From NCBI GenBank assembly GCA_052325425.1, contig JBKQUY010000025.1:1321-65320 (forward strand): a stretch of DNA of 64,000 nucleotides. The letters are read 5' to 3'. The notes beneath the pieces are model-generated. The model was given only the letters and a program-made list of their open reading frames with translations. It ran no database searches and was not told the DNA's origin. Position numbers and translations under genes: made by a program. Source of the DNA: Bacteroidia bacterium. Lineage in GTDB: Bacteria; Bacteroidota; Bacteroidia; JABEUT01. Shown one piece after another: positions 1 through 64,000 of the stretch (within the stretch, counting starts at the first letter, position 1; every line of letters begins with the position of its first letter).

Positions 1-289
1 CTTTATCAACAATAAATTCAAAATACTTCGTCTTGCTCTTCAGCATAATAAAGTATGTACCCCCCTGTAGTTCTTTTTCACCCGAAAATTCAAAATTCCC
101 CTTTTCGTCAACTTTTGCCGTATCCAATATATAATCTTTATCTCCATAATGATAGCCCAAAAAGCAAATAGTGTTTTTTAGCCCTGCTATGCTGAATTTT
201 ATATCATGGAGCTTAGTGGCAGCTTGCAACGAAGCCATGCCTGCAACAAAAAATAATCCTGTAATAAGTAATAATTTTGACTTCAACAT
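1..289 (-). CDS. TlpA-like thiol-disulfide oxidoreductase paralog, N-terminal part only (runs off window edge)
   Basis: Reverse-strand ATG at 287-289. My translation gives MLKSKLLLITGLFFVAGMASLQAATKLHDIKFSIAGLKNTICFLGYHYGDKDYILDTAKVDEKGNFEFSGEKELQGGTYF... This is clearly homologous to the N-terminal (DUF4369-like) domain of the adjacent 362..1780 protein (HDLKFTLTGFKYDICYLGGHYGEHDYIYDTAKTDGKGNVEFSGAKELDGGVYF). The ORF track omits it because it is truncated. Confidence 0.7.
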   Translation of the reverse strand, partial: MLKSKLLLITGLFFVAGMASLQAATKLHDIKFSIAGLKNTICFLGYHYGDKDYILDTAKVDEKGNFEFSGEKELQGGTYFIMLKSKTKYFEFIVDK

Positions 290-361
290 AATATACATTT
301 TATACCTGCAAAGGTAATAACATTCTTGCTTATGCTCAATTAAAAAATGTTAAAAAAGTTC

Positions 362-1780
362 TTACCGAACAGGTTTATTAGGCTTTGTTTCTTTAAAATG
401 CCTGATTATTTTATCGAGGCTATTCGTATCAATTTTTTTTGCGATTATCATCTTATTTTCATCCAATATGTACATGGTAGGAGTGGATGCAACGTCATAA
501 TCGTGCCTGAAGTTACCGGTATGGTAAGTATCAATAACATTTATCCAGTCAAGGTTATGCTTTTTAATATAATTTTTCCACTTCTCTGCCGAAGTATTTG
601 TCTGTACCGCATATACTTCAACACCTTCAGCCTTAATAGAATCATACCATTTAATAAGTTTGGGGGTTTCCTTCTGGCAATGGCTGCAGTCATAGTCCCA
701 GAAATAAATTACAGTAAACTCTGCCTTTACCGAGTCAAGTGCCTGCATTACATTACTTGAATCAGGCAAAACAATAGGTATAGCTCTTTTCCCTAAAAGT
801 ATGGGTTCTAGCTGGTCTGCTCTTTCCTTTACGCGCTCCAATTGCGATGCGCTTACCCAAAATGCCAGCCCGGGGGTATAATATTTTTTTGCTATATGCA
901 CAAATACTGCATCCATGCCCATTATTTCAGAACTTTCATAAGTATAAATAATATATTGTACCAGGAATTTGAACATATCCTTATTGGTGCCTGCTTTCTG
1001 GATTAAATAATCTGCCGCGGCAATAACCGAATCAGGGTCAGGAACGGTAAGTTTGGTAAGGTATTCTTTTATTTTCGGGAAAAATACGGGAGTATGAATC
1101 AACCGGGCATCGTTAAAATTAATATTATCAAAAAAATGCGCTTTGTAATACCTGAAAGTAAAGGTAGAATCGGTTCTTCCGTTAGCTAATTCAGGAGCAG
1201 GAGGTACTACCGGTTCTTCCGCGGCGTTCAACACTTCAGCCATAAACATGTCAGAATGTTTCGCTATAAAATCGCTTCTGTATTTCTTGCCTTGTTCATT
1301 GAGTGAATCCAGTTTTTTCTTTGCTTCTTCCTTATCAGGGCCTTCTTTTGCCTGTTTTTCCAATATTTTCGTTTTTTCATGCATCTCTAATGCATTTCTC
1401 TGAAATTCATAAAAGAGCCTGTTCTCTTCGGAACCTTGCACCTTCATAGTTCCGATGTAATCGGATGTGTCAGCCTGCATCGAAAATTTTTGTTCTTTAT
1501 CAATAATGAATTCAAATAGTTTCTTTTTATTGTAGGAAATCAAAAAATAAACTCCGCCGTCTAATTCCTTAGCGCCTGAAAATTCAACATTACCTTTACC
1601 GTCTGTTTTAGCCGTGTCATATATGTAATCATGCTCGCCATAGTGGCCACCCAGATAGCAGATATCATATTTAAACCCTGTTAAAGTAAACTTCAAATCG
1701 TGCTTTTTAGGGGAAGCATTTATAGTTAAAACAGCGACAACAAAAAATAATATCCAAGTCAGAAATGCCTTTATTTTCAC
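362..1780 (-). CDS. TlpA/AhpC-TSA family thiol-disulfide oxidoreductase (secreted; thioredoxin fold with N-terminal DUF4369-like domain)
   Basis: 472 aa with GTG start and a signal peptide. The C-terminal thioredoxin motif is FWDYDCSHCQ (CxxC). The N-terminal domain is shared with the upstream paralog. Confidence 0.8.
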   Translation of the reverse strand: MKIKAFLTWILFFVVAVLTINASPKKHDLKFTLTGFKYDICYLGGHYGEHDYIYDTAKTDGKGNVEFSGAKELDGGVYFLISYNKKKLFEFIIDKEQKFSMQADTSDYIGTMKVQGSEENRLFYEFQRNALEMHEKTKILEKQAKEGPDKEEAKKKLDSLNEQGKKYRSDFIAKHSDMFMAEVLNAAEEPVVPPAPELANGRTDSTFTFRYYKAHFFDNINFNDARLIHTPVFFPKIKEYLTKLTVPDPDSVIAAADYLIQKAGTNKDMFKFLVQYIIYTYESSEIMGMDAVFVHIAKKYYTPGLAFWVSASQLERVKERADQLEPILLGKRAIPIVLPDSSNVMQALDSVKAEFTVIYFWDYDCSHCQKETPKLIKWYDSIKAEGVEVYAVQTNTSAEKWKNYIKKHNLDWINVIDTYHTGNFRHDYDVASTPTMYILDENKMIIAKKIDTNSLDKIIRHFKETKPNKPVR

Positions 1781-1851
1781 AATACCAGGTAATTGAGTTG
1801 CACAAATTTAATAATTTTGACAACCGTTTAAGAAAGGAGACATAGATATTT

Positions 1852-1917
1852 CGGGGTGTAGCGTAGTCCGGTTAGCGCGTCCCGTAGTACTGCGGGAAGG
1901 TCGGCAGTTCCAACTGC
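1852..1917 (+). pseudogene. degenerate tRNA-like copy 1 (tRNA 5' half + palindromic anticodon region, no 3' acceptor)
   Basis: Same 5' sequence as tRNA-Pro (cggggtgtagcgtagtccggttagcgcg). The anticodon arm is replaced by tcccgtagtactgcggga. The T-loop is degenerate (ttccaac) and the 3' acceptor strand is missing. It is preceded by the same TTGACA...CATAGATAT promoter-like unit. Confidence 0.55.
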
Positions 1918-1999
1918 TTTATTTTCACATTCTTTAGTATCACTGTTGCTCAATTTTAATAATTTTGACAACCCTTTAAGTAAAGGGACATAGATATTT

Positions 2000-2065
2000 C
2001 GGGGTGTAGCGTAGTCCGGTTAGCGCGTCCCGCAGTACTGCGGGAAGGTCGGCAGCTCCAACTGT
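2000..2065 (+). pseudogene. degenerate tRNA-like copy 2 (tandem 146-bp unit)
   Basis: Second tandem unit, with repeat period about 146 bp (1917-2061 vs 2062-2206). Perfect palindrome cccgcagtactgcggg in place of the anticodon loop. No acceptor 3' strand. Confidence 0.55.
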
Positions 2066-2147
2066 TTTATTTTCACATTCTTTAGTATCACTGTTGCTCA
2101 ATTTTAATAATTTTGACAACCCTTTAAGTAAAGGGACATAGATATTT

Positions 2148-2224
2148 CGGGGTGTAGCGTAGTCCGGTTAGCGCGCCACGTTCGGGACGTGGAGGTCGGC
2201 AGTTCGAATCTGCCTACCCCGACA
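2148..2224 (+). tRNA. tRNA-Pro (anticodon CGG)
   Basis: Cloverleaf by eye. Acceptor CGGGGTG/TACCCCG (with G-U). D arm GCGT/..GCGC. Anticodon stem CCACG/CGTGG with loop TTCGGGA (anticodon CGG). T arm GGCAG-TTCGAAT-CTGCC. Discriminator A. Confidence 0.75.
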
Positions 2225-2243
2225 ACCATTAGATATTATAGCT

Positions 2244-2489
2244 ATGCCTTTTTATGTGTACATTCTCTATTCACAAAAACTCGATAAGTTCTACATTGGC
2301 CATACAAATAACATAGATAGAAGAATTATTGAACACGATAACAGAGAAAATTTAGGTACAAACGACTGGGTGCTCAAATATTCTGAACAATTTCTCACAA
2401 GGTCGCTGGCCATGAAAAGAGAATCGGAAATTAAAAGAAAAAAGCGTAGAACTTATTTGGAATGGCTTATTAATAATAAGCCAGATTAG
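2244..2489 (+). CDS. GIY-YIG nuclease family protein (81 aa, stand-alone URI domain)
   Basis: N-terminus YVYILYS...KFYIGHTNNIDRRIIEH is a canonical GIY-YIG motif. Sits immediately 3' of tRNA-Pro. Its stop codon abuts a tRNA 3' fragment. Confidence 0.8.
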   Translation: MPFYVYILYSQKLDKFYIGHTNNIDRRIIEHDNRENLGTNDWVLKYSEQFLTRSLAMKRESEIKRKKRRTYLEWLINNKPD

Positions 2490-2541
2490 CGCGTCCCGCA
2501 GTACTGCGGGAAGGTCGGCAGTTCGAATCTGCCTACCCTGA
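2488..2541 (+). repeat. tRNA 3' fragment (anticodon-palindrome + T arm + acceptor 3' strand)
   Basis: agcgcgtcccgcagtactgcgggaaggtcggcagttcgaatctgcctaccctga matches the palindromic anticodon version of copies 1/2 plus an intact T arm and acceptor 3' strand. The flank gacaaccattaga is duplicated after the intact tRNA (2221-2233) and here (2538-2550). Confidence 0.6.
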
Positions 2542-2606
2542 CAACCATTAGAAGGTAATTATTTACTTGTCGGAACTAAGTTAGAAAGTAAACTATATTT
2601 AAATTA

Positions 2607-3203
2607 TCAACCTAAAACCTTCAATAGCCATAAAATCAAAAGTATCAGGAGAATTACAATTAATATATCGAAGAGCAAATCAATAAACGCCCCGAGATTT
2701 AAAAGAATACCAATTAACAATATAATCACTAATATTATTAGAAGCAATAATAATAAACTCCTCCCTCCACCTCTTTCAGTAGCGTTATCGGTCATAGTTA
2801 TTGCATCAGGCACATAACTTTTAGCCTGTATCTGTGGCTCTTCACTACTTGAAATTGTATTCTTCAGGCCTTGTTTGGCAGTAAAGCTTAAAATAGCTTT
2901 GTGTTTTATTTTTTTTATAATTCCCGAAGGAGAGTTGGCAATAGGCCTATTAACAGGGTTCACATCCGCTACCTTTGTTGTCTGCGTGCCTTTAGGTTGT
3001 TCAGTATTGAGCTGTTTATTTACAGCCGACTGAACAGGTTTTGCAGCCACTTTTGATGATGCTACCGAAGGACTGCTTTTAGTATAATCAATATAATAGC
3101 CTGGATTATAGTGGCGCCTGGTTATTGAAAAATTTGTTCCGCAGGAAGAAAATATTATGCTTGCAATCAGGCAGAGTGTGCTGAAAGTAATTAGTTTTTT
3201 CAT
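2607..3203 (-). CDS. hypothetical lipoprotein/membrane protein with extremely Leu/Ile-rich C-terminal segment
   Basis: Lipoprotein-like signal MKKLITFSTLCLIASIIFSSCG. C-terminal 50 aa almost purely L/I. Confidence 0.45.
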   Translation of the reverse strand: MKKLITFSTLCLIASIIFSSCGTNFSITRRHYNPGYYIDYTKSSPSVASSKVAAKPVQSAVNKQLNTEQPKGTQTTKVADVNPVNRPIANSPSGIIKKIKHKAILSFTAKQGLKNTISSSEEPQIQAKSYVPDAITMTDNATERGGGRSLLLLLLIILVIILLIGILLNLGAFIDLLFDILIVILLILLILWLLKVLG

Positions 3204-3332
3204 AGTCCTTCTTATAAATATTTGCGCTAATATAAAAAGAAGTTTTTACTGAACAAGTGGCAGAAATCAACTTTATAAATCAGGAATTATTACTGGGCTA
3301 TCGATTTACGGGCAGCAGTCTGTTAATTCAAA

Positions 3333-4013
3333 TTAAAATTCAAATTTGTACCCTATTCCTTTCAGGGTTTTAATCTTTTCGTCACCCAATTTTTGGCGTA
3401 GTTTTCGGATATGGACATCAATGGTGCGGTCTCCTACTACAACATCCTCGCCCCATATTTTATGTAATATGTCTTCCCTGCTAAATACTTTTCCGGGCTT
3501 GGATGCCAGTAATGAAATCAGCTCAAATTCTTTTTTAGGGAGTGAAAGTTCATCATCATTTATAGAAATGCTATAACTTTCTTTATTGATTTTTACACCA
3601 CCACCCACATCAACAGAACCCTTATTGTCTTCAGGATGCGCCCTGCGCCTTAGCAAGGCATGTATGCGGCTAATCAGAACCCTCGGTTTTAATGGTTTTG
3701 AAATATAATCGTCGGCGCCTGCATCGAGCCCGGCAATTTGCGAATAGTCCTCAGTCCTTGCAGTTAAAAATACTATCAAAGCATTTTTTGTTTCAGGTAT
3801 GTGCCTAAGTTCCTTGCATGCTTCAATGCCGTCCATTTCCGGCATCATCACATCTAAAATAATGAGATTGGGCAGAACTTTTTTGGCTGTTTGTATGGCG
3901 CTTTTTCCGTCAGAGGCAGTAAACACCTCATATCCTTCCTTTTTCAGGTTGTAGGATAAAAAATCCAATACATCTGACTCGTCATCAACCAATAATATTT
4001 TTGTGTTTTCCAT
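3333..4013 (-). CDS. phoB: OmpR/PhoB-family two-component response regulator (probable PhoB)
   Basis: Receiver domain (ILLVDDE...D...K) and winged-helix output (LRRR..., TIDVHIRKLRQKL, GYKFE). The ORF-track start is GTG at 4070. The ATG at 4011-4013 (MENTKILLVDDE) is the plausible start. Divergent from the porin-pst cluster. Confidence 0.8.
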   Translation of the reverse strand: MENTKILLVDDESDVLDFLSYNLKKEGYEVFTASDGKSAIQTAKKVLPNLIILDVMMPEMDGIEACKELRHIPETKNALIVFLTARTEDYSQIAGLDAGADDYISKPLKPRVLISRIHALLRRRAHPEDNKGSVDVGGGVKINKESYSISINDDELSLPKKEFELISLLASKPGKVFSREDILHKIWGEDVVVGDRTIDVHIRKLRQKLGDEKIKTLKGIGYKFEF

Positions 4014-4267
4014 TACAGGGAGAATTACTAAAATTTGATGCAAAGGTACGCTTAAAATAACATAATTCACATACTTAACAATTTAATAATATGCAATTCT
4101 AAATGAGTTAAGTAATGCATAAAATAATTGATTTATAGTATATTATAATTTCATTTGATAACAATTTAGTAACATTAAGTTAGTTTTCATGTAACACCAG
4201 CCACACACTTTTGCCCCGAATTTAAAACTGCAATATCACTAACACAAAAAACCAAAAACAACAATCT

Positions 4268-5626
4268 ATGAAAAAAACAATTTCTACAAAACTTATGCTT
4301 GGCCTTGCAGGTTCATTGCTTGCTATTTCAGCAGTAAATGCGCAGTCAACTGACCAGGCTCCGGCACAGGCTTCTACAGCAGCATTGGATAATAATGCCA
4401 TATCATTAATAACAAATGGCGCCGGTACTTCTAAGCCCGGAGGAAGTTTATGGGGATACGTATTTGGAGATTATGCTTATATGGCAAATGGCGATTCGGC
4501 AGGCAGGGGAACAAAATTTCAATATAAAGGATTAGGCGCTAACGGCCAGTTGGCAAACCCTAACGCTTTTGAAGTTAGGCGGGCTTATTTGGGATATAAC
4601 TACAATGTAAACAGCAAGTTTTCTGCATACGCATTAATGGCTTATGAGGGTGATTATGACGTAAATAACAACAGAACTGTTTATTTGAAATATATTTACT
4701 TTAAGTGGAAGAATATTTTCAAAGGCAGTGACCTTAAACTCGGACAGCAGTCTACCAATTCATTCGCCAATGCATACAATACCGAGCCTCTTTTAGGCTA
4801 TCGTTCCATTGAAAAAACAATTTTGGATATGCATAGCGTAGATGGTTCATCAGATATGGGCATTACTCTCGAAGGTAAGATATGGAAGAGCGGTACAGCG
4901 GATTCTACCATGTCTCCTACATTTATAGGGTATAGCGCAATGATGGGTGATAACTCTGGTAATACCCCTGTTCCATTATTTACAGGTGCCGGAACTGCTG
5001 AAAACCTTACTACCGATAAAGCTAAAAAATTCAGAGGTAACGTTTATTTAAATACGCTTAATGGTGCATTAACTATCGGAGCATACACTGACTTTATAAA
5101 CTATGGCAACGCTCTTTACACTACTACATCAACTGTTCACCAGAAAGCTGTACAAACTGTAAAGGCTTATGCTGTGTATAATGGCAAAGTATTTGGTTTA
5201 GGTGTTGAATGGTTTACCCAAAGCATGACAAATGGCGAACTTGAAACGTATGCAGCCGGGAAAGGAACCAATGATACAGCTAAAGCTGTTCAAACAGGTA
5301 TTTCCATATTTGCACATGGTACAATTATACAAAACAAGCTGAATATTTTTGCCAGGTTCGATACATACACACCTGATGCTGATTACAGCTACAATGTTAA
5401 CGAGAAGTTTACAAGCGAAATGTCCAATGTAAGCAACTCAGCCAATGGCAACTCATATAAGGAGACTTTCATAAACGGCGGTATTGACTGGACACCTACT
5501 GCTGATAAAAGGATTCACCTTATGCCCAATGTATATTATTATGGAATTAATAACGGGTATGGTTCAGATAATTTAAAGAGTGATGATTATTTGCTTTACC
5601 GTATTACATTCCTTTGTGCGTTTTAA
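4268..5626 (+). CDS. outer-membrane beta-barrel porin, putatively phosphate-selective by context
   Basis: Signal peptide ending AISAVNAQ. 452 aa rich in alternating aromatic/polar stretches. C-terminal Phe typical of OMP beta-barrels. Located directly upstream of pstS. Confidence 0.55.
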   Translation: MKKTISTKLMLGLAGSLLAISAVNAQSTDQAPAQASTAALDNNAISLITNGAGTSKPGGSLWGYVFGDYAYMANGDSAGRGTKFQYKGLGANGQLANPNAFEVRRAYLGYNYNVNSKFSAYALMAYEGDYDVNNNRTVYLKYIYFKWKNIFKGSDLKLGQQSTNSFANAYNTEPLLGYRSIEKTILDMHSVDGSSDMGITLEGKIWKSGTADSTMSPTFIGYSAMMGDNSGNTPVPLFTGAGTAENLTTDKAKKFRGNVYLNTLNGALTIGAYTDFINYGNALYTTTSTVHQKAVQTVKAYAVYNGKVFGLGVEWFTQSMTNGELETYAAGKGTNDTAKAVQTGISIFAHGTIIQNKLNIFARFDTYTPDADYSYNVNEKFTSEMSNVSNSANGNSYKETFINGGIDWTPTADKRIHLMPNVYYYGINNGYGSDNLKSDDYLLYRITFLCAF

Positions 5627-5730
5627 AATAAATTAGATATTTGCCCCCCCCCCCGGGATAGGGTTAAGGAAACTCCTTAACCCTATTCTGGTTTAAAAGT
5701 AGCAATTAATTGATAACAAATAAATAACAA

Positions 5731-6807
5731 ATGAAAAACACAACCTTAAAATTCAAACAACTGGCCTTAGCCGGTGCAATAGCCGGTTTAGGCCTTGCTG
5801 CCTGCAACTCCTCCAGTTCAGATAATGCGGCGGATAAGCAATTGCTTGGCGCGGGCTCAACATTCGGGTATCCTATTTACTCTAAAATGTTCAGCGATTA
5901 TGGAGCAGTTGCCCAGGGAACACAAACCAATTATCAATCTATCGGTTCTGGCGGTGGCATAAAACAGCTTATGAGCAAAACAGTTGACTTTGGCGCATCA
6001 GATGCTTTTTTAAGTGATGACGAAATGAGCAAAGCTCCGGCCCCCGTGGTGCAATTTCCTACTTGTTTGGGCTCTGTTGTAATCAGCTACAATATTCCGG
6101 GCAATCCTGAAATTAAAATGACGCCTGAAATTGTTGCAGGTATATTTTTAGGAACCATTACCAAATGGAATGATGAGAAAATTACTGCCGAAAACCCCGA
6201 TGCTAAACTTCCCGATATGGATATTACCGTAGCTCACAGGTCGGATGGCAGCGGTACTTCTTACATTTTCACCGACTATCTGTCAAAAGTAAGCGATGAC
6301 TGGAAATCAAAAGTTGGAATGGGTAAATCACCCAACTGGCCGGTAGGCGTTGGAGGCAAAGGTAACGAAGGTGTTGCCGGGGTTATTAAGCAAACACCCG
6401 GTGCAGTTGGATATATTGAGCTCGCTTATGCATTGCAAAACAATATGTCAGTTGCTGCATTGAAGAATGCCGCAGGCAACTACGTTAAACCGACAATTGA
6501 ATCAACCAGCCTATGCGCTAACGGAGATATACCTGCCGATACGCGTATAAGCATTGCAAATTCCAAAGTTGACCAGGGATATCCCATCAGCAGCTTTACC
6601 TGGATAATGCTTTACAAAGAGCAGAAATACGGCGACAGGACCAAAGAAAAGGCAACCAATCTTGTAAAAGAATTGTGGTGGATGATACACGATGGCCAAA
6701 AAGATTGCCAGCCTCTGAATTATGCCCCGCTTCCTCCAAAGGCAGTGGCTGCGGCCGAGGCTGTTTTAAAATCTGTTACTTACGATAATCAGCCTGTTCT
6801 TCAATAG
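5731..6807 (+). CDS. pstS: phosphate ABC transporter substrate-binding protein PstS
   Basis: Lipoprotein signal (LAACNSS). PstS hallmark GAGSTFGYPIYSKM...NYQSIGSGGGIKQ...TVDFGASDAFLSD and SGTSYIFTDYLSK. Confidence 0.9.
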   Translation: MKNTTLKFKQLALAGAIAGLGLAACNSSSSDNAADKQLLGAGSTFGYPIYSKMFSDYGAVAQGTQTNYQSIGSGGGIKQLMSKTVDFGASDAFLSDDEMSKAPAPVVQFPTCLGSVVISYNIPGNPEIKMTPEIVAGIFLGTITKWNDEKITAENPDAKLPDMDITVAHRSDGSGTSYIFTDYLSKVSDDWKSKVGMGKSPNWPVGVGGKGNEGVAGVIKQTPGAVGYIELAYALQNNMSVAALKNAAGNYVKPTIESTSLCANGDIPADTRISIANSKVDQGYPISSFTWIMLYKEQKYGDRTKEKATNLVKELWWMIHDGQKDCQPLNYAPLPPKAVAAAEAVLKSVTYDNQPVLQ

Positions 6808-6930
6808 TTATTATAAAGTACTTCACGCCCGCTAAAGTTCTTTTCGTGTGAGGTTGTGTTTTGGTAAGGGGAGAGCCTGGCGGGCGCTCCCTTTTTATCT
6901 GAAAATGTATTGTATGTTTGCCAGAGAAAT

Positions 6931-7815
6931 ATGAGTAACAGCAAAATAATAAAGAACAATATATTTCTTAAGTCTATCAGTGGCTCTGCTATTTTTGTTA
7001 CTCTTTTGCTTATAGCATTTTTTCTTACGCTTCTTTTTTCATCATGGCCGGCTTTAAAAGCCAATGGGCTTTCTTTTCTATGGGGTAAAACATGGGACCC
7101 GGTAAGGGATCGCTACGGTATGTTGCCGTTTTTAATCGGTACCCTTATAACATCTTTTCTCGCTTTATTAATTTCTGCCCCGTTTTCAATAGCTGCGGCG
7201 CTTTTCCTGGGAGAATATTTCCCTAAAGGAATTATTCCGAACATTTTTAGAAATATTATTGACCTGTTGGCAGCCATACCATCTGTTGTATATGGTTTTT
7301 GGGGCCTATATACCATTGTGCCCCTGGTAAGGGTTCTGGAAACCAAATTGCATGTTACCCCATCAGGTTTTGGCATTTTCTCAGCTTCGCTTGTGCTTTC
7401 TATTATGCTTATTCCGTATTCTGTTTCACTTATAAGGCAGGTCATAAGTATGACGCCAATACAGCTTAAAGAAGCTGCTTATGCGTTGGGAAGTACGCGC
7501 ACTGAAGTTATTATGAAAGTTATTTTACCTGCCAATATATCCGGAATTTCAGCCGGTTTTCTTCTGTCGCTGGGAAGGGCTTTGGGTGAAACTATGGCTG
7601 TAACAGTTCTTATCGGTAATTCATCAGATATTCCCAAAAGTATTTTCAGCAACTCAAATACTATGGCAAGCCTTATTGCCAATGAATTTACCGAAGCAGT
7701 CGGGTCGGTTTATTCTGCTTCATTGGTTGAAATAGGTTTGTTATTATTTGTTGTTACAACTATTATAAACCTTATTGGAAGAATAGTTATTAAAAGATAT
7801 ACGGTTAAAGTATGA
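6931..7815 (+). CDS. pstC: phosphate ABC transporter permease PstC
   Basis: Multi-TM permease with EAA-like loop. The ORF-track start at 6910 is TTG. The in-frame ATG is at 6931. Overlaps the pstA start (ATGA). Confidence 0.85.
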   Translation: MSNSKIIKNNIFLKSISGSAIFVTLLLIAFFLTLLFSSWPALKANGLSFLWGKTWDPVRDRYGMLPFLIGTLITSFLALLISAPFSIAAALFLGEYFPKGIIPNIFRNIIDLLAAIPSVVYGFWGLYTIVPLVRVLETKLHVTPSGFGIFSASLVLSIMLIPYSVSLIRQVISMTPIQLKEAAYALGSTRTEVIMKVILPANISGISAGFLLSLGRALGETMAVTVLIGNSSDIPKSIFSNSNTMASLIANEFTEAVGSVYSASLVEIGLLLFVVTTIINLIGRIVIKRYTVKV

Positions 7816-8669
7816 CGCCAATTGAAATAGCTGGGATAAAGAGGAGAAAGTTCAAGGACACCTTGTTTAAAAGCATTATATATGCGCTTACATTTACCTG
7901 CCTTGCAGTAGTGCTTATTATTCTTTTTTATATATTTCAAAAAGGAGTAACCTGCATTAATTGGTCAATGTTTACTCAATTGCCGAAACCTGTGGGAGAG
8001 AGCGGTGGTGGGGTGCTTAATGCCATGATTGGAAGTTTAATGCTGGTGAGCGTTGCAGCCGTAATTGCTATTCCTTTGGGCATTGCCGTAGGTATTTTCC
8101 TGGCTGAGAAAAGAGGCATGAGAGTTGCAGACAGGGTCAGCATTGCAGTAGATGTATTGCAGGGAGTACCCTCTATTGTAGTAGGTATGGTGGTTTACGT
8201 TTGGGTAGTTAAGCCAATGGGCATTTTTTCGGCTTTTTCAGGCAGCATAGCCCTTGCCATCATGATGCTGCCACCCGTCATAAAAAATACTGAGGAAACC
8301 CTGGTGCTTATCCCGAATACATTAAAAGAAGCCGCATTAGCTCTAGGAGCCTCGGATTTACGCTCAACCATGAAAGTACTTTTACCAACCGGCATCGGAG
8401 GCATTTTCAGCGGCTGTATGCTAGGTATAGCCCGCGTTGCCGGAGAGGTGGCTCCTTTGCTTTTTACAGCATTTGGAAATCCATACCTTAGTTTTAATGT
8501 TATGAAACCGGTAAACAGCTTGCCCCTTGTCATATTTAACTACGGCACCAGCCCTTATGACGATTGGCATCGCATAGCCTGGGGCGGCTCGGTAATACTT
8601 GTCGGGTTTGTTATAATACTTAATTTTATAGTAAAATTTTTTGAAAGCAAATGGAAGGTACAATTTTAA
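7812..8669 (+). CDS. pstA: phosphate ABC transporter permease PstA
   Basis: Permease following pstC with a 4-nt overlap. Conserved EAALALGAS motif. Confidence 0.85.
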   Translation: MTPIEIAGIKRRKFKDTLFKSIIYALTFTCLAVVLIILFYIFQKGVTCINWSMFTQLPKPVGESGGGVLNAMIGSLMLVSVAAVIAIPLGIAVGIFLAEKRGMRVADRVSIAVDVLQGVPSIVVGMVVYVWVVKPMGIFSAFSGSIALAIMMLPPVIKNTEETLVLIPNTLKEAALALGASDLRSTMKVLLPTGIGGIFSGCMLGIARVAGEVAPLLFTAFGNPYLSFNVMKPVNSLPLVIFNYGTSPYDDWHRIAWGGSVILVGFVIILNFIVKFFESKWKVQF

Positions 8670-9409
8670 GAACAGAAAACCTTTGCGCCTCTTTCGGGAC
8701 TAACCAGATATTGAAAAATATCAATATTGATATACCTGAAAAAAAGGTGACAGCATTTATGGGGCCATCCGGATGCGGAAAAACAACATTCCTGCGTTGT
8801 ATCAACCGCATGCATGAATTAACCCCCGATGCAACTGTGCAAGGGAAGATACGCCTTCATTATGAAGATGTTTATAAAATGGAACCTATGACATTGAGAA
8901 GAAGGATAGGTATGGTGTTCCAACGGCCGAACCCCTTTCCTACCATGAGCATTCTTGAAAATGTAATAGCGGGTTTTACACTGAACGGTATAAAAATCAA
9001 GGCTAAAGAAAAGGAAGAAATTGTGCAGGATGCATTAAAAAAGGTAGCCCTGTGGGAAGAAGTGAAAGATAAACTCGATAAACGCGCTACTTCGCTTTCG
9101 GGCGGACAGCAGCAAAGGCTTTGCCTGGCCAGAACAATAGCCATGAAACCGGAAATCGTTTTGCTCGATGAGCCGACATCGGCGCTGGACCCCCTATCAA
9201 CTGCCAAAATTGAAGATTTATTATATGAACTGAAAGGCAATTATACATTGGTAATTGTTACGCATAATATGCAGCAGGCAGCACGTATTAGTGACATGAC
9301 CGCTTTCTTTTACCTGGGCGAATTGCTCGAATATGATGATACAAAAAAAGTATTTACCAACCCTAAAAATGAAAAGACACAGAATTATATTACCGGCAGG
9401 TTCGGATGA
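8651..9409 (+). CDS. pstB: phosphate ABC transporter ATP-binding protein PstB
   Basis: Walker A GPSGCGKTT, ABC signature LSGGQQQRL, Walker B LLDEPTSALD. Confidence 0.9.
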   Translation: MEGTILRTENLCASFGTNQILKNINIDIPEKKVTAFMGPSGCGKTTFLRCINRMHELTPDATVQGKIRLHYEDVYKMEPMTLRRRIGMVFQRPNPFPTMSILENVIAGFTLNGIKIKAKEKEEIVQDALKKVALWEEVKDKLDKRATSLSGGQQQRLCLARTIAMKPEIVLLDEPTSALDPLSTAKIEDLLYELKGNYTLVIVTHNMQQAARISDMTAFFYLGELLEYDDTKKVFTNPKNEKTQNYITGRFG

Positions 9410-9518
9410 GAAATAAATTATAGTTGAAAGTTTGTAAAGTTCATAAAGTCTTAGAACTATACAAACGTTCAGCTTTATGAACTTTACAGACTTTATGAAC
9501 TTTATAAACTAAAATAAT

Positions 9519-10184
9519 ATGGAGCATCTCCAATCGGAATTAGATTCATTAAGGGAAGAATTAACCCAGATGTACACTCTTGTGCATAACCAATTGCATA
9601 AAGCCCATGATGTATTCCTGGAAAACAAAACTTCCCTGGTAAAAGGAATTGCTTCGACTGAGAAACTTGTTAATGCCAAGGAATTGCAGATTGACAGCCG
9701 TTGCGAAACCATACTTGCATTATTCACACCCGTGGCGGTAGATTTACGCTTTGTATTATCTGCCCTTAAAATAAATTCAAATCTTGAACGGATTGCCGAT
9801 ATAGCCGATAACATTTCCCGCATGGTAGTCCATACCAAAGCGAGTTTTGACAAGGCCTTCCTGGAAAAAATTCAAGCTAAACAGGCTTTCGATACAGCAC
9901 TGGAAATGTTTGATACATTGATGCGGGCGTACAAGACTGAAGATACTTTGCTGGCAAGAGATGTTTTTACAAAAGATAAAATTATTGACCAGGTTATGAA
10001 TAATGGCATTGAGATTGCCGAAGAATACTCTAAACAATCACCTGATGCCATTGCACAGGCTATTGCCCTTATAAGCATTATGAAAATGCTTGAAAGGACA
10101 GGGGACCACCTGAAGAATATTGCCGAAGAAATTATTTTTTACGCCGAGGCGAAAGTGCTCAAGCATAAAGGGAAGACCTCTTAA
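9519..10184 (+). CDS. phoU: phosphate transport system regulator PhoU
   Basis: 221 aa two-repeat PhoU architecture, directly downstream of pstB. Confidence 0.85.
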   Translation: MEHLQSELDSLREELTQMYTLVHNQLHKAHDVFLENKTSLVKGIASTEKLVNAKELQIDSRCETILALFTPVAVDLRFVLSALKINSNLERIADIADNISRMVVHTKASFDKAFLEKIQAKQAFDTALEMFDTLMRAYKTEDTLLARDVFTKDKIIDQVMNNGIEIAEEYSKQSPDAIAQAIALISIMKMLERTGDHLKNIAEEIIFYAEAKVLKHKGKTS

Positions 10185-10186
10185 TT

Positions 10187-11239
10187 TTATATGTTTGGGT
10201 GAGAGTAACGCCTCCACTTTTCTATTACTTCTTTCATATCGGCAGGCAGTTCCGATTCAAAATAGACAGTTTCGCCTGATAGAGGGTGCACAAACCCTAA
10301 TGATTGTGCGTGTAAAGCCTGGCGGGGCAAAATGGCAAAACAGTTTTCCACAAACTGAACATATTTACCTATCGCCTGCCCTTTAAGTATTTTATTGCCG
10401 CCATAAACTTCATCATTGAACAATGGATGCCCTATATATGCCATGTGCACCCTTATCTGGTGCGTGCGTCCTGTTTCAAGCCTGCATTCTATGAGGGTAA
10501 CATGCGCAAACCGTTCTATTACCTTGTAGTGCGTTATCGCATTTCTGCCTTTGGAAGGGTCAGTATATGCAGCCATCTTTTTCCTATCCCTTACATCCCT
10601 TCCTATATAGGTAGTTACGGTGCCTTCATCTTCCTTAAAATTACCCCATGCCAGTGCAACGTAACGGCGCTTAACATCTTTCTGGTGGAATGCCTTGGAA
10701 AGTTTATTGAGAGCAATGTCATTTTTGGCTATCACCAATAATCCCGAAGTATTTTTATCAATGCGGTGCACTAACCCCGGCCTCAATTGGTTGAACGGGT
10801 CCTTTTCCGATTTTTTACCTTGCGGAAGATTATCAATATGGTAGGTGAGAGCATTCATAAGCGTTCCTGTAAAATTGCCAACACCGGGATGAACCACCAT
10901 GCCTGCCTTCTTATTAATTATCATGATGTCATTATCCTCGAAAACAATATCGAGCGGTATATTTTCTGGAATTAATTCTATTTCGCGTTTAGGGTAAGGA
11001 AATACTACCGAAATACTGTCCCCCGGCCTTACCTTATAGCTCGATTTGGTTGGCTTTCCGTTAACCAGTACATTGCCCGCATCAATGGCAAACTGAACCT
11101 TTGTGCGGGTTCCGTGGGAGATTTTAAGTAAAATGAATTTATCAATCCGCAAAGGCTCCTGCCCGGGGTCAACCGTAAAATGGAAATGCTCGAACATTTC
11201 CTGGTCTTCATCGGGTATTTCAATAGTGTCAGGTTGCAT
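10187..11239 (-). CDS. rluD: RluA-family 23S rRNA pseudouridine synthase (RluD-like, N-terminal S4 domain)
   Basis: S4-like N-terminus. Catalytic HRIDKNTSGLLV motif. 350 aa. Confidence 0.8.
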   Translation of the reverse strand: MQPDTIEIPDEDQEMFEHFHFTVDPGQEPLRIDKFILLKISHGTRTKVQFAIDAGNVLVNGKPTKSSYKVRPGDSISVVFPYPKREIELIPENIPLDIVFEDNDIMIINKKAGMVVHPGVGNFTGTLMNALTYHIDNLPQGKKSEKDPFNQLRPGLVHRIDKNTSGLLVIAKNDIALNKLSKAFHQKDVKRRYVALAWGNFKEDEGTVTTYIGRDVRDRKKMAAYTDPSKGRNAITHYKVIERFAHVTLIECRLETGRTHQIRVHMAYIGHPLFNDEVYGGNKILKGQAIGKYVQFVENCFAILPRQALHAQSLGFVHPLSGETVYFESELPADMKEVIEKWRRYSHPNI

Positions 11240-11261
11240 ATTATGGGATTAAATTTAAGCA

Positions 11262-11300
11262 AAATAAAAAAGTCCCGCAAGCTTTGCGGGACTCTTTTAT
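11262..11300 (-). terminator. rho-independent terminator (bidirectional shape)
   Basis: aaaaaaGTCCCGCAAgctTTGCGGGACtcttttatt. GC hairpin flanked by an A-run upstream and a T-run downstream. Lies after the 11317..11544 gene. Confidence 0.7.
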
Positions 11301-11316
11301 TGTTCATTGAGCTGAA

Positions 11317-11544
11317 TTACTTCTTGGTAGTATCCTTCATGGTACTATCCTTTGGCATAGCAGCTTTAATAGAATCTGCCTTATGCTGCGCGGCCATAGT
11401 GGCAGCGGCTTGTACTTTGTTCAATGAATCCTGCTTAAGGGAATCCTGCATGTGTGCTTTCCTTTCCTTTTCAGCAGCGCTTGGGCCACAAGCAACAAAT
11501 GCAAATGCACCTGCGATAGCAATAATAGTTACTACTTTTTTCAT
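11317..11544 (-). CDS. small secreted lipoprotein, Lys/Ala/Asp-rich, unknown function
   Basis: MKKVVTIIAIAGAFAFVACG lipoprotein signal. The ORF-track start has 12 extra residues. ATG at 11544 is preferred. Confidence 0.55.
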   Translation of the reverse strand: MKKVVTIIAIAGAFAFVACGPSAAEKERKAHMQDSLKQDSLNKVQAAATMAAQHKADSIKAAMPKDSTMKDTTKK

Positions 11545-11731
11545 CTTCGTGTTGGTTTGATGGATTAAAATTGGCTGCAAATGTATAATTATTTTTGTTA
11601 TACAAACAAAATGTGCATTTTTTTCAAAAAAATATGGCTTTAATCAGGTATGTAAAATCATGAAAAATGTCATGAGTTATAAATTAAATGAAAATATGGT
11701 ATTTGTCTTTTCACTTATAACTCTTTTGCCC

Positions 11732-13753
11732 TTACTTGTCCGTTATTATAAACTCAGTTCTCCGGTTTTTCTGCCTGCCTTCCTCTGAATCATTACTTGC
11801 AACAGGGTTTGCCGCCCCTTGCCCCTCAAAGCTAAGTCTCGATGGGTCTATGCCACCCTGTTGCAGGGTTTGCATCACGGTATATGCCCTGTCCTTGGAC
11901 AGGGCAAGATTATCTTTATCATTACCCACATTGTCAGTATAGCCTACAATCTTAATTTTTATGGAAGGGTTGGCTTTTAAAAACTTAGTGAATTCATCAA
12001 TAACCCCAATAGATATTGGCTCCAACTGTGCTGAATTGGTTTTATAATATATATTATTGAGGGTATAATTTGAGCCAACTTCAATCTCTTTCATCTCAAA
12101 ATTCATAGTTGGAGGCTTACCCGCTGAAGTATCCTTAGCGGTAATAGTTGTCGAAGTAAATGCGAATCCGTTTTTATTGGCGCTCACCACATATTCATCT
12201 TTTTTATCAGCGCTTACAATGGCCCTGTATGAGCCATTGATGGTGTCGCTTACCAATGCAACCTGTTCTTTTGTCCGGGTATTTGTAATAGTTACTTGTG
12301 TACCCTGGGCAGGGCTTCCGTCAGGCTCTTTGGCGCTGAAGTCAACCATCTTCACATTTTGCGGACGGGCTTCGTTATATAATGTAAAATGAAAGATATC
12401 ATACCCTCCAACGCCCCTTCCGTTTACCCTGTTTGCGTCATTGGAACAAAAATAACCTGTTTTACCGTCGGTACTCACAAAAAAGCCCAGGTCATCGCCT
12501 GTGCTGTTAATTGGGTAACCAATGTTTTTAGGTTCCCCCCATTTTCCGGTACTGTCGGTTCTTGAGTAGTAAATATCATATCCTCCCAGGCCAAAACGCC
12601 CGTCCGATGAAAAATATAAGGTATGGCTGTCTGAGTGTATAAAAGGGCTTTTATCGTTCCCCGGAGTATTAATTGTTGGCCCCATATTAACGGCACTGCT
12701 CCATTCCCCGGTTTTAGGGTCTTTTGTACTATACCAGATATCAACTTTTCCATATCCTCCTTTACGGTCGCTGGCAAAATAAAGGGTAAGGCCATCAGCA
12801 GAAATTGAGGGTTGCGAGTCCCATGCATCGGGGTCGTTTACCTGCGGGCCCATATTGGTTATTTCGCCCCAGCCTCCTTTTTCAGCGTTACAAAAATATA
12901 TGTCGCAATTTACCGGAGCGCCATTATCGCCTTTGCATATGGTGAAATAAAGCACATTGTCATCAATAGTAATGCTTGGGCCGCCTTCATTTCTTCCCAT
13001 ATTGAAAGGAGGCGAAGGCATTTTCTCACCCTCGTTAAATTCCCCATCCTTTCCTCTCTCGCTTTTCATAAAAAACTCTTTTAAATTGTTGTCGGAATCA
13101 AATATCTGGTCCATAGAATTAACCGGCAGTTTACGGGTAAAAAATGCGTACTGGTTATCGGGGGAAATACATGCGAGATATTCATCGTACTTTGTGCATA
13201 ATCCTTTTACCGGGTACGGGTCAAATGGAACAGGGTGGTTATAAATATCAAGGTAAAACTTACCATACTTTATCATTTGTTTGGCTTCGTACAGGTAAGC
13301 ATCATATTTCTTCGAATACTTTTTCTCGTCATCATCTTTAAAATTGAGGAATTTCTGCAGCCAGGTAATTGCATCGGCATATTTTTCCTGTTCATAGTAG
13401 CTGAATCCTATAAAATAATATGGGTCGGAATGATAATGAGGGCATGCCTGTATTACTTTCCGGAAATATTCTACACAGGGGGCAAAAGGTTCATGTCTCA
13501 GGGCTTCTTCTTTCATTAAATCTTCCCCGTACATAAAATTGGCATCAATATAATCGGGTTCCATATCCAAAGCCTGTTTTAAAAAGCCCATCTGCTCCTG
13601 CTGGGTATATTTATGATCCTGGGCTTTTTTTAAAAGCTGTACTGCTTTTTTGTTATCTTCTACCTGGCAACTTGAATCACTTTGGGCACTTACAAAACCT
13701 ATTGCCAATAGCCAACAGCTAATAGCCAATAACGAGGGGATTTTTTTAATCAT
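11732..13753 (-). CDS. OmpA-family protein with TPR and TolB-like WD40 beta-propeller repeats
   Basis: Signal peptide. TPR-like N-terminus. Repeated ...GG.DIY.S... propeller blades. C-terminal OmpA/MotB peptidoglycan-binding motif (GYTDNVGNDKDNLALSKDRAYTV). Confidence 0.75.
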   Translation of the reverse strand: MIKKIPSLLAISCWLLAIGFVSAQSDSSCQVEDNKKAVQLLKKAQDHKYTQQEQMGFLKQALDMEPDYIDANFMYGEDLMKEEALRHEPFAPCVEYFRKVIQACPHYHSDPYYFIGFSYYEQEKYADAITWLQKFLNFKDDDEKKYSKKYDAYLYEAKQMIKYGKFYLDIYNHPVPFDPYPVKGLCTKYDEYLACISPDNQYAFFTRKLPVNSMDQIFDSDNNLKEFFMKSERGKDGEFNEGEKMPSPPFNMGRNEGGPSITIDDNVLYFTICKGDNGAPVNCDIYFCNAEKGGWGEITNMGPQVNDPDAWDSQPSISADGLTLYFASDRKGGYGKVDIWYSTKDPKTGEWSSAVNMGPTINTPGNDKSPFIHSDSHTLYFSSDGRFGLGGYDIYYSRTDSTGKWGEPKNIGYPINSTGDDLGFFVSTDGKTGYFCSNDANRVNGRGVGGYDIFHFTLYNEARPQNVKMVDFSAKEPDGSPAQGTQVTITNTRTKEQVALVSDTINGSYRAIVSADKKDEYVVSANKNGFAFTSTTITAKDTSAGKPPTMNFEMKEIEVGSNYTLNNIYYKTNSAQLEPISIGVIDEFTKFLKANPSIKIKIVGYTDNVGNDKDNLALSKDRAYTVMQTLQQGGIDPSRLSFEGQGAANPVASNDSEEGRQKNRRTEFIITDK

Positions 13754-14355
13754 ATAATCCCTTGTTCAATAAGATGGATAATGTTTTCGATATCTTTATC
13801 TTCCCCTGCCGGGTCATAGGTATCTTTCATGCTATTCCCAAACAGGGTGGCGACAGTTTGCCACATAAAAGCTGAGAGGCTGCCCTTCATTTGTTTCACC
13901 AGGTCATAAGATGTGCTTCCTGTTTGACGGTCAATAAGCTTTATAAGCAACCTTCCCTGTTCCACAGTAAGGCCTTTGAGTTCCTGTTCGTACTGGCCCA
14001 TTAGCTGTTTTTCCATCTGTTTCAGGTATTTTTTCTTTTCGCTCTTATCCGTCAGGGTACTCAGTGCCTGTTCACATTGCTCATAATTAGCCTGTGCCAT
14101 CAAGGCATAAGGATAAACAGTCTTTATATTTTGTTCCAATATATAGTAATTGGCAGCTTCGGTGCAGTTGGCAAATACCCTGTGCCCGCATACAAGCTGT
14201 TCGCTCATATCAACAATACCAACGGTGTCGCCATTAATTATGGTTGCCGGCAAACGGACGCCAAGATACCAGGGGCTTACCTGGGATGAAGATTTCACCT
14301 GGCATATTGCTCCCATGCTTAAGAAGATTCCCCATATTGCAAAAAGACCTTTCAT
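13750..14355 (-). CDS. hypothetical secreted protein (operonic with OmpA/TolB-like gene, 4-nt overlap)
   Basis: Signal peptide MKGLFAIWGIFLSMGAICQ. 201 aa. Confidence 0.5.
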   Translation of the reverse strand: MKGLFAIWGIFLSMGAICQVKSSSQVSPWYLGVRLPATIINGDTVGIVDMSEQLVCGHRVFANCTEAANYYILEQNIKTVYPYALMAQANYEQCEQALSTLTDKSEKKKYLKQMEKQLMGQYEQELKGLTVEQGRLLIKLIDRQTGSTSYDLVKQMKGSLSAFMWQTVATLFGNSMKDTYDPAGEDKDIENIIHLIEQGII

Positions 14356-14643
14356 TTATACTATATACGTTAAATAAAGCAATAATGTTGTAAAATCAAC
14401 TACAAATTTAGGTTAAAATCGAATTAAATGGATAAGTTTTTGAATACAAGAACACGAAATCCGTAAAAAATGTCATTTAGCGTAACATTTCCTCCCCATA
14501 ACGTATAAAAAGCCTGCTTTGACTATTTTACTATATTTGCTCACAGATCATCTGATTTTTTTTAATGAGCTTGTTAATATAAATTTACAATTAAATACAG
14601 ATAATTTATATTTGTGATTCAATTATCAGCGATAGACTAAAAC

Positions 14644-15771
14644 ATGGGACTTTATTTTTTAATATTTCTTACTTCTTTTTTGGTCGCATTTATCTGCACT
14701 CCTCCTTTAATAAGGGTATCGCTCCGCAAGAACCTTACCGATATACCCGGAGACCTTAGAAAGCTTCATACACGCAGTATTCCGACACTGGGCGGTGTAA
14801 TGATTTTTGCAGGAACTATTTTTGCCTATACATTATTGCTGCCTTCCATAATTGACTATTTAAGGAGCGACGGTGAAATTAAAATTGTAATAACCGATTC
14901 AAGTTACCTTATTGCATCCATTTTATTATTGTTTTTTATCGGTGTTAAAGATGATATAATTGGTACCGCGGCTATTTTTAAGCTTCTCGGCCATATTATA
15001 GTTGGCATGATACTGGTATTAATGGGTAACATCCGCATTTCGGGTTTTCATGGGCTTTTTGGCCTTTATACGCTTCCTTACTGGGGTAGCGTATTTTTAT
15101 CTGTTTTTACCTATGTGGTAATAATAAACGCTATCAATTTTATTGATGGCATTGACGGATTAGCGGCAGGCGTGGGCTTTATAGGTTCCGCTGCTTTCGG
15201 AATCTGGTTCGGGTTTGCCCACAGCTATATGATGGCAGCGCTTGCCTTTGCTTTGTGCGGCTCATTAATGGGTTTTCTGATTTACAATTTTTCTCCTGCC
15301 AAAATATTTATGGGCGATTCAGGCTCCCTTATCATAGGGCTTATTTTATGTGTGCTGGGGATAAAACTGATTGAATTTGACCCTGCCCAGTTGCCCCCGT
15401 CTATTGTTGGCATATCAAGGCCGCTTTTTGTTATGAGCGTGTTGGCTTACCCTTTGATAGATGCTTTGCGTATTGTTATTTTAAGAAGCTTAAAAGGCAC
15501 CTCACCGCTTGAAGCTGACCGCAACCATATTCATCACGCCATGCTAGATATGCAGATGAGCCACCGCCAGATTTCTATTTCACTCTATTTATATACCATT
15601 GTAATAATTGTTTCCGCTGTTCTTTTAAAATTCATGGACTCTACCTGGGCATTTGTTGTGGTGGGAGGGTTCGCCTTAATCACTCTCCAGATACCGTTGA
15701 TTATCAGGCTGAGAAAACGGAAAAATAAAACAGGCATTGTTAAAGAAATGGAACGCCACGAAGCCATTTAA
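14644..15771 (+). CDS. MraY/WecA-family polyprenyl-phosphate N-acetylhexosamine-1-phosphate transferase
   Basis: About 10 TM segments. Conserved NAINFIDGIDGLAAG and FMGDSGS motifs of the GT4/MraY-WecA superfamily. Confidence 0.8.
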   Translation: MGLYFLIFLTSFLVAFICTPPLIRVSLRKNLTDIPGDLRKLHTRSIPTLGGVMIFAGTIFAYTLLLPSIIDYLRSDGEIKIVITDSSYLIASILLLFFIGVKDDIIGTAAIFKLLGHIIVGMILVLMGNIRISGFHGLFGLYTLPYWGSVFLSVFTYVVIINAINFIDGIDGLAAGVGFIGSAAFGIWFGFAHSYMMAALAFALCGSLMGFLIYNFSPAKIFMGDSGSLIIGLILCVLGIKLIEFDPAQLPPSIVGISRPLFVMSVLAYPLIDALRIVILRSLKGTSPLEADRNHIHHAMLDMQMSHRQISISLYLYTIVIIVSAVLLKFMDSTWAFVVVGGFALITLQIPLIIRLRKRKNKTGIVKEMERHEAI

Positions 15772-16061
15772 GCCAATATCCATAAATTCATTCAGGAGTA
15801 TTTATTTATAAGGAGCTTACAAATCATTTGTGAGCACAGATATTACATAAAACATTTTAAGATATTTTGCAAGTTATAAAGTTTATACTCAGAGAATCAA
15901 TTGCAAAATTTTCTTACAATGTTAATTTTATTTCAGTAAAAAAAATCATTATGCAAGGAAATTTGAAAATAAAAATATACATTTGGGTTTTTGTCTTTGT
16001 CTAATTACAGAAATCTTAAAAGACCATTAAACTTCAATTATGATATAAAAATACATTCTCA

Positions 16062-19000
16062 ATGAAAAACGATCTGTTTCTTTCCGCATTATCCCGTCAA
16101 ATTAAGACTATTCTTGCTATGACAGGATTTTCTGTTTTTACGTTTTCAATAGCCTGTGCTCAAACCAATGTCTCATACTCATATACAGGCTCACTTCAAA
16201 CATGGACTGTACCTGCAGATGTTACACAAATTACCATTACTGCTTCCGGCGCTGCAGGCGCCTACCTTAGTGGAGGAGGAGGAGGATCCTGTAATGGTGG
16301 AAATGGGGCGGTAATTACTAATGTTACTGTAACTGTTGTTCCGGGACATACATTGAATATTCTTGTGGGCGGACAACCAGCCGCTGGTGGCAATGCTAGT
16401 GGCGGTGGCGGTGGAACTTATATCTGGGATGCTTCTAACACCAGCACACCATTAGTTGTGGCAGGCGGTGGCGGTGGCAGCGGCTATGGAGCGTCTGGTG
16501 GCGCACCCGGTTCCACAACTACTACACCCACTGTAGGTGGTGGCTTGGGCAGCGGTACAGCTGGTACAGGTGGCAACGGCGGCACTGCGGGTAATGGAAC
16601 CGGTTATGCTTGTGCTGGTGCTGGTGGTGCTGGATTTGCCAGCTCAGGAAGCAATGGGGGTACTGGATCATTTGTTAATGCTTCAAGTCCGGCGGCAGGG
16701 GGAGGAATTTGCCCCATTGCCTCTACTACTCCCGGAGCAGGTGGTACGTCAGGATGTAATGGCCAGGCCGGCGGATATGGAGGAGGAGGAGGGGCCTGTT
16801 TTTCCGGTGGCGGCGGTGGCGGCTATAATGGCGGTGCCGGCGGTAATACTTCTAATACTTGGTCAACCGGCGGCGGCGGCGGTGGTGGGTCATGTGTAAA
16901 CGGAGCTAATCCTCCTTCTGGAAGTGTGGCTGCCACAAATACCGGTAATGGTTCCGTAACCATTTCTTATGTTCCTACATGCACTGTAAGCATAAGCCCC
17001 ACATCTGTAACAGTATGCCCCGGGAGTTCGGTAACTTTAACAGCGAGCGGAGGCTCATATTATTCCTGGAATGGCGGATCAACCACTGCAAATGCAAGTA
17101 TAACTGTAACCCCAAATACTACCACTACTTATTCAGTAACAGGGTGGGATGGCTCAGGTTGCAGCGATACTGCCACCCGTACAGTTATAGTAAACCCCGC
17201 TCCCGTAGCTACGTTAACTATGAATCCAAGTTCAATTTGCAGCGGGAGTTCCACTACTCTTTATGCCGGAGAATCAGGAAGCACGGCGGCGCCTTATACT
17301 TATACCTGGCAAGCCACTTCTAATCCCGTTCCCGGCACCAATACTACAAACCAGGCAAGTTATTCAGTCTCGGTTTCACCAACCATTACCGATACATATA
17401 CTTTGACAGTTACTGACAACAATGGATGTTTAGGGAATTCAAATGTTACGATAACAGTATATCCTAACCCGGTTGCTTCTTTATCTGCTTCTCCCAATTC
17501 TATTTGCAATGGAAGCAGTACAACGCTTACTGCCGGAGAATCAGGAGACAATGCTCTTCCTTTATCTTATCAATGGAGTGCCACTGCTAATCCTCCTGCT
17601 TCCAATAATAATGCCAATGTATTCAGTTATACCGTTTCTGTTTCACCAACCACTACTGATGCGTATTCTTTAACTGTTACTGATGCAAATGGCTGCAAAG
17701 ACACGATTTCGACAAAAGTAATTGTAAATGCTTTGCCAACAATAACTATCAGTCCTAATCCGGCATCTATTTGTTCAGGTAGTTCAATTACCTTAACGGC
17801 GAGCGGAGGCTCCTATTATTCATGGAATGGTGGAGGAACCACTTCTACTCCGGGTTTAATTGTAACACCGTCAACTACGACTACTTACACAGTTGAAGGC
17901 TGGAATGGAAATGGCTGTAGCAACACAGTTCAGTCAACAGTAACCGTAAATTCCAATCCATCATTAAGCGTCGGAAGCGGTATCAGCATTTGTACCGGAA
18001 ATTCAGGCAGTCTGTCGGCTTCAGCCACAGGTGGAAAAACTCCGTATAGTTACATGTGGCTGCCCGGTTATATAGCCACATCTTCTCCAAGCGTATCACC
18101 CACCTCAACTACTACTTATTCGGTATATGTTACAGATGCAAACGGTTGTAAAGATAATAATGCCGACAGCACACAGGTAGTAACGGTAAACAGCACTCCG
18201 ACGGTAGCTATTACTCCAAGCCCTTCAAATGCAACAATATGTGCAGGAAGTTCTGCTACGCTCACAGCAAGTGGAGGTGTAACTTATTTATGGAACACAG
18301 GGGCAACCACGTCAAGCATTAGCGTTAGCCCAACAATCAATGCTACATACACAGTTACCGGTACAAATTCTGAAGGATGCAGCAGCACCGCTACGCAATC
18401 TATAACAATAAATTCTTTACCTTCTGTAAGCGCATCGGCCACATCTTTAACTATATGCTACGGTAATTCAACAACATTAACATCAAGCGGAGCAGCGACT
18501 TATGAATGGATTTCGCCATTTGGATTCCTTTCATCTTCACAAGACCAGTCTGTAAGCCCGACAAGTACAACAACTTATACAGTGGTTGGAACAAGCACAC
18601 AGGGCTGTCAAGGTACACAGCAAACAGTAACCATATCAGTTACCCCGCTCCCTGCTGTAACTGTAAATCCATCCCCTGCGACAGTGTGTTTGGGTAATCC
18701 TGTTGCTTTATCTGCAAGCGGATCTGCAAGTTATACATGGTCACCCTCAACAGGTTTAAATGCCACCACAGGGGCGAGCGTTTCAGCTAACCCAACAGCG
18801 GCAACCACCTATACGGTAACCGGTTCAAATTCATGCGGCAGCCATGACACTACAGTTTCAGTAGTACTGGGCTTATTGCCCACTGTAAGCGCTTCTGCTT
18901 CACCTGCAACAATATGCACAGGCAATTCAACTAATTTAACAGCAGGAGGGGCGACAAGTTATACATGGTCTCCGTCATCCGGTTTAAGCGTAACAACAGG

Positions 19001-20438
19001 GGCAAGTATTACAGCCGCCCCAGGCATCAGCACTACCTATACTGTTACAGGTACAAACGCATGCGGAGATAACCAGGCAATTGCAGCGGTGACGGTGAAT
19101 ACTACGCCGACAGTTGGCGTTTCTGCTTCATCTTCAACAATATGCCAGGGCAATTCATCAACACTTACTGCCAGTGGAGCAACAACCTATTCATGGTCAC
19201 CCGCAACCGGTTTAAACGTTTCGACAGGAGCAAGTGTAACCGCCAGTCCTGCTTCCACTACTACCTATACTTTAACCGGTACATCAAACGGTTGCTCCGA
19301 TGCGGCGACAATATCTTTAACCGTAAAACCGGCAACAGTAAACCCGGGGCCCGATACCAGTGTTAGCTGCGGTAGCAAATTGCAATTAAATGTAACCTGC
19401 AATCCACCCTCTCCAACCCTGGTGGTATGGTCTCCTTCTACTTATCTGAACAATTCCAATATACCTGACCCGGTATGCTCACTCACCGGCAGCGGCAATA
19501 TTACCTATACAGTAACTGCAGCGTTAAGTAACGGGTGTACTGCCAATGATACTATAACAGTGAGCCGCAAACCTGCGGATACTCATATAACCCTATGCGA
19601 AGTTTCGGCAGATACAGGTTCAAATTATAATATTATAGTTTGGGATACTGCAACCTTGAGGCATGCAGACAGCATAAGAATATATTATCTGAACAGTTCA
19701 TCGAAATGGGCTTGCCTCAGCGTGAGGCCATATAGGGGAAATGAGTATTATGTTGATTCTTTGAATAAACCCGATAAGGCTACTGTAAGATATAAATTAG
19801 TATCGGTTGATTCATGCGGAGATACCCTTTCAAGCCTCTGGCATAACACCATGTGGATACAAAATAATTCCGGTACATTTCAGTGGTCGGGTACCGGATA
19901 CCAGATGGAAGGTAATTCAGCGCCTGTAACAACATATATTTTATACCGCGATACGTTAAGTAATGGCCATTGGGATTCGATAAACTCAGTCAGCGGCACT
20001 CAAAATATTATGGCTGACCCTGATTATGCCAATTATCCTAAAGGCAGGTGGAGAGTTGTGGCTATATTAAATATCCCGGGTTGCCCATTGCCTGATTTAA
20101 GGCCCGATGCAATAAATAACACTACAACGCGAAGCAATACCCAGCACAATAACATTTTTACAGGTACATCAACCTTAGCTTCAACCCCAAATTCAATATC
20201 TGTTTATCCGAATCCTGCCGGCCAAACTTTGAATATTAAATTCAGTTATGCAAAAGCAGAGGATGCAAGGATAAGTATAGTTGATGTTACAGGAAGAGAA
20301 ATTTATTCAATTGAGAATTATCAAATTACCAAATCATCAAATCATCAAATTGACATTAGTGCTCTATCAACCGGAATATATTTTGTAAAGGTAGTAACCA
20401 ATACATCATCGCAGGTGGTGAAATTTGTGAAGTTGTAA
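16062..20438 (+). CDS. giant T9SS-secreted adhesin-like protein (Gly-rich N-domain + ~17 Cys-containing Ig-like repeats + T9SS C-terminal sorting domain)
   Basis: Signal peptide. Gly-rich N-terminal region (WTVPADVTQITITASGAAGA...GGGGG). Repeats of about 80 aa with C.G.S.TLTASG..Y.W...TTTYTVTG. C-terminus VYPNPAGQTLNIKF...GIYFVKVV is a type-A Por/T9SS CTD. Confidence 0.8.
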   Translation: MKNDLFLSALSRQIKTILAMTGFSVFTFSIACAQTNVSYSYTGSLQTWTVPADVTQITITASGAAGAYLSGGGGGSCNGGNGAVITNVTVTVVPGHTLNILVGGQPAAGGNASGGGGGTYIWDASNTSTPLVVAGGGGGSGYGASGGAPGSTTTTPTVGGGLGSGTAGTGGNGGTAGNGTGYACAGAGGAGFASSGSNGGTGSFVNASSPAAGGGICPIASTTPGAGGTSGCNGQAGGYGGGGGACFSGGGGGGYNGGAGGNTSNTWSTGGGGGGGSCVNGANPPSGSVAATNTGNGSVTISYVPTCTVSISPTSVTVCPGSSVTLTASGGSYYSWNGGSTTANASITVTPNTTTTYSVTGWDGSGCSDTATRTVIVNPAPVATLTMNPSSICSGSSTTLYAGESGSTAAPYTYTWQATSNPVPGTNTTNQASYSVSVSPTITDTYTLTVTDNNGCLGNSNVTITVYPNPVASLSASPNSICNGSSTTLTAGESGDNALPLSYQWSATANPPASNNNANVFSYTVSVSPTTTDAYSLTVTDANGCKDTISTKVIVNALPTITISPNPASICSGSSITLTASGGSYYSWNGGGTTSTPGLIVTPSTTTTYTVEGWNGNGCSNTVQSTVTVNSNPSLSVGSGISICTGNSGSLSASATGGKTPYSYMWLPGYIATSSPSVSPTSTTTYSVYVTDANGCKDNNADSTQVVTVNSTPTVAITPSPSNATICAGSSATLTASGGVTYLWNTGATTSSISVSPTINATYTVTGTNSEGCSSTATQSITINSLPSVSASATSLTICYGNSTTLTSSGAATYEWISPFGFLSSSQDQSVSPTSTTTYTVVGTSTQGCQGTQQTVTISVTPLPAVTVNPSPATVCLGNPVALSASGSASYTWSPSTGLNATTGASVSANPTAATTYTVTGSNSCGSHDTTVSVVLGLLPTVSASASPATICTGNSTNLTAGGATSYTWSPSSGLSVTTGASITAAPGISTTYTVTGTNACGDNQAIAAVTVNTTPTVGVSASSSTICQGNSSTLTASGATTYSWSPATGLNVSTGASVTASPASTTTYTLTGTSNGCSDAATISLTVKPATVNPGPDTSVSCGSKLQLNVTCNPPSPTLVVWSPSTYLNNSNIPDPVCSLTGSGNITYTVTAALSNGCTANDTITVSRKPADTHITLCEVSADTGSNYNIIVWDTATLRHADSIRIYYLNSSSKWACLSVRPYRGNEYYVDSLNKPDKATVRYKLVSVDSCGDTLSSLWHNTMWIQNNSGTFQWSGTGYQMEGNSAPVTTYILYRDTLSNGHWDSINSVSGTQNIMADPDYANYPKGRWRVVAILNIPGCPLPDLRPDAINNTTTRSNTQHNNIFTGTSTLASTPNSISVYPNPAGQTLNIKFSYAKAEDARISIVDVTGREIYSIENYQITKSSNHQIDISALSTGIYFVKVVTNTSSQVVKFVKL

Positions 20439-20718
20439 ATCCCGACATTTATCGTCGGGGAGTAAATCCAGATTAATTGTCGGAACAACAGGCATTGGTT
20501 TTGATTTGTTATTGCAGGGCGATAGCGGCTTATTTATCAGGCATTGCGGTGGAATGAATATTTGTTTTAAACTGACTGTCAGAGTCAATCTGTTTATTCC
20601 GATAAATATCAATCATATTTCGGCTAAAAAAGTTATTTCATTTTAGGGTAATTGTAAATAATAATATACATTTGATAATTAATACTTATCGCGGTATTGA
20701 AATTTTAAAACTATTACC

Positions 20719-23229
20719 ATGAAAAAAATTACATTGTTTTTTTTCCTGCTTATAGCCTGCAATGCTTTTGCCCAGGTAAACTCCATACCCAATGGTGAAT
20801 TTGAAAGCTGGACAAATCTTAACTGGATGGACCCTGTTAATTGGTGGTCCCTTAATGACACCTATGGCCCTAATGGACAGGGCAACTATACGAATACTGT
20901 TATAAGGAGTACTGATGCCTATCATGGCAAATATGCAGCACAATTGGAATCTATAAACTTTGGCCCTGACACTATTCCGGGTATGATTGGGTTGGGAATT
21001 GTTGGAGGAAGTCCGGTTGGGATTCCTATCAGCGAGGCTCCCACCGGAATAAGGCTATATTATACCTATAGCAGGACAGCACCCGACAGCGCTGCAATTG
21101 AGGTTGAATTTAAAAAAGCAGGCAGCGTTATTGGCATTTATTTATATAAAATATCGAACACAACTAACAGCTATCTCCTTTTTTCCCAAATGTTTTCTCC
21201 GGCTTTGTCGCAAACTCCTGATACCGTTTTATTTACAGCCTTTTCAACAACAAGATTGTTTTATTCAAAGGGATTTAAAAACGCGATTGGGTGGTGTTGG
21301 GCCCCGGGTAGCACATTTCAAATTGACAGTCTTTCTTTTACTGGCCTGGCAAGCCAACCTGCCGGTTTAAATGGCGATTTTGAACAATGGAATGCTGATA
21401 CAAACTGGATTGGCCCGGTTGATTGGAACGAACAAGAGGGATTCAGCTTAGCACGAACTACAGATGCCGTTTCGGGATTCGCAGCAGAATTAGGAACGAC
21501 ACTAACCAGTTGCACATCTTGTGTTGGACCGCAGTTCACAAAAATCAGAACAGGTAATGAAGGTGGTTCAGGTGATAATGGAGGTTATCCTTACACTAAC
21601 ACAATAGACACACTTGAGTTTTATTACAAATATGCCCCGTCATCAGGTAACCCCCTTGACTCAGGAGCAGTTTCTTTAGATTTTCATAACAGCACTGCTA
21701 ATAATCAATACTATATCATAACTCTTGGCGCTTCGGCTGTTTATAAGAAAGTAGATTATCCAATATCTATATCCGGCTTTACACCAGATAGTGTTGCAGT
21801 AGGCATTCAATCATCTTACTGTAATTCCTGCAGCAGCTTACCAATGGGTGATACCGGTTCTGTTATCAAAGTAGATAATATTCATTTCAAATCACAACAA
21901 CATCTTTCTGTATCACCTGCTGTTGCTTCTATCTGTGCAGGTACTGGAGGCGTTACTCTTGTTGCCGACGGAGAAACAAGTTATACCTGGGCGCCGGCTA
22001 CCGGCCTTAGCTGCACAAATTGTTCGGACCCTGTCGCTAACCCCTTATCTACAACTACCTATACTGTTACTGGCACTACAGGAACTTCACACAGCATAGT
22101 AAATGTAACAGTAACTATTAAGCAGTCCAGTGTGAAAATACCGCGCGACACATCTGTTTCCTGCGGAAAAAGCCTGCAGTTAAACGCAGTCTGCAATCCT
22201 TTATCACCAACAAGCGTAGTATGGAGCCCTTCGACTTATTTAAGCAGTACCAGCATAGTAAACCCTATTTGCACACCGACCTCTACTGTAACTTATACTT
22301 TAACAGTTGACTTAAATAACGGTTGCGTGGTTACTGATACTGTTACCGTGCAGAATAACCCTTTGGCAAGTATTTGTATAGTAACGGTAGATACCGGGTC
22401 AGACCATAATATAATAGTCTGGGACAACACCGGGTTAGCCCACATAGACAGTTTTAAAATCTATTACCAGAATTCCGCTTCGCTTTGGCAATTAATCAAA
22501 GCAGTGCCATTTTCCGCGCCCAATTATATAATTGATAGCACGCCTATAAATGATCCCAATGCCAATACGGTAAGGTATTGTTTAACAGCCAAAGATTCAT
22601 GCGGCGGTGAAGAACCAATTTCATCAAGCTCCTGGCAAAACACCCCATTTATTATTGGCAATGGGTCAGGAACTTTTAGCTGGGGTGGAACCGCGTATTT
22701 AGTTGAGGGTTCAGCACAGCCTGTGCGAACATACCGTTTGTTCAGGGACACATTAAGAAATGGCCATTGGCAGGCAATAGATTCGGTAGCTGGGAACCAA
22801 TACCAAATGACGGACCCGAATTATGCAATGTATCCCAAAGCAAGGTATCGTGTTGATGGGGAATTATTTAACGGTGGCTGCCCTTATAATGGTGATTTAA
22901 GGCCTTATGCCATCAACAATACAACAACCCGCAGCAATACGCAACATAATACAATAATAGGGGCAGTAAAACAAATTGTAAATCCTGCTGATGCTATATC
23001 AGTATATCCTAATCCTGCCGGGCAAACTTTGAATATTAAATTCAGTTATGCAAAAGCAGAGGATGCAAGGATAAGCATAGTGGATGTTACAGGAAGGGAA
23101 GTGTATTCTGAATTGTCAATGGTGAATGGTGAATTGTCAATGAATATAGCTAACTTATCAACCGGAATATATTTTGTTAGGGTAGTAACCAATACATCAT
23201 CGCAGGTGGTGAAATTTGTGAAGTTGTAA
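20719..23229 (+). CDS. T9SS-secreted protein, paralog of the preceding gene (shared C-terminal ~350 aa region + T9SS CTD)
   Basis: Signal peptide. The C-terminal half aligns with 16062..20438 (SVSCGKSLQLNAVCNPLSP... vs SVSCGSKLQLNVTCNPPSP...). The final about 90 nt and the post-stop hairpin are near-identical at the DNA level. Confidence 0.8.
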   Translation: MKKITLFFFLLIACNAFAQVNSIPNGEFESWTNLNWMDPVNWWSLNDTYGPNGQGNYTNTVIRSTDAYHGKYAAQLESINFGPDTIPGMIGLGIVGGSPVGIPISEAPTGIRLYYTYSRTAPDSAAIEVEFKKAGSVIGIYLYKISNTTNSYLLFSQMFSPALSQTPDTVLFTAFSTTRLFYSKGFKNAIGWCWAPGSTFQIDSLSFTGLASQPAGLNGDFEQWNADTNWIGPVDWNEQEGFSLARTTDAVSGFAAELGTTLTSCTSCVGPQFTKIRTGNEGGSGDNGGYPYTNTIDTLEFYYKYAPSSGNPLDSGAVSLDFHNSTANNQYYIITLGASAVYKKVDYPISISGFTPDSVAVGIQSSYCNSCSSLPMGDTGSVIKVDNIHFKSQQHLSVSPAVASICAGTGGVTLVADGETSYTWAPATGLSCTNCSDPVANPLSTTTYTVTGTTGTSHSIVNVTVTIKQSSVKIPRDTSVSCGKSLQLNAVCNPLSPTSVVWSPSTYLSSTSIVNPICTPTSTVTYTLTVDLNNGCVVTDTVTVQNNPLASICIVTVDTGSDHNIIVWDNTGLAHIDSFKIYYQNSASLWQLIKAVPFSAPNYIIDSTPINDPNANTVRYCLTAKDSCGGEEPISSSSWQNTPFIIGNGSGTFSWGGTAYLVEGSAQPVRTYRLFRDTLRNGHWQAIDSVAGNQYQMTDPNYAMYPKARYRVDGELFNGGCPYNGDLRPYAINNTTTRSNTQHNTIIGAVKQIVNPADAISVYPNPAGQTLNIKFSYAKAEDARISIVDVTGREVYSELSMVNGELSMNIANLSTGIYFVRVVTNTSSQVVKFVKL

Positions 23230-23669
23230 ATCCCGACATTTATCGTCGGGGAATAGACATTGATTTGATAATTTGATGATGTGCTGATTTGATGATTACC
23301 AAATCCCTCCTGTTCTTTTTCGCGCTCGTTAATAATATTTCAACTTTTTGTGCATTCCCAGCAATTCTACGGGATTAGCAAATGAATAGTTGATAAAATG
23401 TTTTATGATTTGCTTAATATTTTAAATAAAATGTTTATATTTGCAGTGAATAAACCTGTGGTTTATTCAAATTAAGAATTAAGAGTGAAGAACTAAGAAC
23501 AAAAAATCACTATAGTATTCATTTAAACTCTGTGAAACTCAGCAGGCTGTTTGTTCTGCGACCTCTGCGTGAAATGCTTTTAACCAATCTCTCCGAGAGG
23601 GGGGGAGGGGCAGGGTAGACATAACAAAATGAGTAAACTATTGATAATCAAATAAATGGAAAAAAGCCT

Positions 23670-23835
23670 TATGCCAAATAGTGCCAAAAGATGCCAAATC
23701 ATGCCAAAAAGCGCCAAGTGTTAAAATAAAGATGCCAAAGAATGCCAAATTTTAAGTTAAAAGTGAATAGTGAAAAACAAAAAAGAAAGCGGGGGGACAT
23801 AAAATGCCAATGTCATGACAAAAGATGCCAAAATC
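23670..23835. repeat. cluster of ~10 direct nATGCCAAA 9-mer repeats (iteron-like)
   Basis: tatgccaaa, agtgccaaa, gatgccaaa, catgccaaa, agcgccaag, gatgccaaa, aatgccaaa, aatgccaat, catgacaaa, gatgccaaa spaced about 10-11 bp apart. Confidence 0.7.
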
Positions 23836-24288
23836 AATTACGAATGAAAAAACCTTTTTGGACTCCCGATAAAACATGATGTCGGGATTGCAGTGTTTTT
23901 AGGGAAGCAACTTTGCGTAAACCTTTGCGCACTTTGCGAGAAAATGAAATTATGAATAAAAATTTCTGTGAATCTGTGGCTGAAATGAAAAATAATTCGT
24001 GTAATTCGTGTCTCCAAAACATAATAAACTCATTGCAAAAGTATGCAAAAAGTATGCAATTATAAAACATTGTAAATGAGGGTTTTGCAAAAAGCCACCC
24101 CCTCAAAATAGACAAAAAAAGACAAGAATGGACAAAAATTGCATATTTCCCCAATAAACAGAAAAAGGGGTATATGACAATTTAACATTTTTTGTCAGAC
24201 AAAAATCACCAAAACATGACACGAAAGCTTACATTTGGCATCCCAAAAAAATGGCACGGAATTTGAAAGAAGGGAATCGAACAAAAAA

Positions 24289-24394
24289 CAATTTGATAAT
24301 TTGATGATTTGGAGATTTGATGATGAAAAAGGCAATATATATTGAGCTATTTGTTATTCAATTACCAAATTATCAAACTACCAAATCATCAAAT
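24289..24394. promoter_or_regulatory. ~105-bp palindromic (TTTGATGAT)n ... (ATCAAAT)n element ending 30 bp upstream of groES start; candidate heat-shock operator/5'-UTR structure
   Basis: Left arm caatttgataatttgatgatttggagatttgatgatg. Centre aaaaaggcaat.... Right arm ccaaattatcaaactaccaaatcatcaaatt (reverse complement of the left-arm family). Confidence 0.5.
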
Positions 24395-24424
24395 TAAATT
24401 AGTAACCTTTAAATCTAAAAAATC

Positions 24425-24712
24425 ATGGCAAAAAAAGTAAATTTTGTTCCTCAGGGCGACCGGGTACTGGTTGAAGCTGCTGAGGCAGAGAGCAAAACAA
24501 CAGGTGGTATTATTATACCTGATACAGCAAAAGAAAAACCCCAAAAGGGAATTGTAGTAGCCGTAGGCCCGGGTAAGAAAAAAGATGAGCCTGTAACCCT
24601 GAAAGTAGGTGATAAAGTGCTTTATGGCAAGTATTCGGGCACTGAAATTGGCATTGATGGGAAAGAATACCTCATCATGCGCCAGGATGATGTTTTAGGA
24701 TATTTCGAATAA
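24425..24712 (+). CDS. groES: co-chaperonin GroES
   Basis: 95 aa. [29 protein letters not shown]...YGKYSGTEI matches Hsp10. Confidence 0.95.
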
Positions 24713-24719
24713 AAACAAA

Positions 24720-24807
24720 CCAATTTGATGATTTGATGATGTGCCAATTTGATGATAAAAAGGCATTTTCCATTATCAAATTATCAAATGGACTAATTAT
24801 CAAATTA
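24720..24807. promoter_or_regulatory. second copy of the palindromic TTTGATGAT/ATCAAAT element, ending 28 bp upstream of groEL start
   Basis: ccaatttgatgatttgatgatgtgccaatttgatgat, then aaaaaggcatt, then atcaaattatcaaatggactaattatcaaatt. Same architecture and same centre as the groES copy. Confidence 0.5.
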
Positions 24808-24816
24808 AATCAATAA

Positions 24817-26469
<1,653 letters not shown>

Positions 26470-26492
26470 AATAGGCCCTAATCCTTAATATA

Positions 26493-26527
26493 AAACCCCT
26501 GACAGAAAATCGTCAGGGGTTTTATTT
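26493..26527 (+). terminator. rho-independent terminator of groESL
   Basis: aaaaCCCCTGACagaaaatcGTCAGGGGtttta. 8-bp GC stem followed by T-run. Confidence 0.8.
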
Positions 26528-26540
26528 ATACTGATAGTTT

Positions 26541-27527
26541 TTGAAAGTCCTGGTTATTCAAACAGCATTTATTGGCGATGTTATACTGGCAACACCAGTA
26601 TTGGAAAAGCTACATCAGCATTTCCCGGATGTGCAAATTGATTTTTTACTGCGCAAGGGCAATGAATCTCTTTTCACCGGCCATCCATACCTTAATAGAG
26701 TTATAGTTTGGGATAAAAAGTCCGGCAAATTTTCAGGCCTTATGAAGATTATTTCGCAGGTAAGAAAAGAGAAGTACGATAAAATAATAAACCTTCACCG
26801 CTTTGCGAGTTCCGGCTTAGTAACCTTATTTTCAGGTGCAAAAGAAAAAATAGGCTTTGACAAAAATCCTTTGTCATTCTGCTATACCGGTAAAATAAAG
26901 CATGTAATAGGCGATGGCAGGCACGAGGCAGAGAGGAACATTGAATTGGTTTCTGCATTTACCGATAATAAAATTATTCCTCCGAAACTGTATCCATTAA
27001 ATGCAGACTATGAGTTTGTAAAGCCTTACAAGTCTTTACCATATATATGTATAGCTCCTGCTTCAGTATGGTTTACCAAGCAGTATCCGCCAAATAAATG
27101 GGTTGAATTTATAAATAGCTTAAATGGCAAATTCCCGGTGTATCTGCTGGGTGCAGGAAGTGACAGGGAATTATGTGACAATATTATTAAATCATGTAAT
27201 GACAAGGAAGTGAAAAACCTTTCCGGCAATTTGTCTTTTCTTCAAACTGCTGCATTAATGAGGGATGCAAAGATGAATTACGTGAATGATTCAGCGCCAA
27301 TGCATATTGCTTCTGCTATGAATGCGCATGTAACTGCAATATTTTGTTCAACAATACCAGCTTTCGGGTTCGGGCCTTTATCAGCAAAGTCGTTTATTGT
27401 GGAGACAGATTTGACTTTAGATTGCCGCCCTTGCGGGTTGCATGGCCATAAAGAATGCCCTAACCGTCATTTTTTATGCGCTAACAGCATTAAAGCAGAA
27501 AAGCTTTTAAATGTGTTAGACGCCTGA
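26541..27527 (+). CDS. glycosyltransferase family 9 (LPS heptosyltransferase-like)
   Basis: N-terminus (M)KVLVIQTAFIGDVILATPVLEKL typical of GT9. TTG start is the first possible start after an in-frame stop. Confidence 0.75.
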   Translation: MKVLVIQTAFIGDVILATPVLEKLHQHFPDVQIDFLLRKGNESLFTGHPYLNRVIVWDKKSGKFSGLMKIISQVRKEKYDKIINLHRFASSGLVTLFSGAKEKIGFDKNPLSFCYTGKIKHVIGDGRHEAERNIELVSAFTDNKIIPPKLYPLNADYEFVKPYKSLPYICIAPASVWFTKQYPPNKWVEFINSLNGKFPVYLLGAGSDRELCDNIIKSCNDKEVKNLSGNLSFLQTAALMRDAKMNYVNDSAPMHIASAMNAHVTAIFCSTIPAFGFGPLSAKSFIVETDLTLDCRPCGLHGHKECPNRHFLCANSIKAEKLLNVLDA

Positions 27528-27531
27528 ACAA

Positions 27532-28245
27532 TTATCTGCCAATGAGGAAAACTGCAGGATGGTCATTGAAATTGCGCTTTTCAGCGCGCCATTCCCTGAC
27601 AGTCATAGTATGAATGTATTCGGCTGGCAGGGTAATATCCAGGGCTAAGCAGAGTAATGTTTCTGGCCTGCAGGTATTGAGTATATCCTGGAACAGGGCA
27701 TCATTTCGGTAAGGAGTTTCTATAAAAATCTGGGTTTGATTCTCTTTATAAACTAACGCTTCAAGTTGCCTTATTTTATTTCCTCTTTCAGGTTGGCGTT
27801 TGGGCAAATAACCATGAAATGAAAAACATTGTCCATTTAATCCCGAGGAAATAAGCGCGAGAAGTATGGATGATGGGCCGATGAGAGGTACAACTTTTAT
27901 AGTATGCTTGTGTGCCAGCCTCACAACTTCCGCGCCAGGATCTGCTATTCCCGGGCAACCGGCATCAGATAGAAGTCCGGCATTCCTGCCTTTCAGCAAA
28001 CCATCAAGGCACAATCTGAATTTATCAGGTGAAGTATGCTCATTTAGCAGATGAAAAGTAAGCGAATCAATCGGTTTACTTTTCATCTTAATTAAAAACC
28101 TGCGGGCACTGCGTATATCCTCAACAATAAATTCATCAAGAGATTGAATAACTTCCATATTAAAGACCGGAATGGAACGCTCAACCATTGAATCCCCTAA
28201 CAAGCTAGGGATAAGGTACAATGTGCCTTTTGATAAATTACTCAT
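27532..28245 (-). CDS. rsmI: 16S rRNA (cytidine1402-2'-O)-methyltransferase RsmI (tetrapyrrole-methylase fold)
   Basis: N-terminal GTLYLIPSLLGD motif. The ORF track has 20 extra N-terminal residues. ATG at 28243-28245 is preferred. Confidence 0.8.
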   Translation of the reverse strand: MSNLSKGTLYLIPSLLGDSMVERSIPVFNMEVIQSLDEFIVEDIRSARRFLIKMKSKPIDSLTFHLLNEHTSPDKFRLCLDGLLKGRNAGLLSDAGCPGIADPGAEVVRLAHKHTIKVVPLIGPSSILLALISSGLNGQCFSFHGYLPKRQPERGNKIRQLEALVYKENQTQIFIETPYRNDALFQDILNTCRPETLLCLALDITLPAEYIHTMTVREWRAEKRNFNDHPAVFLIGR

Positions 28246-28249
28246 TGAT

Positions 28250-28729
28250 TCAGGGCAGTTCTCCTTTTTTAATTTTATCTGCAATAATTGCAGTAGCCTT
28301 ATCAATTATATGATAGACTTTCTCAAATCCTTTTTCAGCACCATACCATGGGTCAGGGACTGAATCATTAGAGCCCGGATAGGCCGCATCAAGGAATAAT
28401 CTGACTTTATTTTTTTCTTTTTCACCCTCTGCCAATAACATAATATCAGCATAATTGGCGCTATCCATAACATAAACCCTGTCGAATTTTTCAAAATCAG
28501 AACTTTTAAATTGCCTTGCCCTGTTCGACGACAAATCAAGCCCATGAGTTGCGGCATTGGCAATAGTTCTGGCATCAGGTGCTTCTCCGGCATGTGTTGC
28601 CACGGTACCGGCAGAATCTACTTCAATACCCATTAAGTTTTTTTCTTCTAATTTCTTTATAAGCAGGAACTTTGCAAGCGGCGAACGGCATATATTGCCA
28701 TGGCAAACCATCAAAATCTTTTTATTCAT
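28250..28729 (-). CDS. low-molecular-weight protein-tyrosine phosphatase
   Basis: P-loop LMVCHGNICRSPLA (CX5R(S/T)) and DPWYG motif. Confidence 0.85.
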   Translation of the reverse strand: MNKKILMVCHGNICRSPLAKFLLIKKLEEKNLMGIEVDSAGTVATHAGEAPDARTIANAATHGLDLSSNRARQFKSSDFEKFDRVYVMDSANYADIMLLAEGEKEKNKVRLFLDAAYPGSNDSVPDPWYGAEKGFEKVYHIIDKATAIIADKIKKGELP

Positions 28730-28826
28730 AGTATTCTCAGTAATGCAAATGTATCAAATTAGGTTTTATGTGAAATAAAAAGAGAGGCTCACTGGCCTCT
28801 CCTTCTACCTATAGATTTAATATGTT

Positions 28827-30263
28827 TTATTGATAATTTGAAAGAGTGATTTTTTTCTCCAGTTCCTGTATGTATCCTTTAAAGCGCTTATCCGTATCAA
28901 TCAGGTTGTTTACAGTTTTACAAGCATGCAATACAGTAGCATGGTCTTTTCCGCCGCATTGCAATCCAATACTTGCCAACGAAGATTTGGTGAAACTTTT
29001 TGCAAAATACATTGTTATCTGGCGGGCCTGTACAACTTCTCTCTTGCGGGTTTTAGACTTAATCATTTCAATAGGCAAGCCAAAATAGTCGCATACCACT
29101 TTTTGTATGTAATCAATGGAAACTTCACGTGCAGTATTCTTCACAAACTTGTCAATCATCTGCTTGGCAAGTTCAAGTGTGATAGCTTTTTTATTAAGTG
29201 ATGATTGTGCAACCAAAGATATTAATGCGCCTTCCAATTCACGGACATTGCTATTAATACTATAAGCAAGGTATTCCACTACATCACTCGATATATCAAG
29301 GCCTTCCGTATATATCTTTCTTTGAAGAATAGCAATGCGCGTTTCAAGGCCAGGCATTTGCAGGTCTGCGGCAAGTCCCCATTTGAAGCGTGATAACAGG
29401 CGTTGTTCCATACCTTCAATTTCAACCGGGGGTTTATCGCATGTGAAAACCAGTTGTTTACTATTTTGATGCAAATGATTAAATATATGGAAGAATACAT
29501 CCTGCGTTTTTTCCTTTTTCGCAAGAAACTGCACATCATCAACTATTAATACATCTATCATCTGGTAGAAGTTAATAAAGTCGTTCTGTGTGTTATTCTT
29601 GGTCGCGTCAATAAACTGGGTAGTGAATTTTTCCGATGACAGATAAAGAACAGTCTTATTAGGCAGGTTATTCTTTATCTCAAGCCCAATTGCGTGTGCA
29701 AGGTGGGTTTTGCCCAAACCTACACCCCCATATATAAACAGAGGGTTAAAGGATGTTCCTCCAGGTTTCTGTGCAACAGCAAATCCTGCAGAGCGTGCCA
29801 GGCGGTTACAATCCCCTTCGATAAAATTCTCGAATGAATAGTTAGGATTAAGCTGAGGAGCCACATCCACCTTTTTTAAACCGGGTATGATAAACGGGTT
29901 ACGAATAGGATTCTTATTAATATCAATAGGGATATTAACAGGTTGTCCTTTTGCCGCTTGCTTATTTGAGCCCGGTATTTTTACTGTGTAAGGTTTGGCA
30001 TTGCGTGTATTTTCCATAACAATGCTGTACTCTAAGCGTGAATCAGAGCCCAATTCCCTTTTAATTGCTTTCTTAAGTAAAGTGATGTAGTGCTCTTCCA
30101 GGTATTCATAAACAAACTGGCTGGGTACCTGGATAGTCAATACATTATCTTTTAACTTAATGGGCTTTATGGGCTCGAACCACGTTTTAAAGCTCTGCGG
30201 AGTTACGTTATCTTTGATAATCGCAAGACACTGTTCCCAAACTTTAACGTGCGTTTTTTCCAT
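28827..30263 (-). CDS. dnaA: chromosomal replication initiator protein DnaA
   Basis: AAA+ Walker A GGVGLGKTHLAHAIG. Box VII/sensor motifs. C-terminal DNA-binding domain ...VVQARQITMYFAKSFTKSSLASIGLQCGGKDHATVLHACKTV. Confidence 0.92.
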   Translation of the reverse strand: MEKTHVKVWEQCLAIIKDNVTPQSFKTWFEPIKPIKLKDNVLTIQVPSQFVYEYLEEHYITLLKKAIKRELGSDSRLEYSIVMENTRNAKPYTVKIPGSNKQAAKGQPVNIPIDINKNPIRNPFIIPGLKKVDVAPQLNPNYSFENFIEGDCNRLARSAGFAVAQKPGGTSFNPLFIYGGVGLGKTHLAHAIGLEIKNNLPNKTVLYLSSEKFTTQFIDATKNNTQNDFINFYQMIDVLIVDDVQFLAKKEKTQDVFFHIFNHLHQNSKQLVFTCDKPPVEIEGMEQRLLSRFKWGLAADLQMPGLETRIAILQRKIYTEGLDISSDVVEYLAYSINSNVRELEGALISLVAQSSLNKKAITLELAKQMIDKFVKNTAREVSIDYIQKVVCDYFGLPIEMIKSKTRKREVVQARQITMYFAKSFTKSSLASIGLQCGGKDHATVLHACKTVNNLIDTDKRFKGYIQELEKKITLSNYQ

Positions 30264-30617
30264 TATTTGATCAGAAGTATGATAGTTTTAACTAAAAATA
30301 TTTTCAATTTATTCCTTTCGATAATTTTATACTGGCAAAAAAAAGCAAATCATTTCAATAAAAAAATTTTTTCTGCTATTGTTTTTCTGAAAAAAAATTT
30401 ATATACAACTCCCCGCTTTTATCATATCTCTATATTGCCTATAAAATCAAGCTTTTCAAAGATACTGTAATTTTCTTATAAAATCAATATCAAGTGGCAA
30501 TGATAAATAATAATTTTGTTCCGCAACAAAAAACCGGCAAAAAAATTTTTCTTTTTCTTAATGTCGCACGAAAACAAATTCTATTACTTTTGACATAACC
30601 AATTTATCGTAAACCTC
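30264..30617. other. putative oriC / AT-rich DNA-unwinding region adjacent to dnaA
   Basis: 354-bp AT-rich intergenic tract with A/T homopolymer runs immediately upstream of dnaA. No perfect TTATCCACA boxes were seen by eye, only degenerate TTATCAnA-like sites. Confidence 0.35.
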
Positions 30618-31454
30618 ATGAAAAAGAATTTCTTGTTTTTTGGCGCTTTATCATTTGTAGTATTAGGTACTATTACATCATGTAAAAATAGTGAAGGCCC
30701 TGCCATGCCTGCCGAAGAAGTAATAAAGGATAGTGCTAAAGCTACTACCGTTACTAATCTTAACCTGCTTATGAGCAATATCCCTTCACCTTCCGATTTA
30801 TCAAAAGAATTGGCAAAGGAAGGCGTTCAGCTTAATAAAGGAATTCTTAATTCACCCGATAAAGCCGGTAATTACACAGGTACATACCAGCAAGCGGTAA
30901 ATATGGGTATTTACGGGGCCGATATGGGTTATGTTACCAGTTATAACCAGATGCAGGATGCTTCTTCATATATTATGCAGGTAGCCAAACTTGCCGGTGC
31001 GCTTGGCGTTACATCCGCATATGACCAAACACTTATGACTAAATTCAAGAATGCTGTTTCAAATAAAGATTCGTTAAGTGTAGTTATTCAGACTGCTTTT
31101 GACAGGGCACAAACGGAATTATATTCTAACAAACGTGCAGCCACAAGTACTTTAATATTTGCAGGCGGATGGATTGAAGGCTTATATATTGCTACTAACC
31201 TTGTAACAGATGAAAAGAATGATAAAAATGCCGGTATGTACACAAAAATATGGAGCCATGTGTATGCTTTTAGTTATTTGCAAAAGGCTTTAGCTGATTA
31301 CCAGGCAAGCAACACCGACTGTGCTAATATGATTAAAACACTTCAACCTCTGTTCGATATTGCTTCAAAATATTCTGACGCATCTGCTTTATCGCTGCAA
31401 GATATTCAGAGCATTAAACAGGCAGTTACTGATGTAAGAAACAAGCTCATTTAA
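30618..31454 (+). CDS. hypothetical lipoprotein
   Basis: Signal peptide with lipobox (TITSCKN). 278 aa. Confidence 0.5.
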   Translation: MKKNFLFFGALSFVVLGTITSCKNSEGPAMPAEEVIKDSAKATTVTNLNLLMSNIPSPSDLSKELAKEGVQLNKGILNSPDKAGNYTGTYQQAVNMGIYGADMGYVTSYNQMQDASSYIMQVAKLAGALGVTSAYDQTLMTKFKNAVSNKDSLSVVIQTAFDRAQTELYSNKRAATSTLIFAGGWIEGLYIATNLVTDEKNDKNAGMYTKIWSHVYAFSYLQKALADYQASNTDCANMIKTLQPLFDIASKYSDASALSLQDIQSIKQAVTDVRNKLI

Positions 31455-31563
31455 TTGTTGTTAGTTTTATACTAATTATAGTAACTTTTTTTTACTTAAT
31501 TATCATCTTCTGCATCCTGGTAACACCGCCAGGATGTATTGTTTTGGTCAATAGCCGGAATTT

Positions 31564-32037
31564 CTATTGCTGCATTTTCAGCAAAGCGGCAACCTTTTTA
31601 TCAATAGGGAAAGTAAAAGTGCTTTCCGATAATAAATGTATAGGCAACCATCTGAAACTTATGGCCCCTTCTTTAATTTCTGCAAAATCGAATGGCTTTT
31701 CAGATGTATTTAAAGTATATGATGAGGTTGCTTTTATCAGATAATATATGCTTATAACCTGCGCCTTAGGGTTAAATGCAGATACCTGGAAGAAATCTGT
31801 TGTATAAAAATGCCTTATTACTTCTACTGGAATACCGGTTTCCTCAAGCATTTCTCTTTTTATGGCATCAATAGTACCTTCACCAAACTCCAATCCTCCG
31901 CCTGGAAATTTTGTAATGTAATGTTCATGTATCAATTCATCGGCAATAAGAACACGCCCCGTATTATCTGGTAAAAGGCCGTAAACCCGCACATTAAAAG
32001 GGTATGACATAGGATATAAAGGTTTAAGTGTTATCAA
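31564..32037 (-). CDS. NUDIX hydrolase
   Basis: Nudix box GGGLEFGEGTIDAIKREMLEETGI. Confidence 0.8.
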   Translation of the reverse strand: MITLKPLYPMSYPFNVRVYGLLPDNTGRVLIADELIHEHYITKFPGGGLEFGEGTIDAIKREMLEETGIPVEVIRHFYTTDFFQVSAFNPKAQVISIYYLIKATSSYTLNTSEKPFDFAEIKEGAISFRWLPIHLLSESTFTFPIDKKVAALLKMQQ

Positions 32038-32130
32038 AAATACATATATATTACATATAGGAAATCAACAAGGCAATGTTGAGAACACCCTTTAGCGGGT
32101 ATTACTTATGCACTGTAACAATGGGTAATT

Positions 32131-32994
32131 TTGTTAAACTTTATGAACATTGTGAAGCCAATCTTTCGGAATTTACTGCTAATAGGTAGTTTCTCATCTC
32201 TTTTTGCGAACGTTTCAGCCATGTCCGCATTAGAATATATACAGAAATATAAAGATTGTGCCATTGAACAGATGCTGGTATATAATATCCCTGCCAGTGT
32301 TACACTGGCACAAGGTATGCTTGAATCTGACTACGGTAACAGCCCCCTTGCTAAATATGCAAACAACCACTTTGGCATTAAATGCCATGAAGATTGGACC
32401 GGCGATTATTATACTTATGATGACGACCTTAAAGGAGAACATTTCAGAAAATACTCTACTGTTGATGATTCATACCGCGACCATGCCCAGTTTCTTAAAT
32501 CAAGACCATGGTATGCTTTTTTGTTCCATTTTCAACGGACGGATTACCGGGATTGGGCTTACGGGCTTTCGAAAGCCGGTTATGCTACGGCACATGATTA
32601 TTCTCAACGACTTATCAGCATTATAAATGAAAACCATTTATATGTGTTTGATACTGTACTGCAGAACTTACATGGATTTGGCATTCTATATGATGTACCC
32701 CCTGTAATACCAGACCCGGAAACAGCTCCTGAATACGTTATACTTAAAGAAGGAGACGGTATTTATAAAATAGCGAGGCAATATAATGTAGATGTTAATA
32801 CTCTTTGCAGGATTAATGGTATAAGCATCAGTTCCAAATTATGGCCCGGTGAAAAATTGTATTTAAAACCCTTACGCAAACAAAGCGGTATGTTGATTCC
32901 TATACCTATAGAAGTAAAGATACCGCAGGACTTCCATTATGACATACCGGCTGTATTAAGGCGCAAAAATGAACTAATTGAATATACTTCTTAG
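32131..32994 (+). CDS. glucosaminidase (FlgJ-like muramidase) domain protein with C-terminal LysM
   Basis: ASVTLAQGMLESDYGNSPLAKYANNHFGIKC glucosaminidase motif. LysM-like YVILKEGDGIYKIARQYNVDVNTLCRINGI. Confidence 0.7.
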   Translation: MLNFMNIVKPIFRNLLLIGSFSSLFANVSAMSALEYIQKYKDCAIEQMLVYNIPASVTLAQGMLESDYGNSPLAKYANNHFGIKCHEDWTGDYYTYDDDLKGEHFRKYSTVDDSYRDHAQFLKSRPWYAFLFHFQRTDYRDWAYGLSKAGYATAHDYSQRLISIINENHLYVFDTVLQNLHGFGILYDVPPVIPDPETAPEYVILKEGDGIYKIARQYNVDVNTLCRINGISISSKLWPGEKLYLKPLRKQSGMLIPIPIEVKIPQDFHYDIPAVLRRKNELIEYTS

Positions 32995-33008
32995 CGCGCG
33001 CGGAAAAC

Positions 33009-34613
33009 TTATTTAGGAATGTGAGTGAGGTAAATATCCTGGTTTATCTCTGTTTTAAATGAGCCTTTATCTTCAATATTCAGGTCCTTTTTATATTCGG
33101 TGAATCCATCTGTAATTATACTTACATGATATTTTCCCGGCGGCAATATCATTACATACCTGCCTGTTGTGCCATTAGGAACATAGTTTCCATATAGCTC
33201 ATTCGTTTTTGCATCACTTATGCTAATCATTATATCGCTGAAGTTTTTAATTTTCGCTGATGTATCGGCGCTCTGAACGAGCCCAATAACAACAGAATAT
33301 AATTGTTCAGCGTTATTGAATTTTATCCTGTAAACATCAAGCCCTCCGTATCCACCCTTCCTTACTTGCGAAATATAGCCATAACTGCCATTAGCGGCAA
33401 TCCTGAAATTCATATCGTCATCGGGCGTATTTATGGGATAGCCCATATTTTGTACGGATGACCATTGATTGGCAGAATCACTCCAGTTAGCTTTAAATAT
33501 ATCGTAACCACCCATGCCTGTATGCCCTTGCGAGCTGAAATATAAAGTTTTTCCATCCGGCGAAATATTAGGGAAATCTTCGTTGCTTGGAGTATTAATT
33601 ACAGGGCCAAGGTTTTGCGGAACTCCCCAGCCTCCGTTAGGAAGTTTTTTAGAAACATAAATATCAATTCCACCAAGTCCGCCGGGACGATCGCTGGCAA
33701 AGTATATGGTACTCCCGTCCGCAGTGATTGACGCGGCTATCTGGTGCTGGTTTTTTTGGTTGATTACTTCTGGCAAAGCCATAGGAGTGCTGAAGCTTTT
33801 TCCTCCATCATCGGTAGAAGAGAAGATGCTTCCGAATCCTTTTTTATCAAAATAATAGAACAGCATGTAATCGCCTTCTTTAGATAAGCCTACTACTTCT
33901 GAGCTCTTGCCTGCCGCATCAATAGGAGGCCCAATATTAACCGCAGGCTGGTATTGCCCATCGCTTACATAAGATATATATATAGAAGGTGAAAAATTAT
34001 TTGCGCTGACTTTTTGCTTACCTGCTCCGCCACGTTTGCTGTTAAACACAATAAACGACTCATTGGTCGGAACAAAGGGGTAGTAATCATCATAGGGCGA
34101 ATTAATGTTTTTCCCTAAATTTTCAAAGGTTATATTAACCGGGAATTTCATCAGTTCCTTGGCATTCATGCAATATTGAATCTGAACCTCTGCATCCTTC
34201 ATATTATCAGGAGAACCTTTTCCCTCCTCCTTAAAATCATTGAATGTTTTAATGGCATCATCAAACCTGTATGCAAATTGATAGGCCCTGCCCAATAAAT
34301 AAAGGGTATTCGGGTTATGTTTTTTCAGGTGGGCAACCAGCTCAAGGTATGGTATTGCCTTTGTTTTATCAATATTGGTATTAAGATAACATACGCCCAG
34401 GCGGTAATTATAGAGGTCATTATCAGGGTATTTATCCACCAGGGTCAGGTATGCTTCAAGGGCATCATCAAAGTCTTCATCTGAAAAATAGTTATCGGCA
34501 TCTGTAGCACTGGCAGTAACCATATCACCAGTCTGGGCGAGAACGGGTACAAAGACTATGGAAAATAATATACTTAACGTAAGTATAATTATACTTTTAG
34601 GCATAAATATCAT
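33009..34613 (-). CDS. TPR + TolB-like WD40 beta-propeller repeat protein with C-terminal carboxypeptidase-regulatory-like domain
   Basis: Signal peptide. TPR N-terminus. Repeated GG.DIY blades similar to 11732..13753 but without an OmpA domain. Confidence 0.7.
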   Translation of the reverse strand: MIFMPKSIIILTLSILFSIVFVPVLAQTGDMVTASATDADNYFSDEDFDDALEAYLTLVDKYPDNDLYNYRLGVCYLNTNIDKTKAIPYLELVAHLKKHNPNTLYLLGRAYQFAYRFDDAIKTFNDFKEEGKGSPDNMKDAEVQIQYCMNAKELMKFPVNITFENLGKNINSPYDDYYPFVPTNESFIVFNSKRGGAGKQKVSANNFSPSIYISYVSDGQYQPAVNIGPPIDAAGKSSEVVGLSKEGDYMLFYYFDKKGFGSIFSSTDDGGKSFSTPMALPEVINQKNQHQIAASITADGSTIYFASDRPGGLGGIDIYVSKKLPNGGWGVPQNLGPVINTPSNEDFPNISPDGKTLYFSSQGHTGMGGYDIFKANWSDSANQWSSVQNMGYPINTPDDDMNFRIAANGSYGYISQVRKGGYGGLDVYRIKFNNAEQLYSVVIGLVQSADTSAKIKNFSDIMISISDAKTNELYGNYVPNGTTGRYVMILPPGKYHVSIITDGFTEYKKDLNIEDKGSFKTEINQDIYLTHIPK

Positions 34614-34680
34614 TTGAGGTTATAAAAATATAAAAAAGATTTGTCATTAACACAATCTATTAACTTTGTACAACCAAAAA

Positions 34681-34780
34681 GCGGAAGTAGCTCAGTTGGT
34701 AGAGCATCCTGACGTTCACAGTCAGGAGGTCGCGGGCCCTGACGCTTGGTCAGGGTGCTGACTGTAGCGTCAGCATTCGA
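34681..34780 (+). pseudogene. tRNA-Gly-derived tRNA-like pseudogene carrying three consecutive CTGAC/GTCAG hairpins
   Basis: First 26 nt identical to tRNA-Gly (gcggaagtagctcagttggtagagca). Followed by cctgac-gttcaca-gtcagg, ccctgac-gcttg-gtcaggg and gctgac-tgtagc-gtcagc. No acceptor 3' strand. Same upstream ttaactttgtac motif as the real tRNA. Confidence 0.55.
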
Positions 34781-34839
34781 AAAAAGCCCTATTCTTATAT
34801 AATATGTGAGGCTTTCTATTAACTTTGTACTGTCAAAAA

Positions 34840-34912
34840 GCGGAAGTAGCTCAGTTGGTAGAGCATCAGCTTCCCAAGCTGAGGGTCGCGGGTTCGAGCC
34901 CCGTTTTCCGCT
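34840..34912 (+). tRNA. tRNA-Gly (anticodon CCC)
   Basis: Acceptor GCGGAAG/TTTCCGC. Anticodon stem TCAGC/GCTGA with loop TTCCCAA. T arm GCGGG-TTCGAGC-CCCGT. Upstream TAnnTTTG-like motif (ttaactttgtac). Confidence 0.8.
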
Positions 34913-34977
34913 CTTAAGAAAAATATTAGCTACTTTAAGTTTATATATTATTTTCATTTTTGTCAGCTCACTCTATA

Positions 34978-35388
34978 TTACTTGCGTTTTGAGCGCATAG
35001 CTTTTAAGTGCCGGATACTTTTGTCCTTAGAAAATTTTTTATACTCCTCTGAATCTGTTGAATAAATGGCTATTTTCCCATAGGAGTTGCTATGAACGCC
35101 CCATGCATAGCGCTTTGTCAATGGAGAAGAACGAAAACAGGCTTGTCCTTTTGAAAAGAATTTTTCCAACTCTTTTTCTATATCAGAGTCTTTAATATTA
35201 TTTCTTATTGCAAATACGCTAAATAGTATTTCATCAGATGTATATTTATATGGATTATTCTTTATCATTTCAAATTGAATGTTTGCAACGGTCTTAACAC
35301 CATTCTTCAGAGGTGGTGTTTCTGAAACTTTTATAGGACAATCCTCTGCAACCTCGATAAATGTATTGAAATAGTTTGTGGTCTTCAT
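34978..35388 (-). CDS. hypothetical protein (136 aa), likely co-transcribed downstream of the Exo-GIY-YIG gene
   Basis: 30-bp gap after 35419..36783 on the same strand. No recognisable motif. Confidence 0.45.
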   Translation of the reverse strand: MKTTNYFNTFIEVAEDCPIKVSETPPLKNGVKTVANIQFEMIKNNPYKYTSDEILFSVFAIRNNIKDSDIEKELEKFFSKGQACFRSSPLTKRYAWGVHSNSYGKIAIYSTDSEEYKKFSKDKSIRHLKAMRSKRK

Positions 35389-35418
35389 ATCAGTATAGTT
35401 TCATAAAGTATAATCAAA

Positions 35419-36783
35419 TCAAAGCAAAATCTTTCTTAACGTTTTCGATTTTAAATACCCCCTTACCAGGTTATCCTGGTCGGCGTAATAGGTTGTGTGC
35501 TTAATAAGCTCTTTCAGTTCAGCAGGGTTTTCCATTTGTGTAGATGTATCAAAATAACCGTAACCGGCATAGTGGCCATCTTCAATTAATATAAGCGATT
35601 GTTCATCGGGCCTCCTTCCTTTGTCTATTACCATGAAATTTTTCTTTCCAAAAGAATATTCCTCCACTAACGTGTTGGCGCGCTGGTTATATAATTCTAC
35701 TGTTTCAAGTCCTGCACATATCCCATGACATTTTTTTATCTGGTGGTTAAAGCATACCTCATCTTCCGAAAGCCCGCAATATTTAAGGCAAAGCGAGTAT
35801 TCATCCATCCATGACTCTAAACGCTTCAATGCCGCTATATGTGTTGTAAATGCCTGCAACGAATTCCCTGCTTCATCATAAGGAGCTATTTTAAAATTTA
35901 TTATTCCCTGCTTATCCTCGTACCAATTGATGCTGTGGGTAAATATATCCGCCTTTTGAGCTCTGTTAAAATATGGTTTGTGTTTTTTAATTTCTTCTGT
36001 TTCCAATAATAATGCTATTATTTCGCTGCCTGTAAGTTCAAATTCCACATTGTACAGTTCATTCAGCATCTTTTTGCCTTTCCTTTCGTGGTTGTTAAAG
36101 TGGCTCATGGCGCGGTTATATATATTGGTTGACTTACCTATGTATATAATTTTTCCTTCTTTGTCGAGGAAATAATAGACGCCGCATTCTTCGGGCAATT
36201 TCTTCAGCACATAATCCTTTATCTTGTCAATCCTTCTGGCCATCAGTTCATCAACACCCATTTTGCGGTATTGCGGGTTCTGTGATTTTACCTGCAACAA
36301 AAGGTCGAACAATTTGGCAGTAGCCTCTGCATCGCCAAGCGCCCTGTGCCTGTTTTCAATGGGTATATTTAATGAAGCGCATAAATGCCCGAGGCTGTAT
36401 GATATTCTTTTCGGCAGTAATTTACGGCTAAGTCTTACTGTGCATAACTTTTCCCTCCTGAAATTATATCCCAAAAAGGCAAACTCTTCTTTTATAAAGC
36501 TATAATCGAAGCCTACATTGTGTGCGACAAATATTTTTCCTTCGGTCAGCTCTACAATCTGCTTGGCCACCTGGTGAAAGTGAGGCGCATCGGCAACCAT
36601 ATCATTTGTAATGCCTGAGAGGTTACTGTAAAACCCGCTGATATAACAGCCGGGGTTAATTAGCGTTGAGAACCTGTCTACCACCTGTAACCCATCATGA
36701 ATAAGTATGGCAATATCTATTATTCTCCCCTGGGGATGGCGGAATTTTGACCCACAGGTCTCTATATCTACTATGGCGAACAT
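35419..36783 (-). CDS. DEDDh 3'-5' exonuclease (DnaQ-like) fused to a GIY-YIG (UvrC/Cho-like) nuclease domain
   Basis: N-terminal Exo I motif FAIVDIETCG and later H..ALGDAEAT. Central GIY-YIG GVYYFLDKEGKIIYIGKSTNIYNRAMSH. Confidence 0.8.
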   Translation of the reverse strand: MFAIVDIETCGSKFRHPQGRIIDIAILIHDGLQVVDRFSTLINPGCYISGFYSNLSGITNDMVADAPHFHQVAKQIVELTEGKIFVAHNVGFDYSFIKEEFAFLGYNFRREKLCTVRLSRKLLPKRISYSLGHLCASLNIPIENRHRALGDAEATAKLFDLLLQVKSQNPQYRKMGVDELMARRIDKIKDYVLKKLPEECGVYYFLDKEGKIIYIGKSTNIYNRAMSHFNNHERKGKKMLNELYNVEFELTGSEIIALLLETEEIKKHKPYFNRAQKADIFTHSINWYEDKQGIINFKIAPYDEAGNSLQAFTTHIAALKRLESWMDEYSLCLKYCGLSEDEVCFNHQIKKCHGICAGLETVELYNQRANTLVEEYSFGKKNFMVIDKGRRPDEQSLILIEDGHYAGYGYFDTSTQMENPAELKELIKHTTYYADQDNLVRGYLKSKTLRKILL

Positions 36784-36968
36784 ACGTTATTGCAAAGATA
36801 TGCCAAAGCAATTCAAATTTCAGAAAAAAATTGAATTGCGAATAATGATTAACGAATGATGATTAACGAAGTAAACCAGGCGACAATTTTTTGTTGTCCT
36901 TACATTATTCCATAGTGAATACTTTTTATCTCAATTTTAGGTTTAATCCTCATTATCAACTACTTAAA

Positions 36969-37067
36969 CGGGTTTACACTTTTTGACCCTTCTAAACATG
37001 CAATTACTTGGTAATCAAATATATAGTTTTTTAAAACCCCTGAAAAGTGTAAACCCGTGTAAACCCG
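36969..37067. repeat. ~100-bp inverted-repeat-bounded element, copy A (MITE-like)
   Basis: cgggtttacactttttgaccc...ccctgaaaagtgtaaacccgtgtaaacccg. The termini are inverted repeats (gggtttacacttttTGACCC / GGGGtgaaaagtgtaaaccc). About 85% similar to the copy at 52775..52874. Confidence 0.6.
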
Positions 37068-37514
37068 TTGCATAAATTAAAAACTGCACATTTTTGTCCC
37101 GCAATATATGCGGGATGCAATTTTTTTCCATTTTTTTGCTGAATTTTGTTAGCATTATTTTAAAATTCATTTTTAACACAGAGTCATTACGCTTCGGTTA
37201 TGATGCTGATATTTATCGTCAGCAAGCACTGAGAATAAAACTTCACAGAGGTTCACAGATCTTAATTCGTAATTAACTACCGCCAGGTCACCAATGTTTT
37301 TCATTTTTCACTTTTGGCTTTTCACTTAATAATGCAAATATAAACAATTTATTAATATAATATGAAAATATAATTTATTAAATTATCAACAACCACGGAT
37401 TATTTCAATCGAAGATGATTAGCATCAGTGAATAATCCGTCCAATCTGTGTCATCAGTGTTCTATTTGTATTGATAAAAACAAACCATAAATTTGAATCT
37501 TTTCAAATAGCGTT

Positions 37515-39959
37515 ATGCAAATAAAGCAGACTGACGAATTTAATTTAGCCTATCGTTTTATCACGGAGACAAACCAAAATGTCTTCCTGACCGGGAAAGC
37601 CGGTACAGGCAAAACGACGTTTCTCAGATATTTGCGGCAGAACAGCCGGAAAAACATGGTAGTGGCTGCGCCTACTGGAGTTGCCGCCATTAATGCCGGC
37701 GGAGTTACCCTGCATTCCTTATTTCAGTTGCCCTTTGCTCCTTTTATTCCTGCCAAAGGTTCCACTCCCGAAAATGCAGTTAACTCTCATTCCCTTTTAT
37801 CACAAATCCATTATCAAAAAACCAAAATCGATTTATTGCGCAACCTCGAATGGCTGATTATTGATGAAACAAGCATGGTGGCTTCTCATACCGTTGATGC
37901 TATTGATACCATACTTAGGAGCGTAAAAAGAAAATACTATGAGCCTTTTGGCGGCACGCAGGTACTATTTATTGGTGATTTGCACCAGCTTCCACCCGTT
38001 GTAAAGAGAGAGGAATGGGAGTTCCTGAAAAACTATTATTCCTCCATTTTTTTCTTCGACAGCCGGGTTTTACAGGAATATGTTCCCGTTATGGTTGAAC
38101 TGAAGGAAATATTCCGCCAGCAGGATAATGGTTTTATTGAAATACTGAACGGAGTGAGGAATAACAGCCTTACCGCTGAACATTTTGAATTGCTGAATTC
38201 CCGCCTGAAAAGGAATTTCGTTCCAGCCGATGATAAAGGATATATTACCCTTACTACCCATAACTATCAGTCGGACGCGATAAACAAAGAAAAATTGCAG
38301 AATTTGCATAGGCCTAAGCATATATACAGGGCGGTTATTGAAGGAAATTTCCCCGAACATATTTACCCTGCCGAACAGGAACTTGAACTGAAAGAGGGCG
38401 CGCAGGTAATGTTCCTGAAAAACGATACCGAAGAAAAGAAATATTTTAACGGGAAAATAGGAACTATTACATTTTTGGATAACGAAACCATAAAAGTTAA
38501 ATGTAAAGGCGAAGAAGAAGATATTGAGGTGAAGATGTATGAATGGAAAAATATGAACTACAGTCTTAATGCCGACACACGCCAGATTGTTGAGGAAGAA
38601 CTTGGCAGCTTCAGGCAATACCCTCTGCGCCTTGCATGGGCAATAACCATTCATAAAAGTCAGGGGCTTACATTTGACAGACTGATAATTGACGCTGAAA
38701 ATGCTTTTGCCAACGGGCAGGTATATGTGGCTCTTAGCCGATGCACTACCCTTGAGGGATTAGTGCTTACATCTCCGGTAAACCAACGCTTTTTAGGCGC
38801 TTACCAAAACCTGAAGGAATGGACAGAAAGAAACCAGGATGATAAAAACCTGGAACCTCGGTTTGTGGAGGCAAGGCAAATATTTATACAACATGAATTG
38901 CAGCAAATATTTACCTGGAAAAATTGGCAATATGAACTGAAAGAGCTGAATGAAGTTATGCAGGAGAATAAAGCCAACCTGCCCGATATTTGTTTTGAGT
39001 GGTTTAATAAGCTGAGCAAAGAACACGAGGCTTTGGATGAAATTGCCGGAAAGTTCAGGGATTATATGACGGGAATATGCCGGCAAAACCCGGATGTGGA
39101 AACAAACCAGCCCTTGCAAAAGAGATTGAAGGATGCGGCAAACTATTTTTCAAAGGAAATTGGCAGGTGGAAAGAAAATTTCATGGCGCATCCCTTCGAG
39201 GTTAAAACAAAGAAGGTATCTGCTCCAATTGATGCGCCATTGGGAGAAATTGCCATAATACTTTATGAAATTCTGAGGAAGATTAATTATTGCAAAGAAG
39301 GATTTTTGTTAAAGACATATTTAGAAGATGGTAAGAAGCCTGCCGGCCCTATTGACAGAATACGTACTTCTTATATGGGTAACAGGGTTATTAATATTGG
39401 AGGAAAAGGTTCGGGGCATACAGATTTATATAATAAGATTAACGAATTAAGGAGAAAATTGGCCAGAGAGAATCACCTTTCTGAATCAAGAGTTTTTAGT
39501 AACAGAGTTATAGACAAAATATGCGAAAACCTGCCTTGCGACAAGGAATCGCTGGTGAATATCAAGGGAATTAATAAGGCTAAAATAAGCCCTTATTCGA
39601 AAGAGATAATTAAAATGGTTAACGATTATTGCGCCGGGAAAAATATTGAACCAAAGAAAATAACAGACTCTGTCGGAGAAACTCTCAGGATATTTAGAAC
39701 TGGAAAGACCATTACAGAAGTTGCCTTAGAAAGAAGATTTGCTGAGACCACCATAGAAGGCCATCTTGCCAAAGCTATAGAGAATGGACAAATATCCATC
39801 GAAGAAATAATGCCCATGGCTGAAGTAAAGACTATATCTGGCTATTTTGCTCCTGACGGAGCAACTATTTCACTCACAGGCATAAAAGAAAGAGTTCCCG
39901 CTGATGTTTCGTATGGAAAGTTGAGAATGGTGCTGGCATGGCTGCAAAAGGGGCAATGA
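37515..39959 (+). CDS. PIF1/RecD-family ATP-dependent DNA helicase with long C-terminal helical extension
   Basis: Walker A LTGKAGTGKTT. Pif1 signature region. WAITIHKSQGLTFD motif. 814 aa. Confidence 0.8.
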   Translation: MQIKQTDEFNLAYRFITETNQNVFLTGKAGTGKTTFLRYLRQNSRKNMVVAAPTGVAAINAGGVTLHSLFQLPFAPFIPAKGSTPENAVNSHSLLSQIHYQKTKIDLLRNLEWLIIDETSMVASHTVDAIDTILRSVKRKYYEPFGGTQVLFIGDLHQLPPVVKREEWEFLKNYYSSIFFFDSRVLQEYVPVMVELKEIFRQQDNGFIEILNGVRNNSLTAEHFELLNSRLKRNFVPADDKGYITLTTHNYQSDAINKEKLQNLHRPKHIYRAVIEGNFPEHIYPAEQELELKEGAQVMFLKNDTEEKKYFNGKIGTITFLDNETIKVKCKGEEEDIEVKMYEWKNMNYSLNADTRQIVEEELGSFRQYPLRLAWAITIHKSQGLTFDRLIIDAENAFANGQVYVALSRCTTLEGLVLTSPVNQRFLGAYQNLKEWTERNQDDKNLEPRFVEARQIFIQHELQQIFTWKNWQYELKELNEVMQENKANLPDICFEWFNKLSKEHEALDEIAGKFRDYMTGICRQNPDVETNQPLQKRLKDAANYFSKEIGRWKENFMAHPFEVKTKKVSAPIDAPLGEIAIILYEILRKINYCKEGFLLKTYLEDGKKPAGPIDRIRTSYMGNRVINIGGKGSGHTDLYNKINELRRKLARENHLSESRVFSNRVIDKICENLPCDKESLVNIKGINKAKISPYSKEIIKMVNDYCAGKNIEPKKITDSVGETLRIFRTGKTITEVALERRFAETTIEGHLAKAIENGQISIEEIMPMAEVKTISGYFAPDGATISLTGIKERVPADVSYGKLRMVLAWLQKGQ

Positions 39960-39997
39960 TCAATTTGCCATAATTATATATTGCTAAATCTCAATAA

Positions 39998-41116
39998 TTA
40001 TTGAAAATACTGCTTTAAGCTCAACAATGGTTTTTCAATTAAATACCAGGATATAGTTGCCAATATTACTGTGAGTAAAAAAAACATAATAAATAAGTCC
40101 GCATCACCTCTCAGGTTCTTGAAGTACACAATCAGGCCACTATTGCAATAAATTTCCATAGCAAAAGAATGGTATAAATACAGGCCATAACTTATTCTGC
40201 CAAGGTACTGAGCAGATTTACTTTCAAGAAAAAATTTAAAACCTCTCTTAAATCCATTATTAGCAGCTATTATAACAATAAAAAAGAATACAACCGAAGT
40301 CGCAAAGTTTGAAAGCAATGACTTTAAGCCGGGATTCAGATATCCGGGGTTAATAAACAGTAAAATATATGCAATTACTGAAACAACCAGGCATAATTTA
40401 TATAGCCCGGTTTTGAATGGTAATATTCTTTTCATTTGTATATAGGCTATTAAGGCTCCCAAACCCAAAGAATCGAAACAACTGAAGGTGGCGGCATTTA
40501 CCCCAAGACCATAAGGTGTAAAACATCCAAAATAAATTTTACTTAACACCCCGACTATAATCGAAAAACTTATAAAATGCAAAATCCATTTTTTAGGAAT
40601 TATAAAAATAAAAAAGGGCCATATCAAATAAAATTGCTCCTCAACAGCCAAAGACCACAAAGGCGTTTCACTACCAATATATGCGTTTTTAAAAACAATA
40701 TACCAGTTGGTGGTATAGGTTAACATATAAGCCAAAAAGTCCTTAATAGTACTATATGAGAATATGCAAAGACCAATAATAAGAAGATAATAAACCGGGA
40801 AAATCCGCAAGGTCCGTTTTATATAGAAATTTTTTAACCCTTCAGCGAAGGAAATTTTCTTTTCATGAATATCATCTTTTTTCTTTAAAAGAATAAATGT
40901 TATTAAAAATCCGCTGATTACAAAAAACAAATTAACCCCTGTTCCGAATGGAATATTGCTAAAAATAAAACTGTTGGAAAAATCAGTTGCCACCCAATGG
41001 AAAATCATTACTCCCAAAACGGCAACGAACCTTAAGCCCTCTATTTGAGGCATAAAATCAACAGACCGTTTCATCGCTTTCACTTCCATTGCTGAATAAT
41101 TATTTAGCGCGTGCAA
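39998..41116 (-). CDS. acyltransferase family 3 (membrane O-acyltransferase)
   Basis: About 10 TM helices. Conserved LRIFPVYY..., HLWSLAVEEQFY motifs. Confidence 0.8.
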   Translation of the reverse strand: MHALNNYSAMEVKAMKRSVDFMPQIEGLRFVAVLGVMIFHWVATDFSNSFIFSNIPFGTGVNLFFVISGFLITFILLKKKDDIHEKKISFAEGLKNFYIKRTLRIFPVYYLLIIGLCIFSYSTIKDFLAYMLTYTTNWYIVFKNAYIGSETPLWSLAVEEQFYLIWPFFIFIIPKKWILHFISFSIIVGVLSKIYFGCFTPYGLGVNAATFSCFDSLGLGALIAYIQMKRILPFKTGLYKLCLVVSVIAYILLFINPGYLNPGLKSLLSNFATSVVFFFIVIIAANNGFKRGFKFFLESKSAQYLGRISYGLYLYHSFAMEIYCNSGLIVYFKNLRGDADLFIMFFLLTVILATISWYLIEKPLLSLKQYFQ

Positions 41117-41261
41117 CTCTTCATATTGCCCTGTCTAACATACGTATCCGCAACAAAGGTAAAAAGTCTGAGCAGAAAGGCCTGGTTAAATCTATTGCTG
41201 TTTTCATTCCGAATAATATTTTCATTGAGCTATTGATAAAATTTGTACTACCTTTGTCCTG

Positions 41262-41335
41262 ACTTTAGGGGTGCTGTTAAGCTGAGATTATACCCTCAAG
41301 ACCTGATGCAGGTAATGCTGCCGAAGGGAAAAAGC
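41262..41335 (+). promoter_or_regulatory. TPP (thiamine pyrophosphate) riboswitch
   Basis: ttaGGGGTGCtgttaaGCTGAGAttataCCCtcaagACCTGATgcaGGTAATgctgccgaagGGAA. Contains the conserved CUGAGA, ACCUGAU and GGUAAUACC-like elements of the THI-box. Upstream of thiS-thiC. Confidence 0.85.
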
Positions 41336-41419
41336 GAGTTCCATCTCAGTTTATTATTCATTCCTGGTTACTTTAGCTAATGGCCAATGGCTGATAGCTG
41401 ATGGTTAATACATAAAAAC

Positions 41420-41623
41420 ATGGAAATAACAATAAACAATAATTCAAAAAATATTCCATCAGATTCTTTACTGCTACAAGCACTTGAAGGACTGGTCAAT
41501 CAGGATTCGAAGGGAATTGCGGTAGCAGTAAATAATGCCGTTGTGCAAAAAGCAAAATGGGAAAGCTTTACCTTGCACGAAGGTGATAATATTATTGTCA
41601 TAAAAGCTACACAGGGAGGATGA
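41420..41623 (+). CDS. thiS: sulfur-carrier protein ThiS
   Basis: 67 aa, ends ...ATQGG (C-terminal Gly-Gly). Confidence 0.8.
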   Translation: MEITINNNSKNIPSDSLLLQALEGLVNQDSKGIAVAVNNAVVQKAKWESFTLHEGDNIIVIKATQGG

Positions 41624-41667
41624 TAATAATTGTTAATTCTAAATTGTGAATTTTGAATGAGTAATAG

Positions 41668-43584
<1,917 letters not shown>

Positions 43585-43641
43585 GCCCTTTGAATAATGA
43601 ACAGCAAGGCTCTCACGAATTCCTTGAAATAAATTAGAGAT

Positions 43642-44355
43642 ATGAGTAATATCGAACAAGGAATATCGAATAATGAAATAAACAACCAGAGTGAAAACTT
43701 CGGCGTTCAGCATTCAATGTTCAATATTCGATATTCTGCCCTTAAATTAGTTGTTATATCGCCCGAAAGTACCGTTGAAAATGAAACGGAAATGGTTAAT
43801 GCCCTGTTCAAAGAAGGATTAGCATATTTTCATTTGCGTAAACCTGGTTTCACTGCTAAAGAGCAGGAGCAATATCTTTCTGAAATTGAACCAAGGTACT
43901 TGAAAAATATCACTCTGCATCAACACCACAGTATTACTTTGAATAATCAAATATCCAGGCTTCATTTTAAGGAGCATGAGAGAGAAAGCATGGATATTTC
44001 AAAGAAGAAAGCAGGTATGCTTTTTTCAAGTTCAATACATGATACTGAAAATCTCTTCTCTTGGGGAGATTCAGAGGGGCAGTCTTCTTTATGGGATTAT
44101 GTTTTCCTTGGCCCTGTATATAGCAGCATATCAAAACCGGGTTATAGAAATCAAGCTCTTGAGAATATTGTATTGGAAAAGAGAGATGGAACACCTAAAA
44201 TAATTGCAATCGGAGGAATTGATTCATCCAATGCAGAGAATGTATTAAAAAGAGGTTTTGATGGTATTGCGGTATTGGGCGCTATCTGGAATGCCACCAA
44301 CCCCCCGGTGGGAACTTTGAGCACATTTAAAACATTACAGGCAATATGCAATTAA
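43642..44355 (+). CDS. thiamine-phosphate synthase-family protein (ThiE/TenI-like, divergent)
   Basis: TIM-barrel ThiE-like motifs (YFHLRKP..., IAIGGI). Second ThiE-family gene in the operon, so possibly TenI-like. Confidence 0.6.
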   Translation: MSNIEQGISNNEINNQSENFGVQHSMFNIRYSALKLVVISPESTVENETEMVNALFKEGLAYFHLRKPGFTAKEQEQYLSEIEPRYLKNITLHQHHSITLNNQISRLHFKEHERESMDISKKKAGMLFSSSIHDTENLFSWGDSEGQSSLWDYVFLGPVYSSISKPGYRNQALENIVLEKRDGTPKIIAIGGIDSSNAENVLKRGFDGIAVLGAIWNATNPPVGTLSTFKTLQAICN

Positions 44356-45134
44356 ACAGGCCCATAGTGTTAAGTATTGCAGGATACGACCCATCAGCAG
44401 GAGCAGGGCTGCTGGCTGATATTAAAACCTTTGAGCAGCATAAAGTTTATGGTATGGGAATAATTTCATCTCTGACTTTTCAGACAGAAAATGAGTTTTT
44501 TGATGTAAAATGGATAAATGAAAAGGAGATTATTTCTCAATTAGAGAAGTATTTAAAACACTTTCAGATTAAGGTTGTAAAATTCGGGTTGATGAAAAAC
44601 TGGCGGATTTTAAATAACATAACAGGTTTAATAAAAGGCTTTAATGAAAAAATAAAAATTATTGTTGACCCGGTATTAAAGCCATCGGCAGGCAATAACT
44701 CATTTTTAGCGGGAGATAAAAAAATGATATTATCTGTATTGAATAAAATTGACCTGCTTACGCCAAACTATGATGAGGCAGTATTTTTGGGTAATAATAA
44801 AGATGGAATTGACGGGGCAAAAGAATTATCAAAATATTGCAATATATTTTTAAAAGGTGGGCATAATCCTAAAAAACCCGGTACCGATTATTTATTTACC
44901 TGTAATTGTAGAGACGCCATGCATGGCGTCTCTACAATGCATGGCGTTTCTACCATGACCCCCAATTCAACAAAAATATTTCCCAAACATGGTTCCGGCT
45001 GCGTGCTATCGGCTGCCATAACTGCAAATCTTGCTTTAGGATTTGAACTGCATGAAGCATGTAAAAATGCCAAGCAATACACTGAAAAATTTTTGAATAG
45101 CAATAAATCTTTATTGGGATACCATGTACAATAG
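44346..45134 (+). CDS. thiD: hydroxymethylpyrimidine/phosphomethylpyrimidine kinase ThiD (carries an in-frame palindromic insertion)
   Basis: VLSIAGYDPSAGAGLLADIKTF, ...HGSGCVLSAAI. About 12 extra residues (CRDAMHGVSTMHGVSTM) relative to canonical ThiD between the LFT and HG(T/S)GC motifs. Confidence 0.85.
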   Translation: MQLNRPIVLSIAGYDPSAGAGLLADIKTFEQHKVYGMGIISSLTFQTENEFFDVKWINEKEIISQLEKYLKHFQIKVVKFGLMKNWRILNNITGLIKGFNEKIKIIVDPVLKPSAGNNSFLAGDKKMILSVLNKIDLLTPNYDEAVFLGNNKDGIDGAKELSKYCNIFLKGGHNPKKPGTDYLFTCNCRDAMHGVSTMHGVSTMTPNSTKIFPKHGSGCVLSAAITANLALGFELHEACKNAKQYTEKFLNSNKSLLGYHVQ

Positions 45135-45813
45135 ATTACAATACATTTCGCAGGGTTCAACTATAAATGAGCATATCCGCAATATAAATCTTGCTTTGGA
45201 TAATGGATGCAGGTGGATACAATTACGAATTAAAGCCCCCCTTCCCCCCGAAAGGGGGATACCTGAAGGAGCAATATTTGTCCCCTCTTTGGGGGGTAGG
45301 GAGGCTGCACTTAAAGTAAAGCAATTATGCGCCTCTTATAAAGCAACATTTATTGTTAATGATTATATAGATATTGCAAAAGAGGCCGATGCTGATGGAG
45401 TCCACTTAGGGTTACAAGATAGTTCTGTTGCCAATGCAAGAGAAGTATTAGGCAGCAAGAAAATAATCGGGGGAAGCGCCAATACTTACTCCGATTGCCT
45501 TATGCGGATAAAAGAGGGCTGTAATTATATAGGCTTAGGACCTTTCAGATATACAACTACAAAAGCAAAACTCAGCCCCATACTGGGAACTGAAGGCTTC
45601 AGGAAAATCATGTCGCAGTTATCTCTTGATAAAAATGCCCCGCCGGTTTATGCAATTGGCGGCATAGTGGCAGAGGACGTTGAAGAGTTGATGGATACGG
45701 GTATATATGGGATTGCTGTTTCCGGCGTTATAACCAATGCCACAGATAAGAAACAAATTATAAAGTCATTAAATTTTAAACTGAACCAAAAGCATGTTAA
45801 CCATAGCCGATAA
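45124..45813 (+). CDS. thiE: thiamine-phosphate synthase ThiE (with GC-rich in-frame insertion)
   Basis: IQLRIK...FIVNDY...GVHLGLQD...GGIV motifs. About 13 extra residues between LRIK and FIVNDY encoded by GC-rich hairpin-forming DNA. Confidence 0.85.
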
Positions 45814-46588
45814 ATCATTTACATCAAGGTTATTTTTAGGTACCGGCAAATTTTCTTCCATGCAGGTAATGGCCGATGCAGTGCTGGCATCGGGTTCCGA
45901 ACTGGTAACTCTTGCATTAAAAAGAGTAGATACCAAAAGTCTCACCTCAAGGGGAGATTTAGAGGGGCATGCCCAGGATGACATGGTAAACTATTTAAAC
46001 CACCCTCATATACAATTGCTGCCCAATACTTCGGGAGTGAGAAATGCCAAAGAAGCTGTTTTTGCCGCGCATTTGGCCCAAGAGGCGCTTGGAACAAAGT
46101 GGCTGAAATTAGAAATCCATCCTGACCCGCGCTACCTTATGCCGGATGGGGTTGAGACGCTTAAAGCAACAGAAGAATTGGCAAAGGAAGGCTTTATCAT
46201 TTTGCCTTACATACATGCCGACCCTGTTTTATGCAAACGGCTTGAAGACGCCGGGGCCGCGGCTGTAATGCCTCTTGGCTCACCTATAGGAAGCAATAAG
46301 GGGTTAAAGACAATTGACTTTTTAGAAATTATTATAGAACAAAGTAATGTGCCGGTAATTGTTGACGCGGGTATAGGCGCACCGTCAGACGCAGCCAAAG
46401 CTATGGAAATAGGCGCCGCCGGAGTTTTAGTAAATACCGCAATTGCAGTGTCTCGTAATCCGGTAGAAATGGCATGTGCATTTAAGCAAGCTGTTGAAGC
46501 CGGAAGAACAGCCTACCTGGCCGGATTGGGAAAAATTTCAGCTACGGCATATGCATCGAGCCCGTTGACTGCTTTTCTTGATGAATAA
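45794..46588 (+). CDS. thiG: thiazole synthase ThiG
   Basis: [21 protein letters not shown]-terminus. 264 aa. Confidence 0.88.
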
Positions 46589-46675
46589 TGAATTGAAAAT
46601 GAGAAACGGTGAAAAATATATAGGCAGTGTAATGTCTCTCTCCTTTTACAAGGAGAGAGATAAAAGAGTGAGGAT

Positions 46676-47794
46676 ATGAATAATTTCGCGCAAATATTTG
46701 ACAGCTATAACTGGAAGGAAGTAGAGCAAAGCATTTACTCAAAGAGGGAAGATGATGTTTTGCGCGCATTGGTCTCCGATAAGCTAACACCCGAAGATTT
46801 TAAAGCCCTTATTTCTCCTGCCGCTGCCCCATTTTTAGAGCAAATGACATTGAAAAGCAGGCAACTTACATTAAAGCGCTTTGGAAATACCATACAGCTT
46901 TATGCGCCTATGTACCTGAGCAATGAGTGTAATAATATATGCGTCTATTGCGGATTCAGTTTCGACAATAAAATAAGGCGAAGAACCCTTACCATGGAAG
47001 AAATTTCAAAGGAAGCGGCTGCAATAAAACAAATGGGCTTCGATCATATCTTGCTTGTTACCGGGGAAGCTTTTCTTACAGTCAACCTGCCTTATTTTAC
47101 AAAAGCTATTCAAACTATCCGCCCTTTTTTCTCAAACATATCAATCGAGGTGCAGCCTTTGGAAGCAGAGGAATACGCTAAGTTGCACAACGAGGGACTT
47201 TATGCCGTTTTGGTTTACCAGGAGACATACAATAAGGAGAACTATAAAAATTATCACCCGAAAGGGAAAAAATCTAATTTTTATTACCGGCTTGATACTC
47301 CCGATAGGATTGGCCAGGCAGGCATACATAAAACAGGGCTCGGCGTTTTACTTGGCCTTGAAGACTGGCGCACCGATTCATTCTTTTGCGCCCTGCACCT
47401 CGATTATCTCACAAAAAAGTACTGGCAAACAAAGTACTCCATTTCATTCCCCCGGATACGGCCTGCAGAAGGCGTTCATATTGACAAGAAAAATATTACG
47501 GACAAAGAACTGGTGCAATTAATAACTACTTACCGTTTATTTAATGAAGATGTGGAGCTATCTATGTCAACACGCGAATCGCAGAAATTCAGAAATAATA
47601 TCATCAAATTGGGAATTACATCCATGAGCGCCGGTTCAAAGACTAACCCCGGCGGATATGCAGTTGAGCCCGAATCGCTTAAACAATTTGACATTGATGA
47701 TACCCGCACACCGCAGGAAATGGTTGAAATTATCAGGATGCAGGGATATGAGCCTGTTTGGAAAGACTGGTTTCAATTGAAAATGGAAAGTTGA
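46676..47794 (+). CDS. thiH: 2-iminoacetate synthase ThiH (radical SAM)
   Basis: CNNICVYCGF radical-SAM Cx3Cx2C motif. 372 aa. Confidence 0.85.
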   Translation: MNNFAQIFDSYNWKEVEQSIYSKREDDVLRALVSDKLTPEDFKALISPAAAPFLEQMTLKSRQLTLKRFGNTIQLYAPMYLSNECNNICVYCGFSFDNKIRRRTLTMEEISKEAAAIKQMGFDHILLVTGEAFLTVNLPYFTKAIQTIRPFFSNISIEVQPLEAEEYAKLHNEGLYAVLVYQETYNKENYKNYHPKGKKSNFYYRLDTPDRIGQAGIHKTGLGVLLGLEDWRTDSFFCALHLDYLTKKYWQTKYSISFPRIRPAEGVHIDKKNITDKELVQLITTYRLFNEDVELSMSTRESQKFRNNIIKLGITSMSAGSKTNPGGYAVEPESLKQFDIDDTRTPQEMVEIIRMQGYEPVWKDWFQLKMES

Positions 47795-47899
47795 AAATGG
47801 AGAATTATAAAAACATAATAATAATACGCCTTAGAAAGTGTTTATCACTTTCAATTTTCAATTTTCAACTTTCAATTATTGTTTTACTATTCACTACTT

Positions 47900-48610
47900 A
47901 TGCTTAGCCAGGCAGAATTTAACCGCTATACCAAACACCTTATGCTGCCTGAAATCGGGTATGATGGGCAGGTTAAAATTAAATCTGCGCGTGTGCTTGT
48001 AATTGGCGCCGGGGGCTTAGGTTGCCCTGTTTTACAATATTTAACTGCGGCAGGTATCGGAACTATAGGTGTTGCCGATTTTGATGTGGTTGATATGACA
48101 AACCTGCAAAGGCAGATTTTATATACAGATGATGATATTGGAAAACATAAAGCAGATATTGCTATAAATAAGATTTCCAAACAAAACCCCAATGTAAAAT
48201 TGATTCCTTTCAAAACTCTTATTGATGAGAGTAATGCACAGGATATTATCAGCCAATTTGATATTGTAATTGATGGCTCTGACAATTTTTTGACGAGATA
48301 TATTGTAAATGATGCTTGTGTCAGCTTAGGCAAACCGCTTGTTTATGGCAGTATTCTGGGGTTTGAGGCGCAGGTAGCGGTATTTAATAATATTGGGAGC
48401 AAAAATTTACGCGATATATTCCCCGAACCGCCAAATCCTGAAGAAGTGCCAAACTGTTCTGAGAATGGTGTATTGGGTACCGTTACGGGCATTACAGGTT
48501 GCCTGCTTACCCATGAAGCAATCAAAGTTATCTTAAATATTAGCCCTATGCATAATCAACTGCTTGTAATTGACCTGGTTAATTTTGGAGTTACAAGGAT
48601 TGATTTCTGA
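47900..48610 (+). CDS. thiF: ThiF/MoeB-family sulfur-carrier adenylyltransferase
   Basis: LSQAEFNRYTKHL..., VLVIGAGGLGCPVLQYLTAAGIG Rossmann motif. The ORF-track start at 47879 is TTG. ATG at 47900. Confidence 0.8.
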   Translation: MLSQAEFNRYTKHLMLPEIGYDGQVKIKSARVLVIGAGGLGCPVLQYLTAAGIGTIGVADFDVVDMTNLQRQILYTDDDIGKHKADIAINKISKQNPNVKLIPFKTLIDESNAQDIISQFDIVIDGSDNFLTRYIVNDACVSLGKPLVYGSILGFEAQVAVFNNIGSKNLRDIFPEPPNPEEVPNCSENGVLGTVTGITGCLLTHEAIKVILNISPMHNQLLVIDLVNFGVTRIDF

Positions 48611-48659
48611 CAACAGTTTTTATCTTATATTTGTATAAACCTTAACTAATAAGAATATT

Positions 48660-49328
48660 ATGAGAAAACTTTCCATATTAATTGCGGCCCTGTTATTTTC
48701 ATTTATATCGCAAGGGCAAAAAATACAGGTGCACGAATCACATGAAGACCTTGGCAAAGGCAGCAATAATGCCTTGATAGTTTCTATATATGGGGCTGAT
48801 GAAGGCGATGTGGAACACGCATGGAAATCGCTGATGAAAGATTACGGTGGCAAAGTATCATCGCTAAAAGGCGGTGTAATGTTTGCTGATAATGCAGTTA
48901 TAAAAGAAATGGGAAACAATACGGTTGATATATATGCCCGGTTTGATGTAAAGAAGGATGGCGAAATTGAACTGGTTGTTGCTTTTGATTTAGGCGGAGC
49001 CTATCTTTCTTCTTCGGCACATCCCGATAAATATAAAATAGCTGAAAAAATAATGCACGATTTTGCGTATAAAATGACTTCGGGTGCAATTAACGACAAA
49101 TTAAAAGCCCAGCAAAAGGCCTTAGATAAGCTTAACAGCCAGGAAAAGGATATTGAAAAGGACAACAAAAACCTGACGAGTGACATTTCAGACTACCAGA
49201 ACCGCATTAAAAAAGACCAGGATGCCATTGAAAAAGATAAGGATGCCATGGCTAAAAAACAGACTGAAATAAGCAACCAGCAAAAAGTAGTTGACGAACT
49301 TTCCAAAAAGGCTAAAGAAGTTCAGTAA
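48660..49328 (+). CDS. hypothetical secreted protein with C-terminal coiled-coil
   Basis: Signal peptide. C-terminal region rich in KD/QK heptad-like repeats. Confidence 0.5.
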   Translation: MRKLSILIAALLFSFISQGQKIQVHESHEDLGKGSNNALIVSIYGADEGDVEHAWKSLMKDYGGKVSSLKGGVMFADNAVIKEMGNNTVDIYARFDVKKDGEIELVVAFDLGGAYLSSSAHPDKYKIAEKIMHDFAYKMTSGAINDKLKAQQKALDKLNSQEKDIEKDNKNLTSDISDYQNRIKKDQDAIEKDKDAMAKKQTEISNQQKVVDELSKKAKEVQ

Positions 49329-49358
49329 GCAAGTAAAAAGCAGAGTTTCGAATAACGA

Positions 49359-49643
49359 TTAACGATTTTCGATATTAGAAGTGAGATACAATAATTTGTA
49401 TTCTTTTATTAAATCAAGTTTTTCTTTTCTTGAATATTGTTTTAATTCATATTCATGCTTGCAGGCTTCCGACCTTGAATCAAACGAGCGTGTATAAAGA
49501 ACTTTTACCGGCGCTCTGCCTTTAGTGTACTTCGCTCCTTTGCCGGTATTATGTTTAGTTATTCTTTCTTCTATATTATTGGTGGTACCAACATAAAATG
49601 TTTTATCTGAACATTCTATAATATATGTGTACCAGACTTGCAC
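49359..49643 (-). CDS. GIY-YIG nuclease family protein (94 aa, stand-alone)
   Basis: YTYIIECSDKTFYVGTTNNIEERITKHNTGKGAKYT. Confidence 0.8.
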   Translation of the reverse strand: MQVWYTYIIECSDKTFYVGTTNNIEERITKHNTGKGAKYTKGRAPVKVLYTRSFDSRSEACKHEYELKQYSRKEKLDLIKEYKLLYLTSNIENR

Positions 49644-49652
49644 CAGCTATAA

Positions 49653-49892
49653 TCAGTGTATAGTGGCTGTTTTAGGAAGAATGCCTCTCTCTGTCAGGCT
49701 TTCCCATGCTACAATATCAAATAACCTGTTACGGGCTTTATCGTAAATAACATCAATTTTAAGGTCATTAAGTTTGTAGAAAAAACCTTTCTGCAAAGCA
49801 TGGTCCTGGAAAATATCAATAAGTTTTCCCTCGCCAAATACGAGTTTGCTCCTTTTATCGAGCGGTAATGCGTTGAATTCTTTTGTAAGCAT
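49653..49892 (-). CDS. hypothetical protein (79 aa) adjacent to GIY-YIG gene
   Basis: ORF only. No motif recognised. Confidence 0.35.
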   Translation of the reverse strand: MLTKEFNALPLDKRSKLVFGEGKLIDIFQDHALQKGFFYKLNDLKIDVIYDKARNRLFDIVAWESLTERGILPKTATIH

Positions 49893-49977
49893 GTGTAGTT
49901 AAATGTAATATTTCAAAGGTATTCTTTTTAAAGTATGATTCGACATTAATTTGATTTTTATTTTATCTTTACTCGCA

Positions 49978-52116
49978 ATGAAGCGAATTTGCAGAGTCAT
50001 ATTAATTTTTTTCTTTTTTTCTTTGAATAATTTTGCGCAGAAACACGCTATTGATTCCCTGCAAAATATTTTAAGAACTGAGAAAGAGGACACCAGTAAA
50101 GTAAATACGTTGAATACGCTGGCTGACAGGCTGCAAAGAAAGGGTAACTATGACAGTTCTATAGCTTGTGCTTACAGTGCAGAGGTTCTGGCTGAAAAAC
50201 TGGGCTTTAATAAAGGTTTAGCGAATGCTTTATTAGGTTCGGGAATTGCAAACTGGCGCAAAGGAAATTATTCCAAAGCAATGGAATATGACATTAAGGC
50301 TTTGGCAATAAACAAGGAAATTGGTAATAAAAATGGCATGGCGGCCAATTTAGCCAATCTTGCCAGTGTTTGCCGTAACCAGGGCAATTTCCCAAAAGCG
50401 CTGGAATACGATTTCAAGGCATTGGATATAAACCAGGAAACCGGAAATGAGAATGGCATTGCGATGATATTGGGGAATATTGGAAATATTTACGGAGGCC
50501 AGGGCAATTTCCCAAAAGCGCTTGAATATTTTCAGAAAGCATTGGTTATAAACCAGGGATTAGGGAATAAAGTTTTTATTGCCCTCAATTTTGGCAATAT
50601 TGGAAATGTATATGAGGAACAGGGCAATTACCCTATGGCGCTCGAATATGATGCTAAAGCTTTGGCTATTGAACAGGAAATGGGAGACAATTCGGGCATT
50701 GCGAGGAACCTTAGCAATATGGGCGTAATTTATTATGACGAAGGTAATTATTCAATGGCGCAGGAATATTATTTTAAAGCGCTGGCAATTGAAAAGGGAA
50801 TAGGAAATAAGGATGGCGTTGCCCTTAACCTGGGTAACATTGGTATTATTTATACCAAACAGAAAAGATATAAGCAGGCCATCGCTTACCTTGATTCATC
50901 TCTCCGGTTTTCTGAAGGCACAGGAGATAAGGATGTAATAAAGAGCGCTTACAAAGGCTTGGCTGAATTAGACAGTGCTACAGGTAATTTTAAAACTGCG
51001 TATGATGATTATAAAAAGTTTATCGCTTACCGCGACAGTTTAATTAATGAAGCGAATACCAAAAGAACTGTCCAGGCAGAGATGAATTACGAATTTGAAC
51101 AAAAACAGGCCGTTGAGAAAGCAGAACAAGATAAAAAAGATGCCATAGCTGAGGCAGAAAAGCGAAAACAGAAAATTATTATCTGGTCAGTAGTAAGCGG
51201 GTTGCTGTTGGTTGTTGTTTTCGCGGGGTTTATTTACCGTTCTTTACGCATAACCCGTAAACAAAAGAACTTGATTGAAAGGCAGCGGGAGAAAGTTGAA
51301 ACCCAGAAAACACTTATCGAACAGCAAAAGGCATTAGTAGAAGAAAAGAATAAAAATATCCTGGACTCGATTAATTACGCTAAAAGCCTGCAGGATGCCA
51401 TATTACCACCAATAAGCCTTATTACAAAATATCTTCCTGAATCCTTTGTGCTATATAAGCCTAAAGACATAGTGGCAGGTGATTTCTATTGGATGGAACG
51501 GGTAGAGACGCCATGCATGGCGTCTCTGCTGATTGCTGCGGCAGATTGCACAGGGCATGGTGTACCCGGGGCCCTTGTGAGTGTGGTATGTTCCAATGCC
51601 CTTAACAGAACTGTAAAGGAGTTTAAGATTACCGAACCGGGAAAAATATTGGATAAAGTAAGGGAACTTGTCCTTGAAACATTTGAAAAAAGCGAAAATA
51701 ATGTACAGGATGGAATGGATATTTCCTTAGCCTCCCTTAGTCTCTCCGAGGGAGGGATACAAATACAATGGAGCGGAGCATACAATCCTTTGTTGTATGT
51801 GCATAATAATGAAATTAAAGAGATAGCGCCTGATAAGCAGCCTATTGGCAAAACAGACAATCCTAAACCGTTTATTACAAATTTGTTACATGTAAATAAA
51901 GGCGATACATTGTATTTATTTACTGATGGCTATGCTGACCAGTTCGGAGGCCCGAAAGGAAAGAAGTTTAATTACAAACAGCTCCAGGAAAAGTTATTAT
52001 CTATAAGCCATCAGCCTTTAGCAGAACAAAAACAGGCACTTGAAAAAGCGTTTGAAAAATGGAAAGGCGAATTGGAGCAGGTGGACGATGTATTAATTAT
52101 TGGCATAAGAGTTTAG
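49978..52116 (+). CDS. TPR-repeat, single-pass membrane sensor with C-terminal PP2C/SpoIIE-family serine phosphatase domain (carries the 24-bp palindromic insertion)
   Basis: Signal peptide (MKRICRVILIFFFFSLNNFAQ). About 9 TPR units (GN.......Y..KAL.I). TM helix IIIWSVVSGLLLVVVFAGFIY. Coiled-coil. PP2C-like ...GDFYW....DCTGHGVPGAL...TDGYADQ. Confidence 0.8.
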   Translation: MKRICRVILIFFFFSLNNFAQKHAIDSLQNILRTEKEDTSKVNTLNTLADRLQRKGNYDSSIACAYSAEVLAEKLGFNKGLANALLGSGIANWRKGNYSKAMEYDIKALAINKEIGNKNGMAANLANLASVCRNQGNFPKALEYDFKALDINQETGNENGIAMILGNIGNIYGGQGNFPKALEYFQKALVINQGLGNKVFIALNFGNIGNVYEEQGNYPMALEYDAKALAIEQEMGDNSGIARNLSNMGVIYYDEGNYSMAQEYYFKALAIEKGIGNKDGVALNLGNIGIIYTKQKRYKQAIAYLDSSLRFSEGTGDKDVIKSAYKGLAELDSATGNFKTAYDDYKKFIAYRDSLINEANTKRTVQAEMNYEFEQKQAVEKAEQDKKDAIAEAEKRKQKIIIWSVVSGLLLVVVFAGFIYRSLRITRKQKNLIERQREKVETQKTLIEQQKALVEEKNKNILDSINYAKSLQDAILPPISLITKYLPESFVLYKPKDIVAGDFYWMERVETPCMASLLIAAADCTGHGVPGALVSVVCSNALNRTVKEFKITEPGKILDKVRELVLETFEKSENNVQDGMDISLASLSLSEGGIQIQWSGAYNPLLYVHNNEIKEIAPDKQPIGKTDNPKPFITNLLHVNKGDTLYLFTDGYADQFGGPKGKKFNYKQLQEKLLSISHQPLAEQKQALEKAFEKWKGELEQVDDVLIIGIRV

Positions 52117-52278
52117 TTTTACCCAGGGAAAAGAATAAAAAGTCTGCTATTTATACCCTTATTTTTATTATAGTTAATAAAAAATCATATCAATTATTAG
52201 GAATTAATCTTTTTTATATGTAAATTTGTCTTATGAAAATCGAGGTTTGTATTAAATAATTTTTAATTAATAAACTTA

Positions 52279-52662
52279 ATGGAAGCAAACATTACTGAAA
52301 GTACCTTAAAAACTCCCTTTATTAAATTTGACCCGACTGCCGGCAAGCTTGAAATTAAGGGGAGGTCAATTTCCGAAAACTCCCTGGAGTTTTTCAGTAA
52401 CCTGATAGACAACCTTAATAAATATGCTGTTTCTCCTACAGCTCCTACCCAGGTTGATATTCAACTGGAATACATCAATACCGCTTCTTCCAGGTGCATA
52501 CTTGAGATATTCAGATGCTTAGAGAATATTCATAAGAAAAATGGCAACGTAAATATTAATTGGCATTACGAAGAAGACGATGAAAATATGTGCGAAGTAG
52601 GCGAAGGCTACAAGGCAATTATAAATGTGCCTTTTAATATTACCTGCCTGGGGTTAAATTAA
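52279..52662 (+). CDS. SiaC-family regulatory phosphoprotein (DUF1987), predicted partner-switch substrate of the upstream PP2C
   Basis: 127 aa. Conserved TP.I.FD...G.L...G.S.ENS.EFF, LEYINTASS and NWHYEEDDENM motifs align with Pseudomonas SiaC (…LRLLYLNTSS…RWHYDRRNE…). Confidence 0.65.
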   Translation: MEANITESTLKTPFIKFDPTAGKLEIKGRSISENSLEFFSNLIDNLNKYAVSPTAPTQVDIQLEYINTASSRCILEIFRCLENIHKKNGNVNINWHYEEDDENMCEVGEGYKAIINVPFNITCLGLN

Positions 52663-52774
52663 TTCACTCTTACTTTTTAGTTAGGGATAAGGAGTAAGGG
52701 ATATGGGGTAAGGAATAAGTATTGATAAGGATTTTAGCAAAAACATTGATAACATTGATAATCAGTTATTTAAC

Positions 52775-52874
52775 TTGGGGTTACACTTTTTGACCCCTGT
52801 AAACAGTTAATGCGTTAAAAATCAATATATTAACTAAAAAAACACCTCAAAAAGTGTAACCTTGTGTAACCCCA
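52775..52874. repeat. ~100-bp inverted-repeat-bounded element, copy B (MITE-like)
   Basis: ttggggttacactttttgacccctgtaaaca...cctcaaaaagtgtaaccttgtgtaaccccaa. Same termini and architecture as 36969..37067. Confidence 0.6.
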
Positions 52875-52887
52875 ACTGAACCACTGA

Positions 52888-54399
52888 TTACTGCCTGCCA
52901 ATCTCTTTAAATGCTTTCCCAAGACAGTCAGTTATATCTTCGGCAATTAGTGAGTTTTCGCCAAATTCATCTGCGGCAATATCTCCTGCAAGCCCATGCA
53001 GGTAAACTCCCAATATGGCTGCCTGTTTTGGAGTATAGCCCTGGGCCATTAAACCGGTAATTATTCCGGTAAGGGTATCGCCACTGCCACCTGTGGCCAT
53101 GCCTGGATTACCTGTAGAATTAAAGTAAACCTCGCCATCAGGAGTTGCAATGGCAGAATGAGCGCCTTTTAATACAAGGTACACGCCATATTTTATGGCA
53201 AATTCACATTGCAGAATATACGCATCATAGCCTGAAGTGGTTTTACCCGCAAGCCTTGCAAATTCGCCGGGGTGAGGAGTAAAGATGCACCCTTTGGGCA
53301 AAAAAGAAAGCCATGTTTTATTTTCCGCAAGTATATTAAGGGCATCGGCATCAAGCACCATGGGTACTTTCGACTGAATCAATAACTTTATCACTTGCGC
53401 GGTAGCTTTCGAAGTTCCAATACCCGGGCCCGCGCCAATAACATTAAACTTAGCCAGGTCTTTAATGCCAGATATTTCCTTCTCTTCTTCATCAACCATA
53501 ACCATTGCCTCCGGCACAGCGGTCTGCAAAATTTCATAGCCGCATTGCGGAATATGGACAGTAAGCAAACCTACTCCTGAACGCAGGCAGGCTTTGGCAG
53601 CAAGTACACAAGCCCCCATTTTTCCGTGTGACCCTGCGGCCAAAAGCGCATGGCCATAATTTCCCTTATGCGAATATTTTTGCCTCGGCCTGAGCATGGG
53701 TGTTATCATTTCCCTTGTTACAAAATAATTGGAGGACTTTTGCGAAGCGATAAATTCTTTATCAATACCTATGTGCAGTATATAAAAATCGCCCACATGC
53801 TGCACATTTTCGGCGAAGAGAAATGAAAGTTTAGGCGATTCAAAAGTCAGCGTGGCATTGGCATTAATGATATTTTTCCTGTCGGCTTTCGAATTATCCT
53901 CCATCATTAATCCTGAAGGCACATCAATAGCCACAACAGGACAATGGATTGAATTTATCTTTTGGATAACCGTAGCCAGTTTCCCTTCTACCGGCCTTGA
54001 TAGACCTGAACCTAAGATAGCATCAATAATCAGTGCAGGTTTATTATCAACTACAATATCTTCATCACTGGTCAATTCTTTTACTTTTATCCCGCTGATT
54101 TCATCAAGCCTCTCTTTATTGGCAAGAAACTCATCTGAAGCTTTTGAAAAATATGGAACAATATAAATCTCGGCATTATATCCTTTATTATACAAAAGCC
54201 TGCCAATGGCAAGCCCGTCGCCGCCATTATTGCCCATTCCGCAGACAATAATAAAACGCGTTTGTTTTGAAAAATGCCCTATAATCCAGTTAAAACAAGC
54301 AGTAGCGGCTCTTTCCATTAAATCTATGGATGAAACAGGTTCGTGAACTATAGTATAGGCATCGGCGGCATGTGTTTGTTCGGCGTTAAGAATCTTCAT
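52888..54399 (-). CDS. nnr: bifunctional NAD(P)H-hydrate repair enzyme Nnr (YjeF-N epimerase + YjeF-C dehydratase)
   Basis: 503 aa. N-terminal YjeF-N. C-terminal carbohydrate-kinase-like GGSGDTLTGIITGL. Confidence 0.85.
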   Translation of the reverse strand: MKILNAEQTHAADAYTIVHEPVSSIDLMERAATACFNWIIGHFSKQTRFIIVCGMGNNGGDGLAIGRLLYNKGYNAEIYIVPYFSKASDEFLANKERLDEISGIKVKELTSDEDIVVDNKPALIIDAILGSGLSRPVEGKLATVIQKINSIHCPVVAIDVPSGLMMEDNSKADRKNIINANATLTFESPKLSFLFAENVQHVGDFYILHIGIDKEFIASQKSSNYFVTREMITPMLRPRQKYSHKGNYGHALLAAGSHGKMGACVLAAKACLRSGVGLLTVHIPQCGYEILQTAVPEAMVMVDEEEKEISGIKDLAKFNVIGAGPGIGTSKATAQVIKLLIQSKVPMVLDADALNILAENKTWLSFLPKGCIFTPHPGEFARLAGKTTSGYDAYILQCEFAIKYGVYLVLKGAHSAIATPDGEVYFNSTGNPGMATGGSGDTLTGIITGLMAQGYTPKQAAILGVYLHGLAGDIAADEFGENSLIAEDITDCLGKAFKEIGRQ

Positions 54400-54614
54400 A
54401 TATACCTTGATTTGGGAGTATAAAAATACACATTATGCTTATATGTAAAGGCTATTTAAACGTGCGCCTGCTAAATTGATAAAGGAATTTACTAATCAAT
54501 TGTTAATGATTTATTTAATATCTTTTTGAATCAACATTATTTATTTATCTGTCAGGTAAATAAAATTTAATTAATATTGCACGCAGTTTATAACAATAAT
54601 TCCGAAAATAATCC

Positions 54615-56342
54615 ATGAGAAAACAACAATTCCAGGTTTTATCTGCATTGTGCATAGCAGGTATAGGTATTGCCGGTTGTAATGGCCTCTCTAAAATGAT
54701 TAAAGACGCCAGTAAAATCAGCTATACAGTAAATCCAAACCCTTTACAAGATAACGGCGACAGCGTGGCAATAAATATTGCTGTAAAATACCCTGCTGAA
54801 TATTTCAATAAAAAAGCTGTGGTAACCGTTACCCCTACCCTTAAAATGGCAGGCGGTAAAGAACAGGCTCTCGACCCGGTTACCCTGGTTGGAGAAGCTG
54901 CGACAGGTACAGGCACAAAAATCAATTTTAAAGAAGGTGGAAGCCTTAATTATAATAAGAAGATTGCTTTTACACCAGATATGAAAATGGACTCATTGGT
55001 TATTAAGGCAACTCTTACCAATAACAATAAGGATTTTCCCGCTATGAAAGTTGCTAATGGAACCATAGCAACCGCTTTATTAATCCAAAACGATGATAAA
55101 CTTGTAATGGCAAAGGATAATTTCCAGAAGACTATTCCTGAAATGGATACTACCCATATTTATTATCTTATCAGCCAATCGGGTGTTCGCCCAACTGAGA
55201 TGAGCAGCAAAGAGATGAAAGAATTCAAAGAATTTGTTGAAAAGGCAGTAATGGAAGGATGGAAATTTGATGGTATTAACGTTTCTGCTTACGCATCGCC
55301 GGATGGAGAAACTGATATGAACCAGCACTTAGCTGATGACCGGGCCAAAACTGCCATTGCTGCTATGAAAAGCATGTTCAAAGAAATGGAAAGCAAAAAA
55401 CTGGATACCAAATTCGGCGCAGAAGAAAGTTTTTATAAAACCGGTACAACAGGAATGGACTGGGATGGCTTTAGAAATGCTGTTCAGGCTTCTGATATAA
55501 AAGACAAAGACCTTATTATTCGCGTTCTTTCTATGTACACAGACCACGACCAAAGAATGAAAGAAATAAAAAACATGTCGAAAACTTATGTAGAATTGGC
55601 TGACCATATCCTTCCCAGGCTGAGAAGGGCTATCATTCAACTGAATGCTGAAAAGATGAGCCGTACCGATGCTCAGATCAGCCAACTCGCAACCTCGCAT
55701 CCTGACAGCCTTTCGGTTGAAGAACTGCTTTATGCGGCTACGCTTACTACCGACATGAATCAAAAGCTAAGCATATATATGGCAGCCGAAAAGCAATATC
55801 CTAATGACTGGAGATGCTCCAACAACGTTGGCTATATAGAAATGATGCAAAACAAACTGTCTGATGCTGCTGGTGAATTCCAGAAAGCTGCCGGTCTTGC
55901 CCCCAATAATACATCGGTAATAAACAATATGGGTGTTGTTGCACGCTGGAAAGGCGACCGCAAAACGGCTATGGATGACTTCAAAAAATCTGGCACTCCT
56001 GAAGCAACATATAATATGGGCTTGGTTGATATTCAAACCGGTAATTATGCAGACGCTGCAACCAATGTAGGCAGCAATAATACTTTCAACGCCGCACTTG
56101 CAAAACTGTTAAATAACGACATTCCCAACGCCAAAGCAGCCCTTGATGGCTCTAATCTTGATAATGCGTGGGTATCATATCTCAGGGCAGTAATAGCCGC
56201 GCGAGCCGGAGATAAAAATGACCTTGTCAACCAATTGAAAGCAGCTATTAACAAAGATGCGACATTGAAAACACAGGCTCAATCAGACTGCGAATTCCTC
56301 AAATTCGTAAACGATCCTGATTTTAAAGCCGCTATCCAGTAA
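54615..56342 (+). CDS. hypothetical lipoprotein with C-terminal TPR-like repeats
   Basis: Lipobox (IAGCNG). 575 aa. Confidence 0.5.
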   Translation: MRKQQFQVLSALCIAGIGIAGCNGLSKMIKDASKISYTVNPNPLQDNGDSVAINIAVKYPAEYFNKKAVVTVTPTLKMAGGKEQALDPVTLVGEAATGTGTKINFKEGGSLNYNKKIAFTPDMKMDSLVIKATLTNNNKDFPAMKVANGTIATALLIQNDDKLVMAKDNFQKTIPEMDTTHIYYLISQSGVRPTEMSSKEMKEFKEFVEKAVMEGWKFDGINVSAYASPDGETDMNQHLADDRAKTAIAAMKSMFKEMESKKLDTKFGAEESFYKTGTTGMDWDGFRNAVQASDIKDKDLIIRVLSMYTDHDQRMKEIKNMSKTYVELADHILPRLRRAIIQLNAEKMSRTDAQISQLATSHPDSLSVEELLYAATLTTDMNQKLSIYMAAEKQYPNDWRCSNNVGYIEMMQNKLSDAAGEFQKAAGLAPNNTSVINNMGVVARWKGDRKTAMDDFKKSGTPEATYNMGLVDIQTGNYADAATNVGSNNTFNAALAKLLNNDIPNAKAALDGSNLDNAWVSYLRAVIAARAGDKNDLVNQLKAAINKDATLKTQAQSDCEFLKFVNDPDFKAAIQ

Positions 56343-56363
56343 ATTTCTATAAATGCACATATA

Positions 56364-56396
56364 AAAGCCCCTGACGATACTGTCAGGGGCTTTTAT
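56364..56396. terminator. bidirectional rho-independent terminator
   Basis: aaaaGCCCCTGACgatactGTCAGGGGCtttta between convergent genes. Same CTGAC/GTCAG stem family as the groEL terminator. Confidence 0.8.
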
Positions 56397-56409
56397 ATTT
56401 AGGATAGGG

Positions 56410-57543
56410 TTAAAGTTGTTTCAGCACCATGTTTGCGGCTTCCTGCCCGACAAGCGTACCAATTGCAACACCCATTCCGCCAAGCCTTACGGCACAATGT
56501 AATCTTGGAGATATGCTTTTAATAATAGGTGATTTATCTCCGTCTCCAATACCCATAATGCCGCTCCACCTGCGTTCTATTTCATATGTTTGGCCGGGAA
56601 GTATTCTTTCCTTAAGCATGGCTTCAAGAGCAGATTGTATTTTTCCCGTTGTTGCGAGTTCAGTTGTGGTTTCTCCTTCAAAATCGAGATTCCGTCCTCC
56701 GCCAAATAATAATCTTTGCCCGACATTTCTGAAATAATAATAACCTTTATCATAATGAAAAGCCCCTTTTACCTTCAGGCCATCAATAGGGGTTGTAATC
56801 AGCACCTGGGCGCGGGCAGGCTTAACGGGAATATCTTTTACCAATAGAGAAGTGTAGGCATTGGTTGCCAACAACAAATGCTTTACTTTGAAATTTTGCC
56901 AGTCAGTGGTTAAAAACATTCCATTTTCTTCCTCTTTATAATCTTTAACCTCAATACCGTTCATAAGTATTACTCCAATTTCTGAGGCTTTCGAAATCAA
57001 GGCTCGAATCATTTTCCCTGTATTTATCTGTCCTTCGCACCTGTTTTCAATCAAATGCGAAAAACCTTTAAAGCCAAAAGAATTTATTTTCCCGTCATTA
57101 ACCAGGTAAGTCATTTTTTCACCGGTAATATGGCTGATTTCTTTATTAAATCCTGCAATCATCCCTTCACTCTCTTCAAATGACGCTGCATTATCAAATA
57201 ATTCATAGCCTCCCAAAGCCTCATATTCCATAACCTTGTCGCCAATAAGGTCCCTGAGGGCCAATAAACCTTTCCATCGCCTTTCAACCAATTGAAAAAC
57301 ATGTTCGGCAGAACGGGTCTTAAGGTCATCAATTAATTCAGTAGGAGAGCCAAAACAAGCAAAACCGGCATTTCTAAGGCTTGCTCCCATTAAAACTACC
57401 CCTTTTTCCAGAACCAGAACTTTCAATGTGGGGTTACTCTTTTTGGCTGCAATTGCAGCATTTAATCCGACAATTCCACCTCCAATAATTGCTATGTCAA
57501 TAGAATTAAAATAAGAATCGTATTCCCAATGACTATAATTCAT
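56410..57543 (-). CDS. FAD-dependent oxidoreductase (DAO family)
   Basis: N-terminal DIAIIGGGIVGLNAA dinucleotide-binding motif. Confidence 0.75.
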   Translation of the reverse strand: MNYSHWEYDSYFNSIDIAIIGGGIVGLNAAIAAKKSNPTLKVLVLEKGVVLMGASLRNAGFACFGSPTELIDDLKTRSAEHVFQLVERRWKGLLALRDLIGDKVMEYEALGGYELFDNAASFEESEGMIAGFNKEISHITGEKMTYLVNDGKINSFGFKGFSHLIENRCEGQINTGKMIRALISKASEIGVILMNGIEVKDYKEEENGMFLTTDWQNFKVKHLLLATNAYTSLLVKDIPVKPARAQVLITTPIDGLKVKGAFHYDKGYYYFRNVGQRLLFGGGRNLDFEGETTTELATTGKIQSALEAMLKERILPGQTYEIERRWSGIMGIGDGDKSPIIKSISPRLHCAVRLGGMGVAIGTLVGQEAANMVLKQL

Positions 57544-57595
57544 ATTTTTGTAGGTTACATATAGTATGTTATTTTGTGTAAAAGTACGTTGAATT

Positions 57596-60157
57596 TTGCA
57601 TAGGGAGAATTTTATATATAAATTGAAGGTTTCCAGGTCATTGAACCATTGGCTAACAGCAGTTTTTTTGTTGCTGATACCTTTAATGGCGTTTTCTCAG
57701 TCATCGGTTACTTTGAATTGTAGAATAACCGAGAATGGCAAAAAACTTTCCGGTGTTGTGGTATCAATTTACGCTAATGGAAGTCTTCTTAGAACTGTCA
57801 ATACTGATAATGGAAAGTGTGATATAGATCTTGAACTGGGTGTGGATTATATTATTGCATTTACTAAACCCGGTTACATTACAAAACGCCTGGAGTTCAA
57901 TACAAAAAATGTACCTCCTGACAGGGCAAAAGAAGGATTTGGACAATACCCTATTGAAACTGAATTATTTCCGGAAATACCCGGGACCGACATTGATAAA
58001 ATACTTCAGCAACCGGTGGGTAAGTTTTCATATGACAAAAGCGCAAACAAGGCATTAGGAGATTTTGTATCTGATGAAGCTTATCATCAATCCATTCAAA
58101 GTATGTTGGATAAGATAGAAGCGGCAAGGAAAGCAGCAGAAGAAAAAGAGAAAGTGATTGACGCGCAATACAAAAAAATTATTGCTAAAGCAGATGGAGA
58201 GTTTGGCGCTAAGGATTATGCAAATGCTAAAACTGATTACCAGGCAGCTTCGCAATTGAAACCCGAGGAACAATATCCAAAAGACCAGCTTGCAGCAATA
58301 GACAAAGCCATAAACCAGGCCAGCGCTGATGCGGCAAGAAAAGCACAACAGCAAAAAACCGCAGACTCATTAGCTGCAGCCAAAAAAGCGGCGGATGCAA
58401 AAGCATCGGCGGATGCGGCGAAAAAAGCACAACAGCAAAAAACTGTGGACTCATTAGCGGCGGTTAAGAAAGCGGCAGCAGACAAAGCTGCAGCAGATGC
58501 GGCAAGAAAAGCTCAACAGCAAAAAACTGCGGACTCATTAGCGGCAGCTAAGAAAGCACAACAGCAAAGAACTGCGGACTCATTGGCCGCCGTGAAGAAA
58601 GCGGCGGCGGACAAAGCAGCAGCAGATGCAGCAAGAAAAGCACAACAGCAAAAAACTGCGGACTCATTGGCCACGGTTAAGAAAGCGGCAGCAGACAAAG
58701 CCGCAGCAGATGCAGCGAGAAAAGCACAACAGCAAAAAACTGCTGATTCATTAGCGGCGGTTAAGAAAGCGGCAGCGGACAAAGCGGCAGCAGATGCTGC
58801 AAGAAAAGCTCAGCAGCAAAAAATTGCTGATTCATTAGCGGCAGCTAAGAAAGCACAACAGCAAAGAACCGCTGACTCGCTAGCTGCTGCTAAGAAAGCA
58901 GCAGCGGACAAAGCTACAGCAGATGCGGCAAGAAAAACGCAACAGCAAAAAACAGCGGACTCATTAGCGGCGGTTAAGAAAGCTCAGCAGCAAAGAACCG
59001 CTGACTCACTGGCCGCTGCCAGGAAAGCGGCAGCGGACAAAGCGGCAGCAGATGCAGCCAGAAAAGCGCAACAGCAAAAAACTGCTGATTCATTAGCGGC
59101 AGCTAAGAAAGCTCAACAGCAAAGAACCGCTGACTCGCTAGCCGCTGCTAAGAAAGCGGCAGCGGACAAAGCTACAGCAGATGCGGCAAGAAAAGCGCAA
59201 CAGCAAAAAACTGCTGATTCATTGGCAGCGGTTAAGAAAGCTCAGCAGCAAAGAACCGCTGACTCACTCGCTGCTGCCAGGAAAGCGGCAGCAGACAAAG
59301 CCATAGCAGATGCGGCAAGGAAGGCACAACAGCAAAAAATTGCTGATTCATTAGCGGCAGCTAAGAAAGCTCAGCAGCAAAGAACCGCTGACTCGCTAGC
59401 CGCTGCTAAGAAAGCGGCAGCAGACAAAGCGGCGGCAGATGCTGCCAGGAAGGCACAACAGCAGAGAACAGCCGACTCGTTAGCAGGAATAAAAAAAGCA
59501 GCCGATAAGGCTCGTAATGATAAACTGGCAGAACTAAAAATACAAGCCAAGTACGATTCTCTTATTAGAATAGCAGATGCCGCTTTCAAAAAGAGTAATT
59601 ATTCTGTCGCAAAATCCAACTATTCTTCAGCCTCTGTAGTTAAACCAGGAGAATCATACCCTAAGAATCAGATAGATTCCATTGCAAAGTTGCAATCTGC
59701 TCAAAGTGCTCAAAATGACAAGTATAATGCAATCATATCCAAAGCAAATCAAAATTATTTTACTAAAAACTATAAGGTCGCTCTCACTCTGTACCAACAA
59801 GCTTCTCAATTAGAGCCAACTGCAAATTATCCTAAACAACAAATAGCCAAGATTCAATCAATTATATCAGACCAGCAAAGTCCGTCAAATAACCAAACGC
59901 AACCACCACCCCCACCTAAAGATATTCCTTCAGATTCTTCGGCAGTGGATTCTTTAGCGCTCAAATACAAACCCGGTGTTACGGAAGAGCACATTTATGA
60001 ACCGGGTTGTGAGGTTACCCGCCGCATTGTTGTAAAAAATGGACATGGCTGGGTTTATTTCCGGAAAGTATATAATTGGGGACAAACCTATTACTACAAG
60101 GGTGAACAACCTGTTACAGAAGACACGTGGAATGTTGAAACACAAAACTCAAATTAA
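57596..60157 (+). CDS. secreted protein with carboxypeptidase-regulatory-like N-domain, TPR-like motifs and a ~390-aa array of tandem Ala/Lys/Gln-rich repeats
   Basis: Signal/TM segment. About 13 copies of ADAARKAQQQ(K/R)TADSLAA(A/V)KKA[AADKAA] units. Confidence 0.6.
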   Translation: MHRENFIYKLKVSRSLNHWLTAVFLLLIPLMAFSQSSVTLNCRITENGKKLSGVVVSIYANGSLLRTVNTDNGKCDIDLELGVDYIIAFTKPGYITKRLEFNTKNVPPDRAKEGFGQYPIETELFPEIPGTDIDKILQQPVGKFSYDKSANKALGDFVSDEAYHQSIQSMLDKIEAARKAAEEKEKVIDAQYKKIIAKADGEFGAKDYANAKTDYQAASQLKPEEQYPKDQLAAIDKAINQASADAARKAQQQKTADSLAAAKKAADAKASADAAKKAQQQKTVDSLAAVKKAAADKAAADAARKAQQQKTADSLAAAKKAQQQRTADSLAAVKKAAADKAAADAARKAQQQKTADSLATVKKAAADKAAADAARKAQQQKTADSLAAVKKAAADKAAADAARKAQQQKIADSLAAAKKAQQQRTADSLAAAKKAAADKATADAARKTQQQKTADSLAAVKKAQQQRTADSLAAARKAAADKAAADAARKAQQQKTADSLAAAKKAQQQRTADSLAAAKKAAADKATADAARKAQQQKTADSLAAVKKAQQQRTADSLAAARKAAADKAIADAARKAQQQKIADSLAAAKKAQQQRTADSLAAAKKAAADKAAADAARKAQQQRTADSLAGIKKAADKARNDKLAELKIQAKYDSLIRIADAAFKKSNYSVAKSNYSSASVVKPGESYPKNQIDSIAKLQSAQSAQNDKYNAIISKANQNYFTKNYKVALTLYQQASQLEPTANYPKQQIAKIQSIISDQQSPSNNQTQPPPPPKDIPSDSSAVDSLALKYKPGVTEEHIYEPGCEVTRRIVVKNGHGWVYFRKVYNWGQTYYYKGEQPVTEDTWNVETQNSN
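58321..59480 (+). repeat. in-frame tandem DNA repeat (42-bp subunits, 84/126-bp units) inside 57596..60157
   Basis: Repeated gcagatgcggcaagaaaagcacaacagcaaaaaactgcggactcattagcggc... with minor variants. Confidence 0.75.
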
Positions 60158-60242
60158 GTAATATTTATAGTCTATTTAAGGGATAATAGGGTTGTTTATA
60201 TTAAATAAATTACTACCTTTGCACCCCTTAAAAATTGTTTAA

Positions 60243-60803
60243 ATGGCAACAACAGGAGATATTGGCGTTGGTTCTATTATCCGTTTCAATGGTGAATTGT
60301 GTTCTATTATTGAGTACCAACACCGTACGCCGGGTAACCTCAGGGCATTTTACCAGGCTAAAATGAGAAACCTTAAAAACGGTAAGCTGGCTGAATACCG
60401 CTTCAGGTCAGGGGAAGTTGTAGAGACTGTCAGGGTAGAGTTTAAGCAACTGCAATATATTTACCAGGAAGGCGATTTCATTGTATGCATGGATAACGAA
60501 ACTTATGAGCAGGTGCATGTTCCAGCCATTTTATTTGGCAAAGGTTCCCAGTTTTTAAAAGAAGGCATGGAAGTAAAGGTCGCTTTTGAAGGCGATACTC
60601 CTATATTGGCAGAACCACCCGTATTTGTAGAACTTGAAGTTTCCTATACCGAACCAGGTGTAAAAGGCGATACGGCAAACAGCGCTACTAAACCGGCTAA
60701 GGTTGAAACAGGCGCCGAAGTTTATGTACCTCTCTTTGTAAACCAGGGAGATAAAATCAGAATAGATACCCGTACGGGAGAATATTGCGAACGTGTAAAA
60801 TAA
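60243..60803 (+). CDS. efp: elongation factor P
   Basis: 186 aa. IRFNGELCSIIEYQHRTPGNLRAFYQAKMRNLKNGK conserved EF-P N-terminus. Confidence 0.9.
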   Translation: MATTGDIGVGSIIRFNGELCSIIEYQHRTPGNLRAFYQAKMRNLKNGKLAEYRFRSGEVVETVRVEFKQLQYIYQEGDFIVCMDNETYEQVHVPAILFGKGSQFLKEGMEVKVAFEGDTPILAEPPVFVELEVSYTEPGVKGDTANSATKPAKVETGAEVYVPLFVNQGDKIRIDTRTGEYCERVK

Positions 60804-60821
60804 CATCTTAATTAAACAACA

Positions 60822-61079
60822 ATGGCAAATCACAAATCATCAATTAAACGTATCCGTTCAAACGAAGCTAAAAGGCAGCGTAACCGCTACCAGGCAAAAA
60901 CTGTCCGTACACTTATTAAAGATGTAAGGAGTATTGAAAAGAAAGATGAAGTATTGAAAGATCTTCCTAAAGTTCTTGCTTCGATTGATAAGTTGGCTAA
61001 GAAAAATGTGTTCCACAAGAACAAAGCAGCCAATCTGAAATCGAAATTGATGAAAAAGGCTAATAAGCTCTCGAAATAA
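60822..61079 (+). CDS. rpsT: 30S ribosomal protein S20
   Basis: MANHKSSIKRIRSNEAKRQRNR... basic 85-aa protein matching S20. Confidence 0.85.
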   Translation: MANHKSSIKRIRSNEAKRQRNRYQAKTVRTLIKDVRSIEKKDEVLKDLPKVLASIDKLAKKNVFHKNKAANLKSKLMKKANKLSK

Positions 61080-61103
61080 ACTGTCAGTAATAGAAAAACT
61101 GCA

Positions 61104-61137
61104 AAGTCCTGGAAATATTCAGGACTTTTTCTTTTTA
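61104..61137 (+). terminator. rho-independent terminator after rpsT
   Basis: AAGTCCTGgaaatattCAGGACTTtttcttttt. Confidence 0.75.
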
Positions 61138-62145
61138 TATATTCAGGTTCTTCCAGATAGTATCAATAAGCTCAGGAATGCCCTGCTTCGTCAAAGAAGA
61201 GAAGAACACTACCGGCATATTTTTAATAATCTTATCCCCTTTTTTAAGTTCTTTTTTCAATTCTGCCTGTAGTTCTTTATCCGCCATATCGCATTTTGAT
61301 ATTCCAAGTATTCTTTTCTTATCAAGTAACAAAGGATTGTACTTTTCAAGTTCAGATAATAAAGTCTTATATTCTTTCAATATATCACCTGAATCGCATG
61401 ATACGACAAAGAGCAGTATAGAATTTCTTTCAATATGTCTCAAAAATCTTAATCCAAGTCCTTTGCCTTCATGAGCGCCTTCAATAATGCCAGGTATATC
61501 AGCCATTACAAAAGAATAATTATCGTAAGCTTTTACAATACCAAGATTGGGGACAAGTGTAGTAAACGGGTAATCTGCAATTTCAGGCTTTGCAGATGAC
61601 ACAACGGATAATAATGTTGATTTTCCCGCATTTGGGAAACCCACCAATCCCACATCGGCAAGCAATTTCAGCTCAAATATTTTCCACTGGGTATAACCTG
61701 GTTCCCCGGGTTGGGCATAACGGGGTGTTTGCTGGGTCGGGCTTTTAAAATGGTTATTACCCAATCCACCCCTGCCACCACTCACCAATATGCGTTCTTC
61801 CCCATCAAAAGTTATTTCAAAATCCTCCTTCCCGGTATCAAAATCTTTTACTATGGTACCAACCGGCACTTCCAGAATTTCATCATGGCCATTTGAGCCT
61901 GTCCTTAACTGGTACGACCCCTTCTCACCATCGCTCGCAATAACATGTTTACGGTATTTCAGGTGCAGAAGCGTCCATAATTGTTTATTTCCCCGTAAAA
62001 TAATATGGCCTCCTCTCCCTCCATCGCCACCGTCCGGGCCGCCCTTAGAGACCATTTTATCACGATGAAAATGTACAGCCCCTGCTCCACCCTTACCGGA
62101 GCGGCAGCATATTTTCACATAATCTACAAAATTTGATTCTGACAT
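61135..62145 (-). CDS. obg: GTPase Obg/CgtA
   Basis: Obg fold N-terminus ([10 protein letters not shown]...). G-domain [16 protein letters not shown]. Confidence 0.9.
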
Positions 62146-62172
62146 ATACTCCTGTTCTTTTCTGCCGGCTGT

Positions 62173-63576
62173 TTAAGCCACAGTCTTGCCAGTAGCGGCA
62201 AGTATTTCATCTGCGTCCGCATCTGACGTTGCCTCTGCATATAATCTTAACACGGGCTCGGTTCCCGAAGCCCTTATCATCATCCATTCATCATTATTAA
62301 AGAAGAATTTATACCCATCCAGGTCTTCAATTCTTTCAACTTTAAATTTCCCGAATGAAGTATATTTATTTTGCCTGCAGTTTTGCAATATAAGCTGCTT
62401 CTTATCTTCGCTTATATGCATATCTATTCGTTTGTAGGCAAACTTACCCGTAATTTTAGTTACTTCTTTGATGAGCTCATCAAGGCTTTTCCCTGTCCTG
62501 GCCATAAATTCCATCAAAGTAAGGCCAATCCATATTCCGTCGCGCTCAGGTATATGGCCTTTTATAGCCATTCCGCCAGACTCTTCAGCGCCGATAAGCA
62601 CATCTTCCGATATCATTACACCGCAGATGTATTTAAAACCCACTTTCACCACTTCTAAAGGCAAATTATAATGTTTGCATATTTTCTTTATCTTCTCGGT
62701 TACAGAAAAAGCCACACAAACTTTACCACTCATCTTTTTGTATAAAACGAGGTAATGAATGAGAAGTAAAATAATGTTATGTGAGTCAATAAAATGCCCT
62801 TTGCCATTATATAAGCCAATTCTGTCGGCATCACCGTCAGTCGCAAGTCCGAAATCAAATTTCTTCGACTTTTTTATCCATGCTTCAAACTCTGTAAGGT
62901 TACGCTCAATTGGCTCAGGCGGGGTTCCGCCGAATGAAGGATTATAAACACAATGTAATAAAGCAGCATCGGGGAATAGCCTTCGGATAACATTCTGCCC
63001 TGCGCCATACATTGAATCGTATGCGATAGAAATACCTGATTTTTTAATAAGTTTAAGGTCAAAATTCTTTTCAACCATTTTACAGTACAGTGTTTCCAGG
63101 TCAGTGTAATGGATGAGTTTTTTATCTATGTATTCCTGTAAATCCGGTAATTTTGTATCAACCGTACTTCTGTCCTCAATAAGTTCTTCTATTTCCTTTA
63201 CATTTTCGGCAAGCAATGGGCCTCCATAATTGCCTTTTAGTTTATACCCATTATATGAACCGGGGTTATGGCTGGCTGTAATTATTATTCCCAATGTAGC
63301 TTTGTGGTGAACTACCCCAAGAGATACCATAGGAGTTGACACAAAATTGTCTGACAAGAATACTTTAATATTGTAGTAAGCAAGTACTTTAGTAACTGTT
63401 TCGGCGAACATTTTACCGCCAAAGCGGCAATCGTAACCCACCACTACAGAAGGCTTTGTATTATCTTTAAGAAGCCAGCGTGCGGTAGCTTCTGCCACGC
63501 GGGTAACATTTTCAATGGTGTACTCTTCGGCAATAATTGCCCTCCAACCGTCGGTGCCAAATTTTATCGGGTTCAT
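62173..63576 (-). CDS. phosphoglucomutase/phosphomannomutase-family phosphohexomutase
   Basis: Active-site TASHNPGSYNGYK. Mg-binding ATDGDADR. Confidence 0.85.
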   Translation of the reverse strand: MNPIKFGTDGWRAIIAEEYTIENVTRVAEATARWLLKDNTKPSVVVGYDCRFGGKMFAETVTKVLAYYNIKVFLSDNFVSTPMVSLGVVHHKATLGIIITASHNPGSYNGYKLKGNYGGPLLAENVKEIEELIEDRSTVDTKLPDLQEYIDKKLIHYTDLETLYCKMVEKNFDLKLIKKSGISIAYDSMYGAGQNVIRRLFPDAALLHCVYNPSFGGTPPEPIERNLTEFEAWIKKSKKFDFGLATDGDADRIGLYNGKGHFIDSHNIILLLIHYLVLYKKMSGKVCVAFSVTEKIKKICKHYNLPLEVVKVGFKYICGVMISEDVLIGAEESGGMAIKGHIPERDGIWIGLTLMEFMARTGKSLDELIKEVTKITGKFAYKRIDMHISEDKKQLILQNCRQNKYTSFGKFKVERIEDLDGYKFFFNNDEWMMIRASGTEPVLRLYAEATSDADADEILAATGKTVA

Positions 63577-63737
63577 TTACATTTACGTTTTATAGAGCAA
63601 AATTAACCTATATCTGCAATTAGCAGGACGTTTTCTGTTAGTTCAATAAATATTTTATTCTTGCTTCATAACAAAATTTTATTATCTTTGTTAGGTTCCA
63701 TTGGTCACGAATGTAACTGGAATAAAGGTATTTCAGA

Positions 63738-64000
63738 ATGGTAAAAACTACATTTCAAATATTTCGTTTTTACAATGGTACTATCCCAAAGTATTTTTTT
63801 AATAAGCTAAGACATATCTGGCTTCCCGTTTTATCTATTGCATTAAGCCATTCCTGTCTTTTCGCTCAGAATGCCAAATACCGTGATAAAGATGAATCTG
63901 ACGGACCATTAAAATATTGGTTTATGGGAATTGAAAATGCACGTGAAACATTAGGAGTAACGAAAGAAGACTACATGGTATTTCTGCGCTTTTCTGAGGT
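63738..64000 (+). CDS. hypothetical secreted protein, 5' partial (continues past window end)
   Basis: My translation from ATG 63738: MVKTTFQIFRFYNGTIPKYFFNKLRHIWLPVLSIALSHSCLFAQNAKYRDKDESDGPLKYWFMGIENARETLGVTKEDYMVFLRFSE. Open to the window end. Confidence 0.35.
   Translation, partial: MVKTTFQIFRFYNGTIPKYFFNKLRHIWLPVLSIALSHSCLFAQNAKYRDKDESDGPLKYWFMGIENARETLGVTKEDYMVFLRFSE

What the first reader, a model, noticed from the sequence alone, without database searches (positions are those of the whole stretch)
1790..2560. tRNA-Pro locus: tandem degenerate tRNA-like units plus a GIY-YIG gene wedged between the intact tRNA and a duplicated tRNA 3' fragment
Three about 146-bp tandem units each carry a promoter-like TTGACA...CATAGATAT sequence and the same tRNA 5' half. 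Only the third is a foldable tRNA-Pro(CGG). The first two replace the anticodon arm with a perfect palindrome (cccgcagtactgcggg) and lack an acceptor 3' strand. Directly after the intact tRNA sits an 81-aa GIY-YIG gene whose stop codon abuts a tRNA 3' fragment (palindrome + T arm + acceptor 3' strand). That fragment has the same gacaaccattaga flank found after the intact tRNA. The layout resembles a small GIY-YIG-bearing element that targeted or duplicated a tRNA gene (attL/attR-like direct repeats). Small GIY-YIG ORFs next to tRNAs recur in Bacteroidota, but their mobility has not been characterised as far as I know.
Basis: partly seen in the sequence, partly recalled or inferred. Interest (0 to 1): 0.6.

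Follow-up and report, generated by a model that had tools for sequence, protein, structure and literature searches.

The report
tRNA-resident mini GIY-YIG nuclease element
The tRNA-Pro locus holds one copy of a widespread, apparently undescribed kind of tiny selfish module: an 81-residue nuclease gene sits between an intact tRNA gene and crippled copies of that tRNA in which a conserved GC-rich hairpin replaces the anticodon arm.

Summary
It is one case of a conserved architecture. In 82 loci encoding relatives of the 81-aa GIY-YIG protein, mostly from Bacteroidota and allied phyla, 54 have a same-strand tRNA ending within 100 nt upstream. Ten isoacceptors are involved. After the ORF comes a partial copy of that same tRNA, and the ORF's last codons usually lie in its D arm. 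In this copy a short hairpin (TCCCG..CGGGA, TCCGCC..GGCGGA and others) replaces part of the tRNA. At least 24 loci also carry upstream arrays of "5' part + hairpin" units cut off near the T loop, like window units 1 and 2. Hairpin class follows protein clade. Divergent elements pile up serially at a single tRNA. Four relatives have the identical tRNA-Pro beside the same neighbour gene, with no nuclease gene, extra unit or hairpin. The protein is a bare Slx1/UPF0213-type catalytic domain under purifying selection. The hairpin is identical in two genomes whose synonymous sites are saturated. My best reading is a homing-endonuclease-like selfish element that spreads and amplifies through nuclease-stimulated homologous recombination within tRNA sequence. 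That mechanism is inferred, not shown. I found no description of this in the searchable literature.

The parts
1763..1851 (+). Host upstream region. It holds the start of the divergent thioredoxin-like gene (CTTTATTTTCACA, 1769-1781) and a promoter-like stretch before unit 1.
   Evidence: The stretch aaatttaataatttt...catagatattt is homologous to the tRNA-Pro promoter side in relatives L083 and L085.
1852..1999 (+). Upstream pseudo-unit 1. It consists of the tRNA-Pro 5' part (1852-1879), hairpin H with one T/G mismatch (1880-1897), the variable region and T-stem start AGGTCGGCAGTTC (1898-1910), the fold-back filler CAACTG (1911-1916), and a diverged copy of the host upstream region (1917-1999).
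   Evidence: Neither ARAGORN nor Rfam calls it a tRNA. The hairpin 1903-1918 followed by TTATTTT is flagged as terminator-like.
2000..2147 (+). Upstream pseudo-unit 2, with the same build as unit 1. Its H is a perfect palindrome at 2028-2045.
2148..2222 (+). Intact tRNA-Pro(CGG), the only functional copy in the locus.
   Evidence: ARAGORN and Rfam RF00005 at 61.8 bits. The sequence is identical to the tRNA-Pro of relatives L083, L085, L086 and L087.
2223..2233 (+). 3' flank CAACCATTAGA, the left copy of the duplicated flank. Homology with the downstream copy ends here.
2244..2489 (+). 81-aa GIY-YIG nuclease gene of the Slx1/UPF0213 type, a bare catalytic domain. The TAG stop (2487-2489) lies in the D-loop remnant of the tRNA copy.
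   Evidence: Pfam PF01541 at E 2e-12. Y6, Y17, G19, R27, H31 and E60 are invariant across 30 homologs. A profile built from the 30-homolog alignment hits PDB sequence 1zg2 at 2.6e-13 and Slx1 at 1e-5. The AlphaFold2 model has pLDDT 90.5 and its best Foldseek hits are 1zg2, Slx1 and I-TevI. Against L001, pN is 0.119 and pS 0.887.
2479..2493 (+). A': remnant of the tRNA D arm (AGCCAGATTAGCGCG), overlapping the end of the ORF.
2494..2511 (+). Hairpin H (TCCCGCAGTACTGCGGGA), which replaces the 17-nt anticodon arm in the downstream copy.
   Evidence: It is 18/18 identical in L001 although synonymous sites are saturated. It folds as a 7-bp stem with a 4-nt loop.
2512..2552 (+). Variable region, T arm and acceptor 3' strand of the downstream copy (one C-to-T difference from the intact tRNA), followed by the duplicated flank CAACCATTAGA.
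34681..34790 (+). Related scar at the second tRNA locus. It consists of the tRNA-Gly 5' part, three hairpins (34707-34727, 34737-34755, 34756-34775) and TTCGA, and lies upstream of the intact tRNA-Gly(CCC) at 34840-34913. No nuclease gene is present.
   Evidence: Relatives L083 and L085 leave no room for such a unit at their tRNA-Gly: the gap to the flanking gene is about 75 nt.

Best explanation
The locus holds a miniature selfish element of a large chromosomal family. Its only gene is an approximately 80-aa Slx1/UPF0213-type GIY-YIG nuclease. It lives inside a local duplication of a tRNA gene, so that one tRNA copy stays intact while every other copy carries the element's hairpin (H) in place of a tRNA segment.

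Proposed mechanism (inferred):
1. The nuclease makes breaks in or near the tRNA gene, and the T loop is a hot spot.
2. The breaks are repaired by homologous recombination using the tRNA-homologous segment that sits next to the ORF.
3. A crossover on one side of H (Campbell-type insertion-duplication, or homing between alleles) places the ORF between an intact tRNA and an H-bearing partial copy.
4. Further breaks, unequal exchange and deletions then give tandem ORF units, serial accretion of different elements, and upstream arrays of 'solo' 5'-part+H units such as window units 1 and 2.
5. H is a constrained, clade-specific component. It most likely makes the spare copies immune to the nuclease or serves as its structured recognition site. 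It may also stabilise the 3' end of the ORF's mRNA.

What is shown: the architecture, its recurrence, hairpin/protein co-variation, presence/absence among relatives, purifying selection on the protein, and constraint on H. What is inferred: nuclease activity, its target, the recombination route, and the role of H.
For: Association with tRNAs:
- Of 82 loci, 54 have a same-strand tRNA ending within 100 nt upstream of the ORF (median gap 38.5 nt), and 68 have one within 1.5 kb. Eight more have no tRNA within 1.5 kb but lie within 400 nt of a contig start. In 66 a GC hairpin lies next to the stop codon.
- The tRNAs are Ala-GGC, Met-CAT, Val-TAC, Val-GAC, Asp-GTC, Asn-GTT, Pro-TGG, Pro-CGG, Arg-ACG and Phe-GAA.
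- The downstream copy's T arm and acceptor strand are identical to the local tRNA in 27 of the 31 loci where that segment could be compared.

Site of the hairpin and the upstream units:
- H replaces defined segments: positions 27-43, 38-47, 25-34 or 51-58.
- Upstream 5'-part+H units occur in at least 24 loci.
- These units end within -5 to +9 nt of T54 in most cases, whatever the position of H. Second hairpins sit right after the GTTC of the T loop.

Signs of mobility:
- Hairpin class follows the protein clade, and the tRNA-Pro elements nest among tRNA-Ala elements, which indicates a target switch.
- L089 carries three divergent GIY-YIG genes in series at one tRNA-Ala. L052 has at least 7 tandem units. 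L076 has two units, and its last copy has a different, host-type flank.
- Permuted layouts (L079, L040, L038, L091) keep the rule that all copies but one carry H.
- L083, L085, L086 and L087 have the identical tRNA-Pro next to the orthologous neighbour gene but no element.

Constraint and precedent:
- The protein is under purifying selection, and 22 nt around H are identical between the window and L001 although pS is 0.887.
- The window's unit junction GGCAGTTC|CAACTG is a fold-back palindrome, as expected from a broken end in the T loop.
- Phage SegB, a GIY-YIG nuclease encoded beside tRNA genes, cleaves inside tRNA genes at a T-loop-like motif. It drives recombination-dependent tandem amplification of tRNA plus a truncated segB, with a junction between the tRNA 5' end and the segB 3' end (PMC13096335).
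Against: - There is no biochemical or transcript evidence of any kind.
- The protein is a bare catalytic domain with no DNA-binding module, so sequence-specific homing is not obviously possible.
- If the nuclease cuts the native tRNA gene, the retained intact copy would remain a target.
- A passive 'immunity' allele need not be a conserved hairpin, yet H is conserved.
- The three H copies in L089 are nearly identical although their ORFs are divergent. H is therefore homogenised within a locus rather than simply carried by each ORF.
- The origin of the first upstream unit is not explained by a single recombination step.
- The family is essentially absent from the phage and plasmid collections, so no vehicle for horizontal spread is evident.
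- The element-free sites found have the tRNA in the opposite orientation, so they are not base-precise empty sites.
- H resembles ordinary host terminator hairpins.
Confidence: 0.5

Rival explanations
1. Hairpin-directed element. The Slx1-like nuclease is structure-specific and recognises the H hairpin or cruciform by its conserved stem base, not the tRNA sequence. It cuts beside H, and insertion or copying happens at H-bearing sites. This is analogous to the hairpin-dependent REP/RAYT and IS200/IS605 systems. The nuclease clade writes or selects the hairpin, so each spare tRNA copy is 'stamped' with it.
For: - The closest structures are Slx1 and UPF0213, which are structure-specific nucleases.
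- The stem base is conserved while the centre varies, with 86 distinct hairpins.
- Hairpin class co-varies with protein clade, and two classes can sit in one pseudo-tRNA (L067, L082, L043).
- New elements accumulate next to existing H-bearing copies.
- The ORF/tRNA junction lies 5-28 nt 5' of H, whichever tRNA segment H replaces.
- H is strongly constrained.
Against: - Apart from the tRNA modules, H-like hairpins in the window are just terminators. There is no genome-wide spread like that of REPs.
- The ends of the upstream units fit tRNA coordinates (the T loop) at least as well as distance from H.
- No mechanism is known by which a hydrolytic GIY-YIG nuclease would write a hairpin.
- The centres of H resemble the native anticodon loop (p about 0.003, not corrected for phylogeny), which suggests local origin.
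Confidence: 0.22
2. Host-beneficial tRNA-operon accessory. The nuclease and the pseudo-tRNA/hairpin units are maintained by the host. They might regulate or process the tRNA transcript, act as decoys for tRNA-targeting integrases or anticodon nucleases, or amplify tRNA loci under stress as SegB does for phage.
For: - The module is chromosomal and absent from phage and plasmid collections.
- The protein is under purifying selection.
- The family is wide and old, with 4,705 clusters (at 50% identity) at E<=1e-10.
- The module lies directly downstream of the tRNA on the same strand, which is compatible with co-transcription.
- There is a precedent for adaptive amplification driven by a GIY-YIG nuclease.
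Against: - Distribution among close relatives is patchy.
- Many different tRNAs are involved.
- Truncated ORFs (L008), tandem duplications and serial accretion look like parasitic dynamics.
- There is no meaningful match to known defence families.
- Full-length spare tRNA copies are inactivated rather than kept (L022).
Confidence: 0.13
3. Ordinary remnant of integrase-mediated island integration into a tRNA gene (attL/attR), with the island since deleted down to a single small ORF.
For: The geometry of an intact tRNA plus a displaced 3' fragment as direct repeats is the classic signature (PMC9897764).
Against: - No integrase lies between or near the repeats.
- The same 250-bp cargo recurs in dozens of lineages.
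- The repeat carries a conserved hairpin substitution.
- Upstream 5' arrays and ORF/tRNA overlap are not produced by integrases.
Confidence: 0.02
4. Assembly artefact of a repeat-rich region in a metagenome-assembled genome.
For: The window and L002 differ in the number of units. Many homologs lie on very short contigs.
Against: The same architecture is present in isolate genomes (Flavobacterium soyae, Flavobacterium sp. CF108, Niabella ginsengisoli, Niabella hirudinis, Pedobacter albus) and in long-read chromosome-level assemblies.
Confidence: 0.02

Closest known systems
SegB, the free-standing GIY-YIG homing endonuclease of T-even phages, encoded in the tRNA gene cluster
   Same: It is a GIY-YIG nuclease gene sitting beside tRNA genes. 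It cleaves inside tRNA genes at a motif (RAWTSGAAC) that is the complement of the T-loop sequence. It drives recombination-dependent tandem amplification whose unit is a tRNA plus a C-terminally truncated nuclease gene, with a junction between the tRNA 5' end and the nuclease 3' end (PMC13096335). In the present family the ORF's 3' end overlaps the tRNA 5' part, the upstream units break off at the T loop, and tandem ORF+tRNA units occur.
   Different: From my own knowledge, SegB is about 220 aa, carries a DNA-binding region and belongs to the HEase/UvrC lineage. The present protein is 81 aa, a bare catalytic domain of the Slx1/UPF0213 lineage. SegB is a phage gene, whereas this family is chromosomal. 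No hairpin-substituted tRNA copies are described for SegB.
Stand-alone bacterial Slx1-like/UPF0213 proteins (BH0048 1zg2, EF2693 1ywl; YhbQ-type)
   Same: They are the best sequence and structure matches, have the same size and show the same minimal GIY-YIG fold. The 2006 classification describes prokaryotic Slx1-like proteins as the minimal variant without auxiliary domains (PMC1564403).
   Different: No function, tRNA linkage, hairpin or mobility has been reported for them in the literature I could search. Whether the tRNA linkage extends beyond the clade sampled here was not tested.
tRNA-targeting integrative elements (tyrosine-integrase islands and prophages with attL/attR)
   Same: An intact tRNA lies at one end and a displaced partial tRNA copy at the other, as direct repeats. 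Tandem accretion occurs at one tRNA.
   Different: Here there is no integrase and the cargo is one 250-bp gene. The partial copy has a conserved hairpin in place of a tRNA arm. Upstream 5'-part arrays are present, and the ORF's stop codon lies inside the tRNA copy.
Hairpin-dependent elements: REP/RAYT and IS200/IS605
   Same: A small nuclease gene is accompanied by short hairpins with a conserved stem base and a variable centre. Hairpin class tracks protein clade.
   Different: Those systems use HUH/Y1 transposases and single-stranded DNA chemistry, and REPs are dispersed genome-wide. Here the enzyme is GIY-YIG. In the one 64-kb window examined for this, the hairpins are confined to tRNA copies apart from ordinary terminators.
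Group I introns with GIY-YIG homing endonucleases in tRNA anticodon loops
   Same: The anticodon region of a tRNA gene is the site affected, and a GIY-YIG gene is associated with it.
   Different: No ribozyme is detected (Rfam search). The functional tRNA is not interrupted, and the disrupted copies lack an anticodon altogether.

Membership tests
GIY-YIG nuclease superfamily (Pfam PF01541) | GIY and YIG motifs with the catalytic Tyr, Tyr, Arg, His and Glu residues in a beta-beta-alpha-beta-alpha core | tested here: met
   Pfam E 2.1e-12 over residues 3-70. Y6, Y17, G19, R27, H31 and E60 are invariant in 30 homologs. The AlphaFold2 model has pLDDT 90.5 with the order E-E-H-E-H-H.
Slx1/UPF0213 lineage of GIY-YIG | Closest in sequence and fold to Slx1/UPF0213. 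Minimal domain without auxiliary domains, and no conserved C-terminal Asn of the UvrC/HEase lineage. | tested here: met
   A profile of the homolog alignment against PDB sequences gives 1zg2 at 2.6e-13, 1ywl at 4.3e-10 and Slx1 at 1e-5. Foldseek ranks 1zg2, then Slx1 (TMq 0.60-0.67), ahead of I-TevI. No invariant Asn is present. The criteria are taken from PMC1564403.
Homing endonuclease gene (free-standing) | Presence/absence polymorphism of the gene at a homologous site | tested here: met
   L083, L085, L086 and L087 have the identical tRNA-Pro beside the orthologous neighbour gene and no element. The window and L001 have the element. Caveat: the relatives share 72-76% aa identity in the neighbour gene, and their tRNA is in inverted orientation.
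Homing endonuclease gene (free-standing) | The enzyme cleaves the element-free allele site-specifically, and the element-bearing allele is resistant | not testable with these tools
   There is only indirect evidence: every spare tRNA copy carries H, and breakpoints cluster at the T loop.
Homing endonuclease gene (free-standing) | A DNA-binding or targeting module joined to the catalytic domain | tested here: not met
   The 81 aa are all catalytic domain. The NCBIfam group-I-intron endonuclease model scores 22.8 bits, far below its cut-off of 56.
Integrase-type tRNA-integrating island | A tyrosine or serine recombinase gene within the element bounded by the tRNA repeats | tested here: not met
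   Only the 81-aa ORF lies between the repeats.
tRNA (status of units 1 and 2 and of the 3' fragment) | Cloverleaf with an anticodon arm and a paired acceptor stem; detected by covariance model | tested here: not met
   ARAGORN and Rfam detect only 2148-2223, and no further match appears at E<=10. In the folds, H forms and the acceptor stem is absent.
REP/RAYT or IS200/IS605 | HUH/Y1 transposase; hairpins dispersed through the genome or at both element ends | tested here: not met
   The protein is GIY-YIG. The other H-like hairpins in the 64-kb window are terminators.
Group I intron | Ribozyme core interrupting the tRNA | tested here: not met
   No Rfam intron match in 1500-3000 at E<=10.

The most novel reading that the evidence does not exclude
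A new class of bacterial mobile element acts as a gene drive on tRNA genes. A minimal Slx1-like, structure-specific nuclease, together with its clade-specific hairpin, overwrites an arm of every available copy of its target tRNA gene with that hairpin. It is held in check only by selection for one intact copy. In some layouts the surviving tRNA may itself be element-borne, which would make the host dependent on the element. The hairpin would then be the nuclease's recognition and recombination site, not a passive scar.
Probability: 0.3. Interest if true: 0.9.

Novelty: new variant of a known kind. Interest (0 to 1): 0.78.

Why it matters
Stand-alone bacterial Slx1/UPF0213 (YhbQ-type) GIY-YIG proteins have solved structures (deposited 2005) but no function that I could find. 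Here a large clade of them, part of a family of 4,705 clusters (at 50% identity) at E<=1e-10, shows a rigid and readable genomic context that points to a substrate: tRNA genes and a defined hairpin. If the reading is right, three things follow.

- Some of the smallest autonomous selfish elements known (about 330 bp) exploit the universal conservation of tRNA genes as recombination homology.
- They would explain many odd 'tRNA-???' calls, pseudo-tRNA arrays and assembly breaks at tRNA loci in Bacteroidota and allied phyla.
- They may promote rearrangements at tRNA loci.

The system is directly testable, because cultured carriers exist (Flavobacterium soyae, Niabella spp., Pedobacter albus) and the protein has only 81 residues. 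It might also yield a compact structure- or site-specific nuclease.

Tried and rejected
- Rfam at E<=10 over 1500-3000 found nothing but the tRNA.
- Eight literature searches covered GIY-YIG with tRNA, Bacteroidetes, palindromes, tRNA fragments, UPF0213/YhbQ, COG2827 and B. thetaiotaomicron. None turned up a description of this architecture. PMC9897764 treats tRNA fragments only as integrase or CRISPR products.
- tblastn against the phage and plasmid collections gave no match. IMG/VR gave a single locus at a contig edge, probably host flank.
- PADLOC and PHROGs gave only marginal hits.
- To look for an RNA-level signal in H, I compared G-T with A-C single mismatches. The counts were 8 against 4, which is not decisive.
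- Perfect palindromy of H is enriched, but only 12 of 65 even-length hairpins are perfect. Symmetric duplex recognition is therefore not required.
- I first thought the upstream units were cut at a fixed distance from H. Measured in tRNA coordinates they cluster at the T loop at least as well.
Bacteroidota use other promoter motifs, so this says little.
- The idea that H derives from the native anticodon arm has some support (p about 0.003), but the Val-TAC elements that drive it are related, so the evidence is weak.
- Differences between the downstream copy and the intact tRNA are too rare to tell host-derived from element-derived halves. The two are identical in 27 of the 31 loci compared.
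- I did not use the metagenome scan for a base-precise empty site, because the window's organism appears only in NCBI MAG records.
Full report
**1. The observation**

- Tandem Repeats Finder reports a 148-bp unit, 2.6 copies, 96% matches and score 700 at 1797-2175. The repeat finder gives copies at 1797-1944, 1945-2092 (94%) and 2093-2240 (68%).
- ARAGORN finds one tRNA here, tRNA-Pro(CGG) at 2148-2223. The Rfam tRNA model scores it 61.8 bits and nothing else in 1500-3000 matches even at E<=10. The two upstream units and the downstream fragment are therefore not tRNAs.
- Units 1 and 2 start at 1852 and 2000. Each has the tRNA's first 28 nt, then an 18-nt palindrome (H) where the 17-nt anticodon arm should be, then AGGTCGGCAG(T/C)TC. 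Each breaks off inside the T loop. H is TCCCGCAGTACTGCGGGA; unit 1 has one T/G mismatch.
- The junction GGCAGTTC|CAACTG|CTTTATTTTCACA contains a fold-back copy of GCAGTT. It runs into a diverged copy of the host upstream region that includes the first 13 nt of the neighbouring gene.
- The ORF at 2244-2489 encodes an 81-aa GIY-YIG protein. Its stop codon is the TAG of a D-loop remnant. After it come H (2494-2511), the variable region, the T arm, the acceptor 3' strand and the same CAACCATTAGA flank that follows the intact tRNA.
- The hairpin pattern occurs 5 times in the window against 0.18 expected.
- A second assembly of the same organism has one upstream unit, not two.

**2. The protein**

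- Pfam GIY-YIG matches at E 2e-12.
- In an alignment of 30 homologs, Y6, Y17, G19, R27, H31 and E60 are invariant.
- A profile of that alignment finds UPF0213 proteins BH0048 (1zg2, 2.6e-13) and EF2693 (1ywl) first, then Slx1.
- An AlphaFold2 model (pLDDT 90.5) matches 1zg2, then the Slx1 nuclease domain (TMq 0.60-0.67), then the I-TevI catalytic domain.
- It is thus a bare catalytic domain of the Slx1/UPF0213 lineage, which the 2006 classification describes as the minimal stand-alone form (PMC1564403).
- Against its relative in L001 (79% aa identity), pN is 0.119 while pS is 0.887, which is saturated. The protein is therefore under purifying selection.
- A profile search finds 4,705 clusters (at 50% identity) at E<=1e-10.
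- There is no match in the phage or plasmid collections and only one in IMG/VR, at a contig edge. Defence and phage family libraries give nothing meaningful.

**3. The same layout elsewhere**

L001 comes from a related genome with the same upstream thioredoxin-like gene. It has tRNA-Pro(CGG), the GIY-YIG gene, and a fragment with the identical H. Its tRNA body differs from the window's in the D and T arms, and in each genome the fragment's T arm and acceptor strand match the local tRNA.

A scan of one genome per species found more than 456 confirmed relatives, of which 80 loci were kept. With the window and L001 this makes 82 loci.

- 54 have a same-strand tRNA ending within 100 nt upstream (median gap 38.5 nt).
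- 68 have one within 1.5 kb.
- 8 more have no tRNA within 1.5 kb but lie within 400 nt of a contig start.
- 66 have a GC hairpin next to the stop codon.

The tRNAs are Ala-GGC, Met-CAT (elongator and initiator types), Val-TAC, Val-GAC, Asp-GTC, Asn-GTT, Pro-TGG, Pro-CGG, Arg-ACG and Phe-GAA. Hosts are mainly Bacteroidota, Ignavibacteriota, Chlorobiota, Cloacimonadota and Marinimicrobia. They include isolates: Flavobacterium soyae, Flavobacterium sp. CF108, two Niabella species and Pedobacter albus.

Downstream of the ORF lies a partial copy of the same tRNA. The ORF's last codons, and usually its stop (the TAG of GGTTAG, GGCTAG or GGTAG), lie in the copy's D arm. The 3' part of the copy is identical to the intact tRNA in 27 of the 31 loci where it could be compared.

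**4. The hairpin**

- H replaces defined segments: the whole anticodon arm (27-43, 17 nt replaced by 16-20 nt) in most TCCCG-class elements; 38-47 (10 nt by 16) in TCCGCC-class tRNA-Met elements; 25-34 in Asn and Val-GAC elements; and 51-58 in Asp elements.
- Some copies carry a second hairpin right after the GTTC of the T loop.
- Among 86 distinct hairpins the stem base is conserved (TCC...GGA) and the centre varies. Twelve of the 65 even-length hairpins are perfect palindromes, more than chance predicts but a minority.
- G-T and A-C mismatch counts (8 against 4) do not settle whether pairing matters in RNA.
- Hairpin class follows the protein tree.
- Between the window and L001, 22 nt around H are identical although synonymous sites are saturated, so H is constrained.
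- H-like hairpins elsewhere in the window are ordinary terminators: a hairpin followed by a T run at 11273, 37097, 26499 and 56371.
- The centres of H resemble the native anticodon loop more than shuffled pairings do (p about 0.003). The cases that drive this are related to one another.

**5. The upstream units are part of the system**

- Units of 'tRNA 5' part + H + a few nt of variable region or T stem + short A-rich linker' precede the intact tRNA in at least 24 loci. There are from 1 to 5 copies with periods of 78-148 nt, and units within an array are usually identical.
- They end within -5 to +9 nt of T54 in most cases, whichever segment H replaces.
- In several loci the promoter-like sequence lies only before the first unit.
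- The window's tRNA-Gly locus has such a unit, with three hairpins of another class and no nuclease gene. Relatives have no room for one there. It looks like a scar.

**6. Signs of mobility**

- The tRNA-Pro elements nest among tRNA-Ala elements in the protein tree.
- L076 has two ORF+copy units, and only the last copy has a different, host-type flank. In L008 the second ORF is truncated.
- L052 has at least seven units with a 337-bp period, and L007 has three ORFs.
- L089 has three divergent GIY-YIG genes in series after one tRNA-Ala, each followed by an H-bearing copy. The three H copies are nearly identical.
- Permuted layouts exist: unit-ORF-intact tRNA in L079 and L091, unit-ORF-unit-tRNA in L040, and ORF-tRNA-copy in L038. 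In all of them every tRNA copy but one carries H.
- Four genomes whose neighbour gene is 72-76% identical (L083, L085, L086, L087) have a tRNA-Pro(CGG) of identical sequence at that gene, but no ORF, unit or hairpin. L084 lacks the tRNA, and L088 has an internally deleted remnant.
- In the four, the tRNA points the other way and is flanked by a 13-nt inverted repeat. The comparison is therefore presence/absence at a locus, not a base-precise empty site.

**7. How it most likely works**

The layouts fit recombination within tRNA homology.

- An ORF joined to a tRNA segment that carries H can integrate by a single crossover on one side of H. A crossover in the 3' part gives tRNA-ORF-copy, as in the window. 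A crossover in the 5' part gives unit-ORF-tRNA, as in L079.
- Only products that keep one intact tRNA survive.
- Recombination between the repeats restores an empty site or adds units. Deletion of ORFs leaves solo units, and unequal exchange expands them.
- The clustering of breakpoints and second hairpins at the T loop, together with the fold-back junction in the window, points to breaks there.
- Phage SegB gives a tested precedent. It is a GIY-YIG nuclease encoded beside tRNA genes and cleaves inside them at RAWTSGAAC, the complement of the T-loop motif. It drives recombination-dependent tandem amplification of tRNA plus a truncated segB, with a junction between the tRNA 5' end and the segB 3' end (PMC13096335).

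I therefore read the family as homing-endonuclease-like selfish genes specialised on tRNA genes. The role of H is open. It could give immunity to cleavage, serve as the nuclease's structured site (Slx1 enzymes are structure-specific), or act as an RNA 3' stabiliser.

Weak points remain:
- the protein has no DNA-binding module;
- the intact tRNA copy would remain a target;
- the origin of the first upstream unit is not explained;
- no vehicle for transfer between cells is evident.

**8. Comparison with what is known, and novelty**

The family shares its geometry with integrase islands but has no integrase. It shares hairpin logic with REP/RAYT but has a different enzyme and shows no dispersal. 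It shares tRNA targeting with group I introns but has no ribozyme. It shares the nuclease family and the tRNA context with SegB, but belongs to a different lineage, is far smaller and is chromosomal.

Eight full-text searches found no description of this architecture. Papers in subscription journals were not searchable. I rate it a new variant of a known kind (a selfish nuclease gene), with a real chance that it is a new class.

Noticed in passing
window 34640-34913: The tRNA-Gly(CCC) gene is preceded by a pseudo-unit with its own promoter-like copy. The unit consists of the tRNA-Gly 5' part, three hairpins of a different class (yCTGAC...GTCAGr) and TTCGA, and no nuclease gene is nearby. Relatives L083 and L085 have only about 75 nt between the flanking gene and tRNA-Gly, so the unit is lineage-specific. 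It is probably a scar left by a lost element.
   Followed up: partly
window 1780-2240, compared with L083 2725-3001, L085 2394-3001, L086 and L087: tRNA-Pro(CGG) is inverted relative to four related genomes. In those genomes the tRNA is bracketed by a 13-nt inverted repeat (AAATTTAATAATT), which could mediate the inversion.
   Followed up: partly
window 33009-36783, compared with L083 1-3001: In relatives, the block PD40/TPR gene, tRNA-Gly and 454-aa gene lies directly beside tRNA-Pro and the thioredoxin-like gene. In the window the two are about 33 kb apart. Both rearrangement ends lie at tRNA loci that carry hairpin-bearing pseudo-units.
   Followed up: no
window 35419-36783 (-): A 454-aa protein with RNase_T exonuclease, GIY-YIG and UvrC_M domains in its orthologs. 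It is a different GIY-YIG lineage, conserved in all relatives, and unrelated to the small ORF.
   Followed up: no
window 11273-11291, 37097-37115, 26499-26516, 56371-56386: These are ordinary intrinsic terminators whose stems (GTCCCGC...GCGGGAC and CCCCTGAC...GTCAGGGG) resemble the two hairpin classes found inside the pseudo-tRNAs. The hairpins might derive from, or mimic, host terminator hairpins.
   Followed up: partly
L002 1-350, compared with window 1744-2240: Another assembly of the same organism has one upstream pseudo-unit where the window has two. This is either copy-number polymorphism or assembly collapse.
   Followed up: no
L089 1130-1175 and 2340-2375: The terminators after the first and the last tRNA copy have the same stem but reverse-complemented loops (CCCTGAAAACAGGG against CCCTGTTTTCAGGG). 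This looks like a flip of the hairpin.
   Followed up: no
L088 about 2330-2400 (window orientation): A tRNA-Pro remnant lacks the stretch from the anticodon loop to the T loop. It lies next to an HTH/peptidase-S24 (repressor-like) gene, in the orientation seen in the window.
   Followed up: no
L079 4220-4243 and L091 about 540-563: In these layouts the nuclease ORF lies directly against the 5' end of the intact tRNA. In L079 it reads through the tRNA's 5' half to the D-loop TAG. In L091 it appears to end at or just before the tRNA start. In L079, RNase P processing of the tRNA would cut the mRNA before its stop codon, which is a possible built-in limit on expression.
   Followed up: no
one search hits P0191-P0195: Several database proteins of 125-214 aa contain two matched stretches of the domain. 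They are probably read-through calls across tandem elements.
   Followed up: no

Follow-up and report, generated by a model that had tools for sequence, protein, structure and literature searches.

Helically phased TGCCAAA heptamers upstream of a sigma-54-type groES-groEL promoter in an uncultured Bacteroidia: putative regulator-binding sites

Introduction

In the Firmicutes, clp genes, groESL and dnaK are preceded by the CtsR operator, GGTCAAA-N3-GGTCAAA, which is present in two copies that overlap the sigma-A promoter. CtsR is not known to occur in the Bacteroidota. Heat-shock control in this phylum uses sigma-54-type promoters. A transcription start site map of F. psychrophilum places groES-groEL, dnaK, grpE-dnaJ, htpG, lon and clpB under a -24/-12 sigma-54 motif (PMC9723704), and a phylum-wide PSSM survey found the same sigma-54 chaperone enrichment across the Bacteroidota (PMC12316311). 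In P. gingivalis, where CIRCE is absent, EMSA showed binding of the OmpR-type regulator RprY to the promoters of groES, dnaK and clpB (PMC3646045); the RprY recognition sequence is given neither in that paper nor in PMC6032018. The cited work names neither the stress-sensing activator or repressor of this control nor the DNA site that such a factor would use.

The DNA analysed here is a 64-kb stretch (hereafter the window) from the metagenome-assembled genome of an uncultured Bacteroidia. It contains a region of ~1.2 kb, at 23230-24424, that lies directly 5' of the groES-groEL operon. The original prediction had described this region as rich in short direct repeats and had considered a replication-related element, a loading site for nucleoid proteins and a large regulatory region for the heat-shock operon. 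We compared the region with related loci and with the described systems, and we weighed what the most prominent of its repeats, an array of TGCCAAA heptamers, may be.

Results

The region upstream of groES is non-coding

The region 23230-24424 carries no coding signal. Six-frame translation and tblastn with the neighbouring T9SS C-terminal domains revealed no gene remnants, and the 106-aa minus-strand ORF has no Pfam match. A coding remnant was rejected, the sole tblastn matches coming from the 34-nt element of 8-bp units described below. The prediction that no credible ORF lies between the T9SS gene and groES was therefore borne out, and the coordinates and content given for the repeat-rich region also hold, with somewhat smaller repeat counts. 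A second assembly, L001, gives independent support: it is identical to the window from 24093 on and ends short of the array. The following hairpins were located:

23231..23251, plus strand: terminator-like hairpin TCCCGAC...GTCGGGG, which ends the T9SS-substrate gene at 20719..23229
23864..23887, no strand assigned: GC hairpin TCCCGATAAAACATGATGTCGGGA, whose arm AATCCCGACAT is an inverted copy of the T9SS-gene terminator arm
24078..24104, no strand assigned: GC hairpin GAGGG...CCCTC

An identical copy of the terminator hairpin is found 3' of the paralogue, at 20441. Where several GC hairpins had been predicted, the two GC hairpins listed do exist, but their stability is modest (dG of -13.3 and -10.4 kcal/mol, with z near -2.5). 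A known structured RNA was rejected: Rfam returned no match at gathering score in the region, and permissive E-values gave hairpin-like miRNA models only, with E around 1.

A conserved -24/-12 promoter precedes groES-groEL

The 3' part of the region holds a promoter block, and a second promoter candidate lies far upstream:

24252..24266, plus strand: -24/-12 sigma-54-type promoter TGGCACGGAATTTGA (TGGCACG-N4-TTGA), in which 24253-24254 are the GG and 24265 is the invariant G
24234..24241, plus strand: TTTGGCAT, an inverted form of the array unit, kept 5' of the promoter in L082, L083, L086, L087 and L213 (TTTTTTGGCATAGATTCG)
24175..24197, no strand assigned: inverted repeat TGACAA-N11-TTGTCA, a candidate enhancer or operator ~75 bp 5' of the -24 element
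23409..23443, plus strand: distal sigma-A-type promoter candidate, with TTTG at 23409-23412 and TATATTTG at 23436-23443

TGGCACGGAATTTGA is the only intergenic match to the sigma-54-type pattern in the window. Its spacing is exact, with the GG and the G(C) 10 nt apart, and 12 of 13 positions fit the TGGCAC-N5-TTGC consensus; the -12 element reads TTGA rather than the canonical TTGC, the C at -12 being replaced by A. The promoter is kept in all close relatives. Across the phylum, 49 of 75 GTDB Bacteroidota loci carry TTGGCAYR at 40-120 bp upstream of groES, and in 49 of the 49 promoters aligned the invariant G follows the GG by exactly 11-12 nt, position 15 being variable. The pattern recurs before dnaK in two of the relatives: in L217, a 20-kb locus, it is found just twice, ahead of dnaK and ahead of groES, and in L219 it is found once, ahead of dnaK. 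The block TTTGGCAT...TGGCACGGAAATTGAAAG is the sole upstream part that aligns with seven related upstream regions.

We conclude that 23230-24424 serves groES-groEL as its leader and transcriptional control region. Judged by its sequence, the -24/-12 promoter is of the class used by the Bacteroidota chaperone regulon, and transcription of groES-groEL most probably starts ~12 nt 3' of it. The suggestion of a large regulatory region for the heat-shock operon is supported by the conservation of this promoter in relatives and across the phylum, and it is further backed by the relatedness of the array unit to cis-elements at sister-lineage heat-shock promoters.

The inverted repeat at 24175-24197 is of the TGTCA/TGACA type, which is enriched 6-8 fold 5' of groES in the 75 Bacteroidota loci. 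At the distal candidate, the block AAAnTGTTTAWWTTTG is kept in L082, L083, L086 and L087, ~470 bp 5' of groES; the Bacteroidota sigma-A-type promoter consensus is TAnnTTTG (PMC9723704). A CIRCE/HrcA operator before groES was rejected, because the CIRCE inverted repeat (TTAGCACTC-N9-GAGTGCTAA) has no match in the whole window with up to 3 mismatches allowed.

Nine heptamers share a single helical register

Further upstream, nine (A/G)TGCCAAA units, six of them exact, occupy 23671-23832:

23671..23749, plus strand: main array, with seven (A/G)TGCCAAA units spaced 10 bp apart, laid out as five contiguous units, an 11-bp degenerate unit and two more
23804..23832, plus strand: two dispersed units, ATGCCAAT at 23804 and ATGCCAAA at 23825, with TGTCATGACAAAA between them, in the same helical register

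Besides ATGCCAAT, the degenerate units are GTGCCAAA (23681) and GCGCCAAG (23711). All nine units are in phase at a 10.3-bp repeat (resultant R = 0.975), and TRF reports a 20-bp period in the array as well. The phased cluster of the original prediction (about ten nATGCCAAA repeats at about 10-bp phasing, 23670-23835) is real, with a slightly smaller count. Exact ATGCCAAA occurs 16 times in the 64-kb window against 7.3 expected, and 6 of these occurrences fall on the plus strand within 23671-23832, a further, inverted one being TTTGGCAT at 24234-24241; in 200,000 simulations, 6 of 16 random sites were never placed within 162 bp. Phased pairs of the form TGYCAWW-N3-4-TGYCAWW number four in the window, all in the array region, against 0.1 expected. 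The density of TG.CAAA reaches 10 per 600 bp here and at most 4 elsewhere in the window, and no comparable cluster was found elsewhere in the 64 kb. In the main array, mismatches affect 4 of 56 positions in the 8-nt cores as opposed to 7 of 14 in the 2-nt spacers (Fisher p = 6e-4, in a test that takes the units as independent although they are related by block duplication). A reading of the array units as minus-strand sigma-54 promoters was rejected, since a check by hand showed the invariant G at the proper distance in none of them.

Among A-tract phase vectors, computed from the tract centres, that of 23671-23770 is the largest in the window both at 100 bp (6.7, the 99.5th percentile being 4.8) and at 300 bp. 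With a cruder AAA-indicator Fourier scan the region ranks within the window's top 1%, though not first. Since the array contains the strongest helically phased A-tracts of the window, its DNA is likely to be intrinsically curved; this bears on the suggested nucleoid-protein loading site, for which no particular protein stands out.

The array is absent from relatives, and its heptamer occurs at a sister-lineage dnaK promoter

The array is missing from all seven related upstream regions and is thus a recent expansion of ~440 bp between conserved landmarks. The gained segment consists of short direct repeats and extends to the promoter block at 24175-24266 from a palindrome on its left:

23641..23651, no strand assigned: palindrome TTGATAATCAA, also present in L082, the left landmark of the expanded segment

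The gene upstream of groES differs in every relative, and the intergenic DNA is unalignable beyond the promoter block.

Related heptamers were found at other chaperone loci. In L219, TGCCAAA-N4-TGTCATA-N4-TGCCATT forms a pho-box-like triple repeat directly 5' of the -24 element of dnaK, with an exact TGCCAAA on the sense strand, 11-bp phasing and the orientation seen in the array. L217 carries the variant TGCCACC/TGTCATA/TGCCATA in the same place, and in Rufibacter (L037) TGCCAAAgtgTGCCAAc adjoins the groES promoter. Across the phylum (75 loci), sense-strand TGCCA is 1.9-fold enriched 5' of groES, compared with 8-fold for TGTCA. Among 80 GTDB loci found via GroEL, with upstream gaps of 36-680 bp, none has ATGCCAAA or ATTTGATGAT near groESL. 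The search for TGCCAAA clusters beyond the window was made in metagenomes and is uninformative for function: three successive TGCCAAA gave more than 120 matches, in unrelated organisms with a GC content of 0.26-0.70, which are ordinary tandem repeats. None of these adjoins groES or groEL, and none is homologous to the window.

Other repeats of the region

Several further short direct repeats are present:

23911..23938, plus strand: CTTTGCG, three copies at unequal spacings of 12 and 9 bp; the minus strand reads CGCAAAG
23993..24011, plus strand: TAATTCGTG, two copies in perfect tandem
24034..24059, plus strand: TGCAAAA, three copies, including the perfect 11-mer AAAAGTATGCA twice
24105..24139, plus strand: rGACAAAAA, three copies at 10-bp spacing

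The CTTTGCG repeats retain their core despite the unequal spacings. They and the rGACAAAAA repeats correspond to the predicted runs of ctttgcg(n) (23905-23940) and three gacaa(a/g)aa (24108-24140). For the three aagaa(t/c)taaga predicted at 23478-23510, four AATTAAG-like copies are indeed present at 23470-23499, but they are a mere 78% alike.

A 34-nt element made of four 8-bp units (ATTTGATRAT...) occurs in the region at 23263, 24291 and 24360 (minus strand):

23261..23297, plus strand: copy A
24291..24397, no strand assigned: copies B (plus) and C (minus), a ~100-nt palindrome in the groES 5' leader
24723..24807, no strand assigned: copies D (plus) and E (minus), a palindrome in the groES-groEL spacer, outside 23230-24424

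Neither this element nor the promoter at 24252-24266 had figured in the original prediction. ATTTGATRAT has 19 matches in the window against 1.2 expected, which group into six elements, with one copy within a coding region. As RNA, the B/C palindrome has a dG of -29 kcal/mol (z -4.8) and the D/E palindrome one of -26.8 kcal/mol (z -4.9). Relatives are without this palindrome at the leader position; L083, L084 and L086 carry the spacer copy, which L087-L091 lack. Both in its dispersed copies and in its presence or absence among relatives, the element conforms to REP/MITE-like repeats.

What the array may be

Our preferred reading, which we hold with moderate confidence and base on sequence comparison, is that the array represents putative amplified regulator-binding sites, providing extra docking for a heat-shock regulator. 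The retention of the core while the spacers vary, the common helical phase of the nine units, the uniqueness of the array in the window and the presence of TGCCAAA in the dnaK triple repeat of L219 (as a variant in L217) were all counted in its favour, as were the three CTTTGCG repeats, TGCCAAAgtgTGCCAAc of Rufibacter, the EMSA results with RprY and the phased A-tracts. Set against these are the absence of the array from the seven related regions, with no sign of selective maintenance, and its distance of 420-580 bp from the promoter, whereas in relatives the dnaK repeats lie immediately next to the -24 element. The weaker phylum-wide enrichment of sense-strand TGCCA than of TGTCA, the perfect 9-mer and 11-mer duplications nearby, which resemble plain slippage, and the metagenome matches without a chaperone link also weigh against binding sites, and no regulator gene was found nearby in the window. 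The TTGA at -12 was likewise counted against the best explanation.

The main rival is neutral repeat expansion, by which slippage and block duplication in AT-rich DNA at a fast-evolving junction would have produced a functionless minisatellite, perhaps seeded by the conserved TTTGGCAT/GCTTTTTTGGCAT element. This would fit a junction where the upstream gene changes from relative to relative, only the promoter block aligns and the array is found in none of the relatives. Perfect tandem duplications of 9 and 11 bp are close neighbours, further intergenic stretches of the window also contain short tandem repeats (e.g. at 36839, 37047, 47849 and 52679), 23701-23714 (ATGCCAAAAAGCGC) looks like the relatives' GCTTTTTTGGCAT in reverse complement, and equivalent arrays are common as tandem repeats in metagenomes. 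However, the spacers vary freely around a core that is retained (p = 6e-4), the CTTTGCG copies are unequally spaced, the dispersed units hold the helical phase and the heptamer fits the cis-element at sister-lineage dnaK promoters. We consider neutral expansion possible, if somewhat unlikely.

It is improbable, in our judgement, that the array matters only as architectural DNA, that is, as a static A-tract bend that binds a nucleoid-associated protein or aids looping at the sigma-54 promoter, the heptamer sequence being irrelevant. DNA bends can assist enhancer-promoter contact at sigma-54 promoters, and in addition to the window-leading phase vector of 23671-23770, the GACAAAAA and AAAAGTATGCA repeats also set A-tracts 10-11 bp apart. 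Yet the conserved GCC core is unnecessary for curvature, the bend lies 5' of the candidate enhancer rather than between enhancer and promoter, and the Fourier scan did not rank the region first.

Action in RNA appears very doubtful. Here the distal promoter (23436-23443) would give rise to a leader of ~980 nt in which UGCCAAA repeats and hairpins would act by binding protein, by affecting stability or by sensing temperature. The block with the distal promoter is kept in relatives and stable hairpins occur in the leader and in the groES-groEL spacer, but no Rfam family fits, the sequence 3' of the distal promoter is unconserved, read-through from that promoter to groES is without support, and a 10-bp period in helical register points to double-stranded DNA.

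A replication origin, plasmid-type iterons or a centromere-like site near dnaA is scarcely credible: dnaA is 4.4 kb off, the long AT-rich non-coding region contains phased direct repeats and synteny breaks at the locus, as is often the case at origins, but 23230-24424 has no DnaA box with up to 1 mismatch, the density of boxes at up to 2 mismatches is that of the background (5.9 per kb here, 4.0 per kb over the window), a rep or par gene is absent nearby, and the array is missing in relatives that keep the groES-to-dnaA order. The proposed check for a GC-skew switch at the region placed any switch elsewhere, since the GC3-skew step fit, weak overall, is best at 32-38 kb and not at 23-24 kb; raw GC skew tracks gene orientation. 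Another long intergenic region, 36784-37514, is a better, still weak, oriC candidate. Plasmid-type iterons were rejected, the units being 10 bp rather than 17-22 bp and the neighbours a T9SS-substrate gene and groES, with no rep gene; oriC was rejected on the DnaA-box scans, the raw GC skew and the GC3-skew fit. A replication origin in the groESL upstream region is not supported, nor is the iteron interpretation of the original prediction.

Discussion

If the array is indeed a set of binding sites, nine TGCCAAA heptamers 10 bp apart on one helix face would offer sites for a protein that reads direct heptamers head-to-tail. The likeliest binders are whichever regulator acts on the TGCCAAA-N4-TGTCATA-N4-TGCCATT repeat 5' of dnaK in sister lineages, a response regulator of the OmpR/PhoB type (RprY, for example) or the enhancer-binding activator required by sigma-54. 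Cooperative binding, together with the intrinsic bend of the phased A-tracts, could concentrate the regulator near the promoter or titrate it, and either effect might tune chaperonin expression. Apart from the array, a palindromic repeat of ~100 nt has been inserted into the groES leader.

A bolder version holds that the array arose by natural amplification of the element recognized by the Bacteroidota sigma-54 heat-shock regulator, RprY-like or a cognate enhancer-binding protein. We regard this as rather unlikely. If it were so, same-face heptamers would form a cooperative loading platform or a titrating sink, resetting the threshold of chaperonin induction in this lineage, and TGYCAWW direct repeats would be the operator of the sigma-54 heat-shock regulon. 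A candidate site multiplied nine-fold in perfect helical register beside a clean promoter provides a ready probe for the regulator protein, and the array is a natural experiment on how binding-site copy number tunes an essential operon. Should the array be neutral, the locus would present a clear case of repeat expansion and palindrome insertion rapidly remodelling the leader of a conserved operon. A false call of a replication origin 4 kb from dnaA is also removed.

Among known systems, plasmid iterons and type II centromeres (parC/ParR, and the heptad arrays of omega protein) share with the array many short phased direct repeats in non-coding DNA. They differ in that here neither a rep or par gene nor DnaA boxes nor an AT-rich unwinding element was identified, and the array is chromosomal, directly before groES. 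In the CtsR operator, too, a heptamer with CAAA at its end is repeated directly at heat-shock genes, across 3-nt spacers and thus every 10 bp; the heptamer here is TGCCAAA, however, and the resemblance is formal only. REP/MITE-like repeats are matched by the 34-nt element in its six dispersed copies in the window, its pairing into ~100-nt palindromes and its variable presence in relatives, although no target-site duplication or transposase was identified and one copy lies within a coding region.

Closer likenesses are found with the Pho box and other operators of the OmpR/PhoB type, 7-bp direct repeats with a period of 10-11 bp. The array, too, consists of direct heptamers in helical register, CTGTCAT occurs inside the sister-lineage dnaK repeat, and, as for RprY, the target is a heat-shock operon. 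The array has nine copies in place of two to four, however, lies far from the promoter, and the gene of such a regulator was not seen in the window. The Bacteroidota sigma-54 'SM4' promoters (PMC9723704, PMC12316311) are matched in the groES-groEL operon downstream, in the TGGCAC-N5-TTG spacing, in the position 40-160 nt before the start codon, in the recurrence of the element at dnaK in relatives and in its conservation across the phylum. They differ in the -12 element, which is TTGA here (position 15 is variable in the 49 aligned promoters); nine phased heptamers ~0.5 kb upstream are not described in either study.

Gene content and promoter of the groES upstream region

The region 23230-24424 belongs to an uncultured "Bacteroidia bacterium" MAG (GroES MGP8214760.1; GroEL 84% identical to the nearest GTDB GroEL) and has the following gene neighbourhood.

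20719..23229, T9SS-secreted protein gene (Por_Secre_tail), 5' neighbour of the region
24425..24712, groES, 3' neighbour of the region
24835..26469, groEL, after groES
28827..30263, minus strand, dnaA

As originally predicted, 23230-24424 has no credible ORF: Pfam gives no match for the 106-aa minus-strand ORF, and neither six-frame translation nor tblastn with the neighbouring genes revealed a gene remnant. Elsewhere in the window, three tandem 148-bp units (1797-2223) each combine a promoter-like stretch with the 5' part of tRNA-Pro; in units 1 and 2 the anticodon arm is altered (TCCCGCAGTACTGCGGGA) and a T-run forms the end, and the complete tRNA-Pro(CGG) is found only in unit 3 (2148-2223), called by ARAGORN and not listed by Rfam at gathering score. 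A TPP riboswitch (63 bits) lies at 41257-41347, upstream of thiC (41749..43584), and an 853-aa ORF without Pfam match (57596-60157) is mostly built of 84-, 129-, 213- and 258-bp tandem coding repeats and is Ala/Lys/Gln-rich.

Among 75 GTDB Bacteroidota loci, 49 have TTGGCAYR 40-120 bp before groES. Exactly 14 positions past its first T, a G that played no part in the anchoring is invariant, and the two together form the GG-N10-G geometry of -24/-12 promoters. TGGCAY-N5-YYG has three matches in the window, the sole intergenic one being the groES copy; it matches twice in the 20-kb sister-lineage locus L217, before dnaK and groES, and once in sister lineage L219, before dnaK. The window has no CIRCE element, and P. 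gingivalis is likewise reported to be without one (PMC3646045). The assignment of a -24/-12 promoter to groES is well supported at the sequence level, and the promoter would be RpoN dependent.

A helically phased heptamer array

In the window, the exact unit ATGCCAAA has 16 occurrences against 7.3 expected, with six plus-strand copies within 23671-23832 and one inverted copy at 24234; of 200,000 simulations with 16 random sites, none placed six of them within 162 bp. With degenerate units included, the array numbers nine. Five follow one another at 10 bp, a decayed 11-bp unit separates these from two more, and the last two are dispersed. The nine lie in a single helical phase (R = 0.975 at 10.3 bp per turn), which bears out the helical phasing described in the original prediction; R is 0.977 when computed from the four block starts only, and random positions attain 0.95 in ~4% of trials. 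TRF reports a 20-bp period as well. Phased TGYCAWW pairs, scanned across the window, number 4 against 0.1 expected and are confined to the array region. Since the array is the strongest phased A-tract segment of the window, its DNA is probably bent.

The other short repeats listed earlier, CTTTGCG (three copies), TAATTCGTG (two), TGCAAAA (three) and rGACAAAAA (three), are all present though small. The two GC hairpins also exist but are modest (z about -2.5). TGACAA-N11-TTGTCA is found at 24175-24197.

Comparison with related lineages

GroES homologues at 93-99% identity led to contigs from seven related lineages. Downstream, the order groES-groEL-x-GT9-x-LMWPc-dnaA is kept, and the gene upstream of groES differs in each. 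In their upstream DNA (395-856 bp), nothing past about -15 aligns to the window except a single block, TTTTTTGGCATAGATTCG...TGGCAC...TTGGCACGGAAATTGAAAG, whose window form is TTTGGCAT (24234-24241) followed by TGGCACGGAATTTGA (24252-24266). Two further pieces are conserved; the first is a sigma-A-type promoter (AAAnTGTTTAWWTTTG) that precedes groES by ~470 bp in the relatives.

23436-23443, sigma-A-type promoter, window form TATATTTG
23641-23651, palindrome TTGATAATCAA, third conserved piece, common to the window and the relative L082

The ATGCCAAA array was found in none of the seven related upstream regions. From TTGATAATCAA to TTTGGCAT is 593 bp in the window versus ~155 bp in L082; judged from these distances, the repeat cascade is a lineage-specific expansion of ~440 bp between conserved landmarks.

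A 34-nt element of four 8-bp units, AATTTGATRATTTGATGATkTGnnnATTTGATRAT, had been overlooked. ATTTGATRAT occurs 19 times in the window against 1.2 expected, and the element itself has six copies.

23263, plus strand
24291, plus strand
24360, minus strand
24723, plus strand
24772, minus strand
20316, minus strand, within a coding region

The copies at 24291 and 24360 form a ~100-nt palindrome in the groES leader (RNA dG -29 kcal/mol, z about -4.8), and those at 24723 and 24772 a palindrome in the groES-groEL spacer (-26.8 kcal/mol, z about -4.8). Relatives L083, L084 and L086 carry the spacer copy; in L082 other sequence takes its place, and it is missing from L087-L091, where spacers are 41-46 bp. 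By this distribution, the element behaves as a REP/MITE-like insertion. At 20316-20351 and 23109-23142, short-period DNA repeats encode the variable loop of two paralogous T9SS C-terminal sorting domains; one is the 34-nt element, translated ENYQITKSSNHQI, the other TGAATGG with a 7-bp period (SELSMVNGELSM). The codons flanking the loop and the 3' hairpin are almost identical in the two genes.

Regulator sites or slippage

There is about an even chance that the array represents amplified regulator sites. A heat-shock regulator would be recruited to, or titrated by, the multiplied sites; both the array-binding protein and the sign of its effect we infer. OmpR/PhoB-family winged-helix regulators bind heptamer direct repeats spaced by roughly one turn of the helix. 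RprY of P. gingivalis, a member of this family, binds the groES, dnaK and clpB promoters and acts as a repressor (PMC3646045).

Immediately before the -24 element of dnaK, L219 (2830-2895) carries TGCCAAA-N4-TGTCATA-N4-TGCCATT and L217 (3100-3175) TGCCACC/TGTCATA/TGCCATA. These sense-strand heptamers, spaced 11 bp, make a pho-box-like triple direct repeat abutting the -24/-12 element, which is a candidate for the operator of the heat-shock regulon in this clade. In Rufibacter, TGCCAAAgtgTGCCAAc adjoins the groES promoter. Phylum-wide, the 200 bp upstream of groES show an 8.2-fold enrichment of TGTCA and a 6.2-fold enrichment of TGACA; that of sense-strand TGCCA is only 1.9-fold.

Simple seeding of the motif and its later amplification would also fit. 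In inverted orientation, 23701-23714 looks like the relatives' GCTTTTTTGGCAT; the relatives lack the array, and the perfect 9- and 11-mer duplications beside it are typical slippage products. However, the 8-nt core has 4/56 mismatches against 7/14 in the 2-nt spacers (p = 6e-4, weakened because these statistics cover units related by block duplication), the CTTTGCG core is likewise kept despite unequal spacings, dispersed units hold helical phase, and the heptamer matches the dnaK cis-element of L219, all of which argues for more than slippage.

Confidence in the regulator-site reading is limited by the lack of conservation, the low TGCCA enrichment, the nearby duplications, the 420-580 bp between array and promoter, and a metagenome scan in which three phased TGCCAAA occurred at >120 loci, highly diverse in origin and in no case close to chaperonin genes. 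High-GC marine metagenome contigs (L093, L107, L112, L117, L118, L130, L134, L159, L162, L165, L170) share a conserved ~90-nt element, ...AACAAAACACGACGTCAGTCCAATTGCCCATACAGACCAT(TGCCAAAAAT)n AAATAAA, a dispersed repeat unrelated to the window and possibly an introner-like element of picoeukaryotes.

Replication origin

A replication-related (oriC or iteron) role, one of the options first proposed, is not supported: 23230-24424 has no DnaA box with <=1 mismatch and only background density at <=2, rep and par genes are absent, the units measure 10 bp, and relatives sharing the groES-dnaA neighbourhood lack the array. When GC skew at third codon positions was fitted with gene orientation as a covariate, any switch fell, weakly, at 32-38 kb.

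A second long intergenic region of similar style, 36784-37514, separates divergent DnaQ/GIY-YIG (DnaQ-like) and PIF1-like helicase genes. GTGTAAACCC occurs here twice (37047-37068) and once more, inverted, near 36970; TTCACAGA also has two copies, and the minus strand carries a promoter-like TGTTTATATTTGCA. Both the gene-orientation switch and the weak GC3-skew step are located here, and DnaA-box-like words (<=2 mismatches) reach 12 per kb versus 4 per kb window-wide, making it a possible, better oriC candidate than the groES region. Upstream of groES in L086 (4700-4800) and L087 (4790-4815), an inverted repeat, GGGTTGACAC twice ... GTGTCAACCC, belongs to the same family as window 36970-37068, a putative clade-specific palindromic element or operator.

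Comparison with known systems

The repeat-rich, gene-free region described at the outset is confirmed, and a large regulatory region for the heat-shock operon is the sole option of the original prediction to gain support, through the conserved -24/-12 promoter before groES. The region is of a known kind: Bacteroidota have sigma-54-type heat-shock control regions, and this lineage has its own unusual form of one, with the nine-unit helically phased array and the palindromic insertions. In F. psychrophilum, which encodes three PF00158 activators, groES-groEL, lon, dnaK, grpE-dnaJ, htpG and clpB start at typical sigma-54 -24/-12 promoters (PMC9723704), and a PSSM survey found the predicted Bacteroidota sigma-54 regulon enriched for chaperone genes (PMC12316311). 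The groES promoter pattern of the window is consistent with both that TSS map and that survey.

What the first reader, a model, noticed from the sequence alone, without database searches (positions are those of the whole stretch)
36969..37067. ~100-bp element with 20-bp terminal inverted repeats present in two copies (second at 52775-52874): candidate MITE
The two copies share GGGTTTACACTTTTTGACCC...(AT-rich core)...AAAAGTGTAAACC with the outer repeat duplicated at the 3' end. One sits in a divergent promoter region, the other between convergent gene ends. This is consistent with a mobile miniature inverted-repeat element rather than a gene-specific operator.
Basis: seen in the sequence. Interest (0 to 1): 0.5.

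Follow-up and report, generated by a model that had tools for sequence, protein, structure and literature searches.

The report
Dispersed iteron-array repeat, not a classical MITE
The two ~100-bp copies are real members of a widespread, apparently undescribed Bacteroidota intergenic repeat: phased 8-10-bp protein-binding sites around an AT-rich, IHF-like centre, using the same sites as the arrays next to the helicase gene of Tn4555-like mobile elements, so it looks like an orphan replication-origin-type site rather than a transposase-driven MITE.

Summary
Window 36966-37069 and 52774-52876 are two same-orientation copies of one element: one inverted 10-bp site, a 53-bp AT-rich core, then two tandem sites.

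It belongs to a large family, with 18 loci in reference genomes and at least 120 metagenome loci, several per genome and never inside long ORFs.

The MITE reading is only partly supported:
- There are no target-site duplications.
- No transposase or autonomous partner was found.
- Copies within one genome are only 55-77% identical.
- 18% of copies have no inverted site.

What is conserved is geometry. Sites lie 9-11 bp apart, arm-to-arm distances fall in two classes one helical turn apart, and 75% of copies carry a central IHF-consensus motif.

The same tandem sites form 3-direct plus 3-inverted arrays directly after an AAA_25+HTH helicase-like gene in Tn4555-like integrative elements. There the site sequence co-varies with the protein's HTH helix. 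This parallels the phage P4 ori/crr and PICI origins.

My best reading (confidence about 0.4) is an orphan, origin-like iteron array read in trans by such mobile-element proteins. Both window copies sit exactly at synteny breakpoints and are absent from relatives. How the element spreads is unknown.

The parts
36966..37069 (+). Copy 1 of the repeat element (whole unit)
   Evidence: Profile hits at 36966-37067 (E = 9e-16) and 36967-37071. Sequence.
36970..36979 (-). Copy 1 left site GGGTTTACAC. It is the inverted orientation of GTGTAAACCC.
36954..36966 (+). TATCAACTACTTA. An exact match to the IHF consensus WATCAANNNNTTR, just outside the left site.
   Evidence: A comparable motif precedes copy 2 and the L021 copy.
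36990..37042 (.). Copy 1 AT-rich core, 53 nt and 26% GC against 39.6% for the window. It contains AATCAAATATATA at 37013-37025, one mismatch from the IHF consensus.
   Evidence: The central motif is conserved family-wide.
37047..37066 (+). Copy 1 right arm. Two tandem sites GTGTAAACCC at 10-bp period (37047-37056 and 37057-37066).
   Evidence: (family D6).
52774..52876 (+). Copy 2 of the repeat element (whole unit)
   Evidence: Profile hits at 52774-52876 (E = 5e-18) and 52774-52874. Sequence.
52777..52786 (-). Copy 2 left site GGGGTTACAC. This is the variant site type, TGTAAC instead of TGTAAAC.
52797..52849 (.). Copy 2 AT-rich core, 53 nt and 25% GC. It has an exact IHF-consensus match, AATCAATATATTA, at 52820-52832.
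52854..52873 (+). Copy 2 right arm. Two tandem sites, GTGTAACCTT and GTGTAACCCC, at 10-bp period.

Best explanation
The element is a compact protein-assembly site on DNA. It is a short array of 8-10-bp iterons (GTGTAAACC[C]; variants GTGTAACC and GTGTCAACC). One to three iterons lie on one side, and two or three tandem iterons at 9-11-bp period lie on the other. Between them is an AT-rich centre carrying an IHF/HU-type bending motif.

[quoted passage not shown] Its iterons are the ones found in arrays directly downstream of the AAA_25+HTH (DnaB_C-like) ATPase gene of Tn4555-like integrative mobilizable elements of Bacteroidota.

I infer that the dispersed ~100-125-bp units are orphan, non-autonomous cis-sites. 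They would be read in trans by the C-terminal HTH of such mobile-element helicase/initiator proteins, with a host HU/IHF-like protein bending the centre so that the two arms are bridged.

Shown here: the anatomy, the phasing, the family, the shared iterons, the co-variation of iteron with HTH helix in the mobile elements, and the absence of transposon hallmarks.

Inferred only: that the HTH protein binds the sites, that the orphan copies are bound in vivo, and what follows from binding (initiator titration, local replication, or nothing). How copies reach new loci is not known.
For: 1. Geometry is conserved while sequence is not.
- Tandem right sites are spaced 9 (88 copies), 10 (30) or 11 bp (12).
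- The distance from the inverted site to the last direct site falls in two classes, 85-87 nt (34 copies) and 95-97 nt (67 copies). That difference is one helical turn.
- The central motif sits 56-58 nt from the last site.
- The two window copies keep identical spacing with only 26 of 53 core bases identical.
- Copies within one genome are only 55-77% identical.

2. The IHF consensus WATCAANNNNTTR occurs in 101 of 135 distinct copies, at the centre. It occurs in 0 of 216 equal-length flank segments and in about 3.5 of 135 shuffled elements.

3. The same double site with the same preceding A-run (AAAAAGTGTAAACCAGTGTAAACCC) heads an array of 3 direct plus 3 inverted sites. This array lies between an AAA_25+HTH_7 gene and a Zn-ribbon/DUF6371 gene in locus L113.

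4. Ten homologous modules from IMG/VR and a circular 10-kb Bacteroides fragilis cfxA element (integrase, excisionase, mobilization gene) carry the equivalent array at the same place. Their iterons are TGTAACAC, TGTTCAC or TGTCCCA.

5. The last HTH helix of the protein differs by iteron type: SHMKVSR, SLGAVNK and SRVTIYN.

6. Within one dispersed copy, all sites change together.
- Window copy 1 uses TAAAC and copy 2 uses TAAC.
- The copy in a relative (L021) uses TCAAC in all three sites.
- L013 uses GCCTTTACAC / GTGTAAAGGC.
- So closely related genomes, and even one contig, hold different site specificities. That is expected if sites track diverse mobile-element proteins, and unexpected for one host factor.

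7. The P4 record annotates crr as 120-bp units just downstream of the alpha gene. Each unit has tandem TGTTCAC(A/C) iterons at 9-bp period plus inverted ones. The PICI ori description is in PMC6092414, Fig. 2 legend.
Against: - No dispersed copy (0 of about 140 loci, about 1.3 Mb) lies next to an AAA_25/HTH, DUF6371 or integrase gene.
- Similarity to the mobile-element array is limited to the A-run plus the double iteron. It is not extended homology.
- Only one mobile element with exactly the TGTAAACC iteron was found (L113).
- Arrays in the mobile elements have no AT-rich spacer between the direct and inverted sets.
- I could not test whether genomes carrying dispersed copies also carry a matching mobile element.
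- Binding and replication are untested.
- Whether Bacteroidota HU-family proteins recognise the proteobacterial IHF consensus is unknown to me.
- The element was not found on plasmids in PLSDB.
- Orthologous copies evolve at about the rate of their flanks: 72-74% identity against 66-76%. That gives no sign of strong purifying selection.
Confidence: 0.4

Rival explanations
1. A true MITE or REPIN-like non-autonomous transposable element. The inverted sites would be transposase- or recombinase-binding ends, with an IHF-assisted hairpin or synapse (as in Correia elements or BIME-1/RIP). An unidentified enzyme encoded elsewhere in the genome would move it.
For: - Multi-copy, dispersed, always intergenic, with unrelated neighbours.
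- Subfamilies specific to lineages.
- Both window copies are absent from relatives and sit exactly at synteny breakpoints.
- Inverted arms are present in 82% of copies.
- A central IHF-like site, as in Correia and RIP elements (the comparison is from my own knowledge).
- Multiple subterminal sites are typical of Tn7- or Mu-like ends (own knowledge).
Against: - No TSD at any consistent offset. The best 4-mer signal, 11 of 105, comes from the conserved A/T runs. No repeat of 5 nt or longer occurs in more than 5 of 105 copies.
- No autonomous copy or transposase was seen.
- Within-genome identity is only 55-77%, with conservation limited to motifs.
- 24 of 135 copies have all sites in direct orientation.
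- Almost no extra copies in about 900 kb of flanking DNA, so copy number is modest.
- Copies are retained at orthologous loci across 80-95% flank identity.
Confidence: 0.2
2. A host-serving DNA site. The array would bind a chromosomal HTH protein together with an HU/IHF-like protein, and act in nucleoid organisation, as a boundary or insulator, or as a (bidirectional) transcription stop between genes.
For: - Motif-and-phasing conservation with free spacers is what selection on binding sites produces.
- Orientation bias: the double-site end faces a gene's 3' end in 86 of 129 cases. In co-directional gene pairs the split is 39 to 18. My own binomial estimate is p of about 0.01, ignoring some orthologous redundancy.
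- Convergent contexts are enriched (34 of 108) and divergent ones are rare (17 of 108).
- In the Mucilaginibacter-type subfamily the left arm is a perfect A-tract/palindrome/T-tract, AAAAAGTGGGTTTACATGTAAACCCACTTTTT. That looks like a two-way intrinsic terminator.
Against: - Different site specificities occur in one contig and in close relatives. That is hard to square with a single host factor.
- Copies are absent from the orthologous loci of relatives.
- Patchy distribution: 18 loci in the scan of 185,579 species genomes with the strict pattern.
- Orthologous copies are not more conserved than their flanks.
- The window copies carry no terminator-like signal.
Confidence: 0.2
3. A structured RNA: a small RNA gene or a REP-like 3'-UTR hairpin that stabilises or terminates transcripts. 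The inverted arms would form the closing stem.
For: - Both strands of both window copies fold better than shuffles, with z between -2.9 and -5.0.
- Compensatory differences keep the outer stem: ACGGGT/ACCCGT in copy 1 against TTGGGG/CCCCAA in copy 2.
- Copies often lie just after gene 3' ends.
Against: - No Rfam family matches at gathering or permissive thresholds.
- 18% of copies lack any inverted arm.
- The tandem duplicate of the arm also co-varies, although it cannot pair at the same time as its neighbour.
- The signal is strand-symmetric.
- No conserved Bacteroidota promoter motif is visible in the consensus (my reading).
- The invariant stem pairs in the alignment were imposed by the search pattern.
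Confidence: 0.1
4. Inert relics. These would be decayed leftovers of integrated Tn4555-like elements or plasmids (their origin or iteron region), with no current activity and no mobility of their own.
For: The iterons are shared with the mobile-element arrays. Orthologous copies drift at the rate of their flanks.
Against: - More than 130 independent loci keep the same complete architecture and spacing, with no other trace of mobile-element genes beside any of them.
- The arrays in the mobile elements have a different layout: 3 + 3 contiguous sites with no AT-rich centre.
Confidence: 0.1

Closest known systems
Phage P4 ori/crr type-1 iterons (bound by the alpha primase-helicase) and PICI/SaPI replication origins
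   Same: - Short iterons of the form TGTxxAC, in tandem at 9-10-bp period, together with inverted copies.
- The P4 crr is a ~120-bp unit lying just downstream of the helicase gene.
[quoted passage not shown]
- One mobile-element subgroup here uses TGTTCAC, the P4 iteron core.
   Different: - The dispersed copies are orphans. They occur several times per chromosome and are never beside a replication gene.
- The associated Bacteroidota protein is AAA_25/DnaB_C-like with a resolvase-type HTH. By my own knowledge P4 alpha is instead an SF3 primase-helicase, so the relation is analogy, not homology.
- No replication function has been shown.
Tn4555-like / NBU-like integrative mobilizable elements of Bacteroidota (integrase, HTH_17 excisionase, AAA_25+HTH ATPase, DUF6371, Mob)
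   Same: They carry arrays of the same class of site, 3 direct plus 3 inverted at 9-10-bp period, at the AAA_25/DUF6371 junction. L113 has exactly the TGTAAACC tandem pair with its A-run.
   Different: The window element has no genes, has an AT-rich IHF-like centre between its arms, and shares only the sites with those arrays. I did not find any published role for the array in these elements.
Correia elements (Neisseria) and E. coli BIME-1 / RIP-RIB elements
   Same: Intergenic repeats of about 100-150 bp with inverted arms around a central IHF-binding site, often at gene ends (from my own knowledge).
   Different: - Correia elements have 26-bp TIRs and TA duplications. None are seen here.
- REPs carry a GTAG motif and are associated with RAYT genes. 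That motif is absent here and the association was not testable.
- Here the arms are iterated short sites, and 18% of copies lack inversion.
Chromosomal or plasmid initiator-titrating site clusters (E. coli datA/DARS with an IHF site; P1 incA; P1 parS with ParB boxes around an IHF bend)
   Same: Non-coding clusters of initiator- or partition-protein sites combined with an IHF bend, acting away from the origin (from my own knowledge). This is the closest functional model for orphan arrays.
   Different: Those are single, specific loci tied to a resident replicon's own protein. Here there is a dispersed family with several specificities and no identified resident protein.

Membership tests
MITE (non-autonomous DDE-transposon derivative) | Small, non-coding, multi-copy and dispersed | tested here: met
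   Units are about 100-125 bp. 18 loci in reference genomes and at least 120 in metagenomes. At least 6 copies in MAG AM3_bin-0905, at least 7 on contigs of the Ga0209437 series and at least 13 on JACXTT01 contigs. 0 of 140 copies lie inside a long ORF.
MITE (non-autonomous DDE-transposon derivative) | Terminal inverted repeats | tested here: inconclusive
   Both window copies have 14-20-bp inverted arms. However, 24 of 135 distinct family members have no inverted site, and the 'TIR' is one of 3-5 iterated sites.
MITE (non-autonomous DDE-transposon derivative) | Target-site duplications flanking the ends | tested here: not met
   A scan of all offsets (0-15 nt on each side, k = 3-9) in 105 copies found no repeat of 5 nt or longer in more than 5 copies. 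The 4-mer excess comes from conserved A/T runs. None is visible at the window copies.
MITE (non-autonomous DDE-transposon derivative) | A cognate autonomous element or transposase with the same ends | tested here: not met
   No recurrent neighbouring gene family: the largest cluster holds 6 of 441 neighbour proteins. No integrase, AAA_25 or DUF6371 homologue occurs in the loci. Only held flanks were examined, not whole genomes.
MITE (non-autonomous DDE-transposon derivative) | Near-identical copies from recent transposition, and filled/empty site polymorphism | tested here: inconclusive
   Within-genome identity is 55-77%. Both window copies are absent from relatives, but synteny is broken exactly there, so there is no clean empty site. 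In Mucilaginibacter-like lineages the copies are retained at orthologous loci.
Iteron-type replication origin or accessory site (P4 ori/crr, PICI ori) | Three or more short repeated sites at helical phasing | tested here: met
   Typical copies have 1 inverted plus 2-4 direct sites. Tandem spacing is 9-11 bp in 130 of 132 copies.
Iteron-type replication origin or accessory site (P4 ori/crr, PICI ori) | Iteron sets flank an AT-rich (melting or bending) region | tested here: met
   The window cores are 25-26% GC against 39.6% for the window. The IHF-consensus centre is present in 75% of copies.
Iteron-type replication origin or accessory site (P4 ori/crr, PICI ori) | Lies in cis next to the gene of the initiator that reads it | tested here: not met
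   0 of about 140 dispersed copies are next to such a gene. The mobile-element arrays themselves do meet this.
Iteron-type replication origin or accessory site (P4 ori/crr, PICI ori) | Bound by the initiator and supports or controls replication | not testable with these tools
   This needs binding and replication assays. The only indirect support is the co-variation of the HTH helix with iteron type in the mobile elements.
REP / BIME / REPIN | Palindromic REP units with a conserved GTAG, and an associated RAYT gene | tested here: inconclusive
   No GTAG-type motif appears in the consensus. The presence of a RAYT gene in the host genomes could not be examined.
Any Rfam RNA family | A match to a curated covariance model | tested here: not met
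   No match at gathering thresholds in the window or in 14 family loci. Only chance-level hits appeared at E up to 10.

The most novel reading that the evidence does not exclude
Bacteroidota chromosomes may carry a dispersed family of orphan 'mini-origins' or decoy arrays. Their iterons match the replication/excision modules of Tn4555-like integrative elements, with several specificities per lineage. These arrays would interact in trans with the initiator-helicases of incoming or resident elements. One outcome is titration or handcuffing of those proteins, a chromosomal incompatibility-type brake on mobile elements. Another is local in-situ replication of the adjacent chromosomal DNA when an element is induced. 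Either way, mobile-element activity would be coupled to specific chromosomal loci, and perhaps to the rearrangements seen at both window copies.
Probability: 0.2. Interest if true: 0.8.

Novelty: new variant of a known kind. Interest (0 to 1): 0.55.

Why it matters
If the reading holds, this is a kind of bacterial interspersed repeat defined by phased initiator-type binding sites plus a bend, rather than by transposon ends or an RNA fold. It would also be tied to one of the commonest classes of Bacteroidota mobile elements, which includes the Tn4555 family that carries cfxA beta-lactamase.

It yields three concrete, testable objects:
- A roughly 100-bp DNA element.
- A candidate reader, the C-terminal HTH of the AAA_25 ATPase.
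- A clear specificity code: TGTAAAC, TGTAAC, TGTCAAC, TGTTCAC, TGTCCCA.

These can be used to ask how such elements replicate or excise, and whether chromosomes use orphan sites to restrain or exploit them.

On the practical side, the family marks synteny breakpoints and could confuse operator, terminator or MITE annotation in Bacteroidota genomes.

Tried and rejected
- **Known RNA.** Rfam gave no family at gathering or permissive thresholds on both copies, the whole window and 14 family loci.
- **Gene-specific operator or regulon.** Neighbouring genes are unrelated, and the element is absent upstream of the orthologous exonuclease and PIF1 genes and downstream of YjeF in relatives.
- **Composite or island reading of the 16 kb between the copies.** The content is housekeeping: PIF1 helicase, acyltransferase, a TPP riboswitch with the thi operon, TPR-SpoIIE and SiaC. 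There are no mobility genes. The outer flanks are not adjacent in relatives.
- **Phage origin.** Viral-contig matches to the pattern are unrelated hairpins.
- **Plasmid origin.** There are no PLSDB matches apart from chance AT-rich hits.
- **Invertible promoter.** No conserved Bacteroidota -7 box (TAnnTTTG) is visible in the family consensus. Copy 1 alone has TATATTTG on the minus strand (my reading). Many copies lie between convergent genes.
- **Literature.** An exact-sequence search and keyword searches found no description of the element.
- **Consensus-structure covariation on the first alignment.** This was uninformative, because the invariant stem was imposed by the search pattern.
- **Source contig look-up.** The exact-protein look-up for the exonuclease returned nothing. 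The source was later identified as a Bacteroidia MAG contig of 88,760 nt through 100% protein hits.
- **Solved structure.** A search for the AAA_25+HTH protein gave no match.

Full report
**1. The observation**

Both copies exist as described.
- Copy 1 spans about 36966-37069 and copy 2 about 52774-52876.
- They are in the same orientation.
- Each has one inverted 10-bp site, a 53-nt core of 25-26% GC, and two tandem 10-bp sites.
- Copy 1 reads GGGTTTACAC ... GTGTAAACCC GTGTAAACCC.
- Copy 2 reads GGGGTTACAC ... GTGTAACCTT GTGTAACCCC.

The site spacing is identical in the two copies, with the right sites 75 and 85 nt from the left one. The core has no indel, yet only 26 of its 53 bases agree.

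The shared words are far above chance and occur nowhere else in the 64 kb.

The differences between the copies are matched in all three sites and in the outer stem: ACGGGT/ACCCGT in copy 1 against TTGGGG/CCCCAA in copy 2.

- Copy 1 lies in a 730-bp divergent region between an RNase_T/GIY-YIG exonuclease gene and a PIF1-family helicase gene.
- Copy 2 lies between the convergent ends of the SiaC gene and the NAD(P)H-hydrate dehydratase/epimerase gene, 14 bp from the latter's stop.

**2. A large family**

An exact composite pattern found 18 loci in the species-representative genome set. About 14 of them are clearly the same element.
- Six are in one Bacteroidetes MAG (AM3_bin-0905).
- Two are in MAG bog_950.
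- Four are in Mucilaginibacter.
- The rest are single loci.

Practically all of them carry the whole unit.

A profile search over about 1.3 Mb of held sequence gave 140 copies.
- There was almost never more than one copy per 7-14-kb locus, so copy number per genome is modest. At least 7-13 exact-pattern copies were seen in two assemblies.
- None lies inside a long ORF.

Neighbouring genes are unrelated. The largest neighbour family holds 6 of 441 proteins.

There is no Rfam family for it and no literature hit for the sequence.

**3. What is conserved**

Copies in one genome are only 55-77% identical. The conserved parts are as follows.

(a) The 8-10-bp site.
- A typical copy has one inverted plus two to four direct instances.
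- The tandem instances are 9, 10 or 11 bp apart in 130 of 132 copies.

(b) The arm-to-arm distance.
- It falls in two classes, 85-87 nt and 95-97 nt, one helical turn apart.

(c) The central motif, consensus about TTGATTATCAATTnnTTA.
- It matches the IHF consensus WATCAANNNNTTR in 101 of 135 distinct copies.
- The same consensus matches 0 of 216 flank segments and about 3.5 of 135 shuffled elements.
- It sits at a fixed 56-58 nt from the last site.

(d) The A- and T-runs that border the sites.

Twenty-four of the 135 copies have all sites in direct orientation, so an inverted repeat is not a defining feature.

This pattern of fixed geometry with free spacers indicates a protein-DNA assembly with a bend. 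It is not what recently copied transposons or a single RNA hairpin would leave.

**4. Tests of the MITE reading**

- *Target-site duplication.* None emerged from a scan of all offsets in 105 copies.
- *Autonomous partner.* No transposase, integrase or other recurrent gene flanks the copies.
- *Presence or absence at copy 1.* Relatives sharing 79-90% protein identity with the exonuclease have tRNA-Pro/AhpC-type or other neighbours upstream, and no element. Relatives of the PIF1 gene (75-77%) have the shikimate operon upstream, a 142-211-bp spacer, and no element.
- *Presence or absence at copy 2.* Relatives of the YjeF-type gene (78%) are collinear with the window from 64000 down to that gene's stop. 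They then continue with Sua5 or a glycosyltransferase gene after 28 bp or less.

Both copies therefore lie exactly at synteny breakpoints. The 16 kb between them is housekeeping DNA that is located elsewhere in relatives. This rules out conserved orthologous placement for this lineage. It provides no clean empty site, however.

In Mucilaginibacter-like lineages the copies are retained at orthologous loci across 80-95% flank identity, and they drift at about the rate of their flanks.

One diverged copy in a relative of the window genome (L021, 339-439) has GGGTTGACGC / GTGTCAACC / TTGTCAACCC. All three of its sites have again changed together.

**5. The lead to a reader protein**

One metagenome hit, L113, is not a dispersed copy.
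- There the same A-run plus double site (AAAAAGTGTAAACCAGTGTAAACCC) starts at the stop codon of a 355-aa AAA_25 (DnaB_C-like) ATPase that has a C-terminal resolvase-type HTH.
- It continues as three direct GTGTAAACC and three inverted TTTACAC sites at 9-10-bp period.
- It ends just before a Zn-ribbon/DUF6371 gene.
- An HTH_17 excisionase-like gene lies upstream.

Eleven homologous modules were then recovered.
- Ten came from IMG/VR, with tyrosine integrase, HTH_17, AAA_25+HTH and DUF6371 genes.
- One is a circular 10-kb Bacteroides fragilis element carrying cfxA, a mobilization gene, an integrase and an excisionase. That makes it a Tn4555-like mobilizable transposon.

All of them have the equivalent 3+3 array at the same junction, and essentially nowhere else in the element. 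The site is TGTAACAC, TGTTCAC or TGTCCCA according to lineage.

The last helix of the protein's HTH differs between iteron groups: SHMKVSR, SLGAVNK and SRVTIYN. From this I infer that the HTH reads the iterons.

Window copy 1 uses the TGTAAAC type found in L113. Window copy 2 uses the TGTAAC type of the largest mobile-element group.

Similarity between the dispersed element and L113 does not extend beyond the A-run and the double site. What is shared is a site class and its tandem arrangement. Extended homology is not shown.

**6. Comparison with known systems**

The P4 record annotates crr as two 120-bp units immediately downstream of the alpha (primase-helicase) gene. Each unit has tandem TGTTCAC(A/C) 'type 1' repeats 9 bp apart, a T-rich spacer, and inverted repeats.

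The dispersed element has this architecture in miniature. It differs in being orphaned and multi-copy.

Correia elements and E. coli BIME-1/RIP units also have inverted arms around an IHF site (from my own knowledge). They differ in TSDs, in arm structure and in the associated enzymes.

**7. Verdict**

The element is real and belongs to a widespread repeat family for which I found no description. The name 'MITE' fits only in the loose sense of a small dispersed non-coding repeat.

The best-supported mechanism, at a confidence of about 0.4, is an orphan origin-type iteron array. One arm plus a tandem arm would be bridged across an HU/IHF-type bend. The array would be recognised in trans by HTH-helicase proteins of Tn4555-like integrative elements.

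Rivals and their confidences:
- An as yet unlinked transposase or recombinase, that is a true MITE or REPIN (0.2).
- A host-serving binding or terminator site, favoured by the orientation bias (0.2).
- A structured RNA (0.1).
- An inert relic (0.1).

Binding, any effect on replication, and the way copies spread remain untested.

Noticed in passing
window 30780-36800 versus 590-2223; loci L019, L021, L023, L027: Relative to four related genomes, the block from the exonuclease gene to the NUDIX gene is inverted. It is also separated by about 33 kb from its ancestral neighbours (the AhpC-TSA/DUF4369 genes and tRNA-Pro-CGG, now at window 590-2223). One inversion end coincides with copy 1. No element copy was found at the other end.
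   Followed up: partly
window 37095-37125: A terminator-like hairpin (TGTCCCGCAATATATGCGGGATG followed by a T-run) lies on the plus strand 30 nt downstream of copy 1, inside the 730-bp intergenic region. That region has no homology to the corresponding regions of relatives.
   Followed up: partly
window 41257-41347: A TPP riboswitch (Rfam RF00059, 63 bits) lies upstream of a thiC-thiE-thiD-thiE-thiG-thiH-thiF-like operon at 41749-48610.
   Followed up: yes
window 34840-34913: The tRNA-Gly(CCC) gene lies inside the mechanical ORF 34610-34957 (minus strand), which is therefore probably not a gene. A DUF6157 gene (34978-35388) sits between the tRNA and the exonuclease gene. It is absent at that place in relatives.
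   Followed up: partly
window 52679-52706 and 52742-52759: Just upstream of copy 2 there are two short tandem repeats: AGTTAGGGATAAGG / AGTAAGGGATATGG, and AACATTGAT twice. A similar tandem (ATGATTAACGA-like, about 36843-36870) lies upstream of copy 1.
   Followed up: no
L177 (CP103138.1) 1007-1069; L162-L171 just after the AAA_25 gene stop: Tn4555-like elements carry a conserved 3-direct plus 3-inverted iteron array at the junction of the AAA ATPase and DUF6371 genes. In the B. fragilis record the array lies inside the annotated 3' end of the ATPase CDS. The iteron sequence and the ATPase's last HTH helix change together between lineages.
   Followed up: partly
Metagenome loci L052, L089, L093, L110, L131 and others, right flank +1 to +40: Many Mucilaginibacter-type copies are followed by a further conserved stretch (ACTTTTTAACAAAATGGCnGCCTGTTCAGG), and then by the stop codon of a convergent gene. 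Either the repeat unit extends beyond the sites in this subfamily, or there is a preferred target sequence.
   Followed up: no
Metagenome loci L041, L063, L103, L104, L130, L139 and others: A second, unrelated dispersed palindromic repeat (GGGTGTCATGCTGAGCTCCGTCGAAGCATGGTGGG...) recurs near several copies. It produced many cross-locus flank matches.
   Followed up: no
Loci L014, L013, L012, L008 (55-90 nt outside the single-site end): Extra solitary sites (GGGTTTACACTTT, or its complement) lie a fixed short distance outside several copies. L004 has an extra IHF-like motif there. The functional unit may be larger than 100 bp.
   Followed up: no
window 49359-49643: A small stand-alone GIY-YIG domain ORF (94 aa, minus strand) lies between the thi operon and the TPR-SpoIIE gene.
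   Followed up: no
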